Below, piece after piece: positions 1 to 64,000 of a DNA stretch of 64,000 nucleotides. How positions within the stretch are numbered: the first letter of the stretch is position 1; each line of letters starts with the position of its first letter. Where the stretch lies: the NCBI GenBank assembly GCA_018817085.1, contig JAHIUT010000038.1, positions 9,441 through 73,440 of the forward strand, in the 5' to 3' direction. A program made the position numbers and the translations under genes. Source of the DNA: Patescibacteria group bacterium. Lineage in GTDB: Bacteria > Patescibacteriota > WWE3 > CG2-30-40-12. Under the pieces are notes generated by a model. That model searched no databases and was not told the origin of the DNA. It saw only the letters and a program-made list of their open reading frames with translations.

Positions 1-238
1 CCGAGTAATTGGAATACATCAAATCCATTCCTTCATAAGAACCGCTGATGGAAGAGGGCGGAACATTTTTTGAGGGCAGGGACCCGCCAACAAGCCTAAG
101 AGCAAAACCTTTAAACAAAAGATACAAAACAAAAAGTATTAAAAAAAAGGAAAGTTTATTTTTCTTAACCCATTCAATTATCAGCATTGTTTTTATGATA
201 AGGATTTGTTCAGGTTTAGTCAATAGTAAATTTCGCCC

Positions 239-268
239 TTGACACTTGATGCGATTGTCTGCTATATA
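239..268 (+). promoter_or_regulatory. Candidate sigma70-type promoter upstream of groES (TTGACA, ~18 nt spacer, TATATA)
   Basis: Sequence ttgacacttgatgcgattgtctgctatata lies about 50 nt upstream of the groES start. No CIRCE/HrcA operator (TTAGCACTC-N9-GAGTGCTAA) is visible. Confidence 0.35.
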
Positions 269-313
269 TTTCTATGCTTGGTTGAATTTTAGTTTTTATG
301 AAAGGATAAAATT

Positions 314-619
314 ATGGCAAAAAAAGGTGTGGCCACCATAAAACCTGTTTTAGATTATATTTTGATTGAACCTTCCGAAAAAGAAGAGAAAACTGTATCT
401 GGGATTGTTATTCCTGATACCGCTAAAGAAAAGCCTCAAGAGGGTACGGTTGTTGCCGTGGGTCCTGGAAAATTTACCGAAAGCGGGCAGATGATAAAAC
501 CTGCTGTGAAAAAGGGAGATAAAATATTATACAAAAAGTGGGGCGGAAACGAAGTTAAAATAGAAGGAAAAGAATATTTGTTTGTAAAAGAAGAAGATCT
601 TTTAGCTATTGTTGGTTAA
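314..619 (+). CDS. groES: Co-chaperonin GroES (Hsp10)
   Basis: 101-aa ORF beginning MAKKGVATIKPVLDYILIEP...GTVVAVGPG, the canonical GroES sequence and length. It sits immediately upstream of groEL. Confidence 0.93.
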   Translation: MAKKGVATIKPVLDYILIEPSEKEEKTVSGIVIPDTAKEKPQEGTVVAVGPGKFTESGQMIKPAVKKGDKILYKKWGGNEVKIEGKEYLFVKEEDLLAIVG

Positions 620-624
620 TTTAG

Positions 625-2322
<1,698 letters not shown>

Positions 2323-2326
2323 GGTT

Positions 2327-2680
2327 ATGGTAACACTACACAGATTTACAATTACAATTAAAACTATAAGCGCAAATCTTGAAGATGAAAAATGGCTTAT
2401 GTCCTTGTGCAGGGATTTGGCCAGTCTTTCCAACCTAAAAGTACTAAAAGAAGGTTTTGCTCGTTTTGAAAAACAAGGCGCTACCGCTTTTTTGGTTTTA
2501 TTAGAAAGTCATTTAGCTATTCATACTTGGCCAGAGTACGAATTAGCTTACATAGATATTTTGTCCAGCAGAGAAATAAGCAAAAAAGATGTAAAAATAA
2601 TAAATAGATATTTTGCTGAAAAACAACCGGAAATAACTGTAATCCGCGCAGAAATAGTTTGCCAAGAGCAAATCCCATAG
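2327..2680 (+). CDS. speH: S-adenosylmethionine decarboxylase proenzyme (pyruvoyl-dependent, class 1b)
   Basis: 117-aa protein with the hallmark LLESHLAIHTWPE self-processing motif of bacterial/archaeal AdoMetDC (SpeH/SpeD family). Confidence 0.75.
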   Translation: MVTLHRFTITIKTISANLEDEKWLMSLCRDLASLSNLKVLKEGFARFEKQGATAFLVLLESHLAIHTWPEYELAYIDILSSREISKKDVKIINRYFAEKQPEITVIRAEIVCQEQIP

Positions 2681-2753
2681 AGTTTGACTTATAGTGGGGA
2701 ATCCATTATAATTCATTAACTGTCTAAATTCAGCCTAAAAATAAGGGGGAACA

Positions 2754-3434
2754 ATGAAAAAGGTTTCTGTGGCGGTTTTTTTGTGTTGTTTGGTGGTTCT
2801 GTTGACACCATCTTTTGTCTTTGCGCAGGAAGGGACAATTCTTGCGAGGGTGGAGGTTCACTGGGGGTATGTTGTAGATGAATCCCCCATCTCGTCAGTT
2901 TTTTTGAGTTCCTCTCGCGACAAACTGTGGGTGTCCACAAAAAGCGTTGGCGGAGAGGAGGGGGCCTCCTCTTATGTGGACATTATTACGGGGGAGATCA
3001 CCCCTCTTAATTTCAATGCCGACCCTTCAAATGGGTTTGCGCTTGGGGAGATTGCCGTTGCGATTGAAGAAAAAACAGCCCCATTTTTTAAGTCCAGTTG
3101 GTTAGGAGTTTGCTCCAACTTGGATTTTGTGGCAGTGCTAAAAAGTGGAACTGTTGAAACCCGCCTTACCAACCTTTCCCCTCTTCCTCTTCTCTGGAGC
3201 GGGGATAAGGGGATAACATGGGAAGAGTTGTCTTCCGGCGGGACTAAAGAATTTTATAAGGACAAAAGTTCGTTGGAAATTCTGTATCCCAATCAAGAAA
3301 CTATTGGTTGGGACCCCTGCGCCACATTAGCGTGGAACAGGGCGAGTTTTGACTTTAGCGCCGTTGGGCTTTCGTCTTTCACGGCGCGTAATTTAACCTT
3401 TCTTGAGAGGTTGCGGTTGTTGTTTGTTCATTAG
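2754..3434 (+). CDS. Secreted hypothetical protein (N-terminal signal peptide)
   Basis: 226-aa ORF with N-terminus MKKVSVAVFLCCLVVLLTPSFVFAQE, typical of an Sec signal peptide. No recognisable catalytic motif. Confidence 0.5.
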   Translation: MKKVSVAVFLCCLVVLLTPSFVFAQEGTILARVEVHWGYVVDESPISSVFLSSSRDKLWVSTKSVGGEEGASSYVDIITGEITPLNFNADPSNGFALGEIAVAIEEKTAPFFKSSWLGVCSNLDFVAVLKSGTVETRLTNLSPLPLLWSGDKGITWEELSSGGTKEFYKDKSSLEILYPNQETIGWDPCATLAWNRASFDFSAVGLSSFTARNLTFLERLRLLFVH

Positions 3435-3475
3435 GGACTATGGGCGTTGCCTAGAACTTTTTAGGTAACGCCTTT

Positions 3476-4417
3476 TCATTCCCAAGTGTACAATTTTGAT
3501 AGAGGTTTGGATTTTCCAAGTTTTGTTTGAGGAGTTTTTTCCAGTATATACAAATCGCTTGTGTTCCCTACCGTTTCCGCTCCTTTTATGTACTTATTAA
3601 AGTTTTGGGTTTTTTCTCTTATAAAAAGTCCGTATTGGTTTATTATTTGTTGAACTTTTAACGATTTTTCTCTTGATAAAGGGGATGTGCCGTAACAAAT
3701 GTAGTGTGAGGATAATCCGTTTTCTTTGGTGGCTTCCAAACTTCTTCGCAAAAAAAGGTCAAATCCGTTTTCGGTGTATGGCGAGTCGGTAAAAACGGTA
3801 TCCGACTTATGCAAAAACTCTTTTGGAATAGCCTTTTTTAAATCCCACAAAACATAATTTATTTTTAAGCGATGTTCTTTACACACCTTTTCAATAACAT
3901 TAAGTATGTTTGTATCGATTTCAAGAACGGAAATATCGCAAGCTCTAAATGTGTAAGCTACGGCTAGAGATGTTAAATCGTCGTCCCCAAGAAAAACTAT
4001 TTTCCTATCTTGTAAATCTTTCTGGCCATTAAGCTTTTTTACGCGATTTATAACGGTTTCTTCCGTGGCGTAAAACTGGTCGTATTCTCTTTTTGGGACG
4101 GGCATTAAACTTTTTATATGGCGAATAAAATCTTGGATACCTTGCAAGTTAAAAGGTGGTTCTTTTTCAGATTTTTCGGAAAGAAGCGTTCCTCCCATAT
4201 TGGTGAGCGTTAATCGCGGGGAGGCCGTATTGTAATTGACAAATTTGGGATTTAATAACAAAACTAACCTTTTCATTTGCCCATGCGAAAGGTTGGTTAT
4301 TCGGGTAAGTTCCGAAACGGTGGGAGTTTGGGTTTTAATTATTTCAATAATGTTTATTATATCCGTTACTCGTATTTTGGATTTTCTGGATATGTTGTCC
4401 AAATTGGGAGTATTCAT
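3476..4417 (-). CDS. BpsA/DUF43-like aminopropyltransferase (putative long-chain/branched polyamine synthase) with N-terminal HTH-like region
   Basis: 313-aa ORF with a GDDDLTSLA motif characteristic of DUF43/BpsA aminopropyltransferases and a Rossmann-like segment. It is convergent with speH, so the pair gives a polyamine pathway context. Confidence 0.5.
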   Translation of the reverse strand: MNTPNLDNISRKSKIRVTDIINIIEIIKTQTPTVSELTRITNLSHGQMKRLVLLLNPKFVNYNTASPRLTLTNMGGTLLSEKSEKEPPFNLQGIQDFIRHIKSLMPVPKREYDQFYATEETVINRVKKLNGQKDLQDRKIVFLGDDDLTSLAVAYTFRACDISVLEIDTNILNVIEKVCKEHRLKINYVLWDLKKAIPKEFLHKSDTVFTDSPYTENGFDLFLRRSLEATKENGLSSHYICYGTSPLSREKSLKVQQIINQYGLFIREKTQNFNKYIKGAETVGNTSDLYILEKTPQTKLGKSKPLSKLYTWE

Positions 4418-4830
4418 AATAAATTGTCCAAAGCGGCGTTAACAAGGGAATCTGCCATAGAATTTTGTTCTCGCGGGATATATTTAAATTGAACTTTTTC
4501 AAATTGGTTTTCTAGATTTTTTACTTTTATGGCAAGTTTTTGGAGTTCCGCGTTTTTTATTTTGTAAGCTCCGGTTAGTTGTTTTACCGCAAGTTCGCTA
4601 TCCATAAAACATATAAGTTCTTTGGGCTGGTATTTTAGAGCGGTTTCAATGCCAAAAATTAATGCGGAATACTCGGCGATGTTGTTGGTGGCAATACCTA
4701 TTTTTTTGCCGAGTTTTATCACAGTTTTTTCGTTGTCCATTAAGACAACGCCAATAGCCGCCTGTCCTGGGTTATTTCTTGACCCCCCGTCGGTGTATAA
4801 AAAAAGTTTTTCCATACACCCATTATACAA
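4414..4830 (-). CDS. rnhA: Ribonuclease HI (RNase H type 1)
   Basis: Motifs YTDGGSRNNPG, NNIAEYSALI, REQNSMADSLVNAAL, which are the RNase H catalytic DEDD residues. The true start may be the internal MEKLF (about 4815). Confidence 0.8.
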   Translation of the reverse strand: MYNGCMEKLFLYTDGGSRNNPGQAAIGVVLMDNEKTVIKLGKKIGIATNNIAEYSALIFGIETALKYQPKELICFMDSELAVKQLTGAYKIKNAELQKLAIKVKNLENQFEKVQFKYIPREQNSMADSLVNAALDNLL

Positions 4831-4884
4831 TATTTGAAAATGAGAAGGGTTTAACCCTTTAGGGTTAAACCCTATTGAAACCTA

Positions 4885-6141
4885 TTGAAAAAAGTGTTGA
4901 CAAGGGTGTTGTACTATCTTAAGCTGAAAATAGAAAGTCTTTTAATTATGGAACAAGCAAGTCAATTAAATTCCGTTTCGGATTCGCAAGTAAAATACGC
5001 AGGTTTCGGAGTAAGGTTTCTTGCATATTGGGTGGATTTTCTTCTAGTATTTTTGATTGGAATGCTTATCCAAACCGCGTTGGGAAGAAATCCAGCTTTA
5101 GTTTTCCAAAACATTAAGTCTCTAGAGGAGTTTCAACAAATTCAAAATTCTACTTCCATGACTCTAGTCTCTTTTGTTAGTCTACTTTTTGGGTTAGCGT
5201 ATTTTTTGCTATTCTATGTTAATTATGATGGGGCTACCCCCGGAAAAAGGTTATTGGGCATAAAAGTAACAAGAGATGACGGTTCAAAGGTAACCTACCC
5301 TGTTGCCTTTGTGCGGTATTTAGGTATATTCGTGTCTGCATGCTCTCTTGGGCTTGGCTATCTTTGGGTAGCGTGGGATAAGAAAAAGCAAGCGTGGCAC
5401 GATAAAATTGCCAAGACTGTAGTTGTTAAGACAGGAGCGAAACCAAAAACTATTTTGGCAATTATTATAACCATTTTTACTATTCTATTTTTCTCTGTTT
5501 ATATGGGTAGTTTTATGTATATGGGCTTTAAACTAGGAATGCAGGAAGCAGGTAACAAAGAAGTGGACAGTCGTCCAGCCCAATCTTTAAAACAAAATCA
5601 AGAAAACATGTCTCCTGAAGCTAAAACTCATTATGAGAATAGTCAAGCGCTTTTTAAGCAAATGCAAGCTGTTAGTAATGATGTTTCTGCGCTTAAACCT
5701 CTTGCCGATAAAACGATTGAAGAAGCAAAACTAGCTGTGGACGCACAACCTACAAATCCCATACTTTGGTCTAACTTGGGGGATGCTTATGGCTGGCCAA
5801 ATACTGTAGGAACTGAAGAAGATGGTCTGCCTGCTTACAAAAAAGCAGAGGCACTTGACCCAAACAATGTTATATATATAAACTTTGTGGGAGATGAGCT
5901 TATCAAACTTGGAAGAAATGGGGAAGCCGTATTGCAATTTCAAAAGACACTTAGATTAACGGACAGTTCGGGTTATGCTTATGTAAGTATAGGAACAGCT
6001 TATAAAAATTTAGGGGTGTATGACGAGGCGAGAAAACATTTACAGAAAGGAATAGAAATCTTTCAAAGTCAAAATAAAGATGGTAAATACGACACACAAA
6101 TTTTACAAGCCCAAAAAGAATTGTCAGGTCTCCCAAAGTAA
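4885..6141 (+). CDS. RDD-family membrane protein fused to C-terminal TPR repeats
   Basis: N-terminal RDD-like domain (YAGFGVRFLAYWVDFLLV...WHDKIAKTVVV) with several TM segments. The C-terminus has TPR-like repeats (AYKKAEALDPNN..., YKNLGVYDEARKH). Confidence 0.55.
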   Translation: MKKVLTRVLYYLKLKIESLLIMEQASQLNSVSDSQVKYAGFGVRFLAYWVDFLLVFLIGMLIQTALGRNPALVFQNIKSLEEFQQIQNSTSMTLVSFVSLLFGLAYFLLFYVNYDGATPGKRLLGIKVTRDDGSKVTYPVAFVRYLGIFVSACSLGLGYLWVAWDKKKQAWHDKIAKTVVVKTGAKPKTILAIIITIFTILFFSVYMGSFMYMGFKLGMQEAGNKEVDSRPAQSLKQNQENMSPEAKTHYENSQALFKQMQAVSNDVSALKPLADKTIEEAKLAVDAQPTNPILWSNLGDAYGWPNTVGTEEDGLPAYKKAEALDPNNVIYINFVGDELIKLGRNGEAVLQFQKTLRLTDSSGYAYVSIGTAYKNLGVYDEARKHLQKGIEIFQSQNKDGKYDTQILQAQKELSGLPK

Positions 6142-6177
6142 GTATATCTACTCCCCCTAAAATTTAGTGACTATTAA

Positions 6178-6262
6178 ACTGTGCAAAATGGAGTCGGTAA
6201 CTCCAAAAAACTATGTAAAATGGAGTTGACAACTCCAAAAAACTATGTAAAATGGAGTTATG
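6178..6262 (+). repeat. About 2.6 tandem copies of a 32-bp unit (tgtaaaatggagtYGRYaactccaaaaaacta), each carrying a GGAGT..ACTCC palindrome, directly abutting the start codon of the AAA ATPase gene
   Basis: Read directly from the sequence: gtgcaaaatggagtcggtaactccaaaaaactatgtaaaatggagttgacaactccaaaaaactatgtaaaatggagtt. The middle unit contains the perfect 15-bp palindrome GGAGTTGACAACTCC. Confidence 0.8.
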
Positions 6263-7396
6263 TATTCCAGATTAATAACGCCTCCAAAAGATAAAAGCTT
6301 CTTTTTGTTTGGTCCTCGCGGAACCGGAAAAACAACTTGGGTAAGAGCCACTTTTCCGAAAGCAGTATATTTAGATTTATTGGAAGCGGAGGTATTTAAC
6401 ATTTTATTAGCCAATCCGCAAAGGTTGGAGAACTATATACCAAAAAACTTTACCGATTATATTATTATTGATGAAGTACAGCGAATTCCCGAAATACTAA
6501 ACGAAGTACATCGTTTAATTGAAAAAGAACGTCTTAAATTTATCCTCACTGGTTCTAGCGCTAGAAAATTAAGAAAAGGCGGGCAGAATTTGTTAGCGGG
6601 CAGAGCGCTTACTTATTTTTTGCACCCATTAACAGCGGTGGAACTTGGTACTGATTTTAATCTTAAACAATCTTTAAATTATGGGCATCTCCCCTCTATA
6701 AATAAAGAGAAAGATCCCCAAAAATATTTGGAAAGTTATATTAAGACTTACCTTGAGGAGGAAGTTTTTCAAGAAGGACTAACAAGAAATCTTTCCGTTT
6801 TCGCCCGTTTCCTGGAAACAGCAAGTTTCTCTCAAGGGTCGATTTTAAATACATCGGAAGTAGCAAGGGAAGCGGCTATTAATAGGAAGGTGGTGGAAAA
6901 TTATTTTAAGATTCTTGAGGATTTGTTAATTGGATATCGCATCCCTGTTTTTAATAAAAGGGCGAAAAGGAGACTTCTTGCTCATTCTAAATTCTATTTT
7001 TTTGATGTGGGTGTTTATAAGGTATTGCGTCCGATGGGTCCTTTGGATATGCCTGAAATGGTAGAAGGTATGTCTTACGAGAGCTTGTTTTTTCAGGACA
7101 TCCTTGCTATTAACAGCAGTTTGAATTTAGGGTATAAGCTTTTTTATTACCGAACCGTAACAGGAATAGAAGTTGATTTTGTAATGTATGGAGAAAAGGG
7201 AATTCGCGCTTTTGAAATTAAAAGAACCAACAAAATTTCCTCTGATTTAACTAAGGGTCTAAAATATTTCTCTAAGGAATATCCTCAATCAAAAAGTTTT
7301 CTTATCTATGGAGGAAAAAGAAAAATGAGCGAAGGCAATATTGAAATATTGCCAATTGAATACGCTCTTAAAAACCTTCCCGAGTTGCTTATTTAA
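6260..7396 (+). CDS. AAA+ ATPase (AAA_14/DUF4143 family, uncharacterised)
   Basis: Walker A FLFGPRGTGKTT and Walker B IIIDEVQRIP. Domain architecture and length (378 aa) are typical of the DUF4143 ATPase family. Confidence 0.7.
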   Translation: MYSRLITPPKDKSFFLFGPRGTGKTTWVRATFPKAVYLDLLEAEVFNILLANPQRLENYIPKNFTDYIIIDEVQRIPEILNEVHRLIEKERLKFILTGSSARKLRKGGQNLLAGRALTYFLHPLTAVELGTDFNLKQSLNYGHLPSINKEKDPQKYLESYIKTYLEEEVFQEGLTRNLSVFARFLETASFSQGSILNTSEVAREAAINRKVVENYFKILEDLLIGYRIPVFNKRAKRRLLAHSKFYFFDVGVYKVLRPMGPLDMPEMVEGMSYESLFFQDILAINSSLNLGYKLFYYRTVTGIEVDFVMYGEKGIRAFEIKRTNKISSDLTKGLKYFSKEYPQSKSFLIYGGKRKMSEGNIEILPIEYALKNLPELLI

Positions 7397-7466
7397 ATCT
7401 CCTTAATGGCACAACTTTGCAAAAAGGAAGTTTAATTTATGGAATTTTAGTAGCATGTGGTGGTGA

Positions 7467-8450
7467 TTATAATCTAATTAATTCTTCCAACCAGGGGATT
7501 TTCTCGTGTTTTCTCTTCCACCATAGATCTTCCCAAATATAATTGACAGCGAGCATTTTGTATTTGCCAAAGCGGTTATCAAAAAATTTGAGGAGCTCTT
7601 TTTCCGAGATGGGATTTGACGGATCTCGATTAAAGAAAAGTTTGGAATAGATTTTTTGCTCCCAAGGAGAAATATGAGAAAGTTCGTCATAGTGTTTGAA
7701 TACATCAAGGAGGATGTAACCAACGGTGGCAGGTCCGATGCCGTAAAGGTTGATTAAAGATTCTCGTTGTTCTTCCTTGCCTTTGGTTCTAAGTTCCAAT
7801 TCATCAATCTCATTTTTGGCAAATGGTTCGGAAAGTCTTTTTAAAGATTTTGCCCGATAACCGACTTTGAGGTCTCGAAGTTCTTGCTCGGAAACTTTAG
7901 TTAAAACTTCCGGTTCCCAGAAACAGTAGAAATTTTTGTTGTCATAATTTAGTAAGGTTCCGCAATTCTCAAACAAAACTTGCATCATATTAACCGAGCG
8001 TCTAACTGTACAATTTTGTAAAACGATTCCGATGACTAGATATTCGTAGAGAGACTGCGGACTCATAATTCTCATTCCCGGCCACTTTTTGAGAACGGAA
8101 CCAAGTTGTCCATCGTTTTTGAATTTTTTGATAAAATTTGAGAGGTCGGTTTGGAAATCGTAGCGGTAATTGATCTCCTCGGTTAGTCCACTGATGAAAT
8201 CAGAAGCTAGTTTATTTTTGGAATAAACCTCAAGATCGATTTTCGGTCTTTTAATTGCTCCTGCATTGATAAACTTCAAACCCAAGCACTGCCCACCCCA
8301 CAACATCGTCTGCCAGCGACAACCTCTGCCCCAAGCTGTGTCTTGCGAGGGAAAATGTCCCGGCTTGTGCATCGAAGGGTCAAAGGTAAATGGAGGAACG
8401 GGGTTGAGTTCAACAGTGGTTCTGTTTTTGAGATTTAAAATTTTCCCCAT
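7467..8450 (-). CDS. HhH-GPD superfamily DNA glycosylase (Ogg/AlkA-like)
   Basis: Helix-hairpin-helix Gly-rich motif LINLYGIGPATVGYILLDVF followed by Asp residues. A 327-aa size is consistent with 8-oxoG/alkylbase glycosylases. Confidence 0.5.
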   Translation of the reverse strand: MGKILNLKNRTTVELNPVPPFTFDPSMHKPGHFPSQDTAWGRGCRWQTMLWGGQCLGLKFINAGAIKRPKIDLEVYSKNKLASDFISGLTEEINYRYDFQTDLSNFIKKFKNDGQLGSVLKKWPGMRIMSPQSLYEYLVIGIVLQNCTVRRSVNMMQVLFENCGTLLNYDNKNFYCFWEPEVLTKVSEQELRDLKVGYRAKSLKRLSEPFAKNEIDELELRTKGKEEQRESLINLYGIGPATVGYILLDVFKHYDELSHISPWEQKIYSKLFFNRDPSNPISEKELLKFFDNRFGKYKMLAVNYIWEDLWWKRKHEKIPWLEELIRL

Positions 8451-8452
8451 TT

Positions 8453-8833
8453 TTAATTTTTAACCACTTCAACCACCATTGGTTCTTTGGTGAAGTCAGA
8501 ATAGCAAACCCGAGTCGATTTAACGGTAAAATAAACTTCCTCTGGATTTTTATCTGGGCCCAAGTAATACCCTTCCCATTCCGGATGTTGTCCGACAATG
8601 AAGTTTCGAGCGTTAATCGCGTCCTCGCCTTTTAAAACCGTGACCTTACCGTCAATTTGCACGGTCGGAAGATTGTTTGCGATCCCAACGACGATTGCCG
8701 CTCGCGGATTAACCAGCAAGTTTTTGTATTTGCGTGCCTTGTTCGATGTTTCGAGGTAAAAAACCATCTTGTCGTCAATGGCGTAAGCCATCGTTGCCGC
8801 AATTGGTTTCCCGGATTCATTAACAGTTGCCAC
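8453..8833 (-). CDS. Pyridoxamine 5'-phosphate oxidase-like FMN-binding split-barrel protein
   Basis: PNPOx-like N-terminus (..LKFLKNNDLCVVATVNESGKP..). The ORF lacks an in-frame ATG; its frame opens right after TGA TAG at about 8880, so a GTG or other non-canonical start is likely. Confidence 0.45.
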   Translation of the reverse strand: MATVNESGKPIAATMAYAIDDKMVFYLETSNKARKYKNLLVNPRAAIVVGIANNLPTVQIDGKVTVLKGEDAINARNFIVGQHPEWEGYYLGPDKNPEEVYFTVKSTRVCYSDFTKEPMVVEVVKN

Positions 8834-9516
8834 AACACAAAGGTCATTATTTTTGAGAAATTTTAAGACATCTTCTTTAGTAATTATTCTCTATCACCAC
8901 CTTTCGTTGAACTGATTTTACTGCACTTTTTATGTTGTTTGGAAGAGAATAAAACAATATATCCAGCAAGGAACAGAGACGCAAACGCTAAAATTACGAT
9001 AGCAGGATTGGCATTAGTAAGCATAATAAATTATCTCTTTCTAAATAAAATATAAGTTAATATAACAAAGATTGCGCTTGCTATAACGGCCATAAAGTAT
9101 GTGTCTGAAAATGTAGATGTGTTCATCTGGCCTCCCTTGCGAATAGCAACGATAAATTAAGAAATAGATAAGAAAGTCCAAACCCGGAAATGAGAAAAAG
9201 CATTTTTTCCACGGCGAATGTTTTGGAAAAAAAGGGAGCTACGATGCCTCCTGTAAACCAAGCTACCGAGATATTATTAAAAAAATCCGAAAGGACATTA
9301 TATTCTCCTCTAGTTAGGATTCTCATTAAGATTATATTAAACACTTTTAGAATTTTCCGCAAGTTTTTAATTCATAAGGGTTTAACCCTGTTTAGATAAT
9401 TTGAGTCCGCAGATAAATTCATATGTAGGTCCTGCGACAAATCCCCAACTAAAACCCCACATCAATTCTTCAATAGGCGCGCCGAGGAAAAAGATGCCAG
9501 AAAGGTTTTCGAGGAG

Positions 9517-9968
9517 CTACCACTTTTGGATAATTCCGTCAAAAATATTGCAAAATATTAAATAAAAGATAAGCATAAGGACTCCAACAAATATCCCGCT
9601 GAATAAAGCGTCCTTAAAGAGATCGTGTCGAAGTAAGAGTATGAAAATCCCGATTAATAAAAACCCCATCGTGGAAATATAGATGGAATTAAAACCCAAA
9701 ACTATATTGCCAACAAACATCCAAGTTATTCCGAAAATTGCGGACATTAACATATATTTTGGACGCGCGGATACACATCTTTTTGTATATTTTTTCTAAA
9801 AGACACTTCATATATCACTGCGGCAATTCCTCCAATAGTAAAAGCAAAAAATAGATCTTCTATTCCAAAGCTTCTCCCAGTAAGAATTTTTGGTTGCCAG
9901 TAATCGCGCAAATAAAACAATTCGGATAGAGGTCCCATTGGGGCGATAACAAGGGACATAATTAACAT
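9517..9968 (-). CDS. Two overlapping small polytopic membrane ORFs (73 aa + 78 aa), either adjacent genes or a frameshifted single gene
   Basis: Both are hydrophobic (…FAFTIGGIAAVIYEV…; …GFLLIGIFILLLRHDLF…) and overlap by 7 nt in different frames. The GIEDLFFAF segment weakly resembles lycopene-cyclase-domain small membrane proteins. Confidence 0.35.
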
Positions 9969-10044
9969 CTCTTTTCGCAGATCTCGCCGCTATCATATGG
10001 AACTATAATACCATATAGAATTAGAAAGCCACAACTGCTATGAT

Positions 10045-10266
10045 GTGGATATCTTAAATATGAATCAAATTTCCAAAAAACTAGGGCGAAATATCAAGCG
10101 CATACGGGTTCTCCATAAGATGTCGCAAGGCGACATCTGCCGAGCGCTTGATATGGATAGAAGTTATATGAGCGCGATTGAGAATGGCAAGAAAAATATC
10201 ACTATTTCCCAATTAGATAGATTAGCGCAAGCGCTTGGCATTTCGGTTGATAAATTATTAAAATAA
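10045..10266 (+). CDS. XRE-family (Cro/C1-type) helix-turn-helix transcriptional regulator
   Basis: 73 aa: IKRIRVLHKMSQGDICRALDMDRSYMSAIENGKKNITISQLDRLAQALGISVDKL, a classic HTH_XRE motif. Confidence 0.8.
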   Translation: MDILNMNQISKKLGRNIKRIRVLHKMSQGDICRALDMDRSYMSAIENGKKNITISQLDRLAQALGISVDKLLK

Positions 10267-10271
10267 GAGTA

Positions 10272-11114
10272 TTGTTTAAACAGATGAAAAACTCACAAAA
10301 AGGTTTTATCGTGCCATTACTTCTCGTGATTATTGCGGTGTTGGTAGTCGGAGGCGGTGTTTATATTTACGAAAATAAAAAGATAGAAGCACCTGTTGTC
10401 ATTGATACTGAAACAGAGTCATCAAATCAAGATCAGCAAAAGACAGATACGAAAACTCCCAGCCAAACTCCAACCCCTTCTCCAATCCAACCTTCAACTA
10501 AAAACCCTACATTAAGTAATAATTGTGAAAATTTAGTTACTTACAGTGCAAAAGCATATCAAGATGGCTGGGAAAAAACATTCAAGAAAGAAAATAATCT
10601 TTCCGACTCAGAATTTAATGCTTATATTACTGTTAGTTCTGTATCATTGAGACCACTAGGACTTACTTGTGAATTAGAGATAAGATATGCAGTAAAGAAA
10701 GATTGGTTGCTAGTGAATCAAATAGACAGCATGACGCTTGGTGTTCCGCCAACTATTTCGCCTAGCAATCTTCCTCTTGAGAGCGACCCAACACAATCTG
10801 GACGAATAGGAGTATCAACAGTAAATCTTCACGACTCGTTGTCTTTCAAGAGCCAAACCCAAGCCCTTAACTATTATGTAAGTGCGTATAATCTGAAAGG
10901 TACTGGTGCCAAAATTCAGCAACAAGGTTTCCAAAATTTCTGGAATAAAGAAAGTGCAGAAAAATCCGGTTATCCTTTCGCTGGCGAAGGTGGCGAAGCA
11001 TTTATATCGGTGTCAGGTACTATCAACCAAAGTCAAAACAAATGCTATCGTGGCGAGTTGTCTCTTGTAACCAAGGAAACAACATACCATGATATGCCAT
11101 GTTGGATTAACTAA
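10272..11114 (+). CDS. Membrane-anchored/secreted hypothetical protein with Thr/Pro-rich linker
   Basis: N-terminal TM/signal anchor (FIVPLLLVIIAVLVVGGGVYIY) followed by a TPSQTPTPSPIQPST linker and then a ~200-aa domain. There are 4 nt between the XRE stop and its start. Confidence 0.5.
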   Translation: MFKQMKNSQKGFIVPLLLVIIAVLVVGGGVYIYENKKIEAPVVIDTETESSNQDQQKTDTKTPSQTPTPSPIQPSTKNPTLSNNCENLVTYSAKAYQDGWEKTFKKENNLSDSEFNAYITVSSVSLRPLGLTCELEIRYAVKKDWLLVNQIDSMTLGVPPTISPSNLPLESDPTQSGRIGVSTVNLHDSLSFKSQTQALNYYVSAYNLKGTGAKIQQQGFQNFWNKESAEKSGYPFAGEGGEAFISVSGTINQSQNKCYRGELSLVTKETTYHDMPCWIN

Positions 11115-11150
11115 GGAAAAACTTTAAGTTTTTCCTGATTCAAGGGAGCA

Positions 11151-11196
11151 ATCCCCGCCGTTTTATAATGTCTCCTAAAAACGGCGGGGATTTGTG
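11151..11196 (+). terminator. Rho-independent terminator-like hairpin after the 10272..11114 gene
   Basis: atccccgccgttttataatgtctcctaaaaacggcggggattt: an 11-bp GC-rich stem followed by TTT. Confidence 0.5.
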
Positions 11197-11446
11197 CGCG
11201 CACAGGGCGGGCGGGGCAAGCACATATAGATTTGTTTGTGCCTAGCACAATCCATATTTTGAGTTACCACTACCAGTCATCGAAGCCACAGAGTTTAGAG
11301 CCACCACAGAACGCCGAGAGGAAGCGCCTCGTATCGCCGTGAGGACGGAGAAATGAACAACTCCAAAGAACCATAAATGATATAATACAAATGTTCATTT
11401 TGTAGTCTGAAACGGCGAAGCAAAACCAAAAATTTCCTTTTCTTAT

Positions 11447-11538
11447 TGGTGCCGAAGGTGGGACTTGAACCCACATCCCGATTTTTAGTTGGGACACGGT
11501 TCTGAACCGTGCGCGTCTGCCAATTCCGCCACTTCGGC
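11447..11538 (-). tRNA. tRNA-Leu (anticodon CAG), class II with long variable arm, CCA encoded
   Basis: Reverse complement: GCCGAAGTGGCGGAATTGGCAGACGCGCACGGTTCAGAACCGTGTCCCAACTAAAAATCGGGATGTGGGTTCAAGTCCCACCTTCGGCACCA. It has a 7-bp acceptor stem, anticodon loop TTCAGAA, a long variable arm and a GGTTCAAGTCC T-arm. Confidence 0.85.
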
Positions 11539-11649
11539 AAGAGATGAGCTGTTTGCGAATCCTTGCCCGAGAGGTCTTTGTAGCTTTAGCGAAAGAGACC
11601 ACTTCGGCATTTCTTAATTTCTACCATTTTTTAAGGTAAAATAGAAGAT

Positions 11650-12867
11650 ATGCGTATTTGGAAATGGCGGGGGAAAAAACATAAAAATAGAGCACTTGTC
11701 CTTTTTGGGCTACTACTATCCTTTCTGATTTTATTATTTTCGGGAATAGTTGCTATGAAAAACCGTTCTTTTCGTCCTTTGGAAGAAAGATATCATCCTG
11801 TTGAAGAGTTAGTATCCCAAATAAACTATTCAAAAATAAAATTTGAGGGGTCAAAAACTTGCGTTTCCACAAGCTACAATACCAATTTGGGGAATGTTCA
11901 AGATATTATTGGTTACCAAAACAATAAATTCGGACTTTATATTTACGCGGAAGAAGATTATGTGGAACTTGCCGGCGACCTTGTAAATTCTAACGGCGGA
12001 GATTGGGGATATGTTCTTATTCCTATAAATGTTAGAGACTACGATGGCGGTAAATGGAGAGAGGTTTTTAGAAAACTTAACGAAAAACATTTAATTCCAA
12101 TTTTGCAATTATGGGATTTGTCCAAAGAAGACGAAGAAGGACAACTAAAAGAATGCGCGCAACTTTTAGATTCCTTAGAGTGGCCTATTAAGAAAAGATT
12201 TGTAAGTGTTTTTAACGAGCCAAACGACTCGCGATTTTGGAGAGAGGGGGCGGACCCTAGCGAGTACGCGGAGGTGTTAGACAAAACTATAGCCATATTT
12301 AAAAATCAAAATGAAAACTTTTTTATGTTAAACGGCGCTTTTAACTCTTCCGCTAGAAATGGAGATGGGTACATTGACGAGGAAGAATTTATTATCGCAA
12401 TGAACAAAGCCGTTCCCGGGATTTTTAATAAACTGGACGGGTGGGCAAGCCACCCTTACCCCCAACCTGCTTATAGAGGGAGCCCATTTTCGATTGGGCG
12501 TGACAGCATAAAGGCTTATGATTGGGAATTAAATTTACTCAATAAACTATTTGGAGTAAATAATTTGCCCGTATTTATAACCGAGACTGGTTGGGCACAC
12601 CGCGAAGGTATTATTTACAATGACAATTTTTTGAGCCAAGATGTTGTGGCAAGCTATTTTGTAAAAGCCTTTAAAGAAGTTTGGGGACCGGATACCCGTG
12701 TTGTAGCGGTTACCCCATTTACTATTAGGTACAATCCCCCCTTTGACCATTTCTCGTGGATAGATTTTAACGAGAACTTTTATCCTCAATTTAGGGCGGT
12801 GCAATCTTTGCCAAAAATAAAAGGCTTGCCTCCTTACTTAATCAAAAAAGAGGTTGTGTGTGAATAG
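11650..12867 (+). CDS. Putative clan GH-A glycoside hydrolase (TIM-barrel, GH5-like) with N-terminal membrane anchor
   Basis: NEP acid/base motif (VSVFNEPNDS) and an ITETGW nucleophile motif about 120 aa downstream, the spacing typical of clan GH-A. N-terminal TM LVLFGLLLSFLILLFSGIVA. Confidence 0.45.
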   Translation: MRIWKWRGKKHKNRALVLFGLLLSFLILLFSGIVAMKNRSFRPLEERYHPVEELVSQINYSKIKFEGSKTCVSTSYNTNLGNVQDIIGYQNNKFGLYIYAEEDYVELAGDLVNSNGGDWGYVLIPINVRDYDGGKWREVFRKLNEKHLIPILQLWDLSKEDEEGQLKECAQLLDSLEWPIKKRFVSVFNEPNDSRFWREGADPSEYAEVLDKTIAIFKNQNENFFMLNGAFNSSARNGDGYIDEEEFIIAMNKAVPGIFNKLDGWASHPYPQPAYRGSPFSIGRDSIKAYDWELNLLNKLFGVNNLPVFITETGWAHREGIIYNDNFLSQDVVASYFVKAFKEVWGPDTRVVAVTPFTIRYNPPFDHFSWIDFNENFYPQFRAVQSLPKIKGLPPYLIKKEVVCE

Positions 12868-12883
12868 ATATTTGTTATAGAAT

Positions 12884-14227
12884 ATGTCCATAATGGAACG
12901 AACATTAATTATAGACTCTTTCCAAAAACTAAATGAAAAAGTTATTATTAAAGGTTGGGTTTCTGCAATTAGGGACCACGGAAAAATAAAATTTGTGGAT
13001 ATTTCCGACCGAAGTGGCATCTTGCAAACAGTTTTATCCTCCGAAAAAGAAGTTTCTATGGGCGATGTTTTAAAAGTTTTGGGAACCATTAAAAAAAGAC
13101 CCGAAAAAATGGTTAATACCAAAATCGTTACAGGTACGGTGGAACTTGAAATAGAAAAATTGGAAGTGTTGGAGAAAGCGGGGGAATTTCCTTTTGATAT
13201 GGGGGATGCTGATTTAAAAGTGTCTTTAGAAATTTTGTTGGATTATCGTCCGCTTACTTTAAAACACCCCAAAACAAAAGCGATTTTTAAAGTTCAGGAA
13301 ACAATCGTCCATTCTTTTAGAGAAACTCTTAAATCTCTTGGGTTTACGGAAATTTTTGTTCCCACGCTTGTTCCTTGCGCCACCGAGGGGGGCGCCGAAG
13401 TTTTTAAGGTGGATTATTACGATGGAAAAGCGTACCTTGCGCAAAGTCCTCAACTTTACAAGCAAATTATGGTGGGGGTTTTTGAAAGAGTGTTTACCAT
13501 AGCTCACGCTTATAGGGCGGAGCCTAGCGTTACTACGCGACATATGAGTGAATATGTGTCTTTAGATTGCGAAATGGGGTTCATAGAAAGTTTTTCGGAT
13601 ATTTTGGATGTGGTGGAAATTGTGGTTAAAGGAATTTTTAAAAGTTTAAACAACACTTGTCTAAAAGAGCTTGCGCTTTACAATGCCAAAACTCCCCTTG
13701 TCTCGGAGAAAATTCCAAGAATAAAAATGAGAGAAGCGCAAGAAATTATTCTTAAAAGAACCGGGCGAGATAACACAAAAGAACCTGATTTAAGTCCTGA
13801 GGACGAAAAAGAAATTTGCCAGTATTCAAAAGAAAAATATCAGTCGGAACTTATTTTCATAACTCACTACCCTACCAAGAAAAGACCGTTTTACACCTAC
13901 CCAAGCGACGACGACCCTGAATATACAGACAGCTTTGACCTTTTGGGCAGAGGTCTTGAGTGGATTACCGGCGGAAGAAGAATAAACAATTACAATAAGT
14001 TATTGGATAACATTAAAAAATGGGGCAATAAAAAAGAGGATTTTGAGATTTATTTACAGGCTTTTAAGTACGGTATGCCCCCCGAAGGCGGTTTTGCGGT
14101 TGGCGCCGAACGGGTTACTATGCAGGTATTGGGACTTAAAAATATTAGAGAGGCATCGCTCTTTCCCCGAGATATGCAAAGGGTGGATATAAAAATTTCC
14201 AAGGAGAAAAAGGATGGCGCGAAATAA
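12884..14227 (+). CDS. aspS: Aspartyl-tRNA synthetase, archaeal/type-2 form (likely non-discriminating)
   Basis: Class II aaRS motifs (FRAEPSVTTRHMSEYVSLDCEMGF; GGFAVGAERVTMQVLGLKNIREASLFPRD). LAQSPQLYKQ and the 447-aa length fit archaeal-type AspRS. AsnRS cannot be fully excluded. Confidence 0.7.
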   Translation: MSIMERTLIIDSFQKLNEKVIIKGWVSAIRDHGKIKFVDISDRSGILQTVLSSEKEVSMGDVLKVLGTIKKRPEKMVNTKIVTGTVELEIEKLEVLEKAGEFPFDMGDADLKVSLEILLDYRPLTLKHPKTKAIFKVQETIVHSFRETLKSLGFTEIFVPTLVPCATEGGAEVFKVDYYDGKAYLAQSPQLYKQIMVGVFERVFTIAHAYRAEPSVTTRHMSEYVSLDCEMGFIESFSDILDVVEIVVKGIFKSLNNTCLKELALYNAKTPLVSEKIPRIKMREAQEIILKRTGRDNTKEPDLSPEDEKEICQYSKEKYQSELIFITHYPTKKRPFYTYPSDDDPEYTDSFDLLGRGLEWITGGRRINNYNKLLDNIKKWGNKKEDFEIYLQAFKYGMPPEGGFAVGAERVTMQVLGLKNIREASLFPRDMQRVDIKISKEKKDGAK

Positions 14228-15179
14228 ATCTAAAATATCCATATTTAGCCTTTTTCTAATTGTCTTATCTTTAGGAGTTTTTTTATACGCGCTTTATTTT
14301 CGCTATACCCACCCGGTTAAAAAATTTAACCCGCCTTTAACAGTACAAGAAGAGCCTAAAGAAAACCTTACCGAAACTGTAGTTTTGGGTGAAAAAACGG
14401 AAGATTCTCCCGCGCCAGTTAAAAAAGAAACCCCCCCAGTTCCTAAAGTTACCGCGTTGTCTTACATTGTTTACGATGTAATGCAAGACAAAATAGTAGC
14501 GGATAAATACCCCGACCTTATTCTTCCTCCCGCTTCCACTACTAAATTAATGACGGCGTTAGTGGCTTTGGACGAATACTCTATTGAAGATGTTTTGCCT
14601 ATACCAAAAGATTGTCTAAAACTTCCGGGAACGCAGGCGTATCTGTTAGACGGAGATTTTTTATCAGTGGAGAGTTTACTTTATGCTCTTTTGCTTCCTT
14701 CAGGATCCGATGCGGCTTGTGTTTTGGCGCAGGGACATAATAACCCTTCGGATTTTTTGGCTAAAATGAACAAAAAAGCGGAGGGAATGGGTTTAACGCA
14801 CACCCGTTTTGACAATGTGATAGGGCTGGACAGCGATAATGGAAACCAACTTTCTACAGCGTCCGATTTGCTGATTATTGCAAGAGAGGTATGGAAAAAC
14901 CCGGAGCTGATGAAAATTGTGGGTACAAGATATTATAAAGCGCCGTCCCACGATTCCAGCAAGACCTATACGATTAGAAATACTAATGAGTTGTTGTTCT
15001 CGCTTCCGGGAACGGTGGGTATGAAAACGGGTACTACGGAAAAAGCGGGAGAGTGTTTAATCTATGCTTATGCGAACACCAGCAAGGATAAAAAAGTAAT
15101 TATTATAGTTATGGGCAGTAGCGAGGGGTCCCGCTTTACTGACACAAAAAACCTTTTAGATTGGTATTTAGCGTTGTGA
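14214..15179 (+). CDS. dacA: D-alanyl-D-alanine carboxypeptidase (serine-type, PBP5/6 family)
   Basis: N-terminal TM, SxxK active-site motif [15 protein letters not shown], an SGS-like segment (LLPSGSDAA) and a KTG motif ([11 protein letters not shown]). Confidence 0.75.
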
Positions 15180-15186
15180 ACTATCT

Positions 15187-16470
15187 ATGATTAAAGTTAT
15201 AGAGAATTATTCAAATATACTGAAATCGCCGGAATTGAGAAAAAAACTTCTGGTCACACTGCTTATCTTTGGTATTTTTAGGATTTTGGCGCATATTCCC
15301 GTTCCGGGGGTTAATGTTTCGGGGATAAAAGAATTTTTTGCGTCAAGCCAGCTTTTGGGTCTTTTAGATATTTTTAGCGGCGGGGGGATGCAAAATTTTT
15401 CGGTGGTTACTTTGGGGTTAAACCCCTATATTAACGCATCCATAATTTTTCAGCTTTTAACTATGGCAATACCTCAACTGGAGGAGTTGTCAAAAGAAGG
15501 AGAGAGTGGAAGGCAGAAAATTAATCAATACACCAGGCTTGTGAGCGTGCCTCTTTGCGTTTTGCAAGCTTATGGAATGTATTTCTTCCTGCATTCTCAA
15601 AAAATAGTTCCGAGTTTGGATATCTTTTCAATAGCTATTTTGGTTATTACTATGACGGCGGGTTCTGTTTTATTGATGTGGCTTGGGGAGCTGGTTGGCG
15701 AGTATGGGCTGGGTAACGGCATATCTCTCTTGATTTTTGCGGGAATAGTTTCAAGATTGCCTTCTTCTATTGGAAGAACAGCGGTATCCACAACGGGAGA
15801 TGGGGCCCTTAACCTTACATTGTTTTTTGTTTTGGCGCTTGTGGTTATTGCCGGTATAGTTTTTGTAAATGAGGCAACGAGAAATATCCCTATCCAATAC
15901 GCCCGTCTTGTAAAAAAAGGTTCGTCAGGATATGGGTCTTCTACCTATTTGCCTTTAAGAATAAATCAAGCGGGGGTTATACCTATTATATTTGCGGTGT
16001 CTTTGGTTTTGCTCCCCTCCGTTTTGGGAAATTATCTGCAAGGAGTTAATAATTCAACCATAAGCGGGATGGCTAAGTTTTTAACTTATAACTTTCAGCC
16101 AAACAGCATTCTTTATAATGTTTTATATTTTGCGTTGGTTGTGGGGTTTACCTATTTTTATACTGCGGTTACTTTTAATCCCGAAAAAGTTGCCGACGAG
16201 ATTAAAAAGAACGGCGGGTTTGTGCCGGGAATTCGTCCTGGAAGAGCCACTTCGGAATATCTAAATGTTATTTTAACCAGAATAACTTTGCCCTCGGCGG
16301 TGTTTTTGGGATTAATTGCCATTTTGCCTGCGGTTATGCAATCGGTAACGGGAATATCCACTTTAAGCATTGGCGGAACGAGTGTTTTGATTGTGGTGCA
16401 AGTTGTTCTTGAAACTATGAAACAAGTAGAATCCCAACTTGTTATGAGGGATTATGAAGGTTTTTTGTGA
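15187..16470 (+). CDS. secY: Preprotein translocase subunit SecY
   Basis: 427-aa polytopic membrane protein with the conserved SecY N-terminus ([28 protein letters not shown]) and 10-TM layout. Confidence 0.9.
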
Positions 16471-16482
16471 TAGAATACAATT

Positions 16483-17331
16483 ATGGACGATATAACGACA
16501 ACAATATTGCTTGGCGACTCGCAAGAAGTGTTGGAAACCTTGAGCGAAGACTCAATTGATTTGATTATAACCTCCCCACCGTATGCCGATAGACGAAAAA
16601 ATACTTATGGGGGTATAGCGCCAAAAAAATATGTTGAATGGTTTTTGCCAATAAGTGAACAATTACTGCGGGTTTTGAAACCAACAGGAACATTTATTTT
16701 GAACATTAAAGAAAAGGCGGAAAACGGGGAGCGCACTACTTATGTTCTTGAACTTATTTTGGCTTTACGAAAACAGGGTTGGTTGTGGACAGAGGAATTT
16801 ATTTGGCATAAAAAAAATTGCTATCCGGGTAAGTGGCCAAATCGTTTTCGCGACGCGTGGGAACGAATGCTCCAGTTTAATAAGACCCGAGATTTCAATA
16901 TGTATCAAGAAGCGGTTATGGTGCCAATTGGTGATTGGGCGAATGGGCGGCTGAAAAATTTAAGCGAAATTGATAAAATACGGGACGATTCTAAAAGTGG
17001 TAGTGGGTTTGGCAAGAACATATCCAACTGGTTAAAGCGAAGCATGGTATATCCGACCAATGTTTTACAATTTGCTACTGTTTGCAATAACAAAAAGCAC
17101 AGCGCTGCTTTTCCAGAAGAATTGCCGGAATGGTTCATTAAACTTTTTACTCAAGAAAACGATTGGATTTTAGATCCATTTTTGGGATCTGGTACAACAT
17201 CGGAGGTAGCGCAAAGGATGAGACGCAACTCAATAGGCATTGAAATAATACCTGAGTATGTAGAGATGTTCAAAGAAAAAATAACTCAAAAAGAACCATC
17301 TTTAATTAGTCATAATAAAATTATCGTATGA
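16483..17331 (+). CDS. DNA methyltransferase, beta-class (motif IV SPPY precedes motif I FxGxG), N4-cytosine or N6-adenine specific
   Basis: DLIITSPPYADRR (motif IV, the SPPY form typical of N4C-MTases) near the N-terminus and ILDPFLGSGTT (motif I) near the C-terminus. Confidence 0.8.
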   Translation: MDDITTTILLGDSQEVLETLSEDSIDLIITSPPYADRRKNTYGGIAPKKYVEWFLPISEQLLRVLKPTGTFILNIKEKAENGERTTYVLELILALRKQGWLWTEEFIWHKKNCYPGKWPNRFRDAWERMLQFNKTRDFNMYQEAVMVPIGDWANGRLKNLSEIDKIRDDSKSGSGFGKNISNWLKRSMVYPTNVLQFATVCNNKKHSAAFPEELPEWFIKLFTQENDWILDPFLGSGTTSEVAQRMRRNSIGIEIIPEYVEMFKEKITQKEPSLISHNKIIV

Positions 17332-18071
17332 AAGAATTAGATTTGCAACAAATTTATGAATATGTAGAAAAACACATCTCAATCTTTCATCAGAGGAGAT
17401 TGGATTATGTGCAAAATAGGGTCGACCTGCTCAAAATTTTGAAGCAGAAAAATCCTTATCTTTTCAAAGCCAAAAATATCCTTACCGCACAAGATTTGAT
17501 TAAGGGGTTTTTGGACGCTTTTTTACAATCACAAGAGGAAACTTTATTTGGGGATTTTATTGAAGGGTTGGCGATTTTTGTTTGTGATAAAGTATTTGGC
17601 GCAAAAAAATCAGAATTGACGGGTGTTGATTTGGAATTTGAGAAAAATGGAACTATATATATTGTTGAAATTAAAGCTGGTTGGAATTGGGGTAATTCAA
17701 GTCAAATCAGACAACTACGGATCAATTTCGAAACCGCGAAAAAAGCAATACGGGTCAAAACTAGTAAAGAAATAGTTGCAATTAATGGATGTTGCTTTGG
17801 CAGAGACAACAAACCAGATAAAGGTGATTATTTAAAACTGTGCGGGCAACGCTTCTGGGAATTTATTTCTGGGAGCAAGGAATTATACATAAACATTATT
17901 GAGCCTATTGGGTATGAAGCAAAAGAAAAAAATGAAGAATTTATGGAAAATTACGCTTGTATTATAAATAAACTTACGCTTGAATTTTCACAGCAATTTT
18001 GTGATGATGGGAAAATTAATTGGGCAAAATTGGTAGAGTATAATTCGGGTTTTGAGAAAATAAAAGTATGA
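17328..18071 (+). CDS. Putative Type II restriction endonuclease (PD-(D/E)xK) cognate to the upstream MTase
   Basis: ATGA start/stop overlap with the MTase. Candidate catalytic core is GVDLEFEKNGTIYIVEIKAG (D...E-x-K). No other family is recognised. Confidence 0.5.
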   Translation: MKELDLQQIYEYVEKHISIFHQRRLDYVQNRVDLLKILKQKNPYLFKAKNILTAQDLIKGFLDAFLQSQEETLFGDFIEGLAIFVCDKVFGAKKSELTGVDLEFEKNGTIYIVEIKAGWNWGNSSQIRQLRINFETAKKAIRVKTSKEIVAINGCCFGRDNKPDKGDYLKLCGQRFWEFISGSKELYINIIEPIGYEAKEKNEEFMENYACIINKLTLEFSQQFCDDGKINWAKLVEYNSGFEKIKV

Positions 18072-18280
18072 ATAATGAGCAAAACAAGGAGATAATTTAT
18101 TCCATAACAGTTGAGGATTTACAAGATGAAGCTATTTGCCGAATCGGCAGAAAATTAACAGACGATGAATTATACACCGCAAAGAAATGTATTGAGTGGG
18201 GGTTGTCATCTGTTATTGATATAACTATGAAAGCCGCGATTGAGGAAGCGGTTGCACAAGACCGCAAAGCCGAACATTGA
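18068..18280 (+). CDS. Small hypothetical protein (70 aa) translationally coupled to the putative REase
   Basis: ATGA overlap with the upstream gene. No HTH was recognised, so function is unknown. Confidence 0.35.
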   Translation: MNNEQNKEIIYSITVEDLQDEAICRIGRKLTDDELYTAKKCIEWGLSSVIDITMKAAIEEAVAQDRKAEH

Positions 18281-18375
18281 TATTCTTACAAAATCAAAAT
18301 TCTCACAATGACGAACGAGAAAGTTACTTTGTGATGAAATGGATGGAACAGATTAGTAAAAAGGGGGTGTTTTTT

Positions 18376-18645
18376 ATGTTTAATCCGGGAAAAATTAAAG
18401 ATTTATACAACTTAAAAAAACAAGCCGACGAGATGAAGCGCGAGATGGAAAAGATTGTGGTAGAAGTGGAAGAAAAGGGTGTAAAAATAGTAATGCAAGG
18501 CGACCAGAAAGTTGTTAGTGTTATGGTGGATGGGGAAGATAGCCCCAAATTAAAAGACGTTTTTAACAAAGCTGTAAAAGAGAGTCAGAAAAAGACCGCC
18601 AAAAAAATGCAAGGCAGGCTTTCGGATTTGGGTTTGGGGTTTTAA
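18376..18645 (+). CDS. ybaB: Nucleoid-associated protein YbaB/EbfC family
   Basis: MFNPGKIKDLYNLKKQADEMKREMEKI...VKIVMQGDQKVVSVMVD...LSDLGLGF matches the YbaB architecture. AAGGGGGTG is a Shine-Dalgarno-like sequence 6 nt upstream of ATG 18376. The ORF-track start at 18277 is TTG. Confidence 0.7.
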   Translation: MFNPGKIKDLYNLKKQADEMKREMEKIVVEVEEKGVKIVMQGDQKVVSVMVDGEDSPKLKDVFNKAVKESQKKTAKKMQGRLSDLGLGF

Positions 18646-18649
18646 GAAT

Positions 18650-19180
18650 ATGAAGATTATTATTATGGGCCCGCAGGGTTGTGGGAAATCTACTCAAGCG
18701 GAAAAAATTTCCGAAAAACTTAATATTCCGCATATTTCAACTGGTGACATTTTTAGAAAGCTGGAAAAAAGCAAAAGCCCTTTAGGAATTAGGGTTTTTA
18801 AGGAGATGTTGTCTGGAAAACTAGTTTCCGATGATGACACTATGCTTGTTATAAAAAGGGAATTGTCCCAACAAAAATACAAAAACGGTTTTATCATAGA
18901 CGGGTTTCCGAGAAATGTGTATCAAGCAAAACATTCTCCATTTAAGCCGGATATAATTTTGTATTTAAAAGTTTCCAAAGAAGTGTCCTTTGCGCGTTTA
19001 ATTGAAAGGAAAAGGGAAGACGATACCCCCAAGGTTATAAAAACGAGATTGTCGGAATATTACAAAAACACCACCCCTGTTCTTGACTACTACGAAAAAA
19101 CGGGAGTTCTAAGAACTTTTAACGGTGAACAGGAAATTGAGGGTTTATATCGGGAGTTAATCAAAGAGCTGGCGAGATGA
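18650..19180 (+). CDS. adk: Adenylate kinase (short form)
   Basis: P-loop IIIMGPQGCGKSTQAEKISEKLNIPHISTGDIFR, length 176 aa. Confidence 0.88.
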   Translation: MKIIIMGPQGCGKSTQAEKISEKLNIPHISTGDIFRKLEKSKSPLGIRVFKEMLSGKLVSDDDTMLVIKRELSQQKYKNGFIIDGFPRNVYQAKHSPFKPDIILYLKVSKEVSFARLIERKREDDTPKVIKTRLSEYYKNTTPVLDYYEKTGVLRTFNGEQEIEGLYRELIKELAR

Positions 19181-19968
19181 TAATAATAAAAACTCCTTTA
19201 GAAATAGATAAAATGCGAAAAAGCGGATTTTTGGCGGCTACCGTTATGAAAAGGACTTTGGGATTTATTCATCCGCACCTTACCACAATGCAGGTGGACA
19301 AATTTATAAAGTCCCAAATAAAATCTTTTCACGCTTTGCCTTCCTTTATAGGGCAAGATGGCTATGAGTTTTCTTCTTGTATAAGCGTAAATGAAGAGGT
19401 AGTTCATGGTTTGCCTTCGGAAAGAAAAATTAAAAAAGGTGATTTAGTGTCTATAGATTTGGGGGTTTTGTATGATGGCTATCATTCGGATATGTGTGGA
19501 ACTTTGGAAGTAGGCGTTGGTAAGCTTTTATTGCCGTGTAAAGGGTCAAAGGAGAGTTGGGAGTTGGAAAGGTGTCAAAACAAATTTTTAGAAGTGGGAA
19601 TTAAAGCGTTAGACAGAGCAATTGAACAATGCAAACCGGGAAATTTTGTGGGAGATATCTCCTACGCTATGCAAAGAACAATTGAGGAAAACGGTTATTT
19701 TGTGGTCAGAGATTTGGTGGGGCATGGTATAGGAAAAAACTTGCATGAAGACCCGCAGGTGCCTTGTTTTGGAGAAGCAGGAAGGGGACCCAAGCTTATT
19801 GAGGGTATGGTTTTAGCCATTGAGGTAATGTACACTAAGGAAAATATTCCGCTTAAAGTGCTTTCGGATGGATGGACTTTTGCAACAAAGAACAAAAGTC
19901 TATCGGCTATGTTTGAGCACACGGGGGCTGTAACTAAAAATGGTTGTGAGGTGTTGACGAAACCCTGA
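19177..19968 (+). CDS. map: Methionine aminopeptidase, type I
   Basis: Metal-binding motifs ([13 protein letters not shown]; [16 protein letters not shown]; AIEVMYT) at canonical spacing. Confidence 0.88.
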
Positions 19969-20003
19969 TTTATGTTAAAATACCCAGAGTTATACAAAAC
20001 TAT

Positions 20004-20222
20004 ATGCAAAAACAGGGATTAATTGTTAAGGAAGGCATAGTGTTGGAGTCTTTGCCCAATGCTATGTTTAAGGCGCGTATGGAAGACGAGAGCGAAATTT
20101 TGGCTCAAATTTCAGGTAAAATGCGCAAATACCATATTAAGGTTCTTCCGGGCGATAAAATTAAAGTTGAAATGAGTATTTACGATACCAAAAGAGGACG
20201 GATCGTTTTTAGATATACTTAA
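20004..20222 (+). CDS. infA: Translation initiation factor IF-1
   Basis: 72 aa with S1-like fold: [51 protein letters not shown]. Confidence 0.9.
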
Positions 20223-20231
20223 CAAAACAAA

Positions 20232-20348
20232 ATGAAAGTAAGGGCTTCGGTAAAAACAATGTGCAGAAATTGTAAAATCGTTCGCCGGAAAGGCGTTGTT
20301 TTTGTTATTTGTTCTGCTAATCAAAAGCATAAGCAGAGACAAGGTTAA
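20232..20348 (+). CDS. rpmJ: 50S ribosomal protein L36
   Basis: Hand-translated; not in the ORF track because it is under 60 aa: [38 protein letters not shown]. It has the C-x2-C...C-x4-H zinc-ribbon pattern and the canonical position between infA and rpsM. Confidence 0.85.
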
Positions 20349-20353
20349 TTAAT

Positions 20354-20740
20354 ATGCCAAGAATAGTGGGGATTGACATACCAAATGAAAAAACAATAGG
20401 CACGGCCTTAACTTATATTTATGGAATTGGCGATAAAGTTTCTTTAAAAATACTTTCTTTGGCAAAAATTGACCCTGCTACGCGCGCCAAGAATTTAACG
20501 GAGGAAGATACAGCTAAAATTAGGCAAGCAATAGAGGATTTGCAAGTTTCTATAGAAGGGGAACTAAAAAGAACGACAAGCCAGAATATTAAAAGGTTAA
20601 TGGATATCCGTTGTTTTAGAGGTATTCGGCATCAAAGAAAGCTTCCGGTAAGAGGTCAAAACACCAGAACTAACGCAAGAACAAAAAGGGGAAAACGAGC
20701 AACTGTAGGCGGAATGAAGAAGATACTGCAAAAAACTTAA
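20354..20740 (+). CDS. rpsM: 30S ribosomal protein S13
   Basis: MPRIVGIDIPNEKTIGTALTYIYGIG... with C-terminal RTNARTKRG. Confidence 0.93.
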   Translation: MPRIVGIDIPNEKTIGTALTYIYGIGDKVSLKILSLAKIDPATRAKNLTEEDTAKIRQAIEDLQVSIEGELKRTTSQNIKRLMDIRCFRGIRHQRKLPVRGQNTRTNARTKRGKRATVGGMKKILQKT

Positions 20741-20746
20741 TTTTAT

Positions 20747-21142
20747 ATGGAGAAAAAAAAAGTTAAAACAAGTAAAAAGAAAATAGCCAAAGTGATAACC
20801 GGGTCAGGAAGAGCTTATATTTTAGCCACTTTTAATAATACGGTTATTACCATTACCGATACAAAAGGAAATGTTATTTGTTGGGGGAGTTGCGGACATT
20901 CCGGATTTAAGGGAGCTCGTAAATCCACGCCTTATGCCGCTACCGTAGCGTGCGACAATGTTGGTAAAAAGGCTATTGAAAAAGGGGTTAGGGAAGTCGC
21001 TGTTTATATCAAAGGTCCTGGTATGGGGAGGATACCTTCTGTTAAGGCGTTAAAGGCGGCGGGTTTAAATATTACTTCTATTACGGATAAAACATCCACG
21101 CCCCATAATGGTTGCCGGCCCAGAAAGAGGAGGAGGATGTAA
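20747..21142 (+). CDS. rpsK: 30S ribosomal protein S11
   Basis: GRAYILATFNNTVITITDTKGNVICWGSCGHSGFKGARKSTPYAA. Confidence 0.93.
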   Translation: MEKKKVKTSKKKIAKVITGSGRAYILATFNNTVITITDTKGNVICWGSCGHSGFKGARKSTPYAATVACDNVGKKAIEKGVREVAVYIKGPGMGRIPSVKALKAAGLNITSITDKTSTPHNGCRPRKRRRM

Positions 21143-21144
21143 TT

Positions 21145-21750
21145 ATGACAAAAACTAGTCTTGGTCCGAAATGCAAATTGTGCAGGAGAGAAAGCGTGAA
21201 ACTTTTTTTAAAGGGCAGTAGGTGCGTAAGCGATAAATGCGCTATGGTAAGACATACGGCGGTTCCCGGTCAACATGGAACGAGAAGAAGGAGAACATCC
21301 AACTACGGGGCGCATCTTAGAGAGAAACAAAAAGTTAAAAGGATTTATGGGGTTAGTGAGAGGCAGTTTAAAAATTATTACACCGCCGCCGCCAGAAAAC
21401 AAGGGGTAACCGGTTCCTACTTATTACAGCTCCTTGAAAGGCGACTGGATAATGTGATATATAGACTTGGGCTTGCGGTAAGCAGAAGGCAGGCGCGGGT
21501 GTTGGTAAATCAAGGAAAATTTTTGCAAAATGGTAAACCTGTTAAAACCCCTTCCATTTTGGTTTTGGCAGGGGATACTATTAATATAAAAGAGGAGAAG
21601 GGTGTATTTGTTCAAGAAGACAGGGAGACTCCGCTTTGGCTTAAGTGGAACAAAAAATCAAAAGAGGGAACGGTGGTTGGACTGCCCGGTAGAGAGGACA
21701 TTGACGCGGATATAGATGAACAATTGATAGTTGAGTTTTATTCAAGGTAA
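21145..21750 (+). CDS. rpsD: 30S ribosomal protein S4 (zinc-ribbon form)
   Basis: MTKTSLGPKCKLCRRESVKLFLKGSRCVSDKC (Cys4), then LREKQKVKRIYGVSERQFKNYY. AGGAGGAGG is a Shine-Dalgarno sequence 6 nt upstream of ATG 21145. The ORF-track start at 21112 would overlap rpsK and is unlikely. Confidence 0.88.
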   Translation: MTKTSLGPKCKLCRRESVKLFLKGSRCVSDKCAMVRHTAVPGQHGTRRRRTSNYGAHLREKQKVKRIYGVSERQFKNYYTAAARKQGVTGSYLLQLLERRLDNVIYRLGLAVSRRQARVLVNQGKFLQNGKPVKTPSILVLAGDTINIKEEKGVFVQEDRETPLWLKWNKKSKEGTVVGLPGREDIDADIDEQLIVEFYSR

Positions 21751-21807
21751 TCCATCCCGATACTTTAAATATATTAAATTTAGAGTTTTTGGTGGATTAT
21801 TTTTAGT

Positions 21808-22734
21808 ATGTTTTTAACTTCGCAAGATTTGAAGATAAGAAAGGAAAAGGTAAGCAAAGCCTGCGCAAGAATAGTTATTGAACCCCTTTCTGCGGGGTAT
21901 GCCAATACTTTAGGGAATTCCCTAAGAAGAATCCTCTTATCGTCCATAAAAGGAGCGGCGCCCACACAGGTAGAAATTGATGGTGTTTCGCATCAATTTA
22001 CTTCTATAAAAGGAGTAAAGGAAGATGTTGTGGAGTTGACTTTAAATTTGAAAAGGTTGAGAGTTAAACTTTATTCGGACAAACCGGTTGTTTTAACTTT
22101 AGACCAAAAAGGACCCAAAAAAGTTAAGGCGTCTGATTTTGAATGTCCTTCGGATGCCGAAATAGTTAGCAAAGATTTGCATATAGCCACTTTGGCGGAT
22201 GCTAAATCTTGTCTTAAATTATCTCTAGTTGTGGAACCGGGTTTTGGGTATGTGCCGGCGGAAGAAAGGCAAATATCAAAAATAGGAGTTATTGTTTTGG
22301 ATAGCGTTTTTAGTCCCGTTAAATCGGTTAATTTTACGGTGGGGTCCACTCGTGTGGGGCATAAAAGCGGGTTGGATAAGCTTACTTTAGAAATTACCAC
22401 TGACGAAACGGTGGACCCGTTTGTCGCTTTTAAGGACGCCGCCACCATATTGTCGGATTTTTTTAGCAGGCTTTCCACTGGCAAAGAAAGTGTTAAGGAG
22501 GAGCCTAAAGTTGAGGAGTCTTCTGCGCAAAACAGTCCCAACTACGAACCAAGTGATGTAATGATAGAAGAACTTCATTTGCCCACAAGAACCATAAACG
22601 CTCTTAGAAAGTCGGGTATTAAGACATTGGAAGATTTAACCAAATTGTCCAAGGACAACCTCTCCCAGATTAGGAATTTGGGTGAAAAATCTATAATTGA
22701 GATAGGAAAACTCTTGGAGAAAGAAGGGCTTTAA
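21808..22734 (+). CDS. rpoA: DNA-directed RNA polymerase subunit alpha
   Basis: N-terminal dimerisation domain (ARIVIEPLSAGYANTLGNSLRRILLSSIKGAAPT) and C-terminal alpha-CTD HhH (LPTRTINALRKSGIKTLEDL). Confidence 0.92.
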   Translation: MFLTSQDLKIRKEKVSKACARIVIEPLSAGYANTLGNSLRRILLSSIKGAAPTQVEIDGVSHQFTSIKGVKEDVVELTLNLKRLRVKLYSDKPVVLTLDQKGPKKVKASDFECPSDAEIVSKDLHIATLADAKSCLKLSLVVEPGFGYVPAEERQISKIGVIVLDSVFSPVKSVNFTVGSTRVGHKSGLDKLTLEITTDETVDPFVAFKDAATILSDFFSRLSTGKESVKEEPKVEESSAQNSPNYEPSDVMIEELHLPTRTINALRKSGIKTLEDLTKLSKDNLSQIRNLGEKSIIEIGKLLEKEGL

Positions 22735-22739
22735 GAAAA

Positions 22740-23168
22740 ATGAGGCATAGAGTTAAAAGAACGCATTTGAATAGGGATTATGATCATAGACGAGCTTTGC
22801 TTAAAAACCTTGTTAGGTCTTTTGTGATTAATGGTTTTATTAAAACCACAAAACCCAAAGCGGTATTTTTAAGACCAAAAGTGGAACGGTTAGTGAGATG
22901 GGCAAAAAAGGGGGATGTTAACGCAAGGAGAAAACTTTTGGCGGATATACCCGATGGCAAGATAGTATCCAAATTTATTGAAGACGCCAAAGTTTTTAAA
23001 GACAAGCAAGGTGGGTACACAAAAATGGTTAATTTAGGCACTCGCCTTGGGGACAGGGCTAGTATGGTTAAGTTGGAATGGTCAAAAATGCCAAAAAAAG
23101 AGGTATCTGTTAAAAAAGAGGAAGAAGTGGAGGGTAAAAAAATTAAAAAGGAAGTTAAAGACAAATGA
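22740..23168 (+). CDS. rplQ: 50S ribosomal protein L17 with K/E-rich C-terminal extension
   Basis: MRHRVKRTHLNRDYDHRRALLKNLVRSFVINGFIKTTKPKA. Confidence 0.9.
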   Translation: MRHRVKRTHLNRDYDHRRALLKNLVRSFVINGFIKTTKPKAVFLRPKVERLVRWAKKGDVNARRKLLADIPDGKIVSKFIEDAKVFKDKQGGYTKMVNLGTRLGDRASMVKLEWSKMPKKEVSVKKEEEVEGKKIKKEVKDK

Positions 23169-23584
23169 AAGGACAAACAAAAGCGGTAAAAAAGAAGGAT
23201 ATAAAAGTGAAATGGCATTTAATTAATGCCGAGGGGTTTGTTATGGGAAGACTAGCTTCCGACATAGCTCAAATTTTGGCAGGAAAAAATAAAACCGATT
23301 TTTCGTTTAATCAAAATTGCGGAGATAAAGTGGTGGTTATTAATGTTTCCAAGATTGTTCTTTCGGGGGGCAAAGAAAAGAAGAAAAAGTATTATCGTCA
23401 CACGGGTTTTATGGGGGGTTTAAAAGAGGAATCTTACGAAAAATTAGTTTTGAGAAAGCCTACCGAAGCTTTGTTTCGGGCTGTGAGAGGAATGCTTCCT
23501 GTTAACAGGTTAAGGAGGGAACGGCTTAACAATCTGTATTTATATGTTGATGAAAAGCATCCTCATACCAATATTAGTAAGTAA
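23165..23584 (+). CDS. rplM: 50S ribosomal protein L13
   Basis: WHLINAEGFVMGRLASDIAQIL... 4-nt overlap with rplQ. Confidence 0.9.
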   Translation: MKGQTKAVKKKDIKVKWHLINAEGFVMGRLASDIAQILAGKNKTDFSFNQNCGDKVVVINVSKIVLSGGKEKKKKYYRHTGFMGGLKEESYEKLVLRKPTEALFRAVRGMLPVNRLRRERLNNLYLYVDEKHPHTNISK

Positions 23585-23586
23585 TT

Positions 23587-24000
23587 ATGCCTAAAAAAAT
23601 AGAAAAAAAATTTTATAGCGGAACAGGAAAAAGAAAAAGAGCGGTTGCGGCGGTGTGGCTTTACGACAAAAAAGGAGATATAACAATAAACGGAAAACCT
23701 GTGGAAGAATGTTTTAAAACAGAAAAGGAAAAGTTGGTTTGGGTAAAACCCTTTCATACTGTTGGAGTTGCCCACCCTACCGCTAAATTCAGCGCCACGG
23801 TAAAACTTTTTGGAGGCGGAAAAACCTCGCAAGTAGAGGCTTTGGCTTTGGGTATTTCTAAAGCTTTAATTTCCTACAATGAAGAATTTAGGGCAAAGCT
23901 TAGAAACGCAGGTCTCTTAACAAGGGATTCCCGTGCGGTTGAGAGCAAAAAGTATTACAAACGCAAGGCGCGCAAAAAACAACAGTATTCAAAGAGGTAA
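23587..24000 (+). CDS. rpsI: 30S ribosomal protein S9
   Basis: YSGTGKRKRAVAAVWL...LTRDSRAVESKKYYKRKARKKQQYSKR. Confidence 0.92.
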   Translation: MPKKIEKKFYSGTGKRKRAVAAVWLYDKKGDITINGKPVEECFKTEKEKLVWVKPFHTVGVAHPTAKFSATVKLFGGGKTSQVEALALGISKALISYNEEFRAKLRNAGLLTRDSRAVESKKYYKRKARKKQQYSKR

Positions 24001-24067
24001 AATTTTAATTGTTTCATTGTTATATTGTTGTATTGTTAAAATTTTTATGAGAGTTTTTATATCTTTT

Positions 24068-25282
24068 CTAGGGTGTGGGGAGGTTTTTGTTGGGAGAGCT
24101 TTCAGGGAGGTTTTGGACTTTATTTAGTTTTCGTTCTATTGTCCTTGACTTTGAGCTGGCGGATTCTATGGTATGGGAGGCTTCTTCCAATTTTTTATGC
24201 GTTTTGTCCAAAAGGTCGGCAAAAATCCCAAACTCGGTTTTAATTGAACCTAAAAGTTCCCAAACAATACTTGTCCTTTTTTCAATTGCCAAAGTTCTAA
24301 ACCCCATTTGCAAACTGTTCAACATTGCTGATATGGTGGTTGGTCCCGCAACAGACACGCGGTACACTCTTTGAATTTTGTCGGCGAGCCCTGCGATACT
24401 TAATACTTCGGCAAAAAGTCCTTCGGTTGGAAGATACAAAATACCATAATCCGTAGTATGCGGGGGGTCTATGTATTTTTCTTTAATGGTTTTGGCTTCT
24501 TCTTTTATTCTATTTTCTAAGGCTTTGGTTAGTTGTTCTATAAGGAAAATATCCGCTTTATCTTTTGCCACTTGGATTTTTTGGTAATCTTCCAGCGGAA
24601 ATTTAGCGTCTATTGGGAGATATACGAAGGAATTTTCTTCACCTCTTCCCGGCATTTTTATGGCGAATTCCACTCTTTCGTTACTACCTTTTTTAGTGGC
24701 GACATTCTTTTCGTATTGGTCGGAGGTTAATATCTGGGACAACAAATTTTCTAATTGCACTTCGCCCCAAACTCCTCTGGTTTTTATATTGGACAAAACC
24801 TTTTTTAAATCGCCCACGCCTGATGCCAAAGTTTGCATTTCCCCAAGACCTTTATAGACTTGTTCCAGTTGGTTACTTACAAGTTTAAATTTTTCGCCAA
24901 GCCGTTTCTCCAGAGTTTCGTGCAGTTTCTCGTCCACGGTGGCGCGCATTTTTTCAAGCTTTTCGCTGTTGTCTTTTTGTATAGTCTCAAGTCTTTTTTC
25001 TATAATATCCCCCAAGCCTTTGAATAGGTTTGAGATTTCTTCCCTGATTCTCTTTTCATTGTCCGAAGATTCTGTTCTGTTTAGTTTTATTTCATCCCTA
25101 ACGGTTTTTTCGGTTCTTTCCTGAAGTTTTTCTAAATTGGATAAACTTTGCTCAACGCTATACCCGTCCTTTTTTTTAGTTGTTAGATAAAACAGAAGCG
25201 CTAGATTAATAAGGCTTATGATTGTTAATAGGATTGTTTCTACCGGCATAGATTTATTATAGCAAGATAACTCTATTTTCAA
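24068..25282 (-). CDS. rmuC: DNA recombination protein RmuC
   Basis: N-terminal TM, a long coiled-coil, and a C-terminal RmuC nuclease-like domain with VYLPIDAKFPLEDYQKI. The true start is possibly MPVETILL. Confidence 0.75.
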   Translation of the reverse strand: MKIELSCYNKSMPVETILLTIISLINLALLFYLTTKKKDGYSVEQSLSNLEKLQERTEKTVRDEIKLNRTESSDNEKRIREEISNLFKGLGDIIEKRLETIQKDNSEKLEKMRATVDEKLHETLEKRLGEKFKLVSNQLEQVYKGLGEMQTLASGVGDLKKVLSNIKTRGVWGEVQLENLLSQILTSDQYEKNVATKKGSNERVEFAIKMPGRGEENSFVYLPIDAKFPLEDYQKIQVAKDKADIFLIEQLTKALENRIKEEAKTIKEKYIDPPHTTDYGILYLPTEGLFAEVLSIAGLADKIQRVYRVSVAGPTTISAMLNSLQMGFRTLAIEKRTSIVWELLGSIKTEFGIFADLLDKTHKKLEEASHTIESASSKSRTIERKLNKVQNLPESSPNKNLPTP

Positions 25283-25360
25283 CAGAGGTTTTTCCTAATA
25301 AGGTAATACTTGAATGCAGGTATTGACAGTTGGTAACTTGTTACTTATAATAGGGGAGTT

Positions 25361-25597
25361 ATGAAAGAGTACATTACTACAGTAACTCAAAAAGGGCAGG
25401 TTACCATTCCTAAAATTTTAAGGGACGCTGTTGGAATTGAAACATATAAAAAAGTTTCTGTTAAGTCCAAAGGTAAATATATTTTTATTTACCCTAATAA
25501 AGATATATTGGATATTGCGGGAAAAATTAAAACGCAAAATAAAAAACCCGCGTTATTGGCAAGGGAATATTTAGAGAAAGGATATGAAAGAAATTAA
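25361..25597 (+). CDS. vapB: AbrB/SpoVT-domain antitoxin (VapB-like)
   Basis: TVTQKGQVTIPKILRDAVGIE is a swapped-hairpin AbrB motif. It lies immediately upstream of, and overlaps by 14 nt with, a PIN-domain gene. Confidence 0.6.
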   Translation: MKEYITTVTQKGQVTIPKILRDAVGIETYKKVSVKSKGKYIFIYPNKDILDIAGKIKTQNKKPALLAREYLEKGYERN

Positions 25598-26027
25598 TAC
25601 ATACTTTATTGACACCAATGTTTTTTTAAGAACCCTTATAAAGGAAGATAAGAACACTTTTAATGATTGTTTAGCCTTTTTTGAGAAAGTTAAAAACAAC
25701 AAATGCAAAGCGGTGACGGCAAGTATTGTTATTGCGGAGGTTGTATGGACGCTTTTATCTTTTTACAAAGTTTCCAAATCCGAAGTGATTATGGCGGTTA
25801 ATTCAATTAAAAATATGCGGGGGTTATCCATCATAGACGGTTATGATATAAAAACCGCTTTACAACTATTTGAGGATAACAATGTAAAATTTATTGATTG
25901 TATGATAGCGTCCACAAAAAGTGTTTCTAAAGACAAAATAACAATAGTTTCGTTTGACAAGGATTTTGATAAATTAGGAATTGCCAGAAAAGAACCGAAA
26001 CAGATAGCTTCTGTTTTATCTCTATAA
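25584..26027 (+). CDS. vapC: PIN-domain ribonuclease toxin (VapC-like)
   Basis: YFIDTNVFLRTL (first acidic residue) plus downstream D/E residues (IIDGYD; FDKDFDKLG). 147 aa. Confidence 0.7.
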   Translation: MKEINTYFIDTNVFLRTLIKEDKNTFNDCLAFFEKVKNNKCKAVTASIVIAEVVWTLLSFYKVSKSEVIMAVNSIKNMRGLSIIDGYDIKTALQLFEDNNVKFIDCMIASTKSVSKDKITIVSFDKDFDKLGIARKEPKQIASVLSL

Positions 26028-26113
26028 TCAAAAACACACCATTCCAAAAACAACCCGTCTACATGGGCAATATTTTTAAGCAGATTTTCTGTCATAGTTA
26101 AAATTATTGGAAT

Positions 26114-27181
26114 TTAATTGCAAACTACATAATGTAAATATTCGATTGTTTTGTTTGCTGTGTAGTCTCTATTTTCTGACTTATCGGCTTTAAACCTGTT
26201 ATATTCTTTCGTAAAATTTCCATATTTGCCCCGCAGGCTCATTATTTCCTTAATATCGTCCAAAGTCATCAAACCCTCGTTGTTATAGCTCAAAAAAATG
26301 TATTTTGCTTTTACCTTTAAAATCAAATCTTCAAATGTTTTTTTAACTTGGGGTACCGAACAGTAAAGCGATTTTTGATTTTGGTAGCTACGCAATCCTG
26401 TTTTTCCGTGAATTTCGGGATTGTCATATCTTGCAATAGTTTCGAGCAGGTGATAATTTGTAGCATATTGTCTATGATTATAGGGAGGGTCCAAATACAC
26501 AATGTCCCCGTTAACTTTTTCAGCCACAATATTTACATCCTCATTAAAAACCTTGTGTTTTCTGTCATTGATTATTAGTTCAGCTGGTTTCAAAACCAAA
26601 GTATTTTGAGCAGTCCTCTTTAGTTTTTTTAGGAAGGCCCCGTAAACAGAAGCTGTGTTTGCGTGTTTATCCACTGACTCCACCAAACTTGCAATCAAAA
26701 AATAGTATTCGTTTTCGGAAATCCGCTTTTCTTTTTTCCAGTTTTCAATTTTTTGGCGGATGTCATCACACAACATTCCGTTTTTATCAGAGAAATATTG
26801 CCGTTGCTCTTTTTCATCTTTTGTCCCTCCAAGGCAGTAATTTTTGTAAATAAATCCTTTCTTGCCTTTTAAGAGTGAAAGATAATCACAAACAAATCTT
26901 TTCCGATTCTTTATTTCAATATTTTTTAATTCGGGAATTTTCTTTCCGAGTTTTGAAAAAAACAACTCTTTGTGATTGCCGATGTAGTGTCTATTTAAAA
27001 CATAACTGTAATATTGAATGTCATTTGCGATTATTTTATAACCCCTTTTCTTGAAATAACTTCCAACGATTCCTGTTCCCGCAAACAGGTCACAAAAAGT
27101 AGCACAGTTTTTATCTACTACTTTGTTTATTGAATCTTCCAAAAATTCTAACAATGATAATTTACTGCCGATATAATTCAT
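26114..27181 (-). CDS. Dam-family (D12/alpha-class) N6-adenine DNA methyltransferase
   Basis: Motif X/I region MNYIGSKLSLL...FAGTGIV and motif IV VYLDPPYNHRQY. The order X-I...IV is the Dam/DpnM/MboIA architecture. Confidence 0.8.
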   Translation of the reverse strand: MNYIGSKLSLLEFLEDSINKVVDKNCATFCDLFAGTGIVGSYFKKRGYKIIANDIQYYSYVLNRHYIGNHKELFFSKLGKKIPELKNIEIKNRKRFVCDYLSLLKGKKGFIYKNYCLGGTKDEKEQRQYFSDKNGMLCDDIRQKIENWKKEKRISENEYYFLIASLVESVDKHANTASVYGAFLKKLKRTAQNTLVLKPAELIINDRKHKVFNEDVNIVAEKVNGDIVYLDPPYNHRQYATNYHLLETIARYDNPEIHGKTGLRSYQNQKSLYCSVPQVKKTFEDLILKVKAKYIFLSYNNEGLMTLDDIKEIMSLRGKYGNFTKEYNRFKADKSENRDYTANKTIEYLHYVVCN

Positions 27182-27185
27182 AATT

Positions 27186-28085
27186 TTAATTATGCAATAA
27201 GATTACAAAGCAAGGTGCTTTGTAATTTTTCTCGCCTTGAATTTTATGCTTATAAGCAAAATTGATTTCAAGTGGATTATCTAAATCGGTTTTATTTATA
27301 ATCTTTCTTATTTTCTCAATTGAAACATCCTCGTCAATATAAACAACTAGTAATCTTGGGTCGGCTCCAAATCTACCCTCGTCTTGATGTTTGTAAAGAT
27401 ATTCCGCAACAAGCTCCGGTTTGTTAATTGCTGTTTCGCGCCATTTATCTTTGAAATGTCTTTTGAACTCGTCGGTTGGACTTTTTGCAACCTTTTGATC
27501 AAAAGAAATTCCATTGATGAAAAAATCCACACCTCGCCTATGATTCAATGTCGGCAAAATATTGCTATTTTTTTCGAAAATCAATGTTTCTATAAAATCA
27601 TTTCTAACAGTGTTGATTTCCTTTATTCGTCTATATTTTACAGCGGCGACTCTTACTTTTTCATCTTTAACAAATCCATTTTCTTTCTCAGAATTCACTC
27701 TTTGCACAAAGTCATCAAAAGCTCCTTGCGAAAAAGGCCACGCAATATAGCCCAATTTCAATGATCTCCATTCCTTAATAAGCACATCCATTGCGCTGTC
27801 GGCCTCTTTCCCGCTTTTATATTTTTCAGTCTCTTTAAAAATACTCCTGATTACTTTTTTGCTTGCCTCATAATTCCAGCTATCAACAACGGCTTTCCAA
27901 AGTTCCTTTGTATCTAAATCCAAAACCTTTTTACCAGCATTCTGTCCTCGACTAATAGTTCTAAATTTTAGAGAGGGTACCTGTTTTATATAATTTAAGC
28001 GCAATAAATATTCCGTTGCCTTTTCTTGGCTACCAATAATTTTGTGCGCCAAATCCTCTGATAATTTTGATTTAATGTATTCCAT
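27186..28085 (-). CDS. Putative restriction endonuclease/effector of unit A (uncharacterised family; homologous to 30257..31354)
   Basis: Candidate PD-(D/E)xK core GVDFFINGISFDQKV. It aligns by eye with the 30257..31354 protein (VDFFIGDIPFDLKV; LVAEYLYKHQDEGRFGADPRLLVVYIDED versus LIKWLYEKQGERRFDAANRLFLVLIDKNN). Tight operon with MTases on both sides. Confidence 0.45.
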   Translation of the reverse strand: MEYIKSKLSEDLAHKIIGSQEKATEYLLRLNYIKQVPSLKFRTISRGQNAGKKVLDLDTKELWKAVVDSWNYEASKKVIRSIFKETEKYKSGKEADSAMDVLIKEWRSLKLGYIAWPFSQGAFDDFVQRVNSEKENGFVKDEKVRVAAVKYRRIKEINTVRNDFIETLIFEKNSNILPTLNHRRGVDFFINGISFDQKVAKSPTDEFKRHFKDKWRETAINKPELVAEYLYKHQDEGRFGADPRLLVVYIDEDVSIEKIRKIINKTDLDNPLEINFAYKHKIQGEKNYKAPCFVILLHN

Positions 28086-28087
28086 AA

Positions 28088-28870
28088 TTATTTTTTGAAA
28101 ATTAAAATATACTCGTGCTTAAAAATATAATAATCGCTGGATAATGCTCTATATCTCCATATTGCCTCTTTATTTTGTTTAGCTCTATTACCGCTCATAT
28201 TTTTAATTATAATACTTTTTAGCGTAAGCCCCAACTTTTTAGCTTCATCTAAGCAATAAAATCCTAATGGGACCCATTTACTTTGTGTATATTTATCACC
28301 AATAACGATTGCCAAATACCTGTCGTCATCTAAAATTTCAATGGTGTTTTTCAAAACCAGTGAAAACTTTTCTAAGAACTCTTTAAGTGATTTGGCATTT
28401 GATAGATCATCTTTCAAGTTGCTAAATTTAATAATATCAGCATAGGGGGGGTGCAAAATTGCTAATTGCACCTTTGTCCTTTGCTTTTTATTTAATACTT
28501 GGGCTATGCCAAAAAAAGTATTTTTGTCAGCACTATCTCCAGAAATAAGTTCTGCAAAGTAACTTTTGTTATCTACCTTGTTTTTAATGTGATTTATAAG
28601 TTCCGGTTGGATATCAACACCAACAAAATTTCTGCCCAAACTTTCGGCCTCATACGCGGTCGTTCCACTTCCGACAAATGGATCAAAAACAACATCGTTT
28701 TTCTTTGTGTACCGTAAAATTAATTGACGAGGAATTTGCGGGACAAAATTGCCATGATAAAAGCCGTCGTGTTTTCCTGATTTATCTCGTTCCGGTATAA
28801 TCCATAAACTATCCGTCCAAATTTCGGTATTTTTCCAATCCGCTAAATTTATATCATTGAAGTTTGGCAT
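28088..28870 (-). CDS. DNA methyltransferase (motif I DPFVGSGTT then motif IV HPPYAD), second MTase of unit A
   Basis: FDPFVGSGTTAYEAESLG followed by LAILHPPYADIIKF. 3-nt spacing to the downstream gene. Confidence 0.75.
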   Translation of the reverse strand: MPNFNDINLADWKNTEIWTDSLWIIPERDKSGKHDGFYHGNFVPQIPRQLILRYTKKNDVVFDPFVGSGTTAYEAESLGRNFVGVDIQPELINHIKNKVDNKSYFAELISGDSADKNTFFGIAQVLNKKQRTKVQLAILHPPYADIIKFSNLKDDLSNAKSLKEFLEKFSLVLKNTIEILDDDRYLAIVIGDKYTQSKWVPLGFYCLDEAKKLGLTLKSIIIKNMSGNRAKQNKEAIWRYRALSSDYYIFKHEYILIFKK

Positions 28871-29049
28871 GATTTTTTTATTAAATCCTCAACAATTCCA
28901 TTTAATTTCAAACTCGCCTTTTCCATGTGCGGGGAAATTTTAACGCCTTAATCTTTGTAAATTATACCATTTATTTGTGGGGGGAGTTGAAGTTTCATAC
29001 ATAGTGGGCTGACCCCAAAATATTAAAATGCATAAAGGAATATCCTCCT

Positions 29050-29077
29050 TTGCCCTTCGATTCTGGCTCGCCTTCGC
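29050..29077 (+). repeat. 28-bp perfect direct repeat, copy A (TTGCCCTTCGATTCTGGCTCGCCTTCGC)
   Basis: Identical 28-mer at 32489..32516. A short CCTCCT is also shared just upstream of both copies. Confidence 0.9.
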
Positions 29078-29115
29078 CGCCGCAATTTTTCGTGCCAACA
29101 AAGTTGGCGCGCCGC

Positions 29116-30273
29116 CTAAATCTTACTGAATTCTATCAAACTTTTTCGGTATATTTCAAATATCTTTGGAATTGTATCTATGTTTATCCATTCGTTTGGT
29201 GCGTGAACATTATTACTATCCACGCCGAAAGCGTTAATGATCGGGATATTAAGTTTACTGATAACATTTCCTATGCTTCCTTGACCGCTCGCGACAAGCG
29301 AAATTTCTTGGTCTAAAACTTCGCTTGCAGTATTTTTCAAAATTTGTACGAAAGAATTTTTGGAATCGGTTAGATATGCCTGTTCATGCTGTAAAATTTC
29401 TAAATTATGCTGGACTTTTAACTCATCCAGCTTTGCTTTTATTATGTCCAAAACTTCGTCTTTTGTTTGCGACGGAAGTAAACGAATATCTATATTTGCT
29501 TCGCACTTATCCGGCACAATATTGATTGCCACCCCGCCGTTGATTTGAGAAATATTGAGCGATGAGCCAAATTCAAAAAACGGTTCCGTTTTTTGGTCAA
29601 GATTTAGAGAAGTTATTACATTGATAACTTTACCCATTGCATGAATTGCGTTTATTCCTTTATTCGTTCTGCTTCCTGTGTGTGCCGATTTGCCAAGAAT
29701 AGTAATTTTGATTCGTAGCCAACCACGAGCACCGATTGAGATTTCATTTATTCCTTGATAGCCGAGAATACAAGTATCGGCTTTCGGTGCATGTTTAATA
29801 ACTTCTTTAACTCCAGTAAAATTTCCTGTTTGTTCATCTGCGTCAAAGCCAAGAAAAAACGAGGCATTAAAATTTTTATCTTCGGACAGTTCTTTTACGA
29901 GATGACAAAATAAAGCGATTGCAATTTTTGAATCTGCCGTGCCTCGGCCATACATTTTGTTGTCGATGATTTTTGCCTCAAAAGGCGGATGTTCCCATTT
30001 TTCGACATCGCCAGCCGGAACAGTATCCAAACAACTTTCAAGCCAAATTGTTTTAGATGGGTTTTCTTTTTTAATATGACAGATAACAGACGGGTGCTCT
30101 TTTGGTCCAATAATTTCGGGCTTAAAACCAAAACTTTTCAGCTTGTCAAAAACCAAATTAGCAATGCCGCTTTCCGAATCAATAAAATTCTGCGACGGCA
30201 TCGCAACCAATTTTTGCGTAAATTCAATAATTTGTTTAGTAATATTATCCATATTTTTAATCTTTAACGACAA
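29116..30273 (-). CDS. M20-family metallopeptidase (ArgE/DapE-like deacylase)
   Basis: GRGTADSK metal-binding motif and HxD-type region (HAPNEW). 385 aa, typical M20 two-domain size. Confidence 0.65.
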   Translation of the reverse strand: MSLKIKNMDNITKQIIEFTQKLVAMPSQNFIDSESGIANLVFDKLKSFGFKPEIIGPKEHPSVICHIKKENPSKTIWLESCLDTVPAGDVEKWEHPPFEAKIIDNKMYGRGTADSKIAIALFCHLVKELSEDKNFNASFFLGFDADEQTGNFTGVKEVIKHAPKADTCILGYQGINEISIGARGWLRIKITILGKSAHTGSRTNKGINAIHAMGKVINVITSLNLDQKTEPFFEFGSSLNISQINGGVAINIVPDKCEANIDIRLLPSQTKDEVLDIIKAKLDELKVQHNLEILQHEQAYLTDSKNSFVQILKNTASEVLDQEISLVASGQGSIGNVISKLNIPIINAFGVDSNNVHAPNEWINIDTIPKIFEIYRKSLIEFSKI

Positions 30274-31354
30274 AAATTACATCGGAAAGAGCGGTGTATC
30301 TTTTTCCGTCTATCCAGTCAAATTCTATTTTTAACTTCTCGGCTTCCTTGCCGTTGAATCTATCAAGATATCCGCTGATAGTATTTTTTAATATATCCAG
30401 ATTTCTTTTCATTTTCCAGCTTTCCTCAAGATTATTCTTATCAATAAGCACCAAGAACAAGCGATTTGCCGCGTCAAAACGTCGTTCTCCCTGCTTCTCA
30501 TAAAGCCACTTTATGAGTTTCTGCGGTTCTTTGATAACTCTTTGAATCATTGACCACCTCGTTTTCCTAAATTCCGCAATGAAGTTTTTCACTTCTGGTT
30601 TTTGACTCTCTTCAACTCGTGCCAGTAATTCCGCAAACAGGGCTTTGTTTTTCTGTTCTCGGTTATATTTAATGCCGAGCGTTTTTACAAAGCGTTTCAA
30701 AACCTGTAATTCGGTGGGTAAGCCGTCCGCTTTCCTACTTGCCGTCATAAACCCGTCGGGGAAATAGGTAACCTTCAAATCAAATGGAATATCGCCAATG
30801 AAAAAATCAACTTTTTTGATCAGCCCTACTGTTGGAGTAACTTTTTTATGATCCTTGAAAATGTCTTCAATCAAAATTGAAGTCCAGTGGTTGTACCAAG
30901 ACGATTGGACATAACCGCGCATGCTGTCGTGTATTTCATTCTCGATCTTTTCATTGAGCATATCAAAGCTACGAATTTTCTTGATATAGTTGTCAACTAT
31001 AGTTCTTTCGAGGTTGTTTTGATACAAGCCGCCCCAATCAAAAACTTTCATTTTGTAAAGCTCGGAAACAAGAGCGGTTTCATTCGCCTTTCTCCCCGAT
31101 CTTTCGGCGAGGTGCTTTTGAGCTATAAATTTATCGAGTAGCTCCTCTGATGGTTTTGCTTCGTAAACATGCTCAAAAAGTGCTGTGCCTCTAACATTTG
31201 AACAGTCAATTTTCGCGAGCATGCGAAATTCAACCAAAAGATCTTTCCTTGAAATTGAGCGAAGTTTGAGCCAATAAATACTGCCCTCTTCTTTTAGAAG
31301 AACATCAAATTTATTATCCTGATAAAGTTGTTTGAAATGTTTAAATTTATTCAT
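30257..31354 (-). CDS. Putative restriction endonuclease/effector of unit B (paralog of 27186..28085)
   Basis: KVDFFIGDIPFDLKV and the ...RRFDAANRLFLVLIDKNN... block are shared with the unit A protein. Start chosen at MNKFKHF (31354), which overlaps the Dam-like MTase stop by 8 nt. Longer in-frame alternatives extend to 31429. Confidence 0.45.
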   Translation of the reverse strand: MNKFKHFKQLYQDNKFDVLLKEEGSIYWLKLRSISRKDLLVEFRMLAKIDCSNVRGTALFEHVYEAKPSEELLDKFIAQKHLAERSGRKANETALVSELYKMKVFDWGGLYQNNLERTIVDNYIKKIRSFDMLNEKIENEIHDSMRGYVQSSWYNHWTSILIEDIFKDHKKVTPTVGLIKKVDFFIGDIPFDLKVTYFPDGFMTASRKADGLPTELQVLKRFVKTLGIKYNREQKNKALFAELLARVEESQKPEVKNFIAEFRKTRWSMIQRVIKEPQKLIKWLYEKQGERRFDAANRLFLVLIDKNNLEESWKMKRNLDILKNTISGYLDRFNGKEAEKLKIEFDWIDGKRYTALSDVIFVVKD

Positions 31355-32417
31355 AGCAATAAAATAAATATTCTTTTGTTCCTTTTTTTGAGCCCTTACC
31401 ACCATAATGATTTTGATATTCGTGCTCAAAAACTTTTACCTTTTTGTGCTGACTAATCAAATCAACAATAGTCTCTTTTCCGGGATAGCTTTCGCTGTTG
31501 TAAGAAATAAGCCAAAAAGGAATATGTGCGCTTACGGAAAAAAGTTTTTTGAAAGAATCGATAGTTTCTTCTTTGCGTACAAAACCGCTTTCTTTTTTAG
31601 GAAAATACTGTTTTGTTCCATTGATAAATTCCTTGTCTTTCCAATATTCCACAAAGGTTTCTAGAAAATGATAAAAGGCCTGATAATCTGGGTGGCAACC
31701 GTAATAAGGCGGGTCAAAATAAACCAAATCGATATTTTTCAGTTTTGGGATTAGTTGGATTGTATCTTCGCAGTAAACTTCGTTGTCTTTTTCGTTATCA
31801 AAAACTGCATTATTATATTCCGGAACCAATTCGAGAAATAAATCTTTAAGAGGGCGGGCTATAGTAGGATTCCTTTTCACTCGTAGCGGGTCTTTGCTGT
31901 AACGCAAAGCACTTAAATGAGCAAAGTGTCCGAGTAAAATTTTTCTGGTTAAAGACCTGCTCATTGTCGCGAGAGCAAGTGATTTTTTATACTCGTTATC
32001 AAGCAAATTGATATTTGATCTGAAATTATCAAGAAAACGAGCTTGATCTCGTTCAAAGAAAACATCAGTAAAAGTATCTTCGATAAGAGAGTCTGACTTT
32101 TTATTTTGTGAAAAGAGCAAGTCAATATCGTTGTCGTTAAGAGTAATGTCCTTATTTTCAATGAGTGCCTTGCCAATATGAAAATTGAATTTTAAGAAAT
32201 CATTTACAATAACTTTTTTACCTTTGTTCTTAAAATAGTAACCAACAACCGAAGTGCCGCTGAATGCATCCAAAAAACTCTCTATTTCTTTTGGGGCATT
32301 TTCAAAAATCCATCTTACTAAACGCTCTTTACTGCCAAGATATTGTGTCTTCGGCAATTTGTGCGATTTAATCGTTTCCCCGAATAATGTTGTTTGTGCT
32401 TGTTGTGATAAAAGCAT
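31347..32417 (-). CDS. Dam-family N6-adenine DNA methyltransferase, second copy (diverged from the 26114..27181 copy)
   Basis: TQYLGSKERLV (Y-x-GSK motif), DAFSGTSVVG, and LVYFDPPYYGCHPDY (DPPY). Confidence 0.75.
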   Translation of the reverse strand: MLLSQQAQTTLFGETIKSHKLPKTQYLGSKERLVRWIFENAPKEIESFLDAFSGTSVVGYYFKNKGKKVIVNDFLKFNFHIGKALIENKDITLNDNDIDLLFSQNKKSDSLIEDTFTDVFFERDQARFLDNFRSNINLLDNEYKKSLALATMSRSLTRKILLGHFAHLSALRYSKDPLRVKRNPTIARPLKDLFLELVPEYNNAVFDNEKDNEVYCEDTIQLIPKLKNIDLVYFDPPYYGCHPDYQAFYHFLETFVEYWKDKEFINGTKQYFPKKESGFVRKEETIDSFKKLFSVSAHIPFWLISYNSESYPGKETIVDLISQHKKVKVFEHEYQNHYGGKGSKKGTKEYLFYCYE

Positions 32418-32488
32418 TACTGATAGTATACCATTTTTTAATTTTCCCCTAATTCTGAACGGTCCTCCTACGCTCGTTAAAACTTCTT

Positions 32489-32516
32489 GCCCTTCGATTC
32501 TGGCTCGCCTTCGCTC
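32489..32516 (+). repeat. 28-bp perfect direct repeat, copy B (TTGCCCTTCGATTCTGGCTCGCCTTCGC)
   Basis: Identical to 29050..29077. It lies between the Dam-MTase-2 start and the 3' end of tRNA-Pro. Confidence 0.9.
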
Positions 32517-32574
32517 GCCATTCTCTCAGGACATAAGAATTTCTAACCCTTCGTTCCTCAGGGAGAAATTCTAA

Positions 32575-32648
32575 TGTCGGGGACCGCGGAGTTGAACCGC
32601 GAATTTCTGCGTCCCGAACGCAGCGCCATGCCATTAGACCAGTCCCCG
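32575..32648 (-). tRNA. tRNA-Pro (anticodon CGG)
   Basis: Reverse complement: CGGGGACTGGTCTAATGGCATGGCGCTGCGTTCGGGACGCAGAAATTCGCGGTTCAACTCCGCGGTCCCCGACA. It has a 7-bp acceptor stem, anticodon arm CTGCG-TTCGGGA-CGCAG (as in E. coli proK) and T-arm CGCGG-TTCAACT-CCGCG. The D-arm is atypical (3-bp stem with a G-T pair). No encoded CCA. Confidence 0.7.
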
Positions 32649-32692
32649 TGTGTTTAATTATATCACCTCTAAATAGGTGATATACTCACTCT

Positions 32693-34615
32693 ATGGATAA
32701 TATCCTAAACTCTCTTAACGAGGAACAAAAGAAGGCAGTGATGTATTTTAACGGCCCCGCCCTCATTGTGGCGGGACCGGGAAGCGGCAAAACTAGAGTT
32801 TTAACTCATAAAATAGCGTATCTTATAAATACTCTTAATATTCCGTCTTACAATATCTTGGGCATTACTTTTACCAATAAAGCGGCAAACGAAATTAAAG
32901 AAAGAACTTTTAACCTTGTAAATGGAGGCATTAAAATCCCGTGGCTGGGTACTTTTCATAGCGTTTGCTCGCGCATTTTGCGAAGAGACGGTCAATTTGT
33001 GGGTCTTTCCCCCAATTATGTTATATATGATTCTTCTGACCAAAAATCTTTAGTTTGGGGTTTAATAAAAAAGCTTAGCCCTCCTAAAAAAATAAGCCCC
33101 GACGCGGTGGCGGGGGCTATTTCAAGCGCAAAAAGCGAGCTGGTTTCTTTTTTGGATTACGAAAAACTCGCTTACGGTTTTTTTCAAGAACAAGTTGCCA
33201 AAATTTACCCCCAATATCAAAAAAAACTTGAAGAAAACAACGCCGTGGATTTTGACGATTTAATAGCAAAAACAGTAGAACTTTTTAGAAAATACCCCGA
33301 TATATTAAACAAATACTCCGAGATTTTTAAATATATTTTAATTGACGAGTATCAAGATACTAATCATTCCCAGTATGTTTTTTCAAAGTTATTGGCAAAA
33401 AAGCATAACCAGCTTTATGTGGTGGGGGATATGAGCCAATCCATTTACTCTTTTAGGGGAGCGGATTTTAGAAACATTTTAAATTTTAAAAAAGATTATC
33501 CACACGCTAGAATTTTTAATCTTGCCCAAAACTATAGAAGCACTAAAGTAATTTTGGAGGCGGCTACAAATTTAATTAAAAACAATAACACCCATATCCC
33601 TTTAGAACTTTGGACTAGAAATTCTACCGGGGATTTAATTTCTTTATACGAAGCAAACGATGAAAAAGAAGAAATTTTGTATGTTGGTCTTAATATTTTA
33701 GAAAAGACCACAAAAAATCTTTTTTCTTTTAAAGATTTTGCTGTTTTGTACAGAACTAACGCTCAATCAAGAGTAGTGGAGGAACAATTTATAAAGCTAG
33801 GTATTCCTTACCGACTTGTTGGGGGAGTTCGCTTTTATGATAGGAAAGAAATTAAAGACGCCCTTTCCTTTTTAAGAGTCTTGCATAATCCAAAAGACAC
33901 AGTTTCGTGGGAGAGGATAATAAATGTTCCCCCAAGAGGTATTGGAAAAAAGGCGTTAGAAGGGTTTAAAAAGGTTAATTGGGATTTGGATTTCATCCAA
34001 AATAAATCCAAGCTACCCATTTTTGAACTTATGACAGCAAAAGATACCCTTTCGGTGGTTGAACTTTTAGATACGGTTTTGCAAAAAACGGGTTACATAG
34101 AATATCTTAAAGACGGTTCCGAAGAAAACCTCGCGCGGTTGGAAAACTTGGAAGAATTAAAGTCGGTAGCTGGGCAGTTTTTAACTTTGGGAGATTTTTT
34201 GGAAAATGTTTCTTTGGTGGAATCTTTAGATGCTATTTCTAAAGACGCGGATGCCGTAACTTTAATGACCCTCCATAGCGCCAAAGGTTTGGAGTTTAGG
34301 GAGGTGTTTATTGTGGGTATGGAGGAAGGGCTTTTTCCTCATTCCCGAAGCCTTTTTAGCAAAGAAGAGTTGGAGGAGGAACGGAGACTTTGTTATGTGG
34401 GAGTAACAAGAGCAAAAGAGAAATTGCATTTAACTTATACTAGACGGAGGTTATACCTCGGTTCATCGGGCAGTAGCGTGGTATCCAGATTTGTATCAGA
34501 AATCCCGCAGGAATTACTGCTTTACAATACCAGAAGCGGGATGCAAACTATTCACACCCCCCATGGGTTAGAAAAATATCTAGACGATTTAGATGATGAA
34601 CGATTATTTAACTAA
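32693..34615 (+). CDS. pcrA: ATP-dependent DNA helicase, UvrD/PcrA/Rep family
   Basis: LNEEQKKAVMYFNGPALIVAGPGSGKTRVLTHKIAYLI (motifs I/Ia), DEYQDTN (II) and VGDMSQSIYSFRGA (III), with a canonical C-terminal half. Confidence 0.88.
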   Translation: MDNILNSLNEEQKKAVMYFNGPALIVAGPGSGKTRVLTHKIAYLINTLNIPSYNILGITFTNKAANEIKERTFNLVNGGIKIPWLGTFHSVCSRILRRDGQFVGLSPNYVIYDSSDQKSLVWGLIKKLSPPKKISPDAVAGAISSAKSELVSFLDYEKLAYGFFQEQVAKIYPQYQKKLEENNAVDFDDLIAKTVELFRKYPDILNKYSEIFKYILIDEYQDTNHSQYVFSKLLAKKHNQLYVVGDMSQSIYSFRGADFRNILNFKKDYPHARIFNLAQNYRSTKVILEAATNLIKNNNTHIPLELWTRNSTGDLISLYEANDEKEEILYVGLNILEKTTKNLFSFKDFAVLYRTNAQSRVVEEQFIKLGIPYRLVGGVRFYDRKEIKDALSFLRVLHNPKDTVSWERIINVPPRGIGKKALEGFKKVNWDLDFIQNKSKLPIFELMTAKDTLSVVELLDTVLQKTGYIEYLKDGSEENLARLENLEELKSVAGQFLTLGDFLENVSLVESLDAISKDADAVTLMTLHSAKGLEFREVFIVGMEEGLFPHSRSLFSKEELEEERRLCYVGVTRAKEKLHLTYTRRRLYLGSSGSSVVSRFVSEIPQELLLYNTRSGMQTIHTPHGLEKYLDDLDDERLFN

Positions 34616-34684
34616 GGTCTCTCCTTTTTTAAGGAGAGACCTTACGGAAGGAGACTCCTTGTACAAGGAGTCTCCTTAGATACT

Positions 34685-35467
34685 ATGAGGGAAATAGCGC
34701 GACTTACAATTTTTATTTTGTCTTTACTTTTTGTGTATAAAGTAACTGTTGCGTGGGCGGGGCAATCGCATGTTTTAGGAGCGACCGCTTCCAATTATAA
34801 TAATTTGCCTATTAGGCAATATTCTCACTCTGTAATATCTACGATAACTTCCTTTGAGGAAAAAGAGGAAGTGGTGGAAGAACCCATTCCCTACGAAACA
34901 ATTTATGTAAAAGATGAAAGTATTGAGATTGGCGAAGAAACTGTAACAGAAAAGGGCGCGGAAGGAAATCTTGTTAAGACATACAAAGTTACCTATTGGT
35001 ATGGCGAGGAAACTAAGAGGGAATTGTTAGACACCAAACGGGAGTTACCTAAAAACGAGGTTATAACTATTGGAACCAAAATTGTATGGAGAAAAATAAA
35101 TTCTCTGGGAGAAAAGAATGTGGAGGATAACGAAATTTCGTACTGGCGGAAAATCTCTAATGTATGGGCAACTAGTTATGATAAAAGTTGTTACGGGTGC
35201 AATGAATACACGGCGTTAGGAGCAAAACTTGATTATGGGGTTTGCGCGGTGGACCCTCAAACTATCAAACTTTACACCACTATATATGTCCCGGGTTATG
35301 GTATTTGCCAAGCTTTAGATGTGGGGGGCGCTATAAAGGGGGCAAAAATAGATGTGGGGTTTTACGATTTACATGCGCAATCCGCTGAAGTAGGTTGGAG
35401 GGGTTCTCACTTTACCGCTATTTACCTTTTGGATAACGAGGATGCCAATCTTACACTTCTACGGTAA
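34685..35467 (+). CDS. G5-domain plus 3D-domain protein (cell-wall associated, MltA/RlpA-like 3D module)
   Basis: Signal anchor. G5-like beta-rich segment (IEIGEETVTEKGAEGNLVKTYKVTYWYGEE). C-terminal 3D domain with three conserved Asp (CAVDPQTIKLYTTIYVPGYGICQALDVGGAIKGAKIDVGFYD). Confidence 0.5.
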   Translation: MREIARLTIFILSLLFVYKVTVAWAGQSHVLGATASNYNNLPIRQYSHSVISTITSFEEKEEVVEEPIPYETIYVKDESIEIGEETVTEKGAEGNLVKTYKVTYWYGEETKRELLDTKRELPKNEVITIGTKIVWRKINSLGEKNVEDNEISYWRKISNVWATSYDKSCYGCNEYTALGAKLDYGVCAVDPQTIKLYTTIYVPGYGICQALDVGGAIKGAKIDVGFYDLHAQSAEVGWRGSHFTAIYLLDNEDANLTLLR

Positions 35468-37100
35468 TAGCAAGAACAATGGGGTTCCGTTCGGTTTCTT
35501 TGTATATAAATTTGGCAATATCCCTCTCAATATCCGCTTTTATTTTCGTAATGTCTTTTGGATTGTTATTAGCCCTTAGTTTTGCTTTAACTTTGTTTTC
35601 TATTTCACTTATTAATTGTTTTGCTTCTTTAACATATACAAATCCTCTTGAAGCTATGGCTATTCTGTCTCCAAACGAATTCTTGTCCCTTTTGTAAGGG
35701 ATTGCTATAACCAACATGCCGCTATCGGCAAGTTCTTTCCTGTCTCTCAAAACTATGGAACCCACATCGCCTATTCCGCTTCCGTCCACATAAACATTGC
35801 CCACATGGACTTTTTCTCCGCGATACACTTTTTTATTGTCCAAAACTATACTTTCCCCATCCAAGAGTTCAAATATGTTTTCTTTTTTAAAGCCCATATC
35901 CACCATTAGATTTACATACGCTCGCATAAATTTAACCGACCCCCCAATAGGAACAAAGAAATTGGGATGCGCCAAAGCGGCTAGCATAGAAATATCTCCT
36001 CTAGAACCATGCCCAGATACATGAAGGTTGTCTTGTATTTCTGAATATAAAACCTCGGCTCCAAGAAGAGTGAGTTTGTCTATTACAAAATTAACTAGCT
36101 CCAAAACTCCGGGAGGGTTGGGGTCGGCGGAGAAAATAACAGTAGCGTCCTTTTTTATTTGGATATATTTATGTTTGTCCATTGCTATGCGATACAAAGC
36201 GGAATTCGTCTGACCATAAGAACCTGCCACTATGTGAGTTAATTTATTAGGCGCAAACCTTTGAGACTCGTGTTCTTTAACAAAAGCTTCTTTTGGGAAA
36301 TTTAAGTACCCAAGCCGCACCGCTATTTCTAGGTTTTGTTCAATAGACCTTCCGCTTATAACAATTTTTCTGTCAAATTTAAGGCTTGAGTTTATAGCTT
36401 GTTGGATTCTTGAAATGTTGGAGGACATAGTGGTTATGAGAACTTGCCCTCTTGCTTTTGAGATAAGGTCATCAAAGGTATGTTCTATGTATCGTTCTGA
36501 TTCGGTGTACCCTTTTGAAGTGGAACCTAACGAGTCGGACATTAATACATCCACGCCTTTATCCGCAATTTGGGTAAGTCCCGATACATCAAAAGGAGGG
36601 TCCATTACCGGTGTCCAGTCAAATTTAAAGTCCGACACATGCAAAACAACCCCGTCCGTTGTTTCAATGGCAAAAGCAACGCTATCGGGAACAGAGTGAT
36701 TTACGGCTATAGGCGTGATTTTGAAGGGTCCTATATTTAGAGGAGTTTTTTTATCTATAGTTATTAGTTTTGCGTCTTTTATGCCATAGTCGTTAAGTTT
36801 GTTTTGAATAAAGCCGATAACAAGCTTTGTGGCGTAAACAGGAATGTTAAACTCGTTAAGTAAAAAGGGAACTGCCCCAAAATGGTCTTCGTGGCCATGC
36901 GTTACAAGAAGAGCCTTTACCTTATGTTTGTTTTTAAGGATATATGAAAAATCGGGTATAACCAAATCTACCCCATAATCAGATGAGTCGGGGAATCCTA
37001 TTCCACAGTCCACAATAATTATGTCCTCGTTATACTCGTACACATAAATATTTTTTGTTACATTAGTTGTTCCCCCAAGAGGGATTATTTTTAAAGGCAT
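35451..37100 (-). CDS. rnj: Ribonuclease J (metallo-beta-lactamase/beta-CASP)
   Basis: LKIIPLGGTTNVTKNIYVYEY...LLVTHGHEDHFGAVPFLL (HxHxDH). Beta-CASP and C-terminal domains. 549 aa. Confidence 0.85.
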   Translation of the reverse strand: MPLKIIPLGGTTNVTKNIYVYEYNEDIIIVDCGIGFPDSSDYGVDLVIPDFSYILKNKHKVKALLVTHGHEDHFGAVPFLLNEFNIPVYATKLVIGFIQNKLNDYGIKDAKLITIDKKTPLNIGPFKITPIAVNHSVPDSVAFAIETTDGVVLHVSDFKFDWTPVMDPPFDVSGLTQIADKGVDVLMSDSLGSTSKGYTESERYIEHTFDDLISKARGQVLITTMSSNISRIQQAINSSLKFDRKIVISGRSIEQNLEIAVRLGYLNFPKEAFVKEHESQRFAPNKLTHIVAGSYGQTNSALYRIAMDKHKYIQIKKDATVIFSADPNPPGVLELVNFVIDKLTLLGAEVLYSEIQDNLHVSGHGSRGDISMLAALAHPNFFVPIGGSVKFMRAYVNLMVDMGFKKENIFELLDGESIVLDNKKVYRGEKVHVGNVYVDGSGIGDVGSIVLRDRKELADSGMLVIAIPYKRDKNSFGDRIAIASRGFVYVKEAKQLISEIENKVKAKLRANNNPKDITKIKADIERDIAKFIYKETERNPIVLAITVEV

Positions 37101-37102
37101 TA

Positions 37103-37726
37103 TTATATAAAACTCATTTGCTCCTCGTCCTTCTCTTCTTGTCCTTTTTTATCAAGAGATACTGCGGATAACTCTCCTTTCAAAACTTTTGGCAGTTTTT
37201 TAAAATCCTCGCTTAAGATGCGGGCGATATTTGAATTTCTTAAAGCCGCCGCAGGATGATACAACGGAAAGAAAACGCGCCCCTTGTAAGAAATCGGTTT
37301 TCCATGATACTCGCTTATTTTAGCTGATTTTACAAAATATTCCAAGGAGATTCTCCCTAAAGTTACTATAATCTTTGGTTTTATAACTTTTAATTGTTCT
37401 TCAAGAAAGGAGGAGCATTGCCTAACCTCGTCTTTCATAGGGTCTCGGTTTTCGGGGGGTCGATGTTTTATAATATTTCCTATCCACACGGATTCTCTGT
37501 TAACTTTTATGGAGTTAAGCATGGAATCTAGCAATTTACCGGCTCTTCCCACAAAAGGCAGACCTTGCTGGTCTTCGTTGTAACCGGGGGCTTCCCCCAC
37601 AAACGCAATTTCGGCGTTGGGATTTCCGTGTCCGGGAACGGCTTTGGTGGCGTTTTTATACAAGCGGCATTTTTTGCAAGCTTCAACGGCTTTTTCTAGT
37701 TTGGACAAAAGTTCTTCATCAGTCAT
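37103..37726 (-). CDS. Uracil-DNA glycosylase, family 4 (Fe-S)
   Basis: CKKCRLYK Cys cluster and motif GEAPGYNEDQQGLPFVGRAGKLLD, with a downstream HPAA-type region (YHPAAALR). Confidence 0.8.
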   Translation of the reverse strand: MTDEELLSKLEKAVEACKKCRLYKNATKAVPGHGNPNAEIAFVGEAPGYNEDQQGLPFVGRAGKLLDSMLNSIKVNRESVWIGNIIKHRPPENRDPMKDEVRQCSSFLEEQLKVIKPKIIVTLGRISLEYFVKSAKISEYHGKPISYKGRVFFPLYHPAAALRNSNIARILSEDFKKLPKVLKGELSAVSLDKKGQEEKDEEQMSFI

Positions 37727-37825
37727 TTTAATTATTATACACCAAAATTATTTCTGTACTACCTGCAAACATATCCCTAATTAATCGCTGGCAAAGAGGG
37801 CGGTTTTCTGCTATACAATAAAGAT

Positions 37826-40288
37826 ATGAAAACCGAAATGGAAACGCCAATGATGAAACAATACCTTTCCATAAAAAAGGGGTACAAAGACGCTATTCTC
37901 TTTTTTAGGTTGGGCGATTTTTACGAAATGTTTATGGATGACGCCAAAACCGCTTCCAAAGTTTTGGGTATTGTTTTAACAAGTAGAACTAGAGGCAAAA
38001 ACGGCAAAATTCCTATGTGCGGAGTGCCTTATCATTCTGCCGAAAGTTATATTGCCAAATTAACTCGCGCAGGATTAAAAGTTGCTATATGTGAACAAGT
38101 GTCCTCTCCCGATTTGCCCGGAATTGTGGAAAGAGAAGTGGTAAGAATAATTACTCCCGGCACCACTACTGATGAAAATGCCTTAAACAAAAACGAAAAT
38201 AATTTTATAGCGGCGATATCCAAAACCGATAAAGGAAAAAAAGAAACATTTGCCCTCTCTTACTGCGATATCTCCACTGGCGATTTTTACAGCGGAGAAA
38301 TTGATTTTAATATATCCGAAATTTTGGGAGTGATAGAACCTTCGGAAATAATTTTGCCTTCCTCTTTATATAACGACCCAGAATTTTTAAGCTTAATGAA
38401 AAATCTTTCAAACAGTATTTATCACTTCAACCGAGAATACAGCAACGGAAACAGTCCTTTTATAAAAAACATTAAAAGCGCCCTCGCGCAAGAAAGCGCT
38501 CTTATCCTTATGGGGTATTTGGAAGAAACTCAAAAAATGGCGATAAAACACATTACCAAAGCGCTGGAAATTAAAAATCCTAAATACGCAAGAATTGATG
38601 CAAACGCAATAACCAATTTGGAAATATTTAAAACTTTTAAAGAGGGGGACACTAAAGGTTCGCTTATTTTTGCGCTTGATAAAACCAAAACTTCTATGGG
38701 CGCGCGCACTTTACGAAGGTTTGTACTAAACCCTCTCAAAGCGAAAAAGGATATTGATGAAAGGCTTGATAGTGTGACCGTGTTAGTCAAAGATTCGGCG
38801 ACCCAAGAAAAAATGGCGGGTGTTTTAACTCATATTTACGATATAGAAAGAATTTTTGCCAAAATATCTCTTGGCGCGGCAAACCCCAAAGATTTAATTT
38901 CTTTAAAATATTCCATAAAAGGCGCGCTTGCGATAAAAAATATCATTAGAAATTTTAATTCCGTTTTGTTAAAAGAAATAGACGGCAACATACAAGAAAA
39001 AATTTTAGAGGTGGTTTTGTTGACGGAAAAATTTTTGGTTAGCGAGCCACCTTTTTCGGCTAAAGAAGGGGGTCTTATTAATTTTGGAGTAAACAAAGAG
39101 CTGGACAATCTAAAAGATACAATAAAGGGCAGTACCGAGTTTTTGGCAAAAATGGAGTTTGACGAAAAATCAAAAACAGGAATTAATTCTCTAAAGGTTC
39201 GGTTTAACAAAGTTTATGGCTATTATATTGAAGTAAGCAAATCAAATTTGCATCTTGTTCCAAGCTACTATATAAGAAAACAAACTTTGGTTAACGCCGA
39301 AAGGTTTATAACCGAGGAACTTAAAAAACACGAGGAAATAGTTTTAAACGCCAAAGAATTAATAAATCAAAAAGAGTATGAGATATATCTAAAAATTATA
39401 TCGGAGATATTAAAATATAATAAGGAAATTAAAAATTCCGCCACTGCTATTGGGATTTTGGATGTTTTAATAAGTTTTGCCAAATTGTCCCAGGAAAAAA
39501 AGTATATAAGACCAGCGATTTTGCCTGCGGATAAACCGCATTTAATTAGCATAAAAGAGGGTAGACATCCGGTTATAGAGACTTTGCTTTCTGAAGGAGA
39601 ATTTATTCCAAATAGTGTTTTGTTAAGTAACAAGGAGCAAGTTCTAATAATAACAGGACCCAATATGAGCGGTAAAAGCACTTTTATTAGGCAAACGGCT
39701 CTTATTGTTTTAATGGCGCAAATGGGTTGTTTTGTTCCCGCGCGAGAAGCTGTAATATCTCCGGTGGATAGGATATTTACGCGGATTGGCGCCTCGGATA
39801 TTTTAAGTTTAGGTCTTTCCACTTTTATGGTTGAGATGCTAGAAACCGCCAATGTTTTAAACAACGCCACGGATAGAAGTTTGGTTATTTTAGACGAGGT
39901 TGGTCGCGGCACCAGCACTTATGATGGAGTTAGCATTGCTTGGGCGATAGTTGAGTATCTTGCCAAAAAAGTTAAGGCGAAAACTTTGTTTGCCACGCAT
40001 TACCACGAACTTCTAAAATTGTCCGAGCTATATGAGAATGTGGTTAATTTTCAAGTAGCGGTTGAGGAAGAGAAAAAAAATAACGGGGAAGAAAAAATAA
40101 CTTTTCTTTATAAAGTTATTGCGGGGGGAGCGTCCAAAAGTTATGGAATACATGTGGCTAAACTCGCGGGTCTTCCGGACTCGGTTGTTAAAAGAGCGTA
40201 TAGTGTTCTTAAACTTTTGGAACAGCGGAAAATAGAGAAACCTAAAGAAAGTTTAGCGAGTAATGACCAACTAACCATAGATTTGTAG
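37826..40288 (+). CDS. mutS: DNA mismatch repair protein MutS
   Basis: TPMMKQYLSIKKGYKDAILFFRLGDFYEMF (mismatch-binding domain). Walker A ITGPNMSGKSTFIRQ. DEVGRGTSTYDG...ATHYHEL. Confidence 0.93.
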   Translation: MKTEMETPMMKQYLSIKKGYKDAILFFRLGDFYEMFMDDAKTASKVLGIVLTSRTRGKNGKIPMCGVPYHSAESYIAKLTRAGLKVAICEQVSSPDLPGIVEREVVRIITPGTTTDENALNKNENNFIAAISKTDKGKKETFALSYCDISTGDFYSGEIDFNISEILGVIEPSEIILPSSLYNDPEFLSLMKNLSNSIYHFNREYSNGNSPFIKNIKSALAQESALILMGYLEETQKMAIKHITKALEIKNPKYARIDANAITNLEIFKTFKEGDTKGSLIFALDKTKTSMGARTLRRFVLNPLKAKKDIDERLDSVTVLVKDSATQEKMAGVLTHIYDIERIFAKISLGAANPKDLISLKYSIKGALAIKNIIRNFNSVLLKEIDGNIQEKILEVVLLTEKFLVSEPPFSAKEGGLINFGVNKELDNLKDTIKGSTEFLAKMEFDEKSKTGINSLKVRFNKVYGYYIEVSKSNLHLVPSYYIRKQTLVNAERFITEELKKHEEIVLNAKELINQKEYEIYLKIISEILKYNKEIKNSATAIGILDVLISFAKLSQEKKYIRPAILPADKPHLISIKEGRHPVIETLLSEGEFIPNSVLLSNKEQVLIITGPNMSGKSTFIRQTALIVLMAQMGCFVPAREAVISPVDRIFTRIGASDILSLGLSTFMVEMLETANVLNNATDRSLVILDEVGRGTSTYDGVSIAWAIVEYLAKKVKAKTLFATHYHELLKLSELYENVVNFQVAVEEEKKNNGEEKITFLYKVIAGGASKSYGIHVAKLAGLPDSVVKRAYSVLKLLEQRKIEKPKESLASNDQLTIDL

Positions 40289-40302
40289 TTAAGATTTACA
40301 AT

Positions 40303-40345
40303 TAAGAGTGCAATTAGGGTTCAACCCTAATAGGGTTGAACCCTA
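40303..40345 (+). repeat. Palindromic element TTAGGGTTCAACCCTAATAGGGTTGAACCCTATTAAAA immediately upstream of mutL
   Basis: X-spacer-revcomp(X) architecture with X=AGGGTTCAACCCT. It is related to the element at 4847..4880. Confidence 0.8.
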
Positions 40346-42081
40346 TTAAAATGAAGATAAAAAGACTGGACTCAAAAGTGTATAGAAAAATTGCGGCGGG
40401 AGAGGTGGTGGAAAGACCCGCTTCGGTAGTTAAAGAATTTGTTGAAAATTCAATTGACGCTAAAGCGGAAAGAATTGTGGTTGAAGTGGACAAAGGAGGG
40501 ATTGAAAGAATAAAAGTTTCGGATAACGGATTTGGGATTGAGAAGGAAGATATGCCCCTTGTTTTTGAACATCACGCCACCAGCAAGATTGAGACGGAGG
40601 AGGATTTATTAAATATAGAAAGTATGGGGTTTAGAGGAGAAGCTTTGTCGAGCGTTTCTTCAGTTTCTAAAGTAAGCTTAATATCCAAAACTAAAAAAGC
40701 TCAAACGGGATATTTTTACGCAGTTTCTGGGGGAGATTTTTTGGATAGTGGTACTAAAGCTTTTCAAGATGGGACAAGTATTGAAGTAAGAGACCTATTT
40801 TTTAATGTTCCGGCGCGAAAGAAGTTTTTAAAAACTCCATATACCGAGTTTTTGCACATAACACGCGTTTTTGTGGATTTGTGTTTGGCAAACATTAACA
40901 AAGATTTTAAGCTTATCCATAATGGCAGAGAAGTTTATAATTTAAGCGCGGTTTCAGACCTTTCTTTGCGGATTAAACAGCTTTTTGGAAAAAATGTTTA
41001 CGAAAATCTCATCCCTGTTTTTTGCGACCATCCTCATATTAAAATTTCGGGGTTTGTGGGCAAACCGCAAATGTCCTACGATTCCAAATCTAAGCAGTTT
41101 ATTATTGTTAACAACCGGCCTGTAAAAGATAGAATAATAAGCTCCGCGGTTAGAGAGGGTTTTGGGAGTTTAATAATGCATAGTGCTTCTCCTTTATATT
41201 TTATTAAAATTACTGCTCCGCTTGATTTTGTGGACGCCAACATTCATCCCCGAAAAGAGGAGGTTAGGTTTATTAACCCTAACTTAATATATTCTTTGGT
41301 TAAAAACACGATTTCACAGTCATTGTCCAAAGAAGATTTGTCGTTTAGACCGGAAGGAATGTCTTCGTACAAGTCGTCCAATGTTGAAAATGTTTCGGGC
41401 AGACAAGGTTACTACATACATGAAAAGGTTAGGGATGTTTCTTTCGCAAACCCCCTTTCTGTTTCAGATACATTAGAATTTTATTCGCAACTAGGAACGC
41501 AAGACACTTTTGAAGTTTTGGTGTTTAATAATTTGTATATTGTGGCAAATATTAACGATAGCTTGGAAATTTACGACCAGCATGCTTTGCATGAGCGGGT
41601 GCTGTACGAGAAGTTTAAAAAAGCGCTTTTAGAAAAAACACCGTCCTCGCAAGTTTTGTTAACCTCGCAATCGTTTGAGTTTGCGGAGGATGATTTTCAG
41701 ATTATTAATCGCAATCTCAAACTTTTTATAAAACTTGGTTTTGAGATAGAAGTTTGGGGGACGCGCGCGATAGAAATTAAAGCTATCCCGTCGTTTTTGG
41801 GCGCTAACTTTTCTGCGGTAACGAATATGCTTTGCGAGTTTGCGGAAGATTTAAAGGAGAAAAACAAGTTTAAAGGGGTAAGCAGTATGGAGGAAAAGGC
41901 GCTTTCCATTATGGCTTGTCGTTCCGCTGTTAAAGCGGGAGATAAATTAACTCATACCGAAGCTTTGGGGCTTTTAAAGGAGAATATTAAATTAAAAGGA
42001 ATATACACCTGCCCGCACGGAAGACCTTTTAAGATAAAAATAACAAAAGAGGATTTGGAAAAGATGTTTAAAAGGGTTTGA
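40336..42081 (+). CDS. mutL: DNA mismatch repair protein MutL
   Basis: GHKL ATPase motifs (VVKEFVENSIDAKAERIVVEV; VSDNGFGI; GFRGEALSS) and a C-terminal dimerisation domain. Confidence 0.92.
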   Translation: MNPIKMKIKRLDSKVYRKIAAGEVVERPASVVKEFVENSIDAKAERIVVEVDKGGIERIKVSDNGFGIEKEDMPLVFEHHATSKIETEEDLLNIESMGFRGEALSSVSSVSKVSLISKTKKAQTGYFYAVSGGDFLDSGTKAFQDGTSIEVRDLFFNVPARKKFLKTPYTEFLHITRVFVDLCLANINKDFKLIHNGREVYNLSAVSDLSLRIKQLFGKNVYENLIPVFCDHPHIKISGFVGKPQMSYDSKSKQFIIVNNRPVKDRIISSAVREGFGSLIMHSASPLYFIKITAPLDFVDANIHPRKEEVRFINPNLIYSLVKNTISQSLSKEDLSFRPEGMSSYKSSNVENVSGRQGYYIHEKVRDVSFANPLSVSDTLEFYSQLGTQDTFEVLVFNNLYIVANINDSLEIYDQHALHERVLYEKFKKALLEKTPSSQVLLTSQSFEFAEDDFQIINRNLKLFIKLGFEIEVWGTRAIEIKAIPSFLGANFSAVTNMLCEFAEDLKEKNKFKGVSSMEEKALSIMACRSAVKAGDKLTHTEALGLLKENIKLKGIYTCPHGRPFKIKITKEDLEKMFKRV

Positions 42082-42106
42082 CACACGACCTGTAGTGTGG
42101 TATAAT
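42078..42106 (+). promoter_or_regulatory. Perfect consensus sigma70 promoter (TTGACA-N17-TATAAT) facing a noncoding double-hairpin motif
   Basis: TTGACA at 42078-42083, a 17-nt spacer and TATAAT at 42101-42106. It overlaps the mutL stop. There is no plus-strand ORF downstream. Confidence 0.6.
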
Positions 42107-42172
42107 TAACTTATGGAAAATTTCATAGGGGTGCGGGACCCCAAGAGAGGGTTCGACCCTTAAATCAGCCCT

Positions 42173-42403
42173 TTATACTTCTTTGAGTAATTCAAAATAC
42201 CTGTCCCGAGAAATTTTCGCCGTTCTCAAATTATTTAAGATAATAAAGACAGGTATGTCTTTTTTCTTGGGTATAACAATGCGCCTTATGAAGCCCGCTT
42301 TTTTAAGTTGGATGTGGTCTCCTGAAGTTCCAATATATTCCCAACCATCCATTCCAAATAATTTAACTAGAATTTTATAATTTTGGGGCGTTATTTTAGG
42401 CAT
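42173..42403 (-). CDS. hicA: HicA-family (YcfA-like) mRNA interferase toxin
   Basis: 76 aa: ...GWEYIGTSGDHIQLKKAGFIRRIVIPKKKDIPVFIILNNLRTAKIS matches the HicA GW...GSH...vtvP.H layout. Confidence 0.65.
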   Translation of the reverse strand: MPKITPQNYKILVKLFGMDGWEYIGTSGDHIQLKKAGFIRRIVIPKKKDIPVFIILNNLRTAKISRDRYFELLKEV

Positions 42404-42698
42404 AAGCGTATTTATTGGATGTTTTAATAGGTAAAGAAAACAAGGAGAAATAAATTTCGGGTTTTTGCGAATCTGACGAGAACCCCGCTTCTTCCAGTAC
42501 CTTATATAAGGTTTTATCTTCAGTAGCCCCTTCTAAAAGAATATGGATAGCCTGCTTTAACATTCTCTGCGCTTCTTCTTGAGTTTTGCCACAAGAAGAT
42601 ATATCAAATTCGGGATTATACGCAACAAAAGGATATTCCTTGGAGCTGGCCTCTTTGAAAACTTTGATTGTTAATGTGAGGTCTGATATGTTTTGCAT
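42396..42698 (-). CDS. hicB: HicB-family antitoxin (UPF0150, RNase H-like fold)
   Basis: YPFVAYNPEFDISSCGKTQEEAQRMLKQAIHILLE. 8-nt overlap with downstream hicA. Confidence 0.6.
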   Translation of the reverse strand: MQNISDLTLTIKVFKEASSKEYPFVAYNPEFDISSCGKTQEEAQRMLKQAIHILLEGATEDKTLYKVLEEAGFSSDSQKPEIYFSLFSLPIKTSNKYAYA

Positions 42699-42819
42699 TT
42701 TATAAAATTACCACAGTTTGCGCTTTTATACAAGGATATAAGAAAAAAGCAAATCCATTAGGGTATAAACCCTTCCGCCAGCTGGCGGAGGGTTTAACCC
42801 TTAATTACAATGTCCAAAA

Positions 42820-42852
42820 AGGGACTACCCCGATTCGGGGTAGTCCCTTTTT
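42820..42852 (-). terminator. Rho-independent terminator hairpin GGGACTACCCCGATTCGGGGTAGTCCC with flanking A/T tracts (bidirectional)
   Basis: Perfect 11-bp stem, AAAAA 5' and TTTTTT 3'. It is directly downstream of the Lon-like ATPase stop. The same stem sequence recurs at 57226. Confidence 0.75.
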
Positions 42853-42853
42853 T

Positions 42854-43918
42854 CTAAAGTATGGGTAAAAAGGATTTGAAGTTTGTTTCGTCCACCACAA
42901 CAACCCTTTCCCCTTGTTCTATAATGATTTTCGCTGATTTTCGGCAAACGCTTTCCAAAATCCTTTGCAAACTTCTAATACCCGAATCATATCCCAAAGG
43001 CCTTATTAGTTTTGGCCAAACCTCCTCTTTTATTTTGAGCTGTTCTGGCAAAATACCGCTTGTTCTCATAATTTTAGAAAGAAGATAATCCCTTGCGATA
43101 ATCTCTTTTTCTTTATCCGAATAAGACGGCATTCTTATTATTTCCAACCTATCCATTAAAGCCGCTGAAAAAGTTCCAATATTGTTCGCGCTTGAAATAA
43201 ACAAAACATTGGATAAATCTATTGGATAATCCACATAATGGTCAACAAAAGAGGTGTTTTGTTCCGGGTCTAAAATTTCTAAAAGAGCCGCCATCATATC
43301 GCTACGCAAACCCTGCTCTCCGCTTACCTTGTCCATTTCATCAAGAAGTATTAATGGGTTTCCTACTTTTGTTCTAACTAAAGCTTTTATAATTTGTCCC
43401 GGCTCGGCGGCGGGCAGAGATTTGCTTTTTCCTCTAAGTTCTAGTATAGAACCTAAAGCTCCCAGAGATATCCTAACAAATTTTCTGCCCAAAGCTTCGG
43501 CAATTGAACTTGCGAGTGTGGTTTTTCCAAGACCTTGCAAGCCCACTAAACATAAAACAGGCGCCTTTTCATAAGACGCAACTTTGTCTTTATTGATGAT
43601 TTTTAAATTCTCAACCGCTAAATACTCCAGAACTCGCTCCTTTACCTGTTCCAATCCATAATGGTTTTTATCCAACACCCCCTTGGCATTTTTCAAGTCC
43701 AAATTGTCCTTGGTTTTTCTGTCCCAAGGAATCTCGGTTATCCAGTTTATGTAATTTTCTATAACATCAAACTCGGAAGAATAAGTGTTTGTTTGGCTTA
43801 TGCGGTTTAACCTATCAAGCATTTGCAATACCCTTTCTTTAAGGTCCTTTGGCAAGGCGCAGGCATCCACTTTTTGGTTTAGACTTTTTAATTCCGCAAG
43901 CAGAGAATTTTTGGGCAT
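42854..43918 (-). CDS. Lon-like AAA+ ATPase lacking a protease domain
   Basis: Lon-type Walker A block VLCLVGLQGLGKTTLASSIAEALGRKFVRISLG (compare Lon LCLVGPPGVGKTSLGKSIA..GRKFVRISLGG). Walker B LILLDEMDKVS. An N-terminal ...HYGLEQVKERVLEYLAV matches the Lon pre-ATPase helix. At 354 aa it has no S16 protease domain. Confidence 0.6.
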   Translation of the reverse strand: MPKNSLLAELKSLNQKVDACALPKDLKERVLQMLDRLNRISQTNTYSSEFDVIENYINWITEIPWDRKTKDNLDLKNAKGVLDKNHYGLEQVKERVLEYLAVENLKIINKDKVASYEKAPVLCLVGLQGLGKTTLASSIAEALGRKFVRISLGALGSILELRGKSKSLPAAEPGQIIKALVRTKVGNPLILLDEMDKVSGEQGLRSDMMAALLEILDPEQNTSFVDHYVDYPIDLSNVLFISSANNIGTFSAALMDRLEIIRMPSYSDKEKEIIARDYLLSKIMRTSGILPEQLKIKEEVWPKLIRPLGYDSGIRSLQRILESVCRKSAKIIIEQGERVVVVDETNFKSFLPIL

Positions 43919-43924
43919 AATTTT

Positions 43925-44848
43925 TTAAAACTGCAAAATAACTCCTTTTCCGCTCTTTATTGCCACAAAAGCGTTTTTTCCTTTAGAATCTACTTTATCC
44001 TTATTGCCCACCTTTTCAAAAAGTGGCGTTAGTTTATTTATATCCCGATAAAACACTAAAGCCACGCCGTCCGTTGGCAGGTTTTTAACAGCCTCTACAA
44101 AAAAAGCGTCTTTAGACAAACTTAAAGAAATTCCCTTCTCCACATTTTCTATTTCATTTAATATATTAACATCGTTTGTGATAATCAAAAAGTCTCCTAC
44201 CAAAGATATTTCATATTCAAGGTCTTTTGTATTTATCTCCTCAAGTTTGGTTTGCAGAAACTCCTTGTTTTTAGTTTTTGCAATAAATGCCCACGACTTT
44301 TCTCTGCCAATGATGAAAAAAGAGGGTTCCAAAAAACTCGCTACCTCTTCCACAGAAAGACCGGTTAAATTGTTTATATCCACTTTGGAATCTTTCTCTA
44401 TAAAATTTTCGTAAAAAGAGCTTGGGTTGTTTAGAGCTATAAAAAAATCCACACTCACAGGAGAAATTTGGGACAATATATTTGCGTTAAACGCGCCGGG
44501 GGAAAGGGTTATGTCCAGATTCGCTAGGTCAATTTCAAACTTTTGGTCTTTTGATAAATCCACAGGGCTGATGATATCGTTGGACGGCTTTTTTTGATTT
44601 TTAAATTTAGTGTACCCAAAATATCCGCCCGCTAAAATTAACGCGAGAAAGAAAAATAAAAGGGCTGTTTTGGGAAATCTGCTTTTACAAGCAAGCGGTT
44701 GTTTTGGATTGCTTCCCGTTTCGTTTGCGGGAATTTTGCTTTCGTCGTTTTTACCGTCCATAATGCCTAAAACAGAACCGCAATGATAGCAAAAAAGAGC
44801 GGAGTCTGATCTTATGGTTTTATGACATTTAGGACAGGTTCTAAACAT
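43925..44848 (-). CDS. Zinc-ribbon, single-pass membrane protein with extracytoplasmic domain
   Basis: N-terminal CPKCHKTIRSDSALFCYHCG (C4 zinc ribbon), TM ALLFFFLALILAGGYFGY and a ~220-aa C-terminal domain. 7-nt gap to the Lon-like gene. Confidence 0.5.
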   Translation of the reverse strand: MFRTCPKCHKTIRSDSALFCYHCGSVLGIMDGKNDESKIPANETGSNPKQPLACKSRFPKTALLFFFLALILAGGYFGYTKFKNQKKPSNDIISPVDLSKDQKFEIDLANLDITLSPGAFNANILSQISPVSVDFFIALNNPSSFYENFIEKDSKVDINNLTGLSVEEVASFLEPSFFIIGREKSWAFIAKTKNKEFLQTKLEEINTKDLEYEISLVGDFLIITNDVNILNEIENVEKGISLSLSKDAFFVEAVKNLPTDGVALVFYRDINKLTPLFEKVGNKDKVDSKGKNAFVAIKSGKGVILQF

Positions 44849-44857
44849 TTTTGCCGA

Positions 44858-47098
44858 TTATCTTCTAAAGGAAGGGCGTTTGTTAAGATCCCTTCTTGGA
44901 CCTTGGAAGTACGACCTCCCTCCAAAACCAGAGGTGGGTTTTGGCGCGGGTCTTTTCCTTTCGTAATTTTTGGAAGTTTCCTCCAACGCCTTTTTTGAAA
45001 GAGACATTTTTCCGTCTCGTTCCACATTGATTACTTTAACTTTTACAGTATCGCCCACCTTAAATAATTTATTAGGGTCGTCCACATACTCGTGCGAAAT
45101 CTCGCTTACATGCATAAGTCCTTCTTTATTTGGCAAAACTTCTACAATCGCCCCGAAATCGGCAACTCGTTTAATAACGCCATCAAAAACATCGCCTACT
45201 TTAACTTCTCTGATTATGCCTTCAACTAATTCCTTGGCTTTTTTAACCGACTCAATATCCACTCCGGCTATGCTTACAAAAGCGCTACCGTCGGCATTTT
45301 CCACCACATCCACGGTGGCTTTGCTTTTTGCCATAATCTCTCTTATGGTCTTTCCTCCCGAACCTATAACTAGCCCAATTTGGTCAGGGTTTATTTTAAC
45401 CTGTTCAATCCTAGGCGCGTATTTTGATACCTCATCTCTTGGCTTTTGTATGGCTTGGTCTATGAGGTCCAAAATCTTAACTCGCGCTGTTTGCGACCTT
45501 TCAAAAAGCTCGGCGAACAGTTTTAAGGGTATTCCGCTTAGTTTAATGTCCATTTGTATAGCGGTTACGCCTGTTCTCGTTCCTGCCATTTTAAAATCCA
45601 TAAAGCCATTAAAATCTTCCACCCCCGCCATATCCGTTAACAAAACGAACTTTTCTTGCTTTTCGTCTGTTATTAAACCAATAGCCACTCCCGCAACCGG
45701 CGCTTTTATGGGCACACCCGCATCCATTAACGAGAGTGTGGAACCGCAGGTTGCCGCCATTGAAGACGACCCGTTTTGTGATAAAATTTCCGATACCACT
45801 CGTATAGTGTAAGGAAATAGTTCTTTTGAAGGAATAACGGGAATCAGCGCTTTTTCGGCTAACGCCCCATGCCCAATTTCTCTTCTGCCGGGGGAGAATA
45901 TAGGTTTTATTTCGCCCAACGAATAAGGCAGACCATAATAATGGTGCATATACCTCTTGGTTTCTTCTCCGTACATATTTTGTATTAATTGTTCCAGCGA
46001 AGCGGAACCTAGTGTGGTTATTGATAATGATTGGGTTAAACCTCTTCTGAAAAACGCGCTTCCGTGAGTTCTTGGCAGGATACCCAATTCTATGGTTATT
46101 GGCCTTATTTCATCCAAATCTCTGCCGTCGGATCTTTTGCCTTTTTCCAAAACCAATTTTCTAACCGCCGCTTTTTCCAACTCCTCAAAGGCTTTGGTTA
46201 TATAAGCGCTGGAATACTTTTCTTGATACTTTTTGTGCATCTCGTTCAAAATGGTTGCCATAAGTTCCGCGGACTCTTTTTTATCTGAAGGGGTTTCAAC
46301 AAACTTTTCTATCTTTTCGTTAAAATCTTTTTTAACCGCATCTACTAACTTTTTTGGAAGTTTTACGGATACATATTCATATTTTTTATTTCCCACCTCT
46401 TTTGCAAAATCTTTTATAAGCGCGATAACTTTTTTATTCTCGTTATTTGCAAATTCTATGGCTTTAAGAATTTTTTCTTCCGGAATAATATTTGCCCCCG
46501 CTTCCATAGCGAGAACTTTATCGTTTTCTAAAGTTGAAATTATTAGATTTAAAGAAGAATTATCCAACTGTTCGTTTGTGGGGTTTAGGATAAAATTTTC
46601 GCCGTTCTCTTTTTCTATGGATACTCTTGCGGTTGCCATAGGACCGTTCCAAGGTATGTCCGAGGCGTACAAAGCCGCAGAAGCGCCAATCATTGCCGAA
46701 ACTTCGGCGTCGCTCACATGGTCTATGGACAAAGCGGTGGCAATAACTTGCACCTCATCCGCAAAATCTTTTGGAAAAAGAGGGCGTATGGCGTGGTCTA
46801 TAAGCCTTGCCACTATGGTAGCTTCGTCGGAAGGTCTGCCTTCTCTTTTAACAAATCGGGATGATTTAATTAATCCCCCCGCGTATAGTTTTTCTTGATA
46901 ATCAACTCTCAACGGGAAGAATTCCACTGTTTCGGGAGCGGTCTGTTTTTTAGAAACTGCGGTAACTAAAACTACGGTATCCCCATATCTAACGGTTACT
47001 GCCATATTTGCTAAAGGAGCAAAAACGCCTGTTTCTAAACTTAACTTTTTTCCCCCAACCTCAATTTCTTTTTTTATAGTGTTCATTTTATTTTCCAT
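44858..47098 (-). CDS. pnp: Polynucleotide phosphorylase
   Basis: 746 aa with two RNase PH-like domains and C-terminal KH and S1 (VGDVFDGVIKRVADFGAIVEV). Canonical position downstream of rpsO. Confidence 0.92.
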   Translation of the reverse strand: MENKMNTIKKEIEVGGKKLSLETGVFAPLANMAVTVRYGDTVVLVTAVSKKQTAPETVEFFPLRVDYQEKLYAGGLIKSSRFVKREGRPSDEATIVARLIDHAIRPLFPKDFADEVQVIATALSIDHVSDAEVSAMIGASAALYASDIPWNGPMATARVSIEKENGENFILNPTNEQLDNSSLNLIISTLENDKVLAMEAGANIIPEEKILKAIEFANNENKKVIALIKDFAKEVGNKKYEYVSVKLPKKLVDAVKKDFNEKIEKFVETPSDKKESAELMATILNEMHKKYQEKYSSAYITKAFEELEKAAVRKLVLEKGKRSDGRDLDEIRPITIELGILPRTHGSAFFRRGLTQSLSITTLGSASLEQLIQNMYGEETKRYMHHYYGLPYSLGEIKPIFSPGRREIGHGALAEKALIPVIPSKELFPYTIRVVSEILSQNGSSSMAATCGSTLSLMDAGVPIKAPVAGVAIGLITDEKQEKFVLLTDMAGVEDFNGFMDFKMAGTRTGVTAIQMDIKLSGIPLKLFAELFERSQTARVKILDLIDQAIQKPRDEVSKYAPRIEQVKINPDQIGLVIGSGGKTIREIMAKSKATVDVVENADGSAFVSIAGVDIESVKKAKELVEGIIREVKVGDVFDGVIKRVADFGAIVEVLPNKEGLMHVSEISHEYVDDPNKLFKVGDTVKVKVINVERDGKMSLSKKALEETSKNYERKRPAPKPTSGFGGRSYFQGPRRDLNKRPSFRR

Positions 47099-47104
47099 GA
47101 ATTA

Positions 47105-47371
47105 TTATTTTGATAAACCAACTTTTCCTATAATTTTCCTATACCTGTCCTCGTCTTTTTTCCGAAGATATAAGAGGAGACGTCTTCTTTTATTTATCAT
47201 TTGAAGAAGACCGCGGCGGGAACTAAAATCTTTTTTATGCTCTTTTAAATGTCCGGTAAGATCTTTTATTCTATCACTTAATAATGCAATTTGCACCTCT
47301 GGAGACCCTGTATCTTTTTCATGAACAGCAAACTTTTTTAATATTTTTTTCTTTTCTTGCGTAGTTAGCAT
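47105..47371 (-). CDS. rpsO: 30S ribosomal protein S15
   Basis: [69 protein letters not shown]. Confidence 0.93.
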
Positions 47372-47561
47372 TAAACTATTTTACTATACTCCTTGGGTGT
47401 CTGCAATACTCTTATTTTGTGAGCGAGAAAACTGTGTATCTTGCTAAACAGATGAAAGTTTAACTTCCTCGCGAAGCGAGCAAAAGAAGATACTGCGTGG
47501 CTTGCCGCGCAGAGCTTCATTTTTTAGGGGTATGTCCTCGCGTCATCCGCCCTGGGCGGAT

Positions 47562-48203
47562 CTATTCTTGTCCAAAGCCTAAAAGTAGCGCCTTTGCGGC
47601 GTTTTTATTGGGCTTAAATCCCCAAACAGCTAGTTTGTTATACATCAGTTCTGTTAAAGTGTCAAATTCCGGTTCGTTTATATTTATAGTTCCGAAATTG
47701 GCGGTTTCGTCTCGGTTATCTATGCTTAAGACGGGAGTTTTTCTAAAATATTCAGTATTTTCGTAATATACATTGCCCAGCTCGCCCAGATTTTTAGCTC
47801 CTATTACAATAATTAGGTCATAAGTTTCACCTGTTTTTGTAAAACTAACGCGATTTAAATCAAAACTTGAAGGAATAGGGGTAACCACCAAATTTAAAGT
47901 CTCGTCTTTTATGTAATAATTTATTTTTTCTACTGGGGTATCTTTGTAGTTTATGCCAACTACTAAACTTTTTTGGTCAAACACTTTTTTAATGTCTAAA
48001 AGGTTTTCAAATTCCTTAAGTTCAATTGGAAACTCTTTGGAATACAATAAAGAAACCTCCTTTGAAAGGTCTTTTATTATAAAACTTATCGCTAGCGCCG
48101 CGCTTAAAGCATCGGTTCTTTCTGTAGTATCGGGAATAACCAACACTTTTTTGGCGTTTTCAATAAGGTCCAAAACATGTTTTTTATCGTCTGATATAAG
48201 CAT
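47562..48203 (-). CDS. Hypothetical protein resembling a degenerate DHH/NrnA-like phosphoesterase N-domain
   Basis: Position upstream of rpsO-pnp matches where NrnA-like DHH proteins sit in many bacteria. VLVIPDTTERTDALSAALAISFI resembles DHH motif I/II, but the DHH triad is absent. Confidence 0.3.
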   Translation of the reverse strand: MLISDDKKHVLDLIENAKKVLVIPDTTERTDALSAALAISFIIKDLSKEVSLLYSKEFPIELKEFENLLDIKKVFDQKSLVVGINYKDTPVEKINYYIKDETLNLVVTPIPSSFDLNRVSFTKTGETYDLIIVIGAKNLGELGNVYYENTEYFRKTPVLSIDNRDETANFGTININEPEFDTLTELMYNKLAVWGFKPNKNAAKALLLGFGQE

Positions 48204-48264
48204 AATTTATCCTAGATAGTACATTGTACCAGTAAAACCCCCTCCCGTCAACCTATAAGAATGG

Positions 48265-48288
48265 AAGTTAGTTTCTAACAAAGGTTTA
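48265..48288 (+). promoter_or_regulatory. 24-bp perfect palindrome GTTTATCCTTGTACAAGGATAAAC about 75 nt upstream of alaS
   Basis: The core TCCTTGTACAAGGA also occurs at 34645..34670 upstream of the G5/3D gene. Confidence 0.6.
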
Positions 48289-48361
48289 TCCTTGTACAAG
48301 GATAAACTTTATTCTATAGGGCGGTGTCCTTTTTTTGGTTTTATTGTGGTAAAATCCAATT

Positions 48362-50116
48362 ATGGTTACCGTGTCCGAAGTTCGGGAAAAATATATAAAC
48401 TTTTTTGTAGGGAAAAATCACAAAATCATTCCTCCCGCTCCTATTGTTCCTAAAGACGACCCAACCACTTTGTTCACTTCTTCCGGTATGCAGGCGCTTG
48501 TCCCTTACTTAATGGGCAAACCGCATCCTCTTGGAAAGAGACTCGTCAATTCGCAACCGGTTATTCGTCTTGGCGATATAGATCTTGTGGGGGATTTTGG
48601 ACATCTCACCTTTTTTGAAATGTTGGGGAACTGGTCTTTGGGCGATTATTTTAAGAAAGAACAACTTGCCTATTTTTACGAATTTTTAACTAAAGAGCTT
48701 GGTTTTGAAAAGGAAAGACTTTTTGTAACATATTTTGAAGGAAGCAGATTTATTCCAAAAGATGAAGAAACTATCCTAACTTGGAAGAAGCTTGGAGTTA
48801 AGGACGACCATATTTACGGTTACTCTGTTGAAAAAAACTGGTGGTCTAGGTGCGGAACGCCTGATGAAATGAGTGTTGGTGAGATAGGGGGTACTGATTC
48901 CGAAGTTCTTTACGATTTTGGAAGTTCCCATAATGTCGCCTTTGGGGAAAAATGCCATCCTAACTGCGATTGCGGAAGGTTTTTGGAAATTGGAAACTCG
49001 GTTTTTATGGAGTATATAAAAAAAGAGGACGGTACTTTTGAAAAACTGCCTCAAAAGAATGTGGATTTTGGAGGAGGTCTTGAAAGGCTTACTTTTGTGG
49101 TTAACAACACGCCAGATATTTTTGAAATAGATGTTTTTCAAAAAATAATTCAAGAAATTGAAAAATTTTCAAAAAAGAGCTATTCGGACAAGTCCTTTGC
49201 TCCCGCTATTAGAGTAATGGCGGACCACATACGAGCGGCGGAGTTTTTAATATCCGCAGGCGTTGTTCCTTCTAATAAAGACCAAGGGTATATTTTGCGA
49301 AGGCTCATTAGACGATTTGCGGTTAAAATGGCGGGTCTTACGGGAAGTACATCCTCTTTGGAATTATTGAGAAAATCCTCTTTTGTTAGCAATTCTGTTT
49401 GCGAGGAGCTTAAAAAATTTTCGCTGGCATTAGATAAAGGTCTTAAAGTTTTGGAAAAAATGGTTAAAGAAACTCCTAGCGGGAACATTTTTTCTGGCGA
49501 AAAGGCGTTCTTGTTATACGAGTCCTACGGATTTCCCGTTGAAGTAACGGAGGAGCTTGTCCGCCAAAAAGGGTTTATTAAAGGTGTTGACACTAAAGAG
49601 TTTCTTGCTCAAAAAGAATATCATATAGAAGTGTCCAGAAAATTGTCCAAAGGATTATTTAAAAGCGGACTTGCCGATAAAAGCGAAGAAACCAAAAAAC
49701 TTCACACCGCCACCCATCTTTTGCATTCCGCTTTAAGAAAAGTTTTAGGAGAAGATATTGCGCAAAAAGGCAGTAATGTTACCGCCGAAAGATTGCGGTT
49801 TGATTTTTCCTATAACCGTCGTCTTACCGACGAAGAAATTTCCAAAGTGGTGGATATGGTCAACGAAATTATATCAAAAGGACTTATTGTCCAGTGCAAA
49901 GAAATGTCTCTTAAAGACGCGCAAGAATCGGGGGCGCTTGCTTTTTTTGGCGAGAAATATGGCGACAGGGTAACGGTTTATGAAGTAGGGGATTTTTCAA
50001 AGGAGCTTTGTGCCGGCCCTCATGTGGAAAACACCAGAGAGCTTGGAAAATTCAAGATAATTAAGCAAGAATCTGTTGGCAGTAATACTAGGAGAATAAA
50101 AGCAATTTTGCAATAA
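48362..50116 (+). CDS. alaS: Alanyl-tRNA synthetase, compact form (catalytic + tRNA-recognition + editing-like domain with HxxxH/CxxxH; no C-Ala domain)
   Basis: N-terminal class II AlaRS motifs (FFVGKNHKIIPPAPIVPKDDPTTLFTSSGM; FEMLGNWSLGDYFK). C-terminal TATHLLHSALRK and SKELCAGPHV zinc-binding editing motifs. Only 584 aa. Confidence 0.85.
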   Translation: MVTVSEVREKYINFFVGKNHKIIPPAPIVPKDDPTTLFTSSGMQALVPYLMGKPHPLGKRLVNSQPVIRLGDIDLVGDFGHLTFFEMLGNWSLGDYFKKEQLAYFYEFLTKELGFEKERLFVTYFEGSRFIPKDEETILTWKKLGVKDDHIYGYSVEKNWWSRCGTPDEMSVGEIGGTDSEVLYDFGSSHNVAFGEKCHPNCDCGRFLEIGNSVFMEYIKKEDGTFEKLPQKNVDFGGGLERLTFVVNNTPDIFEIDVFQKIIQEIEKFSKKSYSDKSFAPAIRVMADHIRAAEFLISAGVVPSNKDQGYILRRLIRRFAVKMAGLTGSTSSLELLRKSSFVSNSVCEELKKFSLALDKGLKVLEKMVKETPSGNIFSGEKAFLLYESYGFPVEVTEELVRQKGFIKGVDTKEFLAQKEYHIEVSRKLSKGLFKSGLADKSEETKKLHTATHLLHSALRKVLGEDIAQKGSNVTAERLRFDFSYNRRLTDEEISKVVDMVNEIISKGLIVQCKEMSLKDAQESGALAFFGEKYGDRVTVYEVGDFSKELCAGPHVENTRELGKFKIIKQESVGSNTRRIKAILQ

Positions 50117-50133
50117 ATTATAGAAAGAAAATT

Positions 50134-51267
50134 ATGAATGAATTATTGGTTGAATGGACATTGTTAAGGGAACAAGATTATTTGAATAAATGCCTTGGTC
50201 TTGATTTAAAAAAGAAAATTCTTCAACAATTTTCTACTGAATATGGAAGAATTGATTTTGCCCACGAATTAAGTGATGGGTCAATTGCAATTACAGAACT
50301 TGAAACAATCATTGATAATAAAGCTAAGCTTGAGTATTGTCAATTTCAAACTCTTGAGTATTCAAAAATCATTTTTCAAGAAAAGAAAAAACCAATTATT
50401 ATAGTTTTAATTGCAGATGAAACCCCAAACAAATTCAAAACACAATTAAAAACTTTTGCTGATAAGAATGATTTTCTTCTCAAAACCTATTCTATTTATA
50501 TTGTAAACAGCTATTATAAGCAACTGATTGAAGAGGCGGTTAAAAATTCTGGGGTGCCACTTATTAGACCTGTTGCGAATAATTTCACTCACCTTTCTTG
50601 TCTTAATAGATTTATTCTTCCATTTTATGATTTGGAAAAAGATGAATTGAAGAGAGAGGATTTTATAAACTACTTTAATTTAAAAAAAAATAAAGCGGAT
50701 AGCCACTTTAAAGTTCATAAACAAATGGCTGAATATTTTCAGTTAATTGAAGATATATCAACAACCAAACAATTTAGCAGGGTTTGTCTTACTGGATACG
50801 GAAAGAGATTTCGTGATAATTTGAATTATGAATTTGCACTTGTAAAGAGATCTTTAAAAGTAGGGGTTAAACGAATTGATTTAAGCATTGAGCAAAGAAG
50901 GATTTTACTTGAAAGTTTGATGAACGGAAACATTGGGGATTTAAAAGGTAAAGTCAACTTGCTTTACTTCTTGCGTTTTGTTTATTTGACTGAAGGTACT
51001 TGGGTTCCGAGAGGAAGAACACTAGATAAACAGAAATTAGAATTTGCAAACAGTTTCCTTGGAACAAATTATTCTCAGATAACTCTTTGTAATTGGCTTA
51101 ATTTCGTCTGCACTCATTCAGAAGAATTAGGTTTAATAGAAAGAATAAGAACAAATGCTGAATATGATAGAGTGATTCTTTCAAGCTTAGGTTCAAGAGT
51201 TTTAGGTTTTATTGAGATGGATTTACATTTAAAGAGAGAACGAGCACAAATTCCTTTACAGCTATGA
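50134..51267 (+). CDS. Hypothetical protein with N-terminal PD-(D/E)xK-like (NucS/Hjc-like) motif and ~270-aa C-terminal domain of unknown function
   Basis: YGRIDFAHELSDGSIAITELETIID resembles the GRIDLLA.D.DG.LVVIELK nuclease core, but Lys is replaced by Thr. The region is markedly more AT-rich than its neighbours. Confidence 0.35.
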   Translation: MNELLVEWTLLREQDYLNKCLGLDLKKKILQQFSTEYGRIDFAHELSDGSIAITELETIIDNKAKLEYCQFQTLEYSKIIFQEKKKPIIIVLIADETPNKFKTQLKTFADKNDFLLKTYSIYIVNSYYKQLIEEAVKNSGVPLIRPVANNFTHLSCLNRFILPFYDLEKDELKREDFINYFNLKKNKADSHFKVHKQMAEYFQLIEDISTTKQFSRVCLTGYGKRFRDNLNYEFALVKRSLKVGVKRIDLSIEQRRILLESLMNGNIGDLKGKVNLLYFLRFVYLTEGTWVPRGRTLDKQKLEFANSFLGTNYSQITLCNWLNFVCTHSEELGLIERIRTNAEYDRVILSSLGSRVLGFIEMDLHLKRERAQIPLQL

Positions 51268-51470
51268 GAACAGGAAAATTCTTCATTACGGAGGAAGATT
51301 ATAAGTTGATTGCTTCTACTCCTGAAAAGGAGTGCTGGATTTGCGATGTATTAATTAATAGTGTCCGGGTAAATCAAAAAGGGATTTATCTTACGAAGAA
51401 GGCGCTATTAGATGAGGGAATAGCTGAACATCTTATGCAAATTGTAAAAAGGGATATAGTTTTTATTTAA
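51264..51470 (+). CDS. Small hypothetical protein (68 aa), translationally coupled (ATGA overlap) to 50134..51267
   Basis: MRTGKFFITEEDYKLIASTPEKECWICDVLINS... No recognised motif. Confidence 0.35.
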   Translation: MRTGKFFITEEDYKLIASTPEKECWICDVLINSVRVNQKGIYLTKKALLDEGIAEHLMQIVKRDIVFI

Positions 51471-51551
51471 TCTTGATGTTTTTAAATACAAGGAAGGTGA
51501 TGTAAATTTAGAAAAAACTTATTATGTTGAATAGATGACAGGGGGGAAATT

Positions 51552-52748
51552 TTGGTCTATACTTTATTTAGTATGTTTAATCCTCTTTCTTTAATAAGAA
51601 AAAATAAGCGCAATAAAAGTTTTTTGGCTATAGATTTGGGTTCTTCACTAATTAAAATAAGCAGGTTTTCCTTTTTGCCGGACAATCGGCTTTTGCTTGA
51701 AGATATTTCCACCGTAAACACACCCGAAGGCGCGGTTGGTTTGGGAGTAATTACCGATTTAGATTCAACCTTTGAAGCTTTAAAAAGTTCTGTTTCTCCT
51801 TATGATAATGTTATTTTTGGTCTTTCCGGCGAAAGTGTTTTTGGGTTCGCCACTACGGTAAAAATTAAAAGACCCGCTTATGACGAAAAAATTTCCAGCG
51901 GGGAATTAAATGAAATAATAAAAAGAATACAAGAACTTGCGTTTATTGAAGCGGGTCAAATTCAATTATCCAAAATAGGTTGCGGAGAAACGGATATAGA
52001 AATGGTTAACTCCGCGGTTATCTCATCCAAAATAGATGGCGCGTTGGTTGAAGATGTTGTTGGAAAAGTTGGCAAACACATAGAAATAGGTCTTTTTACA
52101 TCTTTTGCCGAGAAGAGTGTTTTGTCGGGTCTTTTAGAGCTTTGCAAGAAATTAAAAATCAATTTCACCGCCGCTAGTTCTCAAATGTATTCCTTATCAA
52201 AATTGTTATGCGCGAACCAAAAGGGTACTTTTAACGCCGTTTTAATAGATTTTGGCGGCGATAAAACGGATGTGGGGATTTGTTATGGCGGAGGTATTGT
52301 GGCCACTAAAACATTGGATTTTGGCGGCACTCAACTTACAAAGGAAATAGCGGCAATACTTGATGTGGCGCTTAACGAAGCCGAGAAAAAGAAAGTATCT
52401 TACGAAGAAGGAACATTGGGGGCGGAGCAGATTAAAGAAATTACTTCAAAAGTTTTAAATTATTGGCTTGCGGGTATAGAAACAGTTTTAGAAAATTTTG
52501 AGGGTATTAAAGTTTTCCCGCCTAAAATTTTTATATTTGGGGGCGGGGGGTTAACTTATGATTTAATGCGGGTTTTAAAAGAACGGAGCTGGTACGAGAA
52601 CTTTCCGTTTAAATTTGTTCCCGAAGTGGAAATTGTTAGCATAGAAAAATTGTCTGATATAATAGAAGACCCTAACGGGTTTTTGAAAGATTTGCGAAAT
52701 ATAGTTCCTGTTTCTTTAGGTTTAATTGGTTTAGAAATTTTTGGTTAA
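51552..52748 (+). CDS. Actin-like ATPase of the FtsA/PilM family
   Basis: FLAIDLGSSLIKISRF (phosphate-1), VLIDFGGDKTDVGI (phosphate-2) and IFIFGGGGLT (adenosine motif) give a sugar-kinase/actin fold. There is no adjacent ftsZ. Confidence 0.5.
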   Translation: MVYTLFSMFNPLSLIRKNKRNKSFLAIDLGSSLIKISRFSFLPDNRLLLEDISTVNTPEGAVGLGVITDLDSTFEALKSSVSPYDNVIFGLSGESVFGFATTVKIKRPAYDEKISSGELNEIIKRIQELAFIEAGQIQLSKIGCGETDIEMVNSAVISSKIDGALVEDVVGKVGKHIEIGLFTSFAEKSVLSGLLELCKKLKINFTAASSQMYSLSKLLCANQKGTFNAVLIDFGGDKTDVGICYGGGIVATKTLDFGGTQLTKEIAAILDVALNEAEKKKVSYEEGTLGAEQIKEITSKVLNYWLAGIETVLENFEGIKVFPPKIFIFGGGGLTYDLMRVLKERSWYENFPFKFVPEVEIVSIEKLSDIIEDPNGFLKDLRNIVPVSLGLIGLEIFG

Positions 52749-52750
52749 AA

Positions 52751-54217
52751 ATGCAAAATATTATTGTTAACAAAACGGATGATTTATATACTTTAGCCGA
52801 AGGTATGCGAGTTTGCGAAGATACGGAGGTTGTTTTTGTTGTTTCACCCGATATCTTATTCTTGCGAAACCCACTGTCTTTCAAATTTTTGGAACGATAT
52901 GCCGAATCTTTTGGGAAAAAGATTTCTTTTGTTAATGAAAAAAACGAGGCGCTTTCTTTTGCGGAACCTAAATCTTTTGAAGATGTTCCAAAAGTTGAAA
53001 AGGAAGTTCCGAAAGCGAATCTTGCGCCAAAGACGGAACTGTCCGCTATAATAAGAAACTCTATTGGTATAATAGGCGCTCTTTTATTGTTGATAGGAAT
53101 TGGGGTTTCTGTTTGGTGGTTTTTTCCAAAAGCTAATGTAGTTATAAAAACTAACTCTGAGATGTTGGTTAAAAATGTGGATATTACGGCAAATGTTTCT
53201 GCTAATGGTGTAAACGAGAGCAATAAAGAAATTCCCGCGGTTTTGTTGGAGACGGTTAGGAAAGCAAGCGACACAATACAAGCTTCGGGAGAAAAAGAGG
53301 TTGGAGAGAAAGCAAAAGGAACGGTTACGGTGTTTAATAAAACCATCAGTAAAAAAACTTTTGGAAAAGGCACTAAACTAATTTTAATCTCCGCTGAAAC
53401 CGAAGATTTAAATTATTACTCTTTGGAAGAAGTTACGATTGAAGAAAGACAAGACCTTGCTGGAGGCATTACTTACGGTTCCGTGGAAGTTGAGGTTGAA
53501 GCCGAAAAGTATGGTTCTAACTATAATATTAAAGAAGACCAGAAATTTGAAGTGGACGACCACGATACTTCCGATTTCTTGGCTCAAAACGCAGAGGTTT
53601 TTACGGGCGGGTCTAGCAAAATAGTCCCCGCGGTTTCCGAGAAAGATAAAGAGGCGCTAAAAAGTACTTTGGAAGAACGATTAAGAGGCAATGTTAAAAC
53701 CGATTTGGAACTAAAACTTGTGGGGGAGCAAAAAATAGCCGAAAATTCAACAGGTTTTGAAACTTTTGACGAGGTGTTTGATAAAAATGTGGGTGATGAG
53801 GCGGACAAGTTAAATTTATCTTTGCAGGTTAGAGCGTATGCTTTAGCGTATTATCAAAATGATTTGGAAAATGTTGTTAAAAGTGTTTTAGAAAGGTCTA
53901 TTCCGGAACAATATTCGCTTGCGGACACCGAAACTCGTTTTGAAATAGGAGATGTGCTTGCCGATAAGCCTACCCCGTTATCCAAAGATAAAATAAGTTT
54001 GTTGGTTAAGGTTAGAAGTTTTGTGGTTCCAAAACTAAATGTGCAAGAGGTTAAAGACAATTTAGTAAATAGAAGTATTCTTGACGCTACAAAATATCTG
54101 GACGGGTTAAAAAATATAGCTTCTTATGAGTTTACCGTTTGGCCTCGTCTTCCGGGATTTTTGAGCGCAACGCCTCATATTAAATCTCGCATACAGGTTG
54201 AAATTAAAAACGAGTAA
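52751..54217 (+). CDS. Bitopic membrane protein (N-terminal cytoplasmic ~110 aa, one TM, large extracytoplasmic domain), partner of the FtsA/PilM-like ATPase
   Basis: TM IIGALLLLIGIGVSVWWFF. 3-nt gap after the upstream ATPase. No family recognised; possibly PilN/O-like. Confidence 0.4.
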   Translation: MQNIIVNKTDDLYTLAEGMRVCEDTEVVFVVSPDILFLRNPLSFKFLERYAESFGKKISFVNEKNEALSFAEPKSFEDVPKVEKEVPKANLAPKTELSAIIRNSIGIIGALLLLIGIGVSVWWFFPKANVVIKTNSEMLVKNVDITANVSANGVNESNKEIPAVLLETVRKASDTIQASGEKEVGEKAKGTVTVFNKTISKKTFGKGTKLILISAETEDLNYYSLEEVTIEERQDLAGGITYGSVEVEVEAEKYGSNYNIKEDQKFEVDDHDTSDFLAQNAEVFTGGSSKIVPAVSEKDKEALKSTLEERLRGNVKTDLELKLVGEQKIAENSTGFETFDEVFDKNVGDEADKLNLSLQVRAYALAYYQNDLENVVKSVLERSIPEQYSLADTETRFEIGDVLADKPTPLSKDKISLLVKVRSFVVPKLNVQEVKDNLVNRSILDATKYLDGLKNIASYEFTVWPRLPGFLSATPHIKSRIQVEIKNE

Positions 54218-54220
54218 ATT

Positions 54221-54607
54221 ATGGCAAAGGTTTTGGGCATTGATTTTGGAAATTCGCGAATTGGACTTGCGTTGGGGGAAAAAGAGTTAGCTACTCCTCT
54301 TAAAATCATCAATGGAAAAAACTGGCACACCGTTTTGCAAACTATTAAAAAAATTATTGAAGAAAATCGCATTTCGTATATAGTTTTAGGTATTCCTGAA
54401 AAAGAAACAATCGGTGTTAATAAATTCGGGGAATTTTTAAGAGACAATATAAATACGCCTATAAAGCTTTTTAACGAGGATTTTACCTCAAAAGAAGCTT
54501 TGGAATATTCTATCCAAATGGGGTATTCTAAAAAGGGCCGAAAGTATTTGGATGATGTTTCGGCTTGTATGATTTTGGAAAGGTTTTTTGAAACCTATGA
54601 AAATTAA
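54221..54607 (+). CDS. ruvX: Holliday-junction resolvase-like YqgF/RuvX (pre-16S rRNA nuclease)
   Basis: MAKVLGIDFGNSRIGLALGE... with the RNase H-like YqgF signature. 128 aa. Confidence 0.8.
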   Translation: MAKVLGIDFGNSRIGLALGEKELATPLKIINGKNWHTVLQTIKKIIEENRISYIVLGIPEKETIGVNKFGEFLRDNINTPIKLFNEDFTSKEALEYSIQMGYSKKGRKYLDDVSACMILERFFETYEN

Positions 54608-55580
54608 AATTAAATTGCCACATTGGAAATTTTTGACCGTCGTTTTGCTATTTTTAACGGCTTTTGCGGTTTTGTATTCTTTGGGGGTGAAAAGAGCCAA
54701 CCGCTACGACTTGGGAAAAGAATCTTTTAAAGAGGTTGTTATAAACAAAGGAGCTTCAGTGGAAGAGATTTCAAAAATATTGGTTAGAGAAGACTTAATA
54801 AACTCGCGCGCTTTATTTAAATTATATGTGTATATTAGTAATAAAAGTCTTCAGGCGGGGAATTTTTATGTTCCCACGAACATAAGTGTGGTGGAGTTGG
54901 CTAATCTTTTGGGTAAAGGGAGTTTTCAGAAAAAATACACTTTTTTAGAAGGTTGGCGCGTGGAGCAGATGGCAGAGCTTTTGCCTAAAGATGTCCAAAA
55001 CGAGTTTCTTAAAAGCTCTTACACTAAAGAAGGGTTTATGTTTCCCGACACCTACTTTTTTCTGGAAAGCGCAATTGGGGAGGAAATTGCCCAAACTTTA
55101 AGCCAGACTTTTGAAGATAAAATAAAAGTTTTTGACAAGGAAATCAAGGCAAGTTCCCTTTCTTTGGAGGAGATTGTTATTTTAGCATCTATAATTGAAA
55201 GAGAAGCTAAAAGTTTTGATGAGAAGGCGACAATTGCTGGGATTTTGGTAAAAAGGTACCAAAACGGATGGCCTTTGCAGGCGGACGCTACTATTCAGTA
55301 CGCCAAGGATTTAAACGCCTTTACTTGCGCATCTTTATCCGACTGTGTTTGGTGGCGTCCGCTATTTGCCACAGATTTGGATATAGAGTCCTCTTATAAT
55401 ACATACAAATATGCGGGGTTACCTCCAACACCGATATGCAGTCCCGGACTGGAATCTATAAGGGCGGTTTTGGAGTATAAAGAAACCCCATATTGGTTTT
55501 ATTTAACGGGAAACGATGGGGTAACGCGCTTTTCCGAGACGGTAGAAGAGCAAACGGCTAATATACAAAAGTATTTGTAG
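54588..55580 (+). CDS. mltG: Endolytic murein transglycosylase MltG (YceG family)
   Basis: N-terminal TM and YceG-like domain (KKYTFLEGWRVEQMAELL; FMFPDTYFF; ASIIEREA). The 3' end lies inside direct repeat R1. Confidence 0.8.
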   Translation: MKPMKIKIKLPHWKFLTVVLLFLTAFAVLYSLGVKRANRYDLGKESFKEVVINKGASVEEISKILVREDLINSRALFKLYVYISNKSLQAGNFYVPTNISVVELANLLGKGSFQKKYTFLEGWRVEQMAELLPKDVQNEFLKSSYTKEGFMFPDTYFFLESAIGEEIAQTLSQTFEDKIKVFDKEIKASSLSLEEIVILASIIEREAKSFDEKATIAGILVKRYQNGWPLQADATIQYAKDLNAFTCASLSDCVWWRPLFATDLDIESSYNTYKYAGLPPTPICSPGLESIRAVLEYKETPYWFYLTGNDGVTRFSETVEEQTANIQKYL

Positions 55581-55638
55581 AACGATAGAAGCGTTTGTTT
55601 TTAGGGGGTCGTATCCCTATGAAATTGGATTTGTCGAT

Positions 55639-56448
55639 TCATTCTAATGGACTTTTGACATTTTTAAGTTTGGGATTAGTTACTTGCGTATAAAGTTGAG
55701 TAGTTCTAATGTTTTGATGTCCTAATAATTCTTGCACATACCGCACATCGACGCCATTTTCCAAAAGGTGGGTAGCAAAGCTATGGCGCAGACTATGAAA
55801 AGTGGCATCTTTTTTAACGCCAGATTTTTTAAAGGAATTTTCAAAAACTTTTTGAGCGGTTCTTGTGGTCAGTTTTCCACCCCGCTCACTTGAAAACACA
55901 AAATCGTTTTTTTCTTTGCCGGCAATAAGGTTTTGAATATCTGCTGATAACTTCTCTGGAAAAACACTAATTCTGTCCTTTTTGCCTTTTGCCTGCTTAA
56001 TATGAATGGTCAATTCATGAAAATCAATGTCTTGCGCTTTTAGGCTTATTGCTTCACTAACGCGTAATCCAGCGCCATAAGCAAGCGATAGAAGTAATTT
56101 ATGCTTCGTGTTTTCGGTTGCTTCAAGGATTTTTTCTATTTCACTCCTTGAAAGCACTACGGGAAGGCTTTTATTTTTCTTAGCTGATCGAATTTCTATT
56201 TTCTCATTTGTGATGTTGCGATAGTAGAATTTAACCGCATTCAGAAGCAGGTTTCTTGTTTCTGCCGATACGCCTTTCTTTTCGCAAAACAGTAGAAAGT
56301 CTTTGATGTTATCTCTATCCAATATTTCAAGATTATCCTTTTTATAAACAAAATATTCCTTGAGTCCGTAAAGGTAACTTTTTATGGTTTTGCTACTGTA
56401 ATTGCGGATTTTTAATTCCCGTTCTGTTTGCCCTAATTGTTGTTGCAT
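55639..56448 (-). CDS. Tyrosine-type site-specific recombinase/integrase (XerC/D-like)
   Basis: C-terminal catalytic motifs HSLRHSFATHLLENGVDVRYVQELLGHQNIRTTQLYTQV (R..H..Y). N-terminal SAM-like core-binding domain. 269 aa. Confidence 0.8.
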   Translation of the reverse strand: MQQQLGQTERELKIRNYSSKTIKSYLYGLKEYFVYKKDNLEILDRDNIKDFLLFCEKKGVSAETRNLLLNAVKFYYRNITNEKIEIRSAKKNKSLPVVLSRSEIEKILEATENTKHKLLLSLAYGAGLRVSEAISLKAQDIDFHELTIHIKQAKGKKDRISVFPEKLSADIQNLIAGKEKNDFVFSSERGGKLTTRTAQKVFENSFKKSGVKKDATFHSLRHSFATHLLENGVDVRYVQELLGHQNIRTTQLYTQVTNPKLKNVKSPLE

Positions 56449-56469
56449 AATTGTTTTATTTTGGTAAAA

Positions 56470-56746
56470 TAAAAACAGATCTAACTTGACTAGAGATTAA
56501 CATGTGTTCGTATAATACGCAATTTAATGATGATATTATGAAAACACTTCGCCTAAAAACGAGTTAGCCAACATCGCTGCGCTTGTTGGCTAATGTGTTG
56601 CGGATTCGCTGTTGCCTCGTCGCTTCGCGACATCGGCTAACAGCGGGATATACGAAATTTTTTCCCGCTTCGCAGGAAAAACCTTCGTATCATCCGCAAC
56701 ACATTATGTGCCATCCATCTTTTATTATTTTTATGAGAGGAGGTGA
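56470..56746 (+). promoter_or_regulatory. Structured noncoding region inside the mini-element, with nested inverted repeats
   Basis: TAATGTGTTGCGGAT...ATCCGCAACACATTA is a 15-bp inverted repeat about 90 nt apart. Inside it are TTAGCCAACA..TGTTGGCTAA and CGCTGTT..AACAGCG. Confidence 0.5.
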
Positions 56747-57016
56747 GTGAATGTGAAAAAAACAAAGAAACCTTGGTTGGCCGCAATATTAAACCTTATT
56801 CTTTCCGGTGTAGGATATATTTATAACGGCAAGAGAGTAGTTTTTGGTGTGCTTATCCTAATTTCATCAGTTATCTCTTACATTGTTGAGGGTTCTGACC
56901 TTGATATCTTAAGTTCTGAAGTAAAAGTTATCGCAGTTACCGCATATCTTGTTATGGCTATAGCTTTTTCTTACGATGCATATCGGGAAGCAAAAGAGAT
57001 AAACGAGGGGGAATAG
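56747..57016 (+). CDS. Small two-TM membrane protein (89 aa), cargo of the mini-element
   Basis: PWLAAILNLILSGVGYIY... and ...AVTAYLVMAIAFSYD. GTG start per the ORF track. The preceding GAGAGGAGGTGAGTGAATGTG suggests an RBS plus a start codon nearby. Confidence 0.4.
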   Translation: MNVKKTKKPWLAAILNLILSGVGYIYNGKRVVFGVLILISSVISYIVEGSDLDILSSEVKVIAVTAYLVMAIAFSYDAYREAKEINEGE

Positions 57017-57221
57017 AATAAAAGATGGACAGCGCATAACACGGGCTATACGGAAAATTTAAAACAATTTTCCCAAATCCTGCTAAAATCGGAGCAGGAC
57101 TTCGTATAGCCCGAAACGTTGTTCGAAATAATGTGGTAACGCATTTTTCCGAGACGATAGAGGAGCAAACGGCTAATATACAAAAGTATTTGTGAGAAAA
57201 AAGAGTTGCCAAAAAGGGACT

Positions 57222-57261
57222 ACCCCGTCCGCCAGCTGGCGGACGGGGTAGTCCCTTTTTT
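57222..57261 (+). terminator. Rho-independent terminator: GGGACTACCCCGTCCGCCAGCTGGCGGACGGGGTAGTCCC + TTTTTT
   Basis: Perfect long stem immediately after the orphan mltG 3' copy (R2). It shares the GGGACTACCCCG stem module with the 42820 terminator and the CCGCCAGCTGGCGG core with 42767..42790. Confidence 0.75.
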
Positions 57262-57325
57262 AATCCTCCCGCGAGACCCCATACACATGATTGCAATTTG
57301 TGTGTTAATAGAATAAAGTAAAAAT

Positions 57326-58258
57326 GTGACGCGAAAAGAATATTTTCAAGTTATTTATGATGGGTCTGCCTTAAAATCTAACGAGATGGATGTAAGGGAT
57401 TTGGCTCCTGCTCTTCTTGCCATAAGCGACATTCTAGATGAAGCAAATAAAATAACCAATGGGGATAAAACAAAAGTTCAAGTAAATGTAAAAGGCTCAT
57501 TTAAAACGGGATCCTTCAGAATTGACTTTTCTTTAATTCAGGGCGGAATTGATGGTCTTACTTATCTTTTTAATTCAGAACAAGCTAGCGCGGCAGCAAA
57601 CTTACTTCAGATCCTAGGCTTTATTGGGGTGCCAAGCACCTTCGGACTTATTGGGCTTTTATTAAAGTTAAGAAATCGTAAGATTAAAAAAGTGGTAAAA
57701 GAGGGGCACAATAAAACTGTTATAGAAGTTGAAGATGAGAAGATTGAAACCCACCCAAAAGTAATTGCCTTGTTTTCAAATGTTAAGATTAGGATTGGAT
57801 TACAAAAAATTATTACGGAACCATTGTCTAGGGAGGGCGTAGAAAGTTTTAGTATAAAAAAAGGTGGCCAAGTTAACACAGTAAAAACCGAAGAAAAGGA
57901 TTACTTTAAACTATCAGACATACCAGATGAACCACTTAGAGATGGGGTAAGAGAGGTCTATTTGAGAGCGTTATCTGTTATTTTTGTTGAAGGGAACAAA
58001 TGGAGATTTAGCGATGGAACTAATGAGTTCTATGCTACAGTTAAAGATGAAAAATTTGTGAAAGATGTGCAGGAAAACAAAATTTCTTTCACGAAAGACG
58101 ATACCTTCAAAGTAAAATTAAGAGAGAAACAATGGATAACTGATACGGGACTTAAAACAGAACATGAAATAGAAGAAGTTATAAGCCACCGTTCTGTAGC
58201 AAAACAGATTAAATTGCCTTTTGAGGAAAATGAAAAAGACACTAAGCAAAAAGGATAA
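57326..58258 (+). CDS. Hypothetical protein (310 aa), no recognised domain
   Basis: GTG start per the ORF track; alternative Met at MDVRDLAPALL. Possible hydrophobic segment GFIGVPSTFGLIGLLLKL. Adjacent to the integrase mini-element. Confidence 0.4.
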   Translation: MTRKEYFQVIYDGSALKSNEMDVRDLAPALLAISDILDEANKITNGDKTKVQVNVKGSFKTGSFRIDFSLIQGGIDGLTYLFNSEQASAAANLLQILGFIGVPSTFGLIGLLLKLRNRKIKKVVKEGHNKTVIEVEDEKIETHPKVIALFSNVKIRIGLQKIITEPLSREGVESFSIKKGGQVNTVKTEEKDYFKLSDIPDEPLRDGVREVYLRALSVIFVEGNKWRFSDGTNEFYATVKDEKFVKDVQENKISFTKDDTFKVKLREKQWITDTGLKTEHEIEEVISHRSVAKQIKLPFEENEKDTKQKG

Positions 58259-58437
58259 AAAAAATTAAAGTGGGGAATATAGATTACACTTTTTGTATTT
58301 TGGGGTGGGCTGTCCCAAGAAGTGGGACAACTGAAGTTAAAATCTTTGACTGGGCAAGCGTCCACAACGGAAATATCTAAAAAGAAAAAAGTGCCAAGTG
58401 TTTTCAGCAACAAGTGGCGCTTTGTGGGTGGAGTAGG

Positions 58438-58932
58438 CTAGTCGGTAGCGTTGAGGTCTTCCAACCACACCTTAAAAGACTCCGCCAGCAATTCGCAGAT
58501 TTCATCCGCATCCTTTCCCGGTTCTGGACAGTCTTTGCAGTACACTGCAATAGATCTATCCGCTCTGGAATTGTCTATTTTTTTCTCATCCGTTCCCCAA
58601 GGGAACAGAACAGCAACGCTTCCTGCTCCTTTGTTGAAAACAAGTCCCCAAAACCACATATACTTGTCATCTGTTGTGGGGCAAAGGATTTGTTTGTATC
58701 CCGCTACCCTTCTTCCGCTCTCTTCCAAGCACTGTCCATTGAAATTTGTAGTTCCACTGTCGTATAGTCTATTTAGCTCCTCTATAGCTTTTGGGAAATA
58801 AGGAAAGCCAAATCCCGCCAGTTCTGCTGTCGGATGTTTTTCCAAACTCATTTTACCGCTCCTTTCTCTTTGGGAGGATTTTATTAGCAACTCAACAGTT
58901 GCTTTGGCTGTTATTAAAGGAAATTTTAGCAC
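58438..58932 (-). CDS. Hypothetical protein (164 aa), weak resemblance to SMI1/KNR4 (SUKH) immunity-protein family
   Basis: ...FGFPYFPKAIEELNRLYDSGTTNFNG... resembles the SUKH ...NGg motif region. Low confidence. Confidence 0.3.
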   Translation of the reverse strand: MLKFPLITAKATVELLIKSSQRERSGKMSLEKHPTAELAGFGFPYFPKAIEELNRLYDSGTTNFNGQCLEESGRRVAGYKQILCPTTDDKYMWFWGLVFNKGAGSVAVLFPWGTDEKKIDNSRADRSIAVYCKDCPEPGKDADEICELLAESFKVWLEDLNATD

Positions 58933-59069
58933 AAGGGAGATAAGAAGTAAAGACCATGCAGGAAATATCAGTTTAATTGGAATTTCATTGGGGTGCGGAC
59001 CCCTTCGGGGTACCGACCCCTAAAACAATTACCCTTTGAAAAAGATAAAGACTTTGTTAAGATGGTATT

Positions 59070-59822
59070 ATGATATCCCTGTCCAAAATATCCACAAACG
59101 GTAAATTTATGTTTTTAGCTTACGACCACGGCTTGGAACACGGTCCCTCCGATTTTAATGATGTAAATGTAGACCCTAACTATATTCTGGACATTGCCGT
59201 CAAAGGCGGTTTTAGCGCTGTTATCCTTCAAAAAGGCATTGCCGAAAAATATTATGCCCCCTCAAAGAATAATGTTCATTTAATTATTAAACTCAACGGT
59301 AAAACCAATCTTGTTGAAGAGGAACCTTATTCCGCTCCGTTGTGTACGGTGGATGAAGCTATAAAACTAAAAGCTTCCGCGGTTGGCTATACCTTATATG
59401 TTGGTAGTAAGTTTGAGAGTATGATGTTTAAAGAGTTTGGCAGAGTGGTGGAGGAGGCCCATTCAAAAAACATTCCTGTTATAGCGTGGATGTATCCGCG
59501 GGGGAAAGCGGTAAAAGGTAGAGAAGATTCAAGAGAAATTTTGGCTTATTCGGCAAGAGTTGGTCTTGAACTGGGAGCGGATATCTTAAAACTTCATTAT
59601 GCGGGCAATGTCCTTGACATGGAATGGGTGGTAGAAAGCGCTGGAAAAGCAAAAGTTGTTATTTCTGGAGGAATGAAAGAATCGGAAAAAGAATTTTTAA
59701 AGGACTTAAAAGACGCTATGAAAGCAGGATGTTCCGGAGTAGCGGTGGGGAGGAATGTTTGGCAGAGAAAAACCCCCCTGCCTTTTGTTAATGAGATTTA
59801 TGGAGTAGTAATGTGTGGATAG
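59070..59822 (+). CDS. Class I (Schiff-base) aldolase of the DhnA/FbaB family (archaeal-type fructose-bisphosphate aldolase-like)
   Basis: 250-aa TIM-barrel with ADILKLHYAG (Schiff-base Lys region) and a phosphate-binding GRNVWQ tail. Confidence 0.6.
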   Translation: MISLSKISTNGKFMFLAYDHGLEHGPSDFNDVNVDPNYILDIAVKGGFSAVILQKGIAEKYYAPSKNNVHLIIKLNGKTNLVEEEPYSAPLCTVDEAIKLKASAVGYTLYVGSKFESMMFKEFGRVVEEAHSKNIPVIAWMYPRGKAVKGREDSREILAYSARVGLELGADILKLHYAGNVLDMEWVVESAGKAKVVISGGMKESEKEFLKDLKDAMKAGCSGVAVGRNVWQRKTPLPFVNEIYGVVMCG

Positions 59823-59982
59823 TATATTGGTTTTAGATAACATCTCAAATGTCAAATTTCAAAACTCAAAGCCACAACTTAAATATCAAATCTAATTTTA
59901 ATGCAACTGTGTGAGCTATGGCGAGATTTAAGTTTTGACATTTGGATTTGATATTTGAGTTTTGCGTTTTGAGATTTGGCTT

Positions 59983-60951
59983 ATGCTTGATTTACTAACT
60001 TTTGGACATACAACTACAGATGTTTTTTTGGAAATTTCAGAGGCAGTTGTTAAATGCGATGTGAACCATAGAAACTGCCAAATTTGTTTGGATTATGCTG
60101 AAAAAATCCCAGTTAAGTCTTTTCACCGCACAATAGGAGGTAACGCCCCTAATACCGCAGTTGGCGTATCCCGCCTTGGCCTTTCCGTAGGTATCGTGTC
60201 CAATATTGGAAAAGACGCTAATGGAGACTTCGTTCTTGAGGTTTTGAGAAAAGAGAAGATAAAAGATTTAAAATACATTAAACGAGATGGTTTTGGAACG
60301 GATTATTCCACCATTATAAATTTTAAGGGAGAAAGAACAATTTTAGCGTTTCATGAAAAACGAAAATATGTTTTTCCTTCAAATACAGTTTCTGCTAAGT
60401 GGGGGTATTTAAGTTCTATGGGGGAAGATTTTGAAAAATTTAATGAAAAGTTTTTAGATTGGGCTAAAAAGTGCAATGTCAAAATAGGTTTTAACCCCGG
60501 AATTTATGAGCTTAAGGCGGGAGTTTCTAAAATAAAAAATGTTCTCTCTGTTTGCGAACTTTTAATAGTAAATAAAGAAGAAGCGGAAAGTTTAGTTTTG
60601 AGCGGGTCCATAACTTTGAATAAAGATATAAAGGAACTTCTTACCGGGCTTTTTAGTTTGGGGCCAAAAATTGTGGTTATTACTGATGGGAAAAACGGAG
60701 CGTACGCTTACGACGGCGCCGAGTTTTTGAAGAGGTCTGTTTTTCCGGGGACGCGGGTAGAGATGACTGGGGCGGGAGATTCGTTTAGTTCGGGGTTATT
60801 ATCCGCCCTTATTTACGGTAAAAGTGTAAAAACAGCGCTAAGATGGGGTTCGGCAAATTCTTCTTCGGTTATTCAAAAAGTGGGGGCGATTGAAGGACTT
60901 TTAACAGAGTGGCAAATGTATAAGGTGTTACGGGCAAACCTTTCCCCATAA
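59983..60951 (+). CDS. PfkB-family carbohydrate kinase (ribokinase-like)
   Basis: N-terminal GG motif (IGGNAPNTAVGVSRLG) and C-terminal TGAGDSFSSGLLSAL (the GAGD ATP-binding signature). Start likely MLDLLTFGHTT (59983), not 59962. Confidence 0.7.
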   Translation: MLDLLTFGHTTTDVFLEISEAVVKCDVNHRNCQICLDYAEKIPVKSFHRTIGGNAPNTAVGVSRLGLSVGIVSNIGKDANGDFVLEVLRKEKIKDLKYIKRDGFGTDYSTIINFKGERTILAFHEKRKYVFPSNTVSAKWGYLSSMGEDFEKFNEKFLDWAKKCNVKIGFNPGIYELKAGVSKIKNVLSVCELLIVNKEEAESLVLSGSITLNKDIKELLTGLFSLGPKIVVITDGKNGAYAYDGAEFLKRSVFPGTRVEMTGAGDSFSSGLLSALIYGKSVKTALRWGSANSSSVIQKVGAIEGLLTEWQMYKVLRANLSP

Positions 60952-61452
60952 TCCCCTTTTCTCTTCTCGCGATATCCTTTCCGCTTGCAAAAATGTTTCT
61001 TGGTACGCTACATCCGGCGGAAAAGTTGATACTTTAGCATACCCTTCTCTAACTAAATATTCATTAACAAACATCCCGTCCACAAATACATATCTAAGAA
61101 GCCTATCATATTTATCGGTTTCGGAAATATCCTTTTCAAGTTTTACAATTTTCCCCTCAACCAACTCTTTGTTTTTGTCCAGGGATTTTTCCGCAAAACA
61201 TTTTGTTGTTCTGTTCTTGCTGTTCATTTCCGGGCTATTTATTCCAATGTATCTAACTTTTTCTCCGGTTTCCAAAACAATAGTATCCCCGTCGATAACA
61301 CGAGTTACCTTATATTGTCCTTCTGGAAGTTCTTTAACAGGAGGTGTATTCTCCTTTTCTTTCCAACCAGTCCACAGCAAGTTTATGCCAACTATAAGTA
61401 GGGTTAGTAATAAGGTAAAAATGGATTTTTTTCTTAATTTCATTATTTCCAT
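60928..61452 (-). CDS. Staphylococcal-nuclease-like thermonuclease with N-terminal membrane anchor
   Basis: VTRVIDGDTIVLETGEKVRYIGINSPE...DRLLRYVFVDGMFVNEYLVREGYA: SNase Ca-binding and catalytic residues. Confidence 0.75.
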   Translation of the reverse strand: MEIMKLRKKSIFTLLLTLLIVGINLLWTGWKEKENTPPVKELPEGQYKVTRVIDGDTIVLETGEKVRYIGINSPEMNSKNRTTKCFAEKSLDKNKELVEGKIVKLEKDISETDKYDRLLRYVFVDGMFVNEYLVREGYAKVSTFPPDVAYQETFLQAERISREEKRGLWGKVCP

Positions 61453-61579
61453 TGTACATCATATAACCATTCAACCATTCTTTTACCTTTTGAGATTGCT
61501 TTGTCAGTCACTTCGTTCCTTTCTCGCAATGACGGGGGTATTAATTATTAGTTGGGGGCATGCCCCTATGAATCCAAAA

Positions 61580-61978
61580 CTACTCAAGTTCTAGCAGATT
61601 TTTCTTTTCCTCAAAAACGATTCTGAATTGTTTGAAAAACGCTTCTCTTCCCAGTAGATTAAAGGAGACCAAATACTCATGAGAAAAAACCACGGGACAG
61701 ATAAACTTCTTGCCTGCAATTTCTATCTCTAGTTTGTGGACATATCCTTTGATTCTTCCACCAACTCCTCCTAGATAAGTTTCTTTGCCATTTTCTATTG
61801 CAATTCCAAGTTGTTCGGCAATCTCATCTTTAAACACAGAAATAGTTGCTCCTGAATCAATTAAAGCGTGAAACTTGAGTTTTTTACCACCCGCGGATAC
61901 ATACAGAGGAATTGCTGGGAAATACCCCTCGCCATTATAATAATACTTGAAAATAGCAGGGGTGTTTTTCTTGCTCAT
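61580..61978 (-). CDS. Retropepsin-like (clan AA) aspartic protease
   Basis: ALIDSGATISVF is the D-S/T-G-A active-site motif. 132 aa, the size of single-lobe bacterial/archaeal retropepsin-like proteases. Confidence 0.55.
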   Translation of the reverse strand: MSKKNTPAIFKYYYNGEGYFPAIPLYVSAGGKKLKFHALIDSGATISVFKDEIAEQLGIAIENGKETYLGGVGGRIKGYVHKLEIEIAGKKFICPVVFSHEYLVSFNLLGREAFFKQFRIVFEEKKNLLELE

Positions 61979-62184
61979 AAGATATAGGGACCTTCGCCTT
62001 TATAGGGCACTTTGAAAGCGGCAGCAACTTTTTCGTCGGGAATCTTGTTTTTAGTATCAGAAGTTACCAGAGGACTTATTTCTTTTAATGTTTTGCCGAC
62101 AGCGATTATTCTATCTTCCAAAACCGCTACCCATTTTCCAGCGTATTTTCCCATATTTTTAGTAGAAGTATTTATCTTTTCCAT
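61975..62184 (-). CDS. Small protein (69 aa) translationally coupled upstream of the retropepsin-like protease (DUF5678-like partner)
   Basis: MEKINTSTKNMGKYAGKWVAVLEDRIIAVGKTLKEI... 4-nt overlap with the protease gene. Confidence 0.4.
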   Translation of the reverse strand: MEKINTSTKNMGKYAGKWVAVLEDRIIAVGKTLKEISPLVTSDTKNKIPDEKVAAAFKVPYKGEGPYIL

Positions 62185-62345
62185 AGTATGTCCATCTTAA
62201 CAAAAATTGAAAGAAGAAGTCAAACACTAGTTGCGTGGCGTCATTGCGAGCGGAGCGAAGCAATCCCGATGGGATTGCCCTCGTTAGGCTAAATTATTTT
62301 GCATTTGGGACTTTAACTCCTTCTAATCCTGTGGCATAATATATT

Positions 62346-64000
62346 TAATGGGAAGAAGGAGAAGAAAAAGGTCTCTAAAATTTAAAATAGAAAAAGATGT
62401 GTTGTTGTCTTTAATATCTGTTTTCCTGCTTTTAGTGGCGGGGTTGTTGTTCATTTCCCTTTTTGCGTCCGCGGGCAGTATAACCTCAATATTTAAAGAG
62501 ATTTTAGGCGAGGTTTTTGGTTCCACCGCGTTTTTTGTACCGGTTTTTATTACTTATTTTGCCTTACTGCTTATAAGGACTTTGCGGTTTAGACTTTTAC
62601 AGACACGGCTTTTAGTTGGTTTGTTTCTTTTGTATGTTTCTGTAACAGGTATTTTTTCTCAAAAGGCGGGTCTTGTTGGTATGAAAATATTTAATACTGC
62701 GACAAACGCTTTTGGAGAAATTGGGGCGAGTATAGCTTTTGTCGGCTTTTTTGGCATATCCGTAATTTTAATATTTAATTTAAGTCTGGATTCGGTTTTT
62801 GACTTTTTTGAAAAAGTTTTTCATAAGCTTCCAAAATTTAAATTTCTTCTGCCAAAAAATATAGCTTTAATAAAAAAGGATATGGTGCTTGAAGAAAAAT
62901 CTTCCAGCGAAGATGAAACAGACAAAGATTTTGAGGAAGATAGGGCAGAAGAATTTAAAATAGTACCCAACATATCCGAACCTGTTATTAATGGAGGTTC
63001 CCATAAAGAGATGGGAGTGGTTAGAACTCCCATCAAGTCAAACATTCCTTATCCCGACAGAGTTTGGGAATATCCGCCTTTAGATGTTTTAGTTGACGCG
63101 CCTCCTGTTGCCGCCGATAGGGGAAATGTAAAAGAGCGCGCGCAAACTATAGAAAAAACCTTGGAATCTTTTGGAATTCGTTCACACATTGTTGAAATAA
63201 ATATGGGGCCCACGGTTACGCAGTACGCTTTGGAGGCCGCCAAAGGCACCAAAATAGCGAGAATCACTAACCTAGCAAACGATTTAGCTTTATCTTTGGC
63301 GTCTCCAAATGGTATGGTTAGAATAGAAGCCCCTATACCGGGAAAATCGTTAATAGGTATTGAAGTGCCTAATTTTTCGCCTTCTCTGGTTACTTTAAAA
63401 AGTATTTTGAGTTCCGAAATTATGAAAAATACCCGTTCAAAACTTGCGGTGTCGCTGGGGCACGATGTTTCGGGCAAACCTTTTATTGCGGATATTGGCA
63501 AGATGCCACATGTTCTTATCGCAGGCAGTACCGGAAGCGGGAAATCTGTTTTATTAAATTCTTTTATCACCACGCTTTTGTTTAGGTGTTCGCCAAATGA
63601 GTGTAAATTTATATTAATTGACCCTAAGAGAGTAGAGTTTGCTTCTTATGCGGACATTCCTCATTTATTGACTTCGGTGATAGTAGAACCCGAAAAAGCG
63701 GTACCCGCTTTAAAATGGGCAGTTATGGAAATGGATAGAAGATATAAATTATTTGAGAACGCTAAAGTGCGCAATGTTGATGCTTTTAATGAAATGTCGG
63801 GGTTTCAGGCGCTACCTTATGTGGTGATTTTTGTGGACGAGCTTGCTGAACTTATGAGTTTATCTAAAACCGATGTGGAAAAATCGGTTTGTCGTTTAGC
63901 GCAAAAATCTCGGGCTACCGGTATCCATTTAATATTGGCAACGCAAAGACCTTCGGTGGATGTTTTAACTGGTTTAATTAAAGCCAATATCCCCTGCCGA
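62346..64000 (+). CDS. ftsK: DNA translocase FtsK/SpoIIIE (partial; runs off the window end)
   Basis: Hand-translated from ATG 62346. It has an N-terminal polytopic membrane domain, a linker, a motor domain with Walker A LIAGSTGSGKSV and Walker B VVIFVDELAELM, and ATQRPSVDVLTG. Confidence 0.88.

Follow-up and report, generated by a model that had tools for sequence, protein, structure and literature searches.

The two copies of a 28-bp direct repeat that flank a 3.4-kb cassette beside a tRNA-Pro gene in a WWE3 (Patescibacteria) bacterium with a small genome are best read as marking a recombination seam, not a duplicated promoter or a duplicated host target. Sequence comparison identifies the 28-mer as a segment of a GC-rich, hairpin-bearing "cassette-end" element of Patescibacteria. 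The same comparison identifies methylase-2, a putative restriction enzyme, an M20 hydrolase, and the first part of the element (module 1) as a single horizontally acquired unit.

The repeat and its setting

We searched the whole stretch of DNA under analysis (64 kb, here called the window) and found that the 28-mer TTGCCCTTCGATTCTGGCTCGCCTTCGC occurs exactly twice on the same strand, at 29050-29077 and 32487-32514, with a copy-to-copy spacing of 3437 bp. The preliminary description had reported perfect 28-bp direct repeats at this locus, and our search bears this out: the match is exact, sharp-edged, and beyond chance. Its coordinates for copy 1 (29050-29077) were correct, while those for copy 2 (32489-32516) were displaced by 2 nt. 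Comparison of the flanks showed that identity between the copies breaks off sharply at both ends, leaving exactly 28 bp. No third copy was present in the 64-kb window even when three mismatches were allowed, 0 of 100 dinucleotide-preserving shuffles yielded any 28-mer match, and the chance expectation for exact 28-mer pairs is ∼3e-8. Both junctions were reproduced in independent assemblies: L017, which differs from the window at 1 of 14,330 positions, spans M20, copy 1, and unit 1, and L002 spans methylase-2, copy 2, tRNA-Pro, and UvrD. Every gene at the cassette locus lies on the minus strand, and the features, in their reading direction, are as follows.

32576..32648, minus strand: tRNA-Pro(CGG), called by ARAGORN and Rfam; conserved anchor of the variable island.
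32515..32575, minus strand: spacer A, from tRNA-Pro to copy 2, with an imperfect palindrome at 32531-32575.
32487..32514, minus strand: 28-mer copy 2, exact match; apparently a solo fragment, between tRNA-Pro and methylase-2, without module 1.
32418..32486, minus strand: spacer D, from copy 2 to methylase-2; contains TGGTATACT (32425-32433), an extended -10 box 7 nt ahead of the ATG.
31347..32417, minus strand: D12-class (Dam-like) N6-adenine DNA methyltransferase 2 (methylase-2), 356 aa; Pfam MethyltransfD12, PADLOC MTase_II.
30257..31354, minus strand: "effector 2," putative restriction endonuclease by context only, 365 aa; its start overlaps the methylase stop.
29116..30252, minus strand: M20/ArgE-DapE-type metallohydrolase, 378 aa; Pfam Peptidase_M20 and M20_dimer, NCBIfam ArgE/DapE subfamily.
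29078..29115, minus strand: module 1 of the cassette-end element, beginning right after the M20 stop with GGCGGCGC, then hairpin H1 (29094-29108, GCCAAC/GTTGGC), then ACGAAAAATTGCGGCG.
29050..29077, minus strand: 28-mer copy 1, exact match, minus-strand reading GCGAAGGCGAGCCAGAATCGAAGGGCAA; distal (spacer) part of the GC-rich cassette-end element after M20.
28871..29049, minus strand: spacer B, from copy 1 to R-M unit 1; contains TGGTATAAT (28961-28969), also an extended -10 box.
26114..28870, minus strand: R-M unit 1, comprising an N6_N4 methylase (28088-28870), effector 1 (27186-28085), and D12 methylase 1 (26114-27181); Pfam and PADLOC.

Measured on the minus strand, the distances first reported for the M20 stop, the tRNA, and the gene starts all hold. 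Copy 1 lies 38 nt from the M20 stop codon (29116-29118) and 179 nt from the next methylase ATG (28870; R-M unit 1), and copy 2 lies 61 nt from the tRNA-Pro 3' end (32576) and 69 nt from the methylase-2 ATG (32417). The position of the -10 box 7 nt before that ATG suggests that the transcript may be leaderless. The sequence TGGTATAMT occurs 4 times in the window versus 0.88 expected, and two of the four occurrences precede the two R-M operons. R-M unit 1, downstream of copy 1, is not a duplicate of unit 2.

The 28-mer itself holds two direct 11-nt half-sites that are identical at 7/11 positions. A promoter scan gave no prediction overlapping it. Rfam searches of both intergenic regions and four element-bearing loci returned only tRNAs above threshold and, in E-value mode, nothing credible. 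Against tRNA-Pro, on either strand, the best local alignment comprised only 8-12 matched bases with mismatches, and this absence of similarity ruled out the 28-mer as a tRNA fragment. The 22-nt core had zero matches in the JGI metagenome and viral collections and a single chance match, in a GC-rich coding region, among species-representative genomes. With two copies 3437 bp apart, the arrangement also differs from the short, regular repeat-spacer units of a CRISPR array. The flanks of copy 2 are unrelated to those of copy 1 and to every fetched locus; among these loci, spacer D had no homologue. RNA folding of the spacer A strand gave z = -4.0, with a structure not common to copy 1. Another assembly (L003) folds back on itself at the spacer A palindrome.

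The cassette-end element and the acquired block

In many Patescibacteria contigs, a laterally mobile M20 gene has the element immediately past its stop codon. The element is made up of module 1 (GGCGGCGC, a covarying hairpin, and ACGAAA..GCGGCGGCG), a GAA-GCGAG spacer, and further hairpins. Module 1 is kept after M20 in L022-L025, L029, L031, L032, L039, L040, and L041, and the pairing of the H1 stem is preserved through compensatory changes, most stems being GCCAGC/GCTGGC or GCCAGT/ACTGGC. In the window, the same parts (GGCGGCGC, hairpin, ACGAAA..GCGGCGG) occupy 29115..29078, immediately behind the M20 stop. The family HMM detects a single copy in 64 kb of genome, at 29121..29060 (E = 6e-11); copy 2 by itself is too short for detection by this model. 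At 12 other M20 loci, homology to the window runs on beyond the stop codon and breaks off at 29067-29123, either within copy 1 or shortly before it; where DNA homology to other M20 loci reaches into copy 1, its end points are 29067-29075. At a minimum, then, the first 11-18 nt of the 28-mer belong to a conserved element that travels with M20 in other organisms.

The window departs from the element family after GCGAAGGCGAG(CCAGAAT). The module 2 hairpin (GGGCGGGCAAAAA...TTTTTGCCCGCCC) that follows the spacer elsewhere is absent, neither flank B nor flank D raises the HMM score or extends the match to the family, and the similarity of spacer B to the family's tail is not significant. Immediately before copy 2, AGAATGGCGAGC looks like one more degenerate GAA-GCGAG unit. 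The variant CCAGAATCGAAGGGCAA, carried by both window copies, was found in no other family member, and the two copies therefore arose very recently from a common source in this genome.

Elsewhere, inverted copies of the element lie upstream of the small HTH genes that begin cassettes (L022, L024, L032, and L040, the last with an inverted module 1 copy at 1-40 that is 95% identical). The overall cassette architecture is IR-L, HTH (XRE-type), cargo, M20, IR-R. An inverted copy also lies right after tRNA-Pro in the WWE3 relatives L005-L011. Upstream of methylase-2, the window has neither an inverted copy nor an XRE-type HTH gene; spacer D, the direct 28-mer, and spacer A stand there instead. Some M20 genes followed by the element have no R-M system in their vicinity, and in one relic (L039) only the last ∼30 codons of M20 and the element are left. 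M20 cassettes adjoin tRNA genes at five other loci: Ser, Glu, Gly, Asn, and, in L041, a convergent tRNA-like sequence read by eye.

The bracketed DNA consists of the 69-nt promoter spacer and a single laterally shared block (D12 methylase, putative restriction enzyme, M20 hydrolase), of which methylase-2 is the first gene and M20 the last. From 32417 to 29075, the window is co-linear with the unrelated metagenome contig L040, at 90.9% identity over 3343 bp (methylase, 94.5%; REase, 89.5%; M20, 89.4%). The methylase-REase pair alone shows 75-84% DNA identity in other contexts, M20 homologues 80-90% identical stand on many short contigs in varied contexts, and REase-2 homologues 82-93% identical occur in MAGs labelled Nomurabacteria and Peregrinibacteria. 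Host UvrD is merely 56-61% identical outside the closest WWE3 relatives. Effector 2 had zero matches in Pfam, NCBIfam, PADLOC, and PDB; its homologues in other genomes always adjoin a D12 methylase, its motif VDFFIGDIPFDLKV (D-x9-D-x-K) is also found in effector 1, and its AlphaFold model is confident (pLDDT, 86) with no clear solved relative. DNA homology to L020, L021, and L040 begins exactly at the methylase-2 ATG (32417). The proposal that the repeats form the cassette boundary was thus partly right: they lie at the edges of laterally acquired DNA, but they do not bracket it exactly, since one end of the block is the methylase-2 ATG, 69 nt inward from copy 2, and the other falls within copy 1.

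Recent recombination at the block is visible in the sister assembly L002, which carries a mosaic methylase-2 allele: 52 of its 54 differences from the window fall within methylase-2, and the rightmost (32406) lies 11 nt from that gene's ATG (32417). In several assemblies, contigs break off within or beside the element, or else at the edge of the block (L004, L017, L018, L022, L025, L040, and L043-45).

The block lies in a hypervariable island. In relatives, the interval from rmuC to tRNA-Pro has entirely different gene content, and it is on this ground that we call it hypervariable; tRNA-Pro itself holds the same relation to uvrD in L005-L013. In the window, the rmuC-uvrD interval encodes MazE, PIN, three methylases, two effector proteins, and M20. 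Different genes, and no 28-mer, are found in the nearest relatives (UvrD, 81-85% identical), and all same-strain contigs carry the cassette. The suggestion of an acquired module beside a tRNA in an integration hot spot is therefore upheld, as close relatives carry completely different genes. Among the relatives, none had an empty site (tRNA-Pro, A, 28-mer, B, unit 1), the nearest being too rearranged to serve, and none combined a single unit with a single repeat copy. The search for a circular cassette junction likewise returned none. Contigs L017 and L002 together cover 18 to 44.6 kb of the window, a region that encodes no recombinase, and none turned up in the further ORFs inspected ahead of 55.6 kb. 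The window's single recombinase gene, for a tyrosine recombinase (Phage_integrase), is at 55639-56448, 23 kb from the cassette, and has its own, unrelated 69-bp att repeats.

Origin of the two copies

We give an even chance to one particular history, in which a single recombination at the element segment produced the site-cassette-site arrangement, with copy 1 as the end of the acquired unit and copy 2 as a solo element fragment. A circular (or tandem) intermediate of the cassette would have recombined once, reciprocally, at its element segment with a resident copy downstream of tRNA-Pro, through a recombinase acting in trans or through short-homology recombination. The 28 bp would represent the shared crossover core, comparable to attL/attR or to the sites flanking integron cassettes, and as direct repeats the copies could also delete the cassette again. 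In favor of this history we count the exact, sharp-edged repeat, the co-linear match to L040, the wider spread of the methylase-REase pair and of REase-2 homologues, the M20 homology that runs on into the element, the family HMM hit, the covariation in H1, the inverted copies at HTH genes and at tRNA-Pro, the different gene content of relatives from rmuC to tRNA-Pro, the mosaic allele in L002, the contig ends at the element or block edge, and the tyrosine recombinase gene 23 kb away. Several observations weigh against it: neither an empty site nor a circular junction appeared among the relatives examined, no recombinase is near and the window's only one has unrelated att repeats, flanks D and B add no match to the element family, the family's architecture elsewhere has inverted rather than direct repeats, and copy 2 alone falls below the detection length of the family HMM.

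Rather unlikely, in our judgment, is an account in which the copies are independent leftovers of repeated cassette swaps, truncations, and replacements at the tRNA-Pro hot spot, copy 2 being the end stump of an earlier cassette, copy 1 the end of the present one, and the direct repeat a by-product with no role in insertion. Turnover at the locus is indeed rapid, and in relatives the element adjoins this same tRNA-Pro; relics such as L039 occur elsewhere, the degenerate motif unit before copy 2 is what a real element fragment would be expected to have, and the allelic mosaicism of L002 shows ordinary homologous replacement at the block. However, independently decaying copies should not stay 28/28 identical with both edges sharp, the private variant CCAGAATCGAAGGGCAA points to a very recent common origin of the two, and the observed edges would need at least two separate deletion end points. 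It is improbable that the 28-mer is instead a regulatory site (an operator or upstream activating site), kept identical by one protein controlling both R-M operons. Both copies do stand in the same orientation upstream of the operons' extended -10 promoters, and the 28-mer holds the two direct half-sites, yet the distance to the -10 box varies (53 nt for copy 2 versus 80 nt for copy 1), so that the geometry is not fixed, and nothing in the promoter scan overlapped the repeat. Moreover, the 28-mer is missing from the block's closest relative, L040, and from other homologous R-M units; in its stead, L040 and L021 have an HTH controller gene upstream. The element of which the 28-mer is part is also found behind M20 genes that have no neighboring R-M system.

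Direct repeats flanking acquired DNA beside a tRNA, together with the M20 cassettes adjoining tRNAs at five other loci, recall a classical tRNA-targeted island, in which an integrase inserted the cassette at tRNA-Pro and duplicated the host attachment site. We consider this very improbable: the 28-mer has no similarity to tRNA-Pro and lies 61 nt beyond it, no integrase is encoded in or near the island, and the repeated sequence belongs to the incoming element rather than to conserved host DNA, relatives lacking the 28-mer. The duplicated host target offered as one option in the preliminary description is accordingly unsupported, at least 11-18 nt of the 28-mer belonging to the element that travels with M20. 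Its other option, a tandem duplication of the R-M unit that carried a promoter region along, is refuted, although two tandem R-M operons are indeed each preceded by a 28-mer. Methylases 1 and 2 share 23% identity, the effectors can hardly be aligned and have only two short motifs in common, gene order differs (M-R-M versus M-R-hydrolase), and identity is confined to 28 bp. We attach next to no credence to this explanation or to chance or an assembly artefact: virtually no such pair is expected at random, both junctions recur in independent assemblies, and rmuC...uvrD synteny supports the join.

Comparison with known systems

Furuta, Abe and Kobayashi 2010 (PMC2853133) described R-M units with direct repeats and no linked mobility gene as "insertion with long target duplication." Like those units, the present locus has R and M in an insert of <20 kb (here 3.4 kb), direct repeats, and no transposase or integrase, with the REase assigned by context only. 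Unlike them, its repeat is 28 bp, below their criterion of >30 bp for a target duplication (one 22-bp case in that study likewise had no clean empty site), part of the repeat is DNA of an element that moves along with the cargo, and the repeats bracket R-M, M20, and a promoter spacer rather than the R-M unit itself. The same study (PMC2853133) also describes transposon-like R-M units with long inverted repeats. L040 resembles these, with HTH, M, R, and M20 between inverted GC-rich element copies, and L022, L024, and L032 share this architecture with other cargo; the short target duplications and outer ends of such cassettes are not definable, as the contigs break inside the element. The window differs in lacking the left inverted copy and the HTH gene, with the direct 28-bp fragment in their place.

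With the tRNA islands of tyrosine recombinases (attL/attR), the locus shares acquired DNA beside a tRNA, a sharp-edged, identical direct-repeat core, and a hypervariable hot spot; it differs in that the repeat is not tRNA-derived, lies beyond the tRNA, and has no integrase in the island. The pdif/dif sites have a 28-bp XerC-6-XerD layout. Elements exploiting Xer/dif and pdif modules are thus alike in length, and they too are small modules between sites without a recombinase of their own. In the 28-mer, however, the 11-6-11 arms GCGAAGGCGAG and TCGAAGGGCAA are direct (7/11 identical) and not inverted (1/11), unlike dif. As in MITE/REP-like repeats, the element is GC-rich, forms hairpins, occupies intergenic DNA in either orientation, and often coincides with contig ends. 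The copies seen, though, keep to cassette ends and the neighborhood of tRNAs instead of being scattered, with one HMM copy in 64 kb.

Integron cassettes offer a further comparison. Neither intI nor attI was seen, the hairpin lacks the RYYYAAC/GTTRRRY cores of attC (AAC/GTT occurs by happenstance only in the window copy, the others having CCAGC/GCTGG), and cassettes bearing the element carry their own promoters and an HTH gene. Yet, as with an ORF and its 3' attC in a site-cassette-site arrangement, an element resembling a recombination site stands at the 3' end of the cargo, its structure kept while its stem sequence varies; the cassette edges are tight, almost at the ORF boundaries, and the sites are in direct orientation after insertion.

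The 28-bp repeat and its surroundings

The 28-mer TTGCCCTTCGATTCTGGCTCGCCTTCGC occurs exactly twice in the 64-kb window, on the same strand, at 29050 to 29077 (copy 1) and 32487 to 32514 (copy 2). The preliminary description had reported a perfect 28-bp direct repeat, and both copies are indeed exact; its coordinates hold for copy 1 and were 2 nt off for copy 2, placed at 32489 to 32516. No third copy was detected in the 64-kb window at up to 3 mismatches, none of the shuffles of the window contained a match, and the chance expectation of such exact pairs is ∼3e-8. The repeat is 61% G+C versus 38% for the window. When the two intergenic regions were aligned, identity started and stopped abruptly at the edges of the 28-mer, and the flanks were unrelated. 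All genes from tRNA-Pro to the D12 methylase-1 gene lie on the minus strand; in this direction of transcription, the repeat reads GCGAAGGCGAGCCAGAATCGAAGGGCAA.

Features from uvrD to rmuC (window coordinates, strand, feature)
32693, +, start of uvrD/pcrA
32648-32576, -, tRNA-Pro(CGG)
32575-32515, -, spacer A, 61 nt, with palindrome
32514-32487, -, 28-mer copy 2
32486-32418, -, spacer D, 69 nt, with extended -10 box TGGTATACT 7 nt before the ATG
32417-31347, -, D12 methylase-2
31354-30257, -, effector 2, its start overlapping the methylase-2 stop
30252-29116, -, M20/ArgE-DapE-type hydrolase, 4 nt after effector 2
29115-29078, -, GC-rich module 1, 38 nt
29077-29050, -, 28-mer copy 1
29049-28871, -, spacer B, 179 nt, with extended -10 box TGGTATAAT
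28870-28088, -, N6_N4 methylase (unit 1)
28085-27186, -, effector 1 (unit 1)
27181-26114, -, D12 methylase-1 (unit 1)
25361-26027, +, MazE/PIN toxin-antitoxin pair (MazE-like), between rmuC and restriction-modification (R-M) unit 1
25282-24068, -, rmuC

All three methylases matched Type II methylase models. For effectors 1 and 2, searches of Pfam, NCBIfam, PADLOC and PDB sequences gave no match; they have in common the motif VDFFI..I.FD.KV (D-x9-D-x-K) and are, by context only, putative restriction endonucleases. Toxin-antitoxin pairs lie on both sides of the region: the MazE-like/PIN pair, and a HicA toxin with a neighboring 100-aa ORF downstream of mutL (∼42.1 to 42.7 kb; 10822 to 11347 in the same-strain contig L002). 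The window holds a third Type II R-M system, with overlapping genes, an N6_N4 methylase (16483 to 17331) and an EcoO109I-family restriction endonuclease (17328 to 18071). Elsewhere, three tandem 32-nt units of AAACTGTGCAAAATGGAGTCGGTAACTCCAAA (6176 to 6271; units 2 and 3 are 84% and 72% identical to unit 1) lie just upstream of an AAA_14/DUF4143 ATPase gene (6260 to 7396) and run into its start.

Each 28-mer junction recurs in same-strain contigs from other assemblies. Contig L017, with 1 mismatch in 14,330, covers rmuC, unit 1, copy 1 and M20 and reaches the methylase-2 ATG; L002 (GCA_043812605.1) covers methylase-2, spacer D, copy 2, spacer A and tRNA-Pro and continues into uvrD and beyond. 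Joining the two contigs is supported by the rmuC-to-uvrD synteny of a relative, L013. Another contig, L003 (GCA_043824915.1), starts with an inverted duplicate of tRNA-Pro (positions 1 to 130; window 32531 to 32648) folded at the palindrome 32531 to 32575; this fold-back is an assembly artefact, not biology.

A laterally shared block in a variable locus

The closest named UvrD relatives belong to candidate division WWE3 (81% identical), with other Patescibacteria at 56 to 61%. In L013, where UvrD is 85% identical, the gene order is S9, rmuC, Rieske, two ORFs, tRNA-Pro, ftsJ, uvrD; in the relatives L005 to L012 (UvrD 81% identical), HTH, tRNA-Pro, DUF3800 and uvrD follow one another at the end of the order, and every contig breaks ∼2 kb upstream of uvrD. 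Across L005 to L013, we found no window-like R-M unit, no M20 gene, neither half of the 28-mer, and no empty site carrying one 28-mer copy without a cassette. Because these relatives differ here in gene order and content, the rmuC-tRNA-Pro-uvrD interval is a hypervariable island, which bears out the tRNA-adjacent hot spot proposed earlier.

Effector-2 homologues are 82 to 93% identical in MAGs labelled, as deposited, Nomurabacteria and Peregrinibacteria, and ∼70% identical in those labelled Saccharibacteria, Thorarchaeota and Deltaproteobacteria. The DNA of the methylase-effector pair is 84% and 75% identical to the window in the homologous loci L020 and L021, respectively. In both, homology begins exactly at the methylase-2 ATG (32417) and ends at the effector stop codon, and the pair is accompanied by none of promoter, 28-mer and M20. 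The M20 gene is mobile as well: homologues (80 to 90% identical) are found on many short contigs with varying neighbors (NYN, trypsin-like, LD-carboxypeptidase, RibD_C). Locus L040 carries HTH, methylase, effector and M20 together and is co-linear with window 32417 to 29075 at 90.9% identity over 3343 bp (methylase, 94.5%; effector, 89.5%; M20, 89.4%). The bracketed 3.4 kb thus consists of a single shared block and the 69-nt spacer D. Judged from these alignments, the bracketed DNA is laterally acquired. The earlier placement of the repeats at the boundary of an acquired module is thus sustained as to acquisition, but the bracketing is not exact: on the left, the block begins 69 nt inward of copy 2, and on the right it ends within copy 1.

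Over 13.3 kb, L002 and the window differ at 54 positions, 52 inside methylase-2 and 2 outside. The 52 substitutions fall in two patches (31493 to 32406), the rightmost (32406) 11 nt from the ATG, and the L002 contig breaks off at the stop codon of the methylase. The L002 methylase-2 gene is a mosaic allele and, because 52 of the 54 differences lie within this gene, the block is still recombining.

A structured element at cassette ends

At twelve M20 loci, DNA homology runs past the stop codon and ends at 29067 to 29123. Part of this conservation may be vertical, since some of the loci may come from related organisms, although their neighboring genes differ. The sequence 3' of M20 is a conserved composite element.

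Parts of the cassette-end element, in order
Module 1: GGCGGCGC, hairpin H1, then CACGAAA(AA)TT(C)GCGGCGGCG
Spacer: GAA(A)GCGAG-type motifs
Long hairpin: GGGCGGGCAAAAA...TTTTTGCCCGCCC, then more hairpins

H1 stems include GCCAAC/GTTGGC, GCCAGC/GCTGGC, GCCAGT/ACTGGC, GCCCCGT/GCGGGGC and GCTAAT/ATTGGC, and a per-copy table of the stems shows that pairing is kept through compensatory changes. An HMM of the element family matched one copy in the window (29121..29060, E=6e-11), extending 18 nt into copy 1; beyond the match, the window leaves the consensus, with CCAGAATCGAAGGGCAA in place of the GGCGGGCAAAAA of other members. We read the 28-mer as a pair of degenerate spacer-motif units, GCGAAGGCGAGCC and AGAATCGAAGGGC, with a third such unit, AGAATGGCGAGC, preceding copy 2. 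Neither flank D nor flank B was significant as the native continuation of the element, whether by local alignment versus shuffles or by HMM score of reconstructed sequences. Together, these comparisons show that copy 1 is both the end of the laterally shared block and part of the cassette-end element, and that copy 2 is an isolated piece of the element, located beside the tRNA-Pro gene that anchors the hypervariable island.

In four homologous loci (L022, L024, L032 and L040), an inverted element with H1 stem ATTTCGC/GCGAAAT or GCCAAC/GTTGGC precedes a small XRE-type HTH gene, which gives the architecture IR-L, HTH, cargo, M20, IR-R, where IR-L and IR-R are inverted copies of the element. The WWE3 relatives L005 to L011 carry IR-L and an HTH gene ∼45 nt after tRNA-Pro, this HTH being 52% identical to that of L040. 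M20 cassettes adjoin tRNA-Ser, -Glu, -Gly and -Asn genes, and in our reading the L041 cassette adjoins a convergent tRNA-like sequence. Contigs of many assemblies terminate inside the element, as expected of repeated or polymorphic sequence.

Three observations concern individual M20 loci. In L039 (2380 to 2572), the last ∼30 M20 codons and a GC-rich end element remain as a relic behind an unrelated ORF, which indicates that illegitimate recombination replaces the cargo of a cassette and leaves its end element in place. In L031, the M20 cassette is preceded by a LOOT RNA (Rfam RF03000, 73 bits; 261 to 381), which itself immediately follows tRNA-Asn. In L041 (366 to 854) and equivalently in L022 and L032, a RibD_C/DHFR-like gene (162 to 171 aa) and an XRE-type HTH gene precede M20; given these neighbors, the M20 enzyme might have a role in folate/pterin metabolism rather than act as DapE/ArgE.

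Origin of the repeat and comparison with known systems

Several identities were considered for the 28-mer and rejected. Rfam found only tRNAs in the whole window at the gathering threshold, and only tRNAs and the L031 LOOT RNA in E-value mode over both intergenic regions and four element-bearing loci. The copy-2 region folds well (z=-4.0) and that of copy 1 does not (z=-0.9), which leaves no common structure. The plus strand has a T-loop-like TTCGATT-CTGGC, but it lacks the 5' partner of a T-stem, ARAGORN finds nothing, and the 28-mer does not match tRNA-Pro. The two arms match at 7/11 positions in direct orientation and at 1/11 when inverted, unlike a dif/Xer site, and attC core motifs are missing from most members of the element family. 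The 22-nt core was absent from JGI metagenome and viral contigs and had one chance match in species-representative genomes, in a GC-rich Ca. Eisenbacteria coding region. Viral contigs contained neither of two element consensus patterns, and a blastn search with the copy-1 region found no match in phage or plasmid collections.

A tandem duplication carrying a promoter, suggested in the preliminary description, is contradicted by the genes themselves: methylases 1 and 2 are 23% identical, the effectors are alignable over two short motifs only, and the gene orders differ (M-R-M in unit 1, M-R-hydrolase in unit 2). Set against such old divergence, a perfect 28-mer cannot be what is left of a unit duplicated together with its promoter. 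A regulatory role, for which the upstream position of both copies might speak, is improbable, since the copies are unequally spaced from the extended -10 boxes (53 versus 80 nt), a promoter consensus scan is empty on the 28-mer, and the repeat is absent from all homologous R-M units.

The reading we favor, with about as much to be said for it as against it, is a single reciprocal exchange at the 28-mer. An intermediate form of the cassette, circular or tandem (D, methylase, effector, M20, module 1, 28-mer), would have met an element fragment already in place (tRNA-Pro, A, 28-mer, B, unit 1), and one exchange between the element segment on the former and the fragment would yield A-28-D...module 1-28-B exactly as observed, with identity confined to the crossover core. 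Its main rival, that successive rounds of cassette turnover left both copies behind as stumps, we consider rather unlikely; were the 28-mer such debris, this would be an ordinary island boundary. The island contains no recombinase. The sole one in the window, a tyrosine recombinase (55639 to 56448, minus strand; Phage_integrase and SAM-like domains), has its own 69-bp att repeats.

With an 89-aa membrane-like ORF, this recombinase occupies a 1.6-kb mini-island (55510 to 57260) whose direct repeats (55510 to 55578 and 57125 to 57193) are 90% identical, the first forming the 3' end of yceG/mltG. A perfect palindromic GC-rich hairpin after the second repeat (57211 to 57260) is possibly the original yceG/mltG terminator. 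The mini-island resembles the classical kind of element that integrates into the 3' end of a gene.

Extending the exchange reading, the window could be a fresh site-cassette-site product of an undescribed Patescibacteria/CPR cassette family lacking a recombinase, bounded by inverted repeats, homing next to tRNA genes and moved in trans, with the 28-bp segment as its crossover site; we offer this as an unlikely proposal. The cargo of such a family would vary, for example R-M or RibD_C. Patescibacteria have tiny genomes with few recognizable mobile elements and, to our knowledge, no cultivated genetics. Defence genes nonetheless cross phyla in this group, as the methylase/nuclease pair illustrates, with protein homologues 82 to 93% identical in MAGs labelled other CPR lineages. 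A structured end element at cassette seams, tRNA genes and assembly breaks would give a handle on gene gain and loss without obvious integrases and would aid island delimitation in fragmented MAGs.

The proposed exchange would work like that at attL/attR sites of islands or at the sites flanking an integron cassette, but the arrangement belongs to neither family. Genomic islands and R-M systems are reported for Patescibacteria in a study on horizontal transfer (PMC12455944); in the passages searched by keyword, its main text contains neither "tRNA" nor "integrase", and "repeats" appears only where the name CRISPR is spelled out. R-M units with direct repeats and without mobility genes, and others with long inverted repeats, have been described (Furuta et al. 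2010, PMC2853133). Our case combines features of both classes but has a structured end element common to non-R-M cargo, in a CPR lineage.

Follow-up and report, generated by a model that had tools for sequence, protein, structure and literature searches.

Features of the mutL-hicAB locus

In the 64,000-nucleotide stretch of Patescibacteria DNA analysed here (the window), mutL ends in a sigma70-type promoter that points, across two small GC-rich hairpins, at a hicAB toxin-antitoxin cassette on the opposite strand. Related hairpins occupy other spacers of the window, and all of these features are collected in Table 1.

Table 1. Promoter, hairpin elements and cassette in the 64-kb window
Feature	Position	Strand	Basis or remark
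Doublet AGGGTTTAACCCT-TT-AGGGTTAAACCCT, 12-bp palindrome	4845-4874		~25 nt upstream of a TTGACA promoter
Single hairpin AGGGTTTAACCCT, with TTCATA before it	9377-9389		hairpin scan
Doublet AGGGTTCAACCCT-AAT-AGGGTTGAACCCT	40313-40345		fills the mutS-mutL spacer; fold z = -9.0
Sigma70-type promoter TTGACA-17-TGgTATAAT, extended -10	42078-42106	+	perfect 12/12 match; overlaps mutL stop codon
Predicted transcription start (A of ATG) and 16-codon ORF MENFIGVRDPKRGFDP*	42113-42163	+	sequence
Repeat copy 1: GGAAAATTTCAT-A-[GGGGTGCGGGACCCC]-AAGAGA-[AGGGTTCGACCCT]-TAAATCA	42115-42167	+	sequence, folding
hicAB cassette: hicA 42173-42403, hicB 42396-42698	42173-42733	-	own leaderless promoter included
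AGGGTATAAACCCT + TCCGCCAGCTGGCGGA + AGGGTTTAACCCT, then TAATTACA	42760-42801		far side of hicAB
Repeat copy 3, single hairpin: CCAATTTCAT-A-GGGATACGACCCCC-TAAAAACA	55596-55628	-	3-mismatch match
Repeat copy 2: GGAATTTCAT-T-[GGGGTGCGGACCCC TTC GGGGTACCGACCCC]-TAAAACA	58979-59027	+	one 13-bp hairpin, one mismatch

The assignment of hicA in the initial annotation is borne out by a match to Pfam HicA_toxin. The cassette is read from its own promoter, in which TTGTAT (42733-42728), a 17-nt spacer and TAATTT (42710-42705) are followed by the ATG after 6 nt. None of the four relatives examined carries hicAB, including the sister strain L005, whose mutL is 97.5% identical at the nucleotide level.

In L066, a relative with 84% identity in hicB, the sequence CCCGCACCC...ATTTTCC lies downstream of hicA, and MAFFT gave no convincing alignment for it. 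Tentatively, this sequence may be homologous to copy 1 of the repeat, in which case copy 1 would have arrived together with hicAB.

A consensus promoter over the mutL stop codon

The perfect TTGACA-N17-TATAAT that had been reported over the mutL stop codon is indeed present, and carries an extended -10 TG as well. The mutL stop codon TGA (42079-42081) falls inside the -35 hexamer (42078-42083), and the spacer, which contains the inverted repeat CACAC-N8-GTGTG, includes the TG (42098-42099) ahead of the -10 hexamer (42101-42106). Two perfect 12/12 promoters occur in the window, one of them with the extended -10 TG, compared with means of 0.044 and 0.001, respectively, in 1000 dinucleotide-preserving shuffles of the window.

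An identical 29-mer promoter is found in L005 (6433-6461), where the hairpins downstream are unrelated and differ in sequence from those seen here. Because this strain has the promoter and no hicAB, the promoter is older than the cassette and not dedicated to it. In L006, L009 and L010 we found neither the promoter at the end of mutL nor its downstream sequence. The identity with L005 was rejected as a sign of selection, since a match of 29 nt is uninformative between strains with such similar mutL genes. In our preferred explanation, the promoter is a feature separate from, and older than, both the repeat and hicAB.

The initial annotation also held that no plus-strand ORF follows the promoter. 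This is not strictly true, as the ATG at 42113 opens an ORF of 16 codons. This start codon stands exactly 6 nt past the -10 hexamer, a spacing shared with the leaderless hicB and aldolase genes here and in relatives, and the promoter might accordingly be read as expressing a leaderless 16-aa peptide. However, no ATG stands at the corresponding distance in L005, where the 16-codon ORF further down bears no relation to this one, copy 2 of the repeat is frame-shifted by a 1-nt difference in a loop, and the peptide is just the repeat in one reading frame, like the in-frame inserts seen elsewhere. The ORF probably does no more than read through copy 1 and is incidental; an expressed peptide seems to us scarcely credible.

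A hairpin repeat dispersed in intergenic spacers

The motif downstream of the promoter had been described as recurrent, non-coding and hairpin-forming, and this description stands: TTTCATnGGGGTGCGG has two exact matches in the window, at 42121 and 58983, and copies 1 and 2 can be aligned over ~50 nt. The claim that both copies consist of two consecutive hairpins holds for copy 1 only (hairpins at 42128-42142 and 42148-42160). Copy 2 has corresponding hairpins at 58990-59003 and 59007-59020, but it folds best arm against arm, as a single 13-bp hairpin with a UUC loop. The two hairpins of copy 1 differ, and the long REPIN-type hairpin cannot form there. The right hairpin is identical to L005:6540-6556, and copy 1 looks like a hybrid, with a copy-2-type hairpin on the left and, on the right, the hairpin resident in the sister strain.

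Copy 2 lies 8 nt upstream of the -35 hexamer of the leaderless promoter (59036-59063) of an aldolase gene of the DeoC family, which starts at 59070. An 82% relative (L073) has a hairpin in the equivalent place, between the same flanks; its arms are fully compensated relative to copy 2 and, in the strand that is transcribed, include a G.U pair. No hairpin was found there in an 80% relative (L075). Copy 3 sits between the yceG stop codon and the stop codon of an integrase gene. The three copies share the flanks AATTTCAT-n and TAAAaCA, and all are found at borders of strain-variable DNA. Neither copy 2 nor copy 3 has a promoter at the position matching that of copy 1.

The exact TTTCAT...GGGGTGCGG subfamily, with its three copies in 64 kb, was seen only in the source species. 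A search with the exact motif pattern TTTCATNGGGGTGCGGN{0,1}ACCCC returned no match in JGI metagenomes and one among 185,579 species genomes, on an Acidobacteriota contig of 68% GC (L004), which is a chance match.

Besides these copies, four AGGGTTnAACCCT-type elements occupy other spacers, giving seven family loci, or about one per 9 kb, and all copies in the window are intergenic. Hairpins of the form GGGT-N1-9-ACCC number 16 in the window versus 4.7 +/- 2.2 in shuffles, and those in intergenic DNA are mostly paired. The spacers concerned are divergent, convergent and co-directional. Where an element is flanked by co-directional genes these are distinct, complete genes and not the halves of one, and we rejected gene splitting as an explanation.

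Comparisons between strains suggest that such elements come and go. Whereas mutS and mutL share 4 nt in L009 and L010, a doublet separates them here, so that the 40313-40345 spacer looks like an insertion. The window and L005, 97.5% identical in mutL, do not share the hairpin modules of their mutS-mutL and mutL-AAA spacers. In L010, a single hairpin (AAGGGCTCAACCCTT) is retained where copy 1 lies here. The element on the far side of hicAB forms, with 42146-42167, direct repeats around the cassette, and its three-module layout recurs in another contig (L041:12289).

A small RNA opposite hicA is improbable

The initial annotation proposed a small RNA, possibly an antisense regulator of hicAB. 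In its fullest form, this proposal has the promoter drive a structured RNA of 60-100 nt or a more extended antisense transcript, with repression of hicA (and hicB) through base-pairing or collision of convergent transcription. The promoter aims at the 3′ end of hicA, has a perfect sequence with an extended -10 expected only 0.001 times by chance, and belongs to an organism whose own promoters look sigma70-like; hairpins at the 5′ end could moreover stabilise the transcript. However, L005 has the same promoter with other sequence downstream and no hicAB, and the repeat itself is dispersed in every kind of intergenic context, with copies 2 and 3 lacking a promoter. The hicAB relatives L066-L072 have no comparable promoter downstream of hicA. 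Neither sequence nor structure is conserved at the locus, given the different downstream sequence in L005 and the absence of both features from L006, L009 and L010, and the exact motif is missing from the genome and metagenome collections apart from the one chance match. The fold of the predicted transcript does not stand out from those of shuffled sequences (z = -1.0 to -1.5), 41500-43000 holds no terminator-like site, and searches of Rfam 15 at the gathering threshold and at E<=10 with both copies and L005 gave nothing relevant. We consider a regulatory RNA improbable on this evidence.

Several established identities for the hairpins were also tried and rejected. ARAGORN detected only tRNA-Leu and tRNA-Pro, both elsewhere, and the T-arm-like GGGTTCGACCC lies outside any tRNA. 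Integron attC sites are imperfect palindromes of 57-141 bp that contain R''/L''...L'/R' cores and adjoin an IntI integrase; elements of ~30 nt do not fit this architecture, and the only recombinase in the window, a generic phage-type integrase (55639-56448), is 13 kb away. Resemblances to GTTnAAC are a trivial consequence of the palindrome. DNA uptake sequences were dismissed because family copies are insertions that add protein residues and, in the window, occur about once per 9 kb and almost always between genes.

Related doublets in metagenomes

A family pattern of our own choosing, AGGGTTNAACCCT-N1-4-AGGGTTNAACCCT, retrieved 54 loci from metagenomes, which therefore constitute an ascertained sample. 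In 48 of 51 unique matches, the central bases left free by the pattern are complementary between the arms (p = 1e-25), and such sharing or complementing of the central base by paired arms is a sign of copying, not of arms selected independently. About a third of the pattern matches (19 of 61, on crude ORF calls) lie in frame inside ORFs, and Pfam confirmed eight of the host ORFs as real genes. Their hosts include PriA, TGT, radical SAM, aaRS and PheT genes, among others, and the elements coincide with gap positions in solved homologues: PDB homologues of PriA have a 14-aa gap at the element, and TGT behaves likewise. Inserts of ~10-14 aa result in PriA, TGT, aaRS and other proteins, an example being KGLNPQEGSTL in PriA.

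Promoters matching at least 10 of 12 positions occur within 45 nt upstream of 2 of 127 doublet strand-instances (1.4 expected), a further point against a small-RNA gene. Of the same 127, 11 stand directly upstream of outward-reading promoters (again 1.4 expected). This excess would suit selected host RNA elements, acting as terminators without a U-tract, as insulators against read-through or as stabilisers of 3′ ends, rather than repeats spread by transposition. The location of copy 1 between convergent genes, the hairpin at the same place in L010 and the G.U pair on the transcribed strand in L073 are also consistent with such a role, and two papers report that REPs stabilise mRNA and take part in termination (PMC3733652, PMC3479197). 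Intrinsic terminators proper were rejected because no U-tract follows the hairpins, whose tails are AAGAGA and TAAATCAG, whereas canonical A-stem-T terminators do stand at 42816-42852 and 57211-57260. Copies in divergent spacers and in frame within ORFs, and the presence of elements on the flanks of Y1 transposase genes, likewise argue against selected RNA elements. We hold them to be an unlikely origin of the family, although an RNA role can coexist with spread by transposition as a secondary effect.

It is even less probable that the palindromes are operators of a dimeric DNA-binding regulator with a regulon of AGGGT-N-ACCCT sites. They are palindromic, often paired and often located 8-25 nt upstream of a -35 hexamer, as operators might be. 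Operator sites were nonetheless rejected, since the distance between half-sites is not constant (loops of 3 to 6 nt and more) and the neighbouring genes are unrelated, with no common function. Copies inside ORFs, and central bases whose sharing or complementarity indicates copying, also speak against operators.

A phage origin was rejected as well: AGGGTT doublets are absent from 2.9 million viral contigs. A looser GC-rich pattern gave 19 matches in these contigs, mostly in phage contigs of 54-70% GC; with L082 as an exception, these are taken to be mostly chance.

Association with Y1 transposase genes

In seven of the 54 pattern loci, the repeat adjoins a divergent Y1 (HUH) transposase gene, which is flanked on both sides in L014, L030, L040, L049 and L062 and on one side in L042 and L045. 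All six of the genes scanned pass the Pfam Y1_Tnp cut-off. The encoded proteins have 200-230 aa and invariant CLMPNHFH and RYIHxNP motifs, and their only NCBIfam match is to the REP-associated tyrosine transposase NF047646, at 40-60 bits and hence below the equivalog cut-off of 80. Their best PDB match is E. coli TnpA-REP (4ER8, E = 0.002), with ISDra2 TnpA behind it by a small margin (E = 0.003). One of the proteins (L049), from Candidatus Peregrinibacteria, is deposited as a hypothetical protein. The RAYT-like proteins include OIO52570.1 and that of L030. The genes scanned beside the transposase genes are unrelated ones, with no tnpB noticed among them.

The L030 transposase gene is flanked by GGGGTGCGACCCC doublets, which are one base off hairpin 1 of copy 1 and are its closest relative. 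No Y1 or RAYT gene was found in the 64-kb window or in ~85 kb of the closest relatives. Because the TTTCAT...GGGGTGCGG subfamily was seen only in the source species, it is linked to the transposase by family resemblance.

A probable mobile palindromic repeat beside an older promoter

Together, we consider it likely, with a probability of roughly 0.7, that the double hairpin is a REP/REPIN-like mobile palindromic repeat that was put beside an older promoter by insertion of hicAB. The unit would be a GC-clamped mini-hairpin, (A/G)GGGT-loop-ACCC(T/C), usually present as a doublet that folds arm to arm into a ~13-bp hairpin. If the elements work as REP/RAYT systems do, a RAYT-like HUH/Y1 transposase would cut and rejoin the single-stranded hairpin DNA, and copies would thereby reach spacers and, in the present lineage, also genes, where they keep the reading frame. 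At the mutL end, insertion or replacement of DNA just past the promoter's -10 hexamer would have brought the hicAB cassette plus copy 1. RNA from the promoter is predicted to start at the AUG at 42113, cross the two hairpins and run on antisense into hicA, and would be a by-product of this juxtaposition rather than a conserved gene. The promoter is far beyond chance, yet this explanation assigns it no role. The suggestion of a protein-binding motif in the initial annotation comes close if a Y1 transposase recognises each copy as a REP-type substrate.

A wider reading is more speculative, and we regard it as possible rather than probable. CPR bacteria may harbour REPIN-like elements of an ultra-short (~30 nt) class that has not been described before, together with a divergent RAYT clade of their own. 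These elements would enter both spacers and housekeeping ORFs, in the latter case in frame as loops of ~10 aa in PriA, TGT, aminoacyl-tRNA synthetases and the transposase itself, and would border swappable DNA. The promoter at the end of mutL would then face a hairpin-bounded 'slot' that varies by strain, holding hicAB here and other hairpins in the sister strain, and would express a leaderless, hairpin-rich RNA antisense to whichever cassette is resident.

For the locus itself, the REP-like explanation accounts for the recurrence of the motif and disposes of an attractive but misleading idea, a novel small RNA that controls hicAB. If the family is genuine, a Y1 enzyme that mobilises hairpins would be kept even in the very small, reduced genomes of CPR bacteria, and ~30 nt would suffice for an element of this kind. 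Insertions would reshape proteins without breaking their reading frame, as happens in Rickettsia, and would part genes that once overlapped, mutS and mutL among them. There would be a direct gain for annotation, since transposase genes are deposited as hypothetical proteins, and the repeats could serve as strain markers and as landmarks of insertion hot spots in metagenome-assembled genomes. REP/RAYT systems are known chiefly from Proteobacteria, with a few other phyla besides. Full-text literature searches turned up nothing published about palindromic elements of CPR/Patescibacteria, nor a paper that cites these sequences in this sense, and two RAYT surveys make no mention of CPR bacteria (PMC6006769, PMC5581495).

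Comparison with known systems

The arrangement at the end of mutL resembles the cis-antisense RNAs of toxin-antitoxin loci in having a strong promoter convergent with a toxin gene and a structured 5′ region. Unlike those systems, hicAB is a type II pair with a protein antitoxin and its own promoter, the antisense unit shows neither conservation nor a terminator, and the promoter predates the cassette. As in intrinsic terminators, a GC-rich stem-loop lies between convergent genes, but there is no U-tract and the elements also occur upstream of genes and inside ORFs.

A Y1 transposase and subterminal hairpins that are recognised single-stranded are shared with the ends of IS200/IS605 elements and their transposase-less derivatives, and the L030 gene has hairpin doublets in the same orientation on both sides. 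In contrast to IS200/IS605, there is no sign of the transposase gene moving together with its flanks, and the proteins are longer and marginally closer to TnpA-REP than to ISDra2 TnpA. In surveyed genomes, IS200-type genes are multi-copy and RAYTs single-copy (PMC5581495, PMC6006769).

The metagenome members, as distinct from the copies in the window, behave like Rickettsia palindromic elements (RPE) in that they insert in frame into conserved protein genes as extra loops. The likeness drawn here is one of behaviour. RPEs measure about 100-150 bp and have, to our knowledge, no dedicated transposase, whereas a Y1 transposase gene accompanies the elements described here, which are ~30 nt long.

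The closest parallels are with REPs. REPINs are roughly 70-100 nt long, and the doublets here, at 28-31 nt, are much shorter; REPs themselves are given as 20-40 nt in PMC3733652. The hosts are CPR/Patescibacteria, a group absent from the RAYT surveys cited above, and the proteins fall below the NCBIfam equivalog cut-off. The GT[AG]G foot of canonical REPs is absent and the flanks vary (nTAG, ATTG and others), although atypical REP classes without this foot are on record (PMC6006769). Also unlike REPs, the family is not restricted to extragenic DNA, given the third of pattern matches that lie in frame within ORFs. Otherwise the elements resemble the REP, BIME and REPIN sequences that accompany RAYT (TnpA-REP) in E. 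coli, Pseudomonas and Stenotrophomonas (PMC3116915, PMC5581495, PMC6006769), with REP, REPIN and REPtron as defined in PMC6006769 and PMC5581495. Like REPs and REPINs, they are short, GC-rich, imperfect palindromes in spacers (hairpins at 42128-42142, 42148-42160 and 58990-59020), they comprise several subfamilies and their presence differs between strains. Inverted doublets that form a larger hairpin, as in REPINs, are seen in copy 2, at 4845-4874 and 40313-40345 and in 48 of 51 unique metagenome doublets, but not in copy 1. As in RAYTs, the associated Y1/HUH protein has HUH and YI..NP motifs, and in five CPR contigs, though not in the window or its nearest relatives, its gene has the repeat on both sides, which is the arrangement of a REPtron.

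A probable mobile hairpin repeat beside mutL and upstream of the aldolase gene

The motif that follows the promoter at the end of mutL is most likely a mobile hairpin repeat resembling REPs and REPINs, belonging to a family that spans CPR bacteria and is linked to a divergent transposase of the RAYT kind; copy 1 would be a hybrid copy bordering an inserted hicAB cassette. From sequence comparison we give this reading a probability of about 70%. The recurrence reported in the initial annotation holds: TTTCATnGGGGTGCGG occurs exactly twice in the window, at 42121 and 58983, and the two regions can be aligned over ~50 nt. The description of both copies as two consecutive hairpins needs amending for copy 2 (upstream of the aldolase gene): in its best fold the two arms pair with each other in one 13-bp hairpin that has a UUC loop and one mismatch.

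The window contains 16 hairpins of the type GGGT-N1-9-ACCC, compared with 4.7 ± 2.2 in shuffled sequences, and the intergenic ones are mostly paired. Their gene contexts are divergent, convergent and co-directional, a distribution not expected of a terminator or a small-RNA gene. A small RNA or antisense regulator of hicAB, as first proposed, was supported by no comparative test; the other suggestion, a protein-binding motif, was roughly right. Pfam confirms the identity of hicA.

Features of the window and one metagenome locus
Feature	Position	Strand	Context or sequence
RNase H/RVT_3 domain gene	4414-4830	-	directly adjoins doublet 4845-4874
Paired family element	4845-4874		intergenic
Tandem array of three 32-nt units, all with a TGGAGT...ACTCCA hairpin	6176-6271		overlap 11/12 promoter (6226-6253); just upstream of gene at 6260
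Solo hairpin of family	9377-9389
Second perfect promoter, TTGACA-17-TATAAT	25323-25351		palindromic spacer GTAAC-TT-GTTAC; before MazE/AbrB-type antitoxin gene 25361-25582
Perfect direct repeat, 28 nt	29050-29077, 32487-32514		TTGCCCTTCGATTCTGGCTCGCCTTCGC; brackets three minus-strand genes; ends ~60 nt from tRNA-Pro (32576-32648)
Paired family element	40313-40345		mutS-mutL spacer
Perfect promoter with TG	TTGACA 42078-42083, TG 42098-42099, TATAAT 42101-42106		17-nt spacer
Paired family element (in copy 1)	42128-42160		intergenic
Paired family element	42760-42801		far side of hicAB
Palindrome module nested in other hairpins	42774-42789, 57228-57243, L041:12304-12319 (unrelated metagenome contig)		TCCGCCAGCTGGCGGA
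Integrated element	55510-57193
Direct repeat of yceG 3' end, 69 nt, 90% identical	55510-55578, 57125-57193		attL/attR-like
Third copy of subfamily	55596-55628	-	CCAATTTCAT-A-GGGATACGACCCCC-TAAAAACA
Phage-type tyrosine recombinase gene	55639-56448	-	in integrated element; Pfam E = 1.5e-45; adjoins yceG 3' end
Paired family element	58990-59020		intergenic
AT-rich inverted repeat, 48-nt arms	59846-59978		aldolase-pfkB spacer

The layout at 6176-6271 looks like an operator array, and the stretch between the TTGCCCTTCGATTCTGGCTCGCCTTCGC repeats may be a further integrated or duplicated segment.

The promoter at the end of mutL

The perfect TTGACA-N17-TATAAT sequence overlapping the mutL stop was confirmed at its coordinates, with the stop codon TGA (42079-42081) falling within the -35 hexamer. 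It is one of only two perfect 12/12 promoters in the window and is not a chance match, because 1000 dinucleotide-preserving shuffles yield means of 0.044 for perfect promoters and 0.001 for those with TG. The second looks autoregulated; the antitoxin-gene ATG (25361) comes 9 nt after it, and like this promoter the one at the end of mutL has an inverted repeat within its spacer (CACAC-N8-GTGTG).

The initial annotation saw no plus-strand ORF beyond the promoter, but ATG 42113 opens one of 16 codons. The -10 hexamer precedes this ATG by 6 nt, as it does at the leaderless aldolase and hicB genes of the window and its relatives, and therefore a transcript would begin with AUG and carry the ORF, which is no more than one reading frame of the repeat. 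Leaderless genes with a -10 element, exactly 6 nt and ATG seem common in the lineage (aldolase 59058-59072, hicB 42696-42710; orthologues in the related contigs L066, L073 and L075).

Promoters matching at least 10/12 positions were found within 45 nt upstream of 2 of the 127 doublet strand-instances versus 1.4 expected, while 11 of the 127 are followed, at most 45 nt downstream, by the start of a promoter that points away from them. Elements tend to precede promoters closely (copy 2 is an example) and are not usually promoter-driven; the arrangement at copy 1 is an exception, explained by the hicAB insertion. If active, the 42078 promoter would produce transcripts running antisense into hicA in the window and into an AAA gene in L005, the sister strain without hicAB. 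It may be the orphan of a lost cassette.

hicAB is a strain-specific insertion

Three contigs of the same strain have an identical spacer sequence. Contigs with MutL homologues of 98%, 71%, 63% and 63% protein identity all (4/4) carry a convergent Lon-like AAA gene directly after mutL, and therefore hicAB is an insertion that the window strain alone has. In L005, the 98% strain, mutL has 97.5% nucleotide identity and the 29-nt promoter is identical, with homology breaking right after TATAAT. Four other hairpins follow, the last of which, AAGGGTTCGACCCTTAATTACAG, matches two hairpins of the window, hairpin 2 (42146-42167) and one at 42787-42809, so that the cassette is bracketed by its direct repeats. 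Because L005 has the identical promoter without hicAB and L010, a more distant relative, keeps a single hairpin (AAGGGCTCAACCCTT) at the corresponding place, the promoter is older than the cassette and not dedicated to it.

The mutS and mutL genes overlap by 4 nt in the relatives L009 and L010, and are separated in the window by the spacer with its doublet. In L005 (4600-4700) the same spacer carries another palindrome, of ~85 nt (CGTCATTGCGAG...CTCGCAATGACG), and in the relative L006 it is AT-rich and palindromic, making a second and a third kind in the lineage. Since the palindromes of the window and L005 differ, spacer hairpins turn over between near-identical strains.

On the far side of hicAB, the bidirectional terminator AAAAAGGGACTACCCCGATTCGGGGTAGTCCCTTTTT (within 42806-42870) looks inserted and stands between two diverged copies of the 3' end of the AAA gene (ACAATGTCCAAAAAGG, AAAGTATGGGTAAAAAGG), of which L005 has one (ACAGTATCGGTAAAAAGG). 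The module TCCGCCAGCTGGCGGA replaces the ATT loop of a terminator palindrome (42816-52 versus 57211-60) and also lies between two GGGT hairpins; its L005 counterpart is TCCGCCTTTGGCGGA.

Covariation at the aldolase locus

The gene order ruvX-yceG-aldolase-pfkB is shared with L073 (82% relative) and L075 (80% relative), where aldolase follows yceG directly; the window is ~3.4 kb longer in this interval. At the position of copy 2, upstream of the leaderless aldolase promoter, L073 carries CAATT-GGGGTCCGTCCCC-AAA-GGGGACGGACCTC-TAAAACA, a 13-bp hairpin (fold z = -6.1 as single-stranded DNA) with the flanks of copy 2 and with inner arms whose differences from it are fully compensated. L075 has no element at this position. 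The compensated arms provide the structural covariation that had been proposed as a check, and they argue for a maintained hairpin, which would fit an RNA element as well as a DNA element.

Copies 3 (minus strand) and 2 (58979-59027, plus strand) are inverted, with TTTCAT sides inward, and bracket the whole ~3.4-kb stretch missing in relatives. They could once have been a single doublet that insertions drove apart, or could be the terminal inverted repeats of the DNA that was inserted. The spacer between aldolase and pfkB has related TTTGA-rich repeats in L075 and almost none in L073.

A wider family that also colonizes genes

The exact motif had no match in JGI metagenomes and one chance match only in 185,579 species genomes. 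A family pattern of our choosing, AGGGTTNAACCCT-N1-4-AGGGTTNAACCCT, which two window elements match, gave 54 metagenome loci, an ascertained sample with 34-50% GC except for one 67% GC contig (L059); several are from groundwater samples. The pattern did not constrain the central base of either arm; these bases are complementary in 48 of 51 unique matches (p = 1e-25), and therefore the two "hairpins" are two arms of one palindrome. Other subfamilies among these loci are GGGGTCTGACCCC / GGGGTCAGACCCC; GGGGTGCGACCCC, in direct or inverted doublets and one base from hairpin 1 of copy 1; and hairpin + TCCGCCAGCTGGCGGA + hairpin, laid out as at 42760-42801. The flank TTTCAT-n-RGGGT is seen again in L049 and the L024 group, which are unrelated contigs. 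Tandem copies of GGGGTGCGACCCCTGCGA, the hairpin unit flanking the transposase gene of metagenome locus L030, are present in a viral contig of 46% GC (L082, IMGVR_UViG_3300027891_000005, ~3054-3100).

A crude ORF caller placed 19 of 61 pattern matches within ORFs, and Pfam identifies the hosts as real genes (TGT, radical SAM, PriA, class II aminoacyl-tRNA synthetase, PheT, Wzy, PfkB). In frame, the element encodes ~10 residues, for example RVEPFKGSTL, RVKPSRGFNP or KGLNPQEGSTL. Against solved structures the PriA insert falls at a 14-residue gap within the zinc-ribbon region, and the TGT insert also at gaps. Co-directional neighbors with tiny spacers, considered as split genes, are distinct genes.

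Association with a Y1 transposase

In metagenome locus L049, identical doublets lie on both sides of an ORF (621-1364) for a Pfam Y1_Tnp protein, which is deposited under Candidatus Peregrinibacteria as a hypothetical protein. Its tblastn homologues are confined to L014, L030, L040, L042, L045, L049 and L062; the gene directly adjoins repeats in 7/7 loci and has them on both sides in five, with GGGGTGCGACCCC doublets in L030. All six proteins scanned pass the Y1_Tnp cut-off. Their sole NCBIfam match, NF047646 (REP-associated tyrosine transposase), does not reach the equivalog cut-off, which makes them distant relatives. CLMPNHFH (HUH motif) and RYIHxNP are invariant, and the latter, whose tyrosine we take to be catalytic, aligns with YIYINP of E. 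coli TnpA-REP (4ER8), the best solved relative (a weak E = 0.002, just ahead of ISDra2 TnpA). The L049 gene has its own in-frame palindrome copy (1143-1175; RVKPCETGFNP) and a second GFNP-containing insert, both of which are gaps in its five homologues. Neither the window nor the fragments of its closest relatives contain a Y1 transposase gene, and the tie of the window repeats to the transposase rests on contigs of other organisms.

Comparison with known repeat systems

No description of this family was found in the literature searched. REP/RAYT systems are defined by the REPtron, in which a transposase gene lies between copies of its own repeat, and REPINs are inverted doublets that form hairpins (PMC6006769, PMC5581495). 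The repeat-flanked Y1 genes of the metagenome loci have the REPtron arrangement. The family differs from classical REPs in being very short, in missing the GTAG foot, in its CPR hosts and in its in-frame colonizing of ORFs, a trait in which it resembles the Rickettsia palindromic elements.

Follow-up and report, generated by a model that had tools for sequence, protein, structure and literature searches.

Fusions of a PD-(D/E)XK nuclease domain to winged-helix domains are an established architecture of modification-dependent enzymes, and in 87% of the characterised enzymes of this winged-helix type no methyltransferase (MTase) gene lies nearby (PMC11037411). The anticodon nuclease PrrC is embedded in a Type I hsd operon (PMC2610378). 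Active restriction endonucleases (REases) with E, Q or N in place of the active-site Lys, or with the Lys relocated, have also been documented (PMC4081073). Here we describe a gene pair from a streamlined Patescibacteria genome, found in a 64,000-nucleotide stretch of DNA that we refer to as the window, which encodes a 377-aa protein and a 68-aa partner. The pair is to be annotated as an orphan restriction-linked nuclease pair, rather than as a housekeeping gene or a toxin-antitoxin pair. The likeliest identity of the 377-aa protein is that of a restriction-type nuclease that works autonomously and may be Type IV-like; it represents a new, unnamed family of a familiar kind rather than a new kind of system.

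Like the DpnI-type Type IIM/IV enzymes and Mrr, the 377-aa protein carries an N-terminal PD-(D/E)xK domain followed by winged-helix readers, and, as in the window, DpnI-type enzymes can be encoded by a stand-alone gene without a methylase. However, there is no sequence relationship to either DpnI-type enzymes or Mrr, and the 377-aa protein combines a pair of winged helices with a long C-terminal helix. The neighbourhoods also differ, in that an MTase is found near 13% of the known winged-helix fusions, whereas an MTase or its remnant is adjacent in 30 of the 39 assessable loci of the 377-aa family, for which modification dependence is putative. Since this amounts to about three quarters of the loci, set against the 87% of known enzymes that have no MTase nearby, the family as a whole appears more closely tied to methylases than is typical of a Type IV enzyme. 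Compared with NucS/EndoMS (NucS_C; PDB 2vld, 5gke), the 377-aa protein lacks the N-terminal dimerisation and mismatch-binding domain, has the nuclease N-terminal to two winged helices, carries ELE in place of the NucS ELK and belongs to a family whose context is restriction-modification, not repair. Its identification as a NucS/EndoMS mismatch endonuclease was rejected, as the nuclease domain starts at residue 1 with the winged helices after it and there is no significant match to a family model.

FokI and N.BspD6I-type Type IIS enzymes have the reverse domain order and are about 200 residues longer; in addition, the 377-aa family is often found without a functional methylase, in an operon that has its own REase of about 610 aa. 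PrrC is similar in being a second effector gene between the genes of a restriction-modification operon, but it is a tRNase, in contrast to the DNA-type nuclease fold of the 377-aa protein. Moreover, because the 377-aa gene is kept under selection after loss of restriction-modification, it cannot depend on such a system as PrrC depends on EcoprrI. Finally, Shedu (SduA, DUF4263) is distinguished by the lack of any DUF4263 or PADLOC Shedu match for the 377-aa protein, in which the nuclease is N-terminal and the winged helices C-terminal, and by a different genomic context.

Searches of Pfam, NCBIfam, PADLOC and PHROGs returned no significant match for either protein, in agreement with a preliminary description of this locus made from the DNA sequence, which had recognised no known family. 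None of 150 homologues of the 377-aa protein contains a Pfam domain. The most recurrent weak match of the family is Pfam NucS_C, which stays below threshold, occurs in 4 of 22 members and does not extend to the window protein; a single weak Mrr_N-like wing motif was also found in the family. A PDB sequence search with the 377-aa protein as single query gave nothing useful. The family comprises only 91 clusters among 1.84 billion representatives, with a patchy distribution driven by horizontal gene transfer (HGT), and no member turned up in the viral contig collection or the plasmid collection searched.

The 377-aa gene (50134..51267, + strand) is predicted to encode an endonuclease in which a nuclease domain is followed by two winged helices and a C-terminal helix. 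The first of these, an N-terminal PD-(D/E)xK domain of RecB/NucS type, spans residues 1-140 (50134..50553, + strand) and has the alpha-beta-beta-beta-alpha-beta core fold of the superfamily, in its RecB/NucS branch. A Foldseek search with an AF2 model of the protein (pLDDT 85.9) ranked NucS/EndoMS first, and the alignment of the family profile to PDB entries gave the correct catalytic register, so that the nuclease-like N-terminal motif noted in the preliminary description is borne out as a NucS/RecB-type core by both fold and profile. The motif itself, YGRIDFAHELSDGSIAITELETIID, corresponds to residues 37-61. It had been read as having Thr at the lysine position, but this needs correction, as the ELK of NucS pairs with E55-L56-E57, which places Glu57 there and not Thr58. 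Within the catalytic triad D41 (50254-50256) and E55 (50296-50298) are invariant, the K position is taken by the likewise invariant E57 (50302-50304), and an invariant K65 follows 8 residues on. The family also has a QxxxY motif, with Q72 and Y76 invariant over the range of 20-100% identity and aligned with SQMKRY of NucS. Altogether, invariance down to 20% identity holds for E3, D41, E55, E57, K65, Q72 and Y76, and the set E3, D41, E55-x-E57, K65 and Q72xxxY76, with Glu for the canonical Lys and an invariant Lys available close by, is predicted from the sequence to form an active site.

Next come two winged-helix domains of DNA-binding type. The first covers residues about 150-235 (50581..50838, + strand) and the second residues about 250-350 (50881..51183, + strand), and they are followed by a long conserved helix at residues 351-376 (51184..51261, + strand; helix H351-376 of the AF2 model), in which R368 and E369 are invariant. 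By analogy with MarR/PadR-like architecture, this helix probably dimerises the protein. The second winged helix and the C-terminal helix are the best conserved part of the protein, the latter with a mean identity of 83% in A1, and the DNA-binding half as a whole is more conserved than the nuclease half. The two winged-helix domains, along with the origin of this orphan from a larger restriction-modification context, had been overlooked in the preliminary description. For the 377-aa gene, dN/dS is 0.06-0.10 against its relatives; the window's own branch has a value of about 0.07 and that of another orphan copy (L007) 0.03-0.06. The orphan copy in the window is thus under strong purifying selection.

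The second gene, a fast-evolving 68-aa ORF (51264..51470, + strand), overlaps the 377-aa ORF by an ATGA at 51264-51267, read in the sequence, and is translationally coupled to it. A word-index search with the 68-aa protein retrieved only itself, but homologues of 42-48% identity follow the 377-aa homologue in other phyla and share the motifs ECWIC(D/N) and EHLxQI; judged by these, the 68-aa ORF is a real gene. Homologues of it are present in L017, L019, L039, L042, L055 and L058. A single-sequence AF2 model of its product had a pLDDT of 65 and was left out of the analysis. At the same divergence dN is about 0.40 for the 68-aa gene versus 0.056 for the 377-aa gene, meaning that the small ORF evolves about 7 times faster. 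The ATGA overlap is kept in many loci; the small ORFs found beside the nuclease nevertheless fall into 5 or more unrelated families whose distribution departs from the nuclease tree, and the nuclease is intact without a small ORF in L013, L056/57 and L059. These observations do not bear out the earlier notion of an obligate nuclease and small partner or toxin module.

In the window, the cassette is preceded by alaS (tRNA-synt_2c match, E 5e-107), which ends at 50116, and followed by an FtsA/PilM_2-like gene that starts at 51552. A scan for promoters and terminators found no promoter-like or terminator-like site in the 17 nt that separate the alaS stop codon from the cassette start (50117..50133, + strand), and the cassette is therefore presumably transcribed by read-through from alaS. 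The downstream spacer of 81 nt (51471..51551, + strand) is where homology with other cassettes ends in DNA alignments, and a promoter-like site in front of the FtsA-like gene was found by the scan at 51535-51563. The region of the window cassette that shares DNA homology with other loci runs from the ATG to the stop codon of the small ORF. No direct or inverted repeats bounding the cassette were found, nor was a target duplication, a promoter belonging to the cassette or a terminator, and a search for remnants of restriction-modification genes (MTase M1 or REase, see below) beside it was likewise negative. The 20 kb on each side of the cassette hold no MTase gene, the nearest lying at window positions of about 28 kb and 16.5 kb. 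Related strains were searched for an empty site by way of identical ribosomal protein S15; none of the three other assemblies of the same species that span the junction has an empty site, and all carry the identical cassette at the same position (4 assemblies in total).

The GC content of the cassette is 0.307 and that of the whole window 0.377 (z = -3.0), which places the cassette in the lowest 0.5% of stretches of the same length, and GC3 of the 377-aa gene is 0.22 versus 0.31-0.38 in neighbouring genes. Low GC is not unique to the cassette, as the 25-29 kb stretch of the window, another restriction-modification island, has values of 0.32-0.33. At other loci, the homologous gene is lower in GC than the distal flanks in all 16 cases tested. 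In addition, homologues of the 377-aa protein are 73-90% identical across at least eight phyla. Judged from this composition and distribution, the gene pair is horizontally acquired. The preliminary description, which had seen two ORFs joined by an ATGA overlap between alaS and an FtsA/PilM-like gene, had called them more AT-rich than their flanks and had suggested horizontal acquisition, is therefore upheld on these points.

Relatives of the 377-aa gene show its usual context. Most homologues are located inside a Type IIS-like operon that comprises an HTH-MTase (M1), a second MTase (M2) and the REase of about 610 aa, for which a plasmid search gave only one distant hypothetical match and NCBIfam gave no name. 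In its form without the 377-aa gene the operon reads M1-M2-R, whereas otherwise the 377-aa gene and a small ORF occupy the M1/M2 junction, usually in place of M2. The same junction elsewhere holds SIR2-HerA, PDC-S60, PDC-S02 or an AAA_13 ATPase, and the 377-aa gene adjoins N6_N4 MTases and a homologue of PADLOC REase_II. Together, the restriction-modification operons and the hotspot with SIR2-HerA and PDC-S60 lend weight to the defence-type association that had been proposed from the window. The order of MTase and 377-aa gene persists into subfamilies at 36-48% identity, with three MTase classes, which suggests functional coupling. On the other hand, among the 39 assessable intact copies the neighbouring MTase is defective, truncated or frameshifted, in 13 and no MTase is present in the flank in 9, the latter being the window and 8 other lineages. 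MTase truncation points fall at 5 or more different places, the upstream cassette junctions lie at no fewer than 8 different positions, and the REase is trimmed to varying extents while the 377-aa gene is intact. Two further ideas were discounted. A nuclease that attacks DNA methylated by its own neighbour M1, and so forces M1 to decay, does not fit L042/L043, where an apparently full-length M1 stands beside an intact 377-aa gene; in L055, M1 can be followed up to 9 residues short of its end. Descent of the 377-aa protein from an M2 methylase by divergence, an idea prompted by its similar length and position in the same slot, was dismissed as there is no sequence similarity and the fold is that of a nuclease with winged helices.

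The association with methylases lends itself to an explanation that we consider unlikely though still credible, namely that the 377-aa protein is a classical Type II or IIS REase, or a subunit of one, with M1 as its cognate methylase, and that the window copy is tolerated either through an unlinked methylase of the genome that covers its site or through catalytic silence in the absence of a partner. An MTase in the same orientation lies directly upstream in most loci, including those of distant subfamilies and all three MTase classes; in L015 no nuclease candidates other than a 367-aa homologue and a 112-aa ORF stand beside MTase M282, of which a 71%-identical copy is encoded at 16483-17331 of the window, along with two further MTases; and a nuclease with several winged helices recalls FokI. 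This explanation has to contend with a neighbouring MTase that is defective or absent in 22 of the 39 intact copies, with at least five truncation points, with the missing linked functional cognate methyltransferase in the window, with strong purifying selection on orphan branches and with the separate recognised REase (PADLOC REase_II) that already stands beside M1 and M2. Also hard to reconcile with it is the Capnocytophaga copy, which has an M1 cut to 113 aa and without its SPPY motif, is listed for 115 contigs in the protein collection and shows the same arrangement in 6 of 6 loci fetched from different samples. The 22 copies with a defective or absent MTase, the several copies without a small ORF and the orphan dN/dS of about 0.07 together argue against a methylase-protected REase of the classical kind, and equally against a toxin-antitoxin or addiction pair in which the nuclease is the toxin and the 68-aa protein the antitoxin. 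The tight ATGA coupling kept in many loci, the horizontal mobility of the pair and the fast evolution of the small protein would suit such a pair, yet with small-ORF families that are off the nuclease tree, a nuclease that does without them, no match of either protein to a toxin-antitoxin family in Pfam, NCBIfam or PADLOC, and a size of 377 aa with two DNA-binding domains that is atypical of a type II toxin, we find it hardly believable.

Somewhat better placed, but improbable in our view, is the idea of a selfish nuclease cassette that behaves like a homing element, settling in restriction-modification or methylase operons and spreading with them without gain to the host. This would account for the discrete, constant boundaries amid differing flanks, for a position that varies within the operon (M1-377-small-M2 in L046, M2-377-small-M1 fragment in L048, an M2 remnant upstream in L023), for the 5' MTase gene fragments that abut the cassette start (from two M1-like clades and the M283 family, with a 67-aa MTase-like N-terminal ORF in L029), and for the spread across phyla at high identity with GC below that of the distal flanks, while the conserved DNA-binding domain suggests a conserved target. 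However, there is no single insertion site, target duplication or terminal repeat, no recombinase is associated, and neither the viral contig collection nor the plasmid collection yielded a member of the family. Fixed orphans should decay under a homing cycle, which is at odds with their low dN/dS and with invariance in four assemblies of a streamlined genome, and ordinary decay of restriction-modification genes around a selected gene explains the loss of flanks equally well. A role outside defence, either as a NucS- or Vsr-like repair nuclease for methylase-induced lesions or as a nuclease-derived transcription factor of the operon, appears very improbable. The closest fold is indeed that of a mismatch endonuclease, MarR/PadR-like winged helices in tandem are characteristic of regulators, conservation of the DNA-binding half is high and the gene persists among housekeeping genes. 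However, the mismatch-binding domain of NucS is missing, invariance throughout the catalytic set speaks against a pure regulator, the patchy HGT-driven spread is unlike that of a repair function, and a regulator of a restriction-modification operon has no reason to outlive it.

The explanation that we favour is a sequence- or feature-specific endonuclease of restriction-linked origin that is an orphan here, works independently of a methylase and is Type IV-like; we judge the chance that it is right to be about even. Gene structure, fold, invariant residues, genomic contexts, selection and orphan status are shown by the analysis, whereas nuclease activity, dimerisation, the kind of target and a role in defence are deduced from them. 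A dimer would bind a conserved DNA feature through its winged helices, and its two NucS-like domains would cut the bound DNA. Host DNA would be spared because it does not have the recognised feature, for example a foreign base modification, and it is this that would make the enzyme a restriction nuclease of Type IV-like character that needs no methylase. As for the small ORF, it may act as an accessory modulator rather than an essential antidote. In the genome studied here, the methylases and the REase have been lost, leaving the nuclease and its 68-aa partner behind alaS with no promoter of their own. Several observations speak against the favoured explanation. Among them are the MTases or MTase remnants adjacent to most family members and the order of MTase and 377-aa gene retained in distant subfamilies. 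Restriction enzyme specificities usually diversify, and the conserved DNA-binding half is unusual in this respect. The canonical catalytic Lys is missing. Nor was the family found in PADLOC or in the viral contig and plasmid collections searched, which means that it has no independent defence annotation. A bolder proposal, which we regard as doubtful, is a new class of autonomous nuclease specialised in moving into two-methylase restriction operons, where it would take the place of one methylase and then outlive the operon. This would be either a restriction-modification parasite with winged helices that read a conserved DNA feature of the operon, or a methylase-independent REase with a D/ExE site and a swappable small modulator.

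The family is unnamed in Pfam, NCBIfam, PADLOC and PHROGs, yet it is highly similar across very distant phyla and is under selection in a streamlined Patescibacteria genome. The M1/M2 junction that it occupies in its relatives is a clear insertion hotspot for defence cargo and could be mined for further unknown systems. If the 377-aa protein is indeed a methylase-independent restriction nuclease, it would represent a new enzyme family that could become a reagent with a conserved specificity, and would show that accessory effectors in restriction-modification operons are able to outlast their host operons.

The cassette consists of two forward-strand genes, a 377-aa gene (50134..51267) and a 68-aa ORF (51264..51470) joined to it by an ATGA overlap, and it lies, as claimed in the preliminary description, after alaS (48362-50116; tRNA-synt_2c match, E 5e-107, with Pfam also reporting tRNA_SAD) and before an FtsA/PilM_2-like gene. 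Just 17 nt separate the alaS stop at 50116 from the start codon of the large gene, and the downstream gap is 81 nt. Since the alaS-cassette gap holds no promoter-like site and no terminator was found on either side of the cassette, the pair is presumably transcribed by read-through from alaS. The alaS product, at only 584 aa a short one among bacterial AlaRS proteins, ends right after the tRNA_SAD match.

DNA homology to other cassettes starts at the ATG and stops at the stop codon of the small ORF, and no direct or inverted repeats flank the window cassette. Records from Patescibacteria MAGs include an identical protein, and an identical cassette recurs at the same site in three further assemblies of the species; over the cassette itself and the 3 kb that follow it, position 51498 is the sole difference from the window. 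In two of these three assemblies the 3' end of alaS shows 12 differences from the window in 46 nt (50011-50056), some 80-120 nt before the cassette begins. As similar SNP clusters occur at 47958-48039, 49552-49632 and 54629-55092, ordinary mosaic recombination may account for this one. A 269-aa tyrosine recombinase (Xer/phage-integrase type, ...HSLRHSFATHLLE...LLGH...) is encoded 4 kb downstream of the cassette on the reverse strand (55639-56448); we found no evidence linking the two.

The A/T-richness originally noted for this segment is confirmed by its GC content of 0.307 versus 0.377 for the window (z = -3.0, bottom 0.5% of equal-length windows) and by a GC3 of 0.22 in the large gene versus 0.31-0.38 in its neighbours. 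Homologous genes likewise had lower GC than their distal flanks in 16 of 16 other loci tested. With 91 clusters in a set of 1.84 billion representatives the family is small, and identities of 73-90% are found across Patescibacteria, Nitrospinae, Ignavibacteria, Bacteroidia, Capnocytophaga, Treponema, Acidobacteriota and Anaerolineae. Together with the composition, this spread supports the proposed horizontal acquisition. Neither protein has a match in Pfam, NCBIfam, PADLOC or PHROGs, in agreement with the initial failure to recognise a known family, and a housekeeping assignment of the pair is ruled out by the data. The 377-aa family is unnamed; its domains and general logic are already known.

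Comparable AT-richness is seen at 25-29 kb of the window, likewise a restriction-modification island. This island (24068-31429, GC 0.32-0.33) contains several defence-related genes and, with its two methylases, is reminiscent of a DpnII-type system: besides an RmuC-like gene and a PIN-like 147-aa gene (25584-26027), it encodes on the reverse strand a 355-aa MTase with a DPPY motif (26114-27181), a 299-aa protein (27186-28085), a 260-aa alpha-order MTase (28088-28870) and a 390-aa protein (30257-31429) that has a VDFFI..I.FD.KV motif in common with the 299-aa protein. A further restriction-modification system (16483-18280) sits inside the ribosomal-protein/secY/adk cluster, between secY (15187-16470) and adk (18650-19180). 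Its three genes overlap one another: a 282-aa beta-class N6_N4 MTase carrying a TSPPY motif is accompanied by a 247-aa protein, which shows a D...EIK motif and matches no family, and by a 70-aa ORF; the MTase is 71% identical to that adjoining a 367-aa homologue of the large gene in an Ignavibacteria locus (L015). The 64-kb window therefore has at least three restriction-modification loci.

An AF2 model of the 377-aa protein, built from 23 homologues (mean pLDDT 85.9), places an alpha-beta-beta-beta-alpha-beta nuclease core in residues 1-140, for which Foldseek ranks NucS/EndoMS first. The family profile also finds NucS as its top match among PDB sequences, weakly (E 0.23) and in the right register, with G-R-I-D aligned to G-I-V-D, ELE to ELK and QxxxY to QMKRY, and among the sub-threshold Pfam matches of divergent members NucS_C recurs most often. 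Residues invariant in members down to 20% identity include E3, G38, D41, E55, L56, E57, K65, Q72 and Y76. The nuclease-like N-terminal motif is thus real, while the threonine initially assigned to the lysine position was a misreading: alignment to NucS puts Glu57 at the canonical Lys position, with the invariant K65 also available. Such a D/ExE active site is unusual; active restriction enzymes are documented with Glu (BamHI), Gln or Asn at this position, as are others with the catalytic Lys supplied from elsewhere (PMC4081073).

Among 77 fetched loci from other genomes (handles with L), 69 encode a homologue of the 377-aa protein, in most cases immediately 3' of the gene for an N6_N4 DNA methyltransferase (M1; 332-388 aa when complete, motif I preceding a TSPPY motif, often with an HTH_17 domain). 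The usual order continues with a small ORF and then a protein matching PADLOC REase_II (R; E 2e-16, 607-612 aa in its full-length form). Operons without the 377-aa gene have the order M1 - M2 - R, M2 being a second N6_N4 methylase (374-382 aa), and constitute a two-methylase system of Type IIS-like character. Just behind the HTH-MTase M1 lies a junction that is a hotspot for the insertion of defence cargo, also in some operons with the 377-aa gene: SIR2-HerA (L022, L036), PDC-S60 (metallophosphatase and STAND NTPase; L023), PDC-S02 (DUF1016/YhcG) with an unannotated 1089-aa protein that has no match in Pfam or PADLOC (L032), and an 862-aa AAA_13 ATPase (L035). The 377-aa gene and small ORF fill this M1|M2 slot, usually replacing M2, and their position varies (M1-377-small-M2 in L046, M2-377-small-M1 fragment in L048); L023 retains an M2 remnant upstream of the 377-aa gene. 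In none of the libraries searched is the family described inside two-methylase operons.

Distant subfamilies (36-48% identity) adjoin other methylases and other nucleases, in the orders M2-like MTase, 368-aa homologue, 119-aa ORF, PLD nuclease; beta-class MTase, HNH nuclease, 71-aa ORF, 380-aa homologue; and 367-aa homologue, 112-aa ORF, beta-class MTase. In L019, a 153-aa ORF (1614-2075) between the small ORF and the REase remnant has an N-terminus that resembles, by eye only, an IS200/IS605-type transposase. The motif TCTAACTTTGTAAnATT, absent in the window, is conserved directly 5' of the ATG in L017, L018, L019 and L039-L042 and contains TAnnTTTG, the Bacteroidota-type -7 promoter element; to judge from this motif, the 377-aa gene may have its own promoter and a very short leader in these lineages.

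The mapped loci show a consistent pattern, with an intact 377-aa gene between neighbours that are cut back. M1 is cut 3' at residues about 102-110, 161, 190-199 or 335-345 and in every case adjoins the start codon of the 377-aa gene, and the REase is cut 5' anywhere between residues 10 and 560. Intact copies number 41 in a set of 50 distinct ones (97% identity or less), and for 39 of the 41 the flanks are long enough for assessment. The MTase is apparently complete in 17 of the 39 (many partly visible at a contig edge), truncated or frameshifted in 13 and absent from the flank in 9, so that 56% have no intact neighbouring methylase. The window copy, beside which no M1 or REase remnants are left, belongs to the last class, as do copies in a hydrogenase operon (L007), beside NAD kinase (L056/57) and beside secA (L058, which retains a 63-aa REase remnant). 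In the Capnocytophaga version, listed on 115 contigs and identically arranged in 6 of 6 fetched loci from different samples, M1 is down to 113 aa without its SPPY motif and the REase to 303 aa. In L040 and L041 only residues 1-102/110 of M1 survive, its N-terminal part with HTH_17; behind it come the 377-aa gene, a small ORF and a REase that is apparently full-length (frameshifted in L041), with no methylase on the contig. Purifying selection on the orphan nucleases is strong: comparison of the window gene with its relatives yields a dN/dS of 0.06-0.10 (dS 0.7-2), and a three-taxon split gives about 0.07 for the window's own branch and 0.03-0.06 for that of the orphan L007.

The 68-aa ORF is a real gene, with homologues (42-48% identity; conserved motifs ECWIC(D/N) and EHLxQI) 3' of the nuclease in L017, L019, L039, L042, L055 and L058. 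It is not an obligate partner, since small ORFs of at least five unrelated families are found at this position, the family does not track the nuclease tree (L040, with 88% identity, has another small-ORF type than L017 with 90%), its dN is about 7x that of the nuclease, and intact nucleases lack it in L013, L056/57 and L059. The coupled small partner of the preliminary description is confirmed as a gene, and its membership of a toxin module is not supported; a partner that is dispensable and swappable argues against a toxin-antitoxin pair. A purely selfish homing element is likewise argued against by the lack of a single target site and of repeats, and by the strong purifying selection still acting on orphans.

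The leading rival is a classical REase or REase subunit, which is favoured by the frequent linkage of the family to methylases: an MTase or its remnant is adjacent in about three quarters of the loci, versus 13% with an MTase nearby among known winged-helix fusions (PMC11037411). This linkage is also the main counter-argument to a methylase-independent (Type IV-like) mode. Against dependence on a neighbouring methylase stands the majority of intact copies without an intact one. A Type IV-like mode fits the ability of the nuclease to stand alone as well as the PD-(D/E)XK and winged-helix architecture known from modification-dependent enzymes (PMC11037411).

The best-supported reading is that of an autonomous restriction-type DNA endonuclease, for which we infer the cleavage activity, target and defence phenotype. 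The protein would dimerise through its C-terminal helix, with the winged helices recognising DNA and the NucS-like domains cutting it, and the nuclease travels embedded in restriction-modification operons, as do restriction-linked effectors such as PrrC (PMC2610378).
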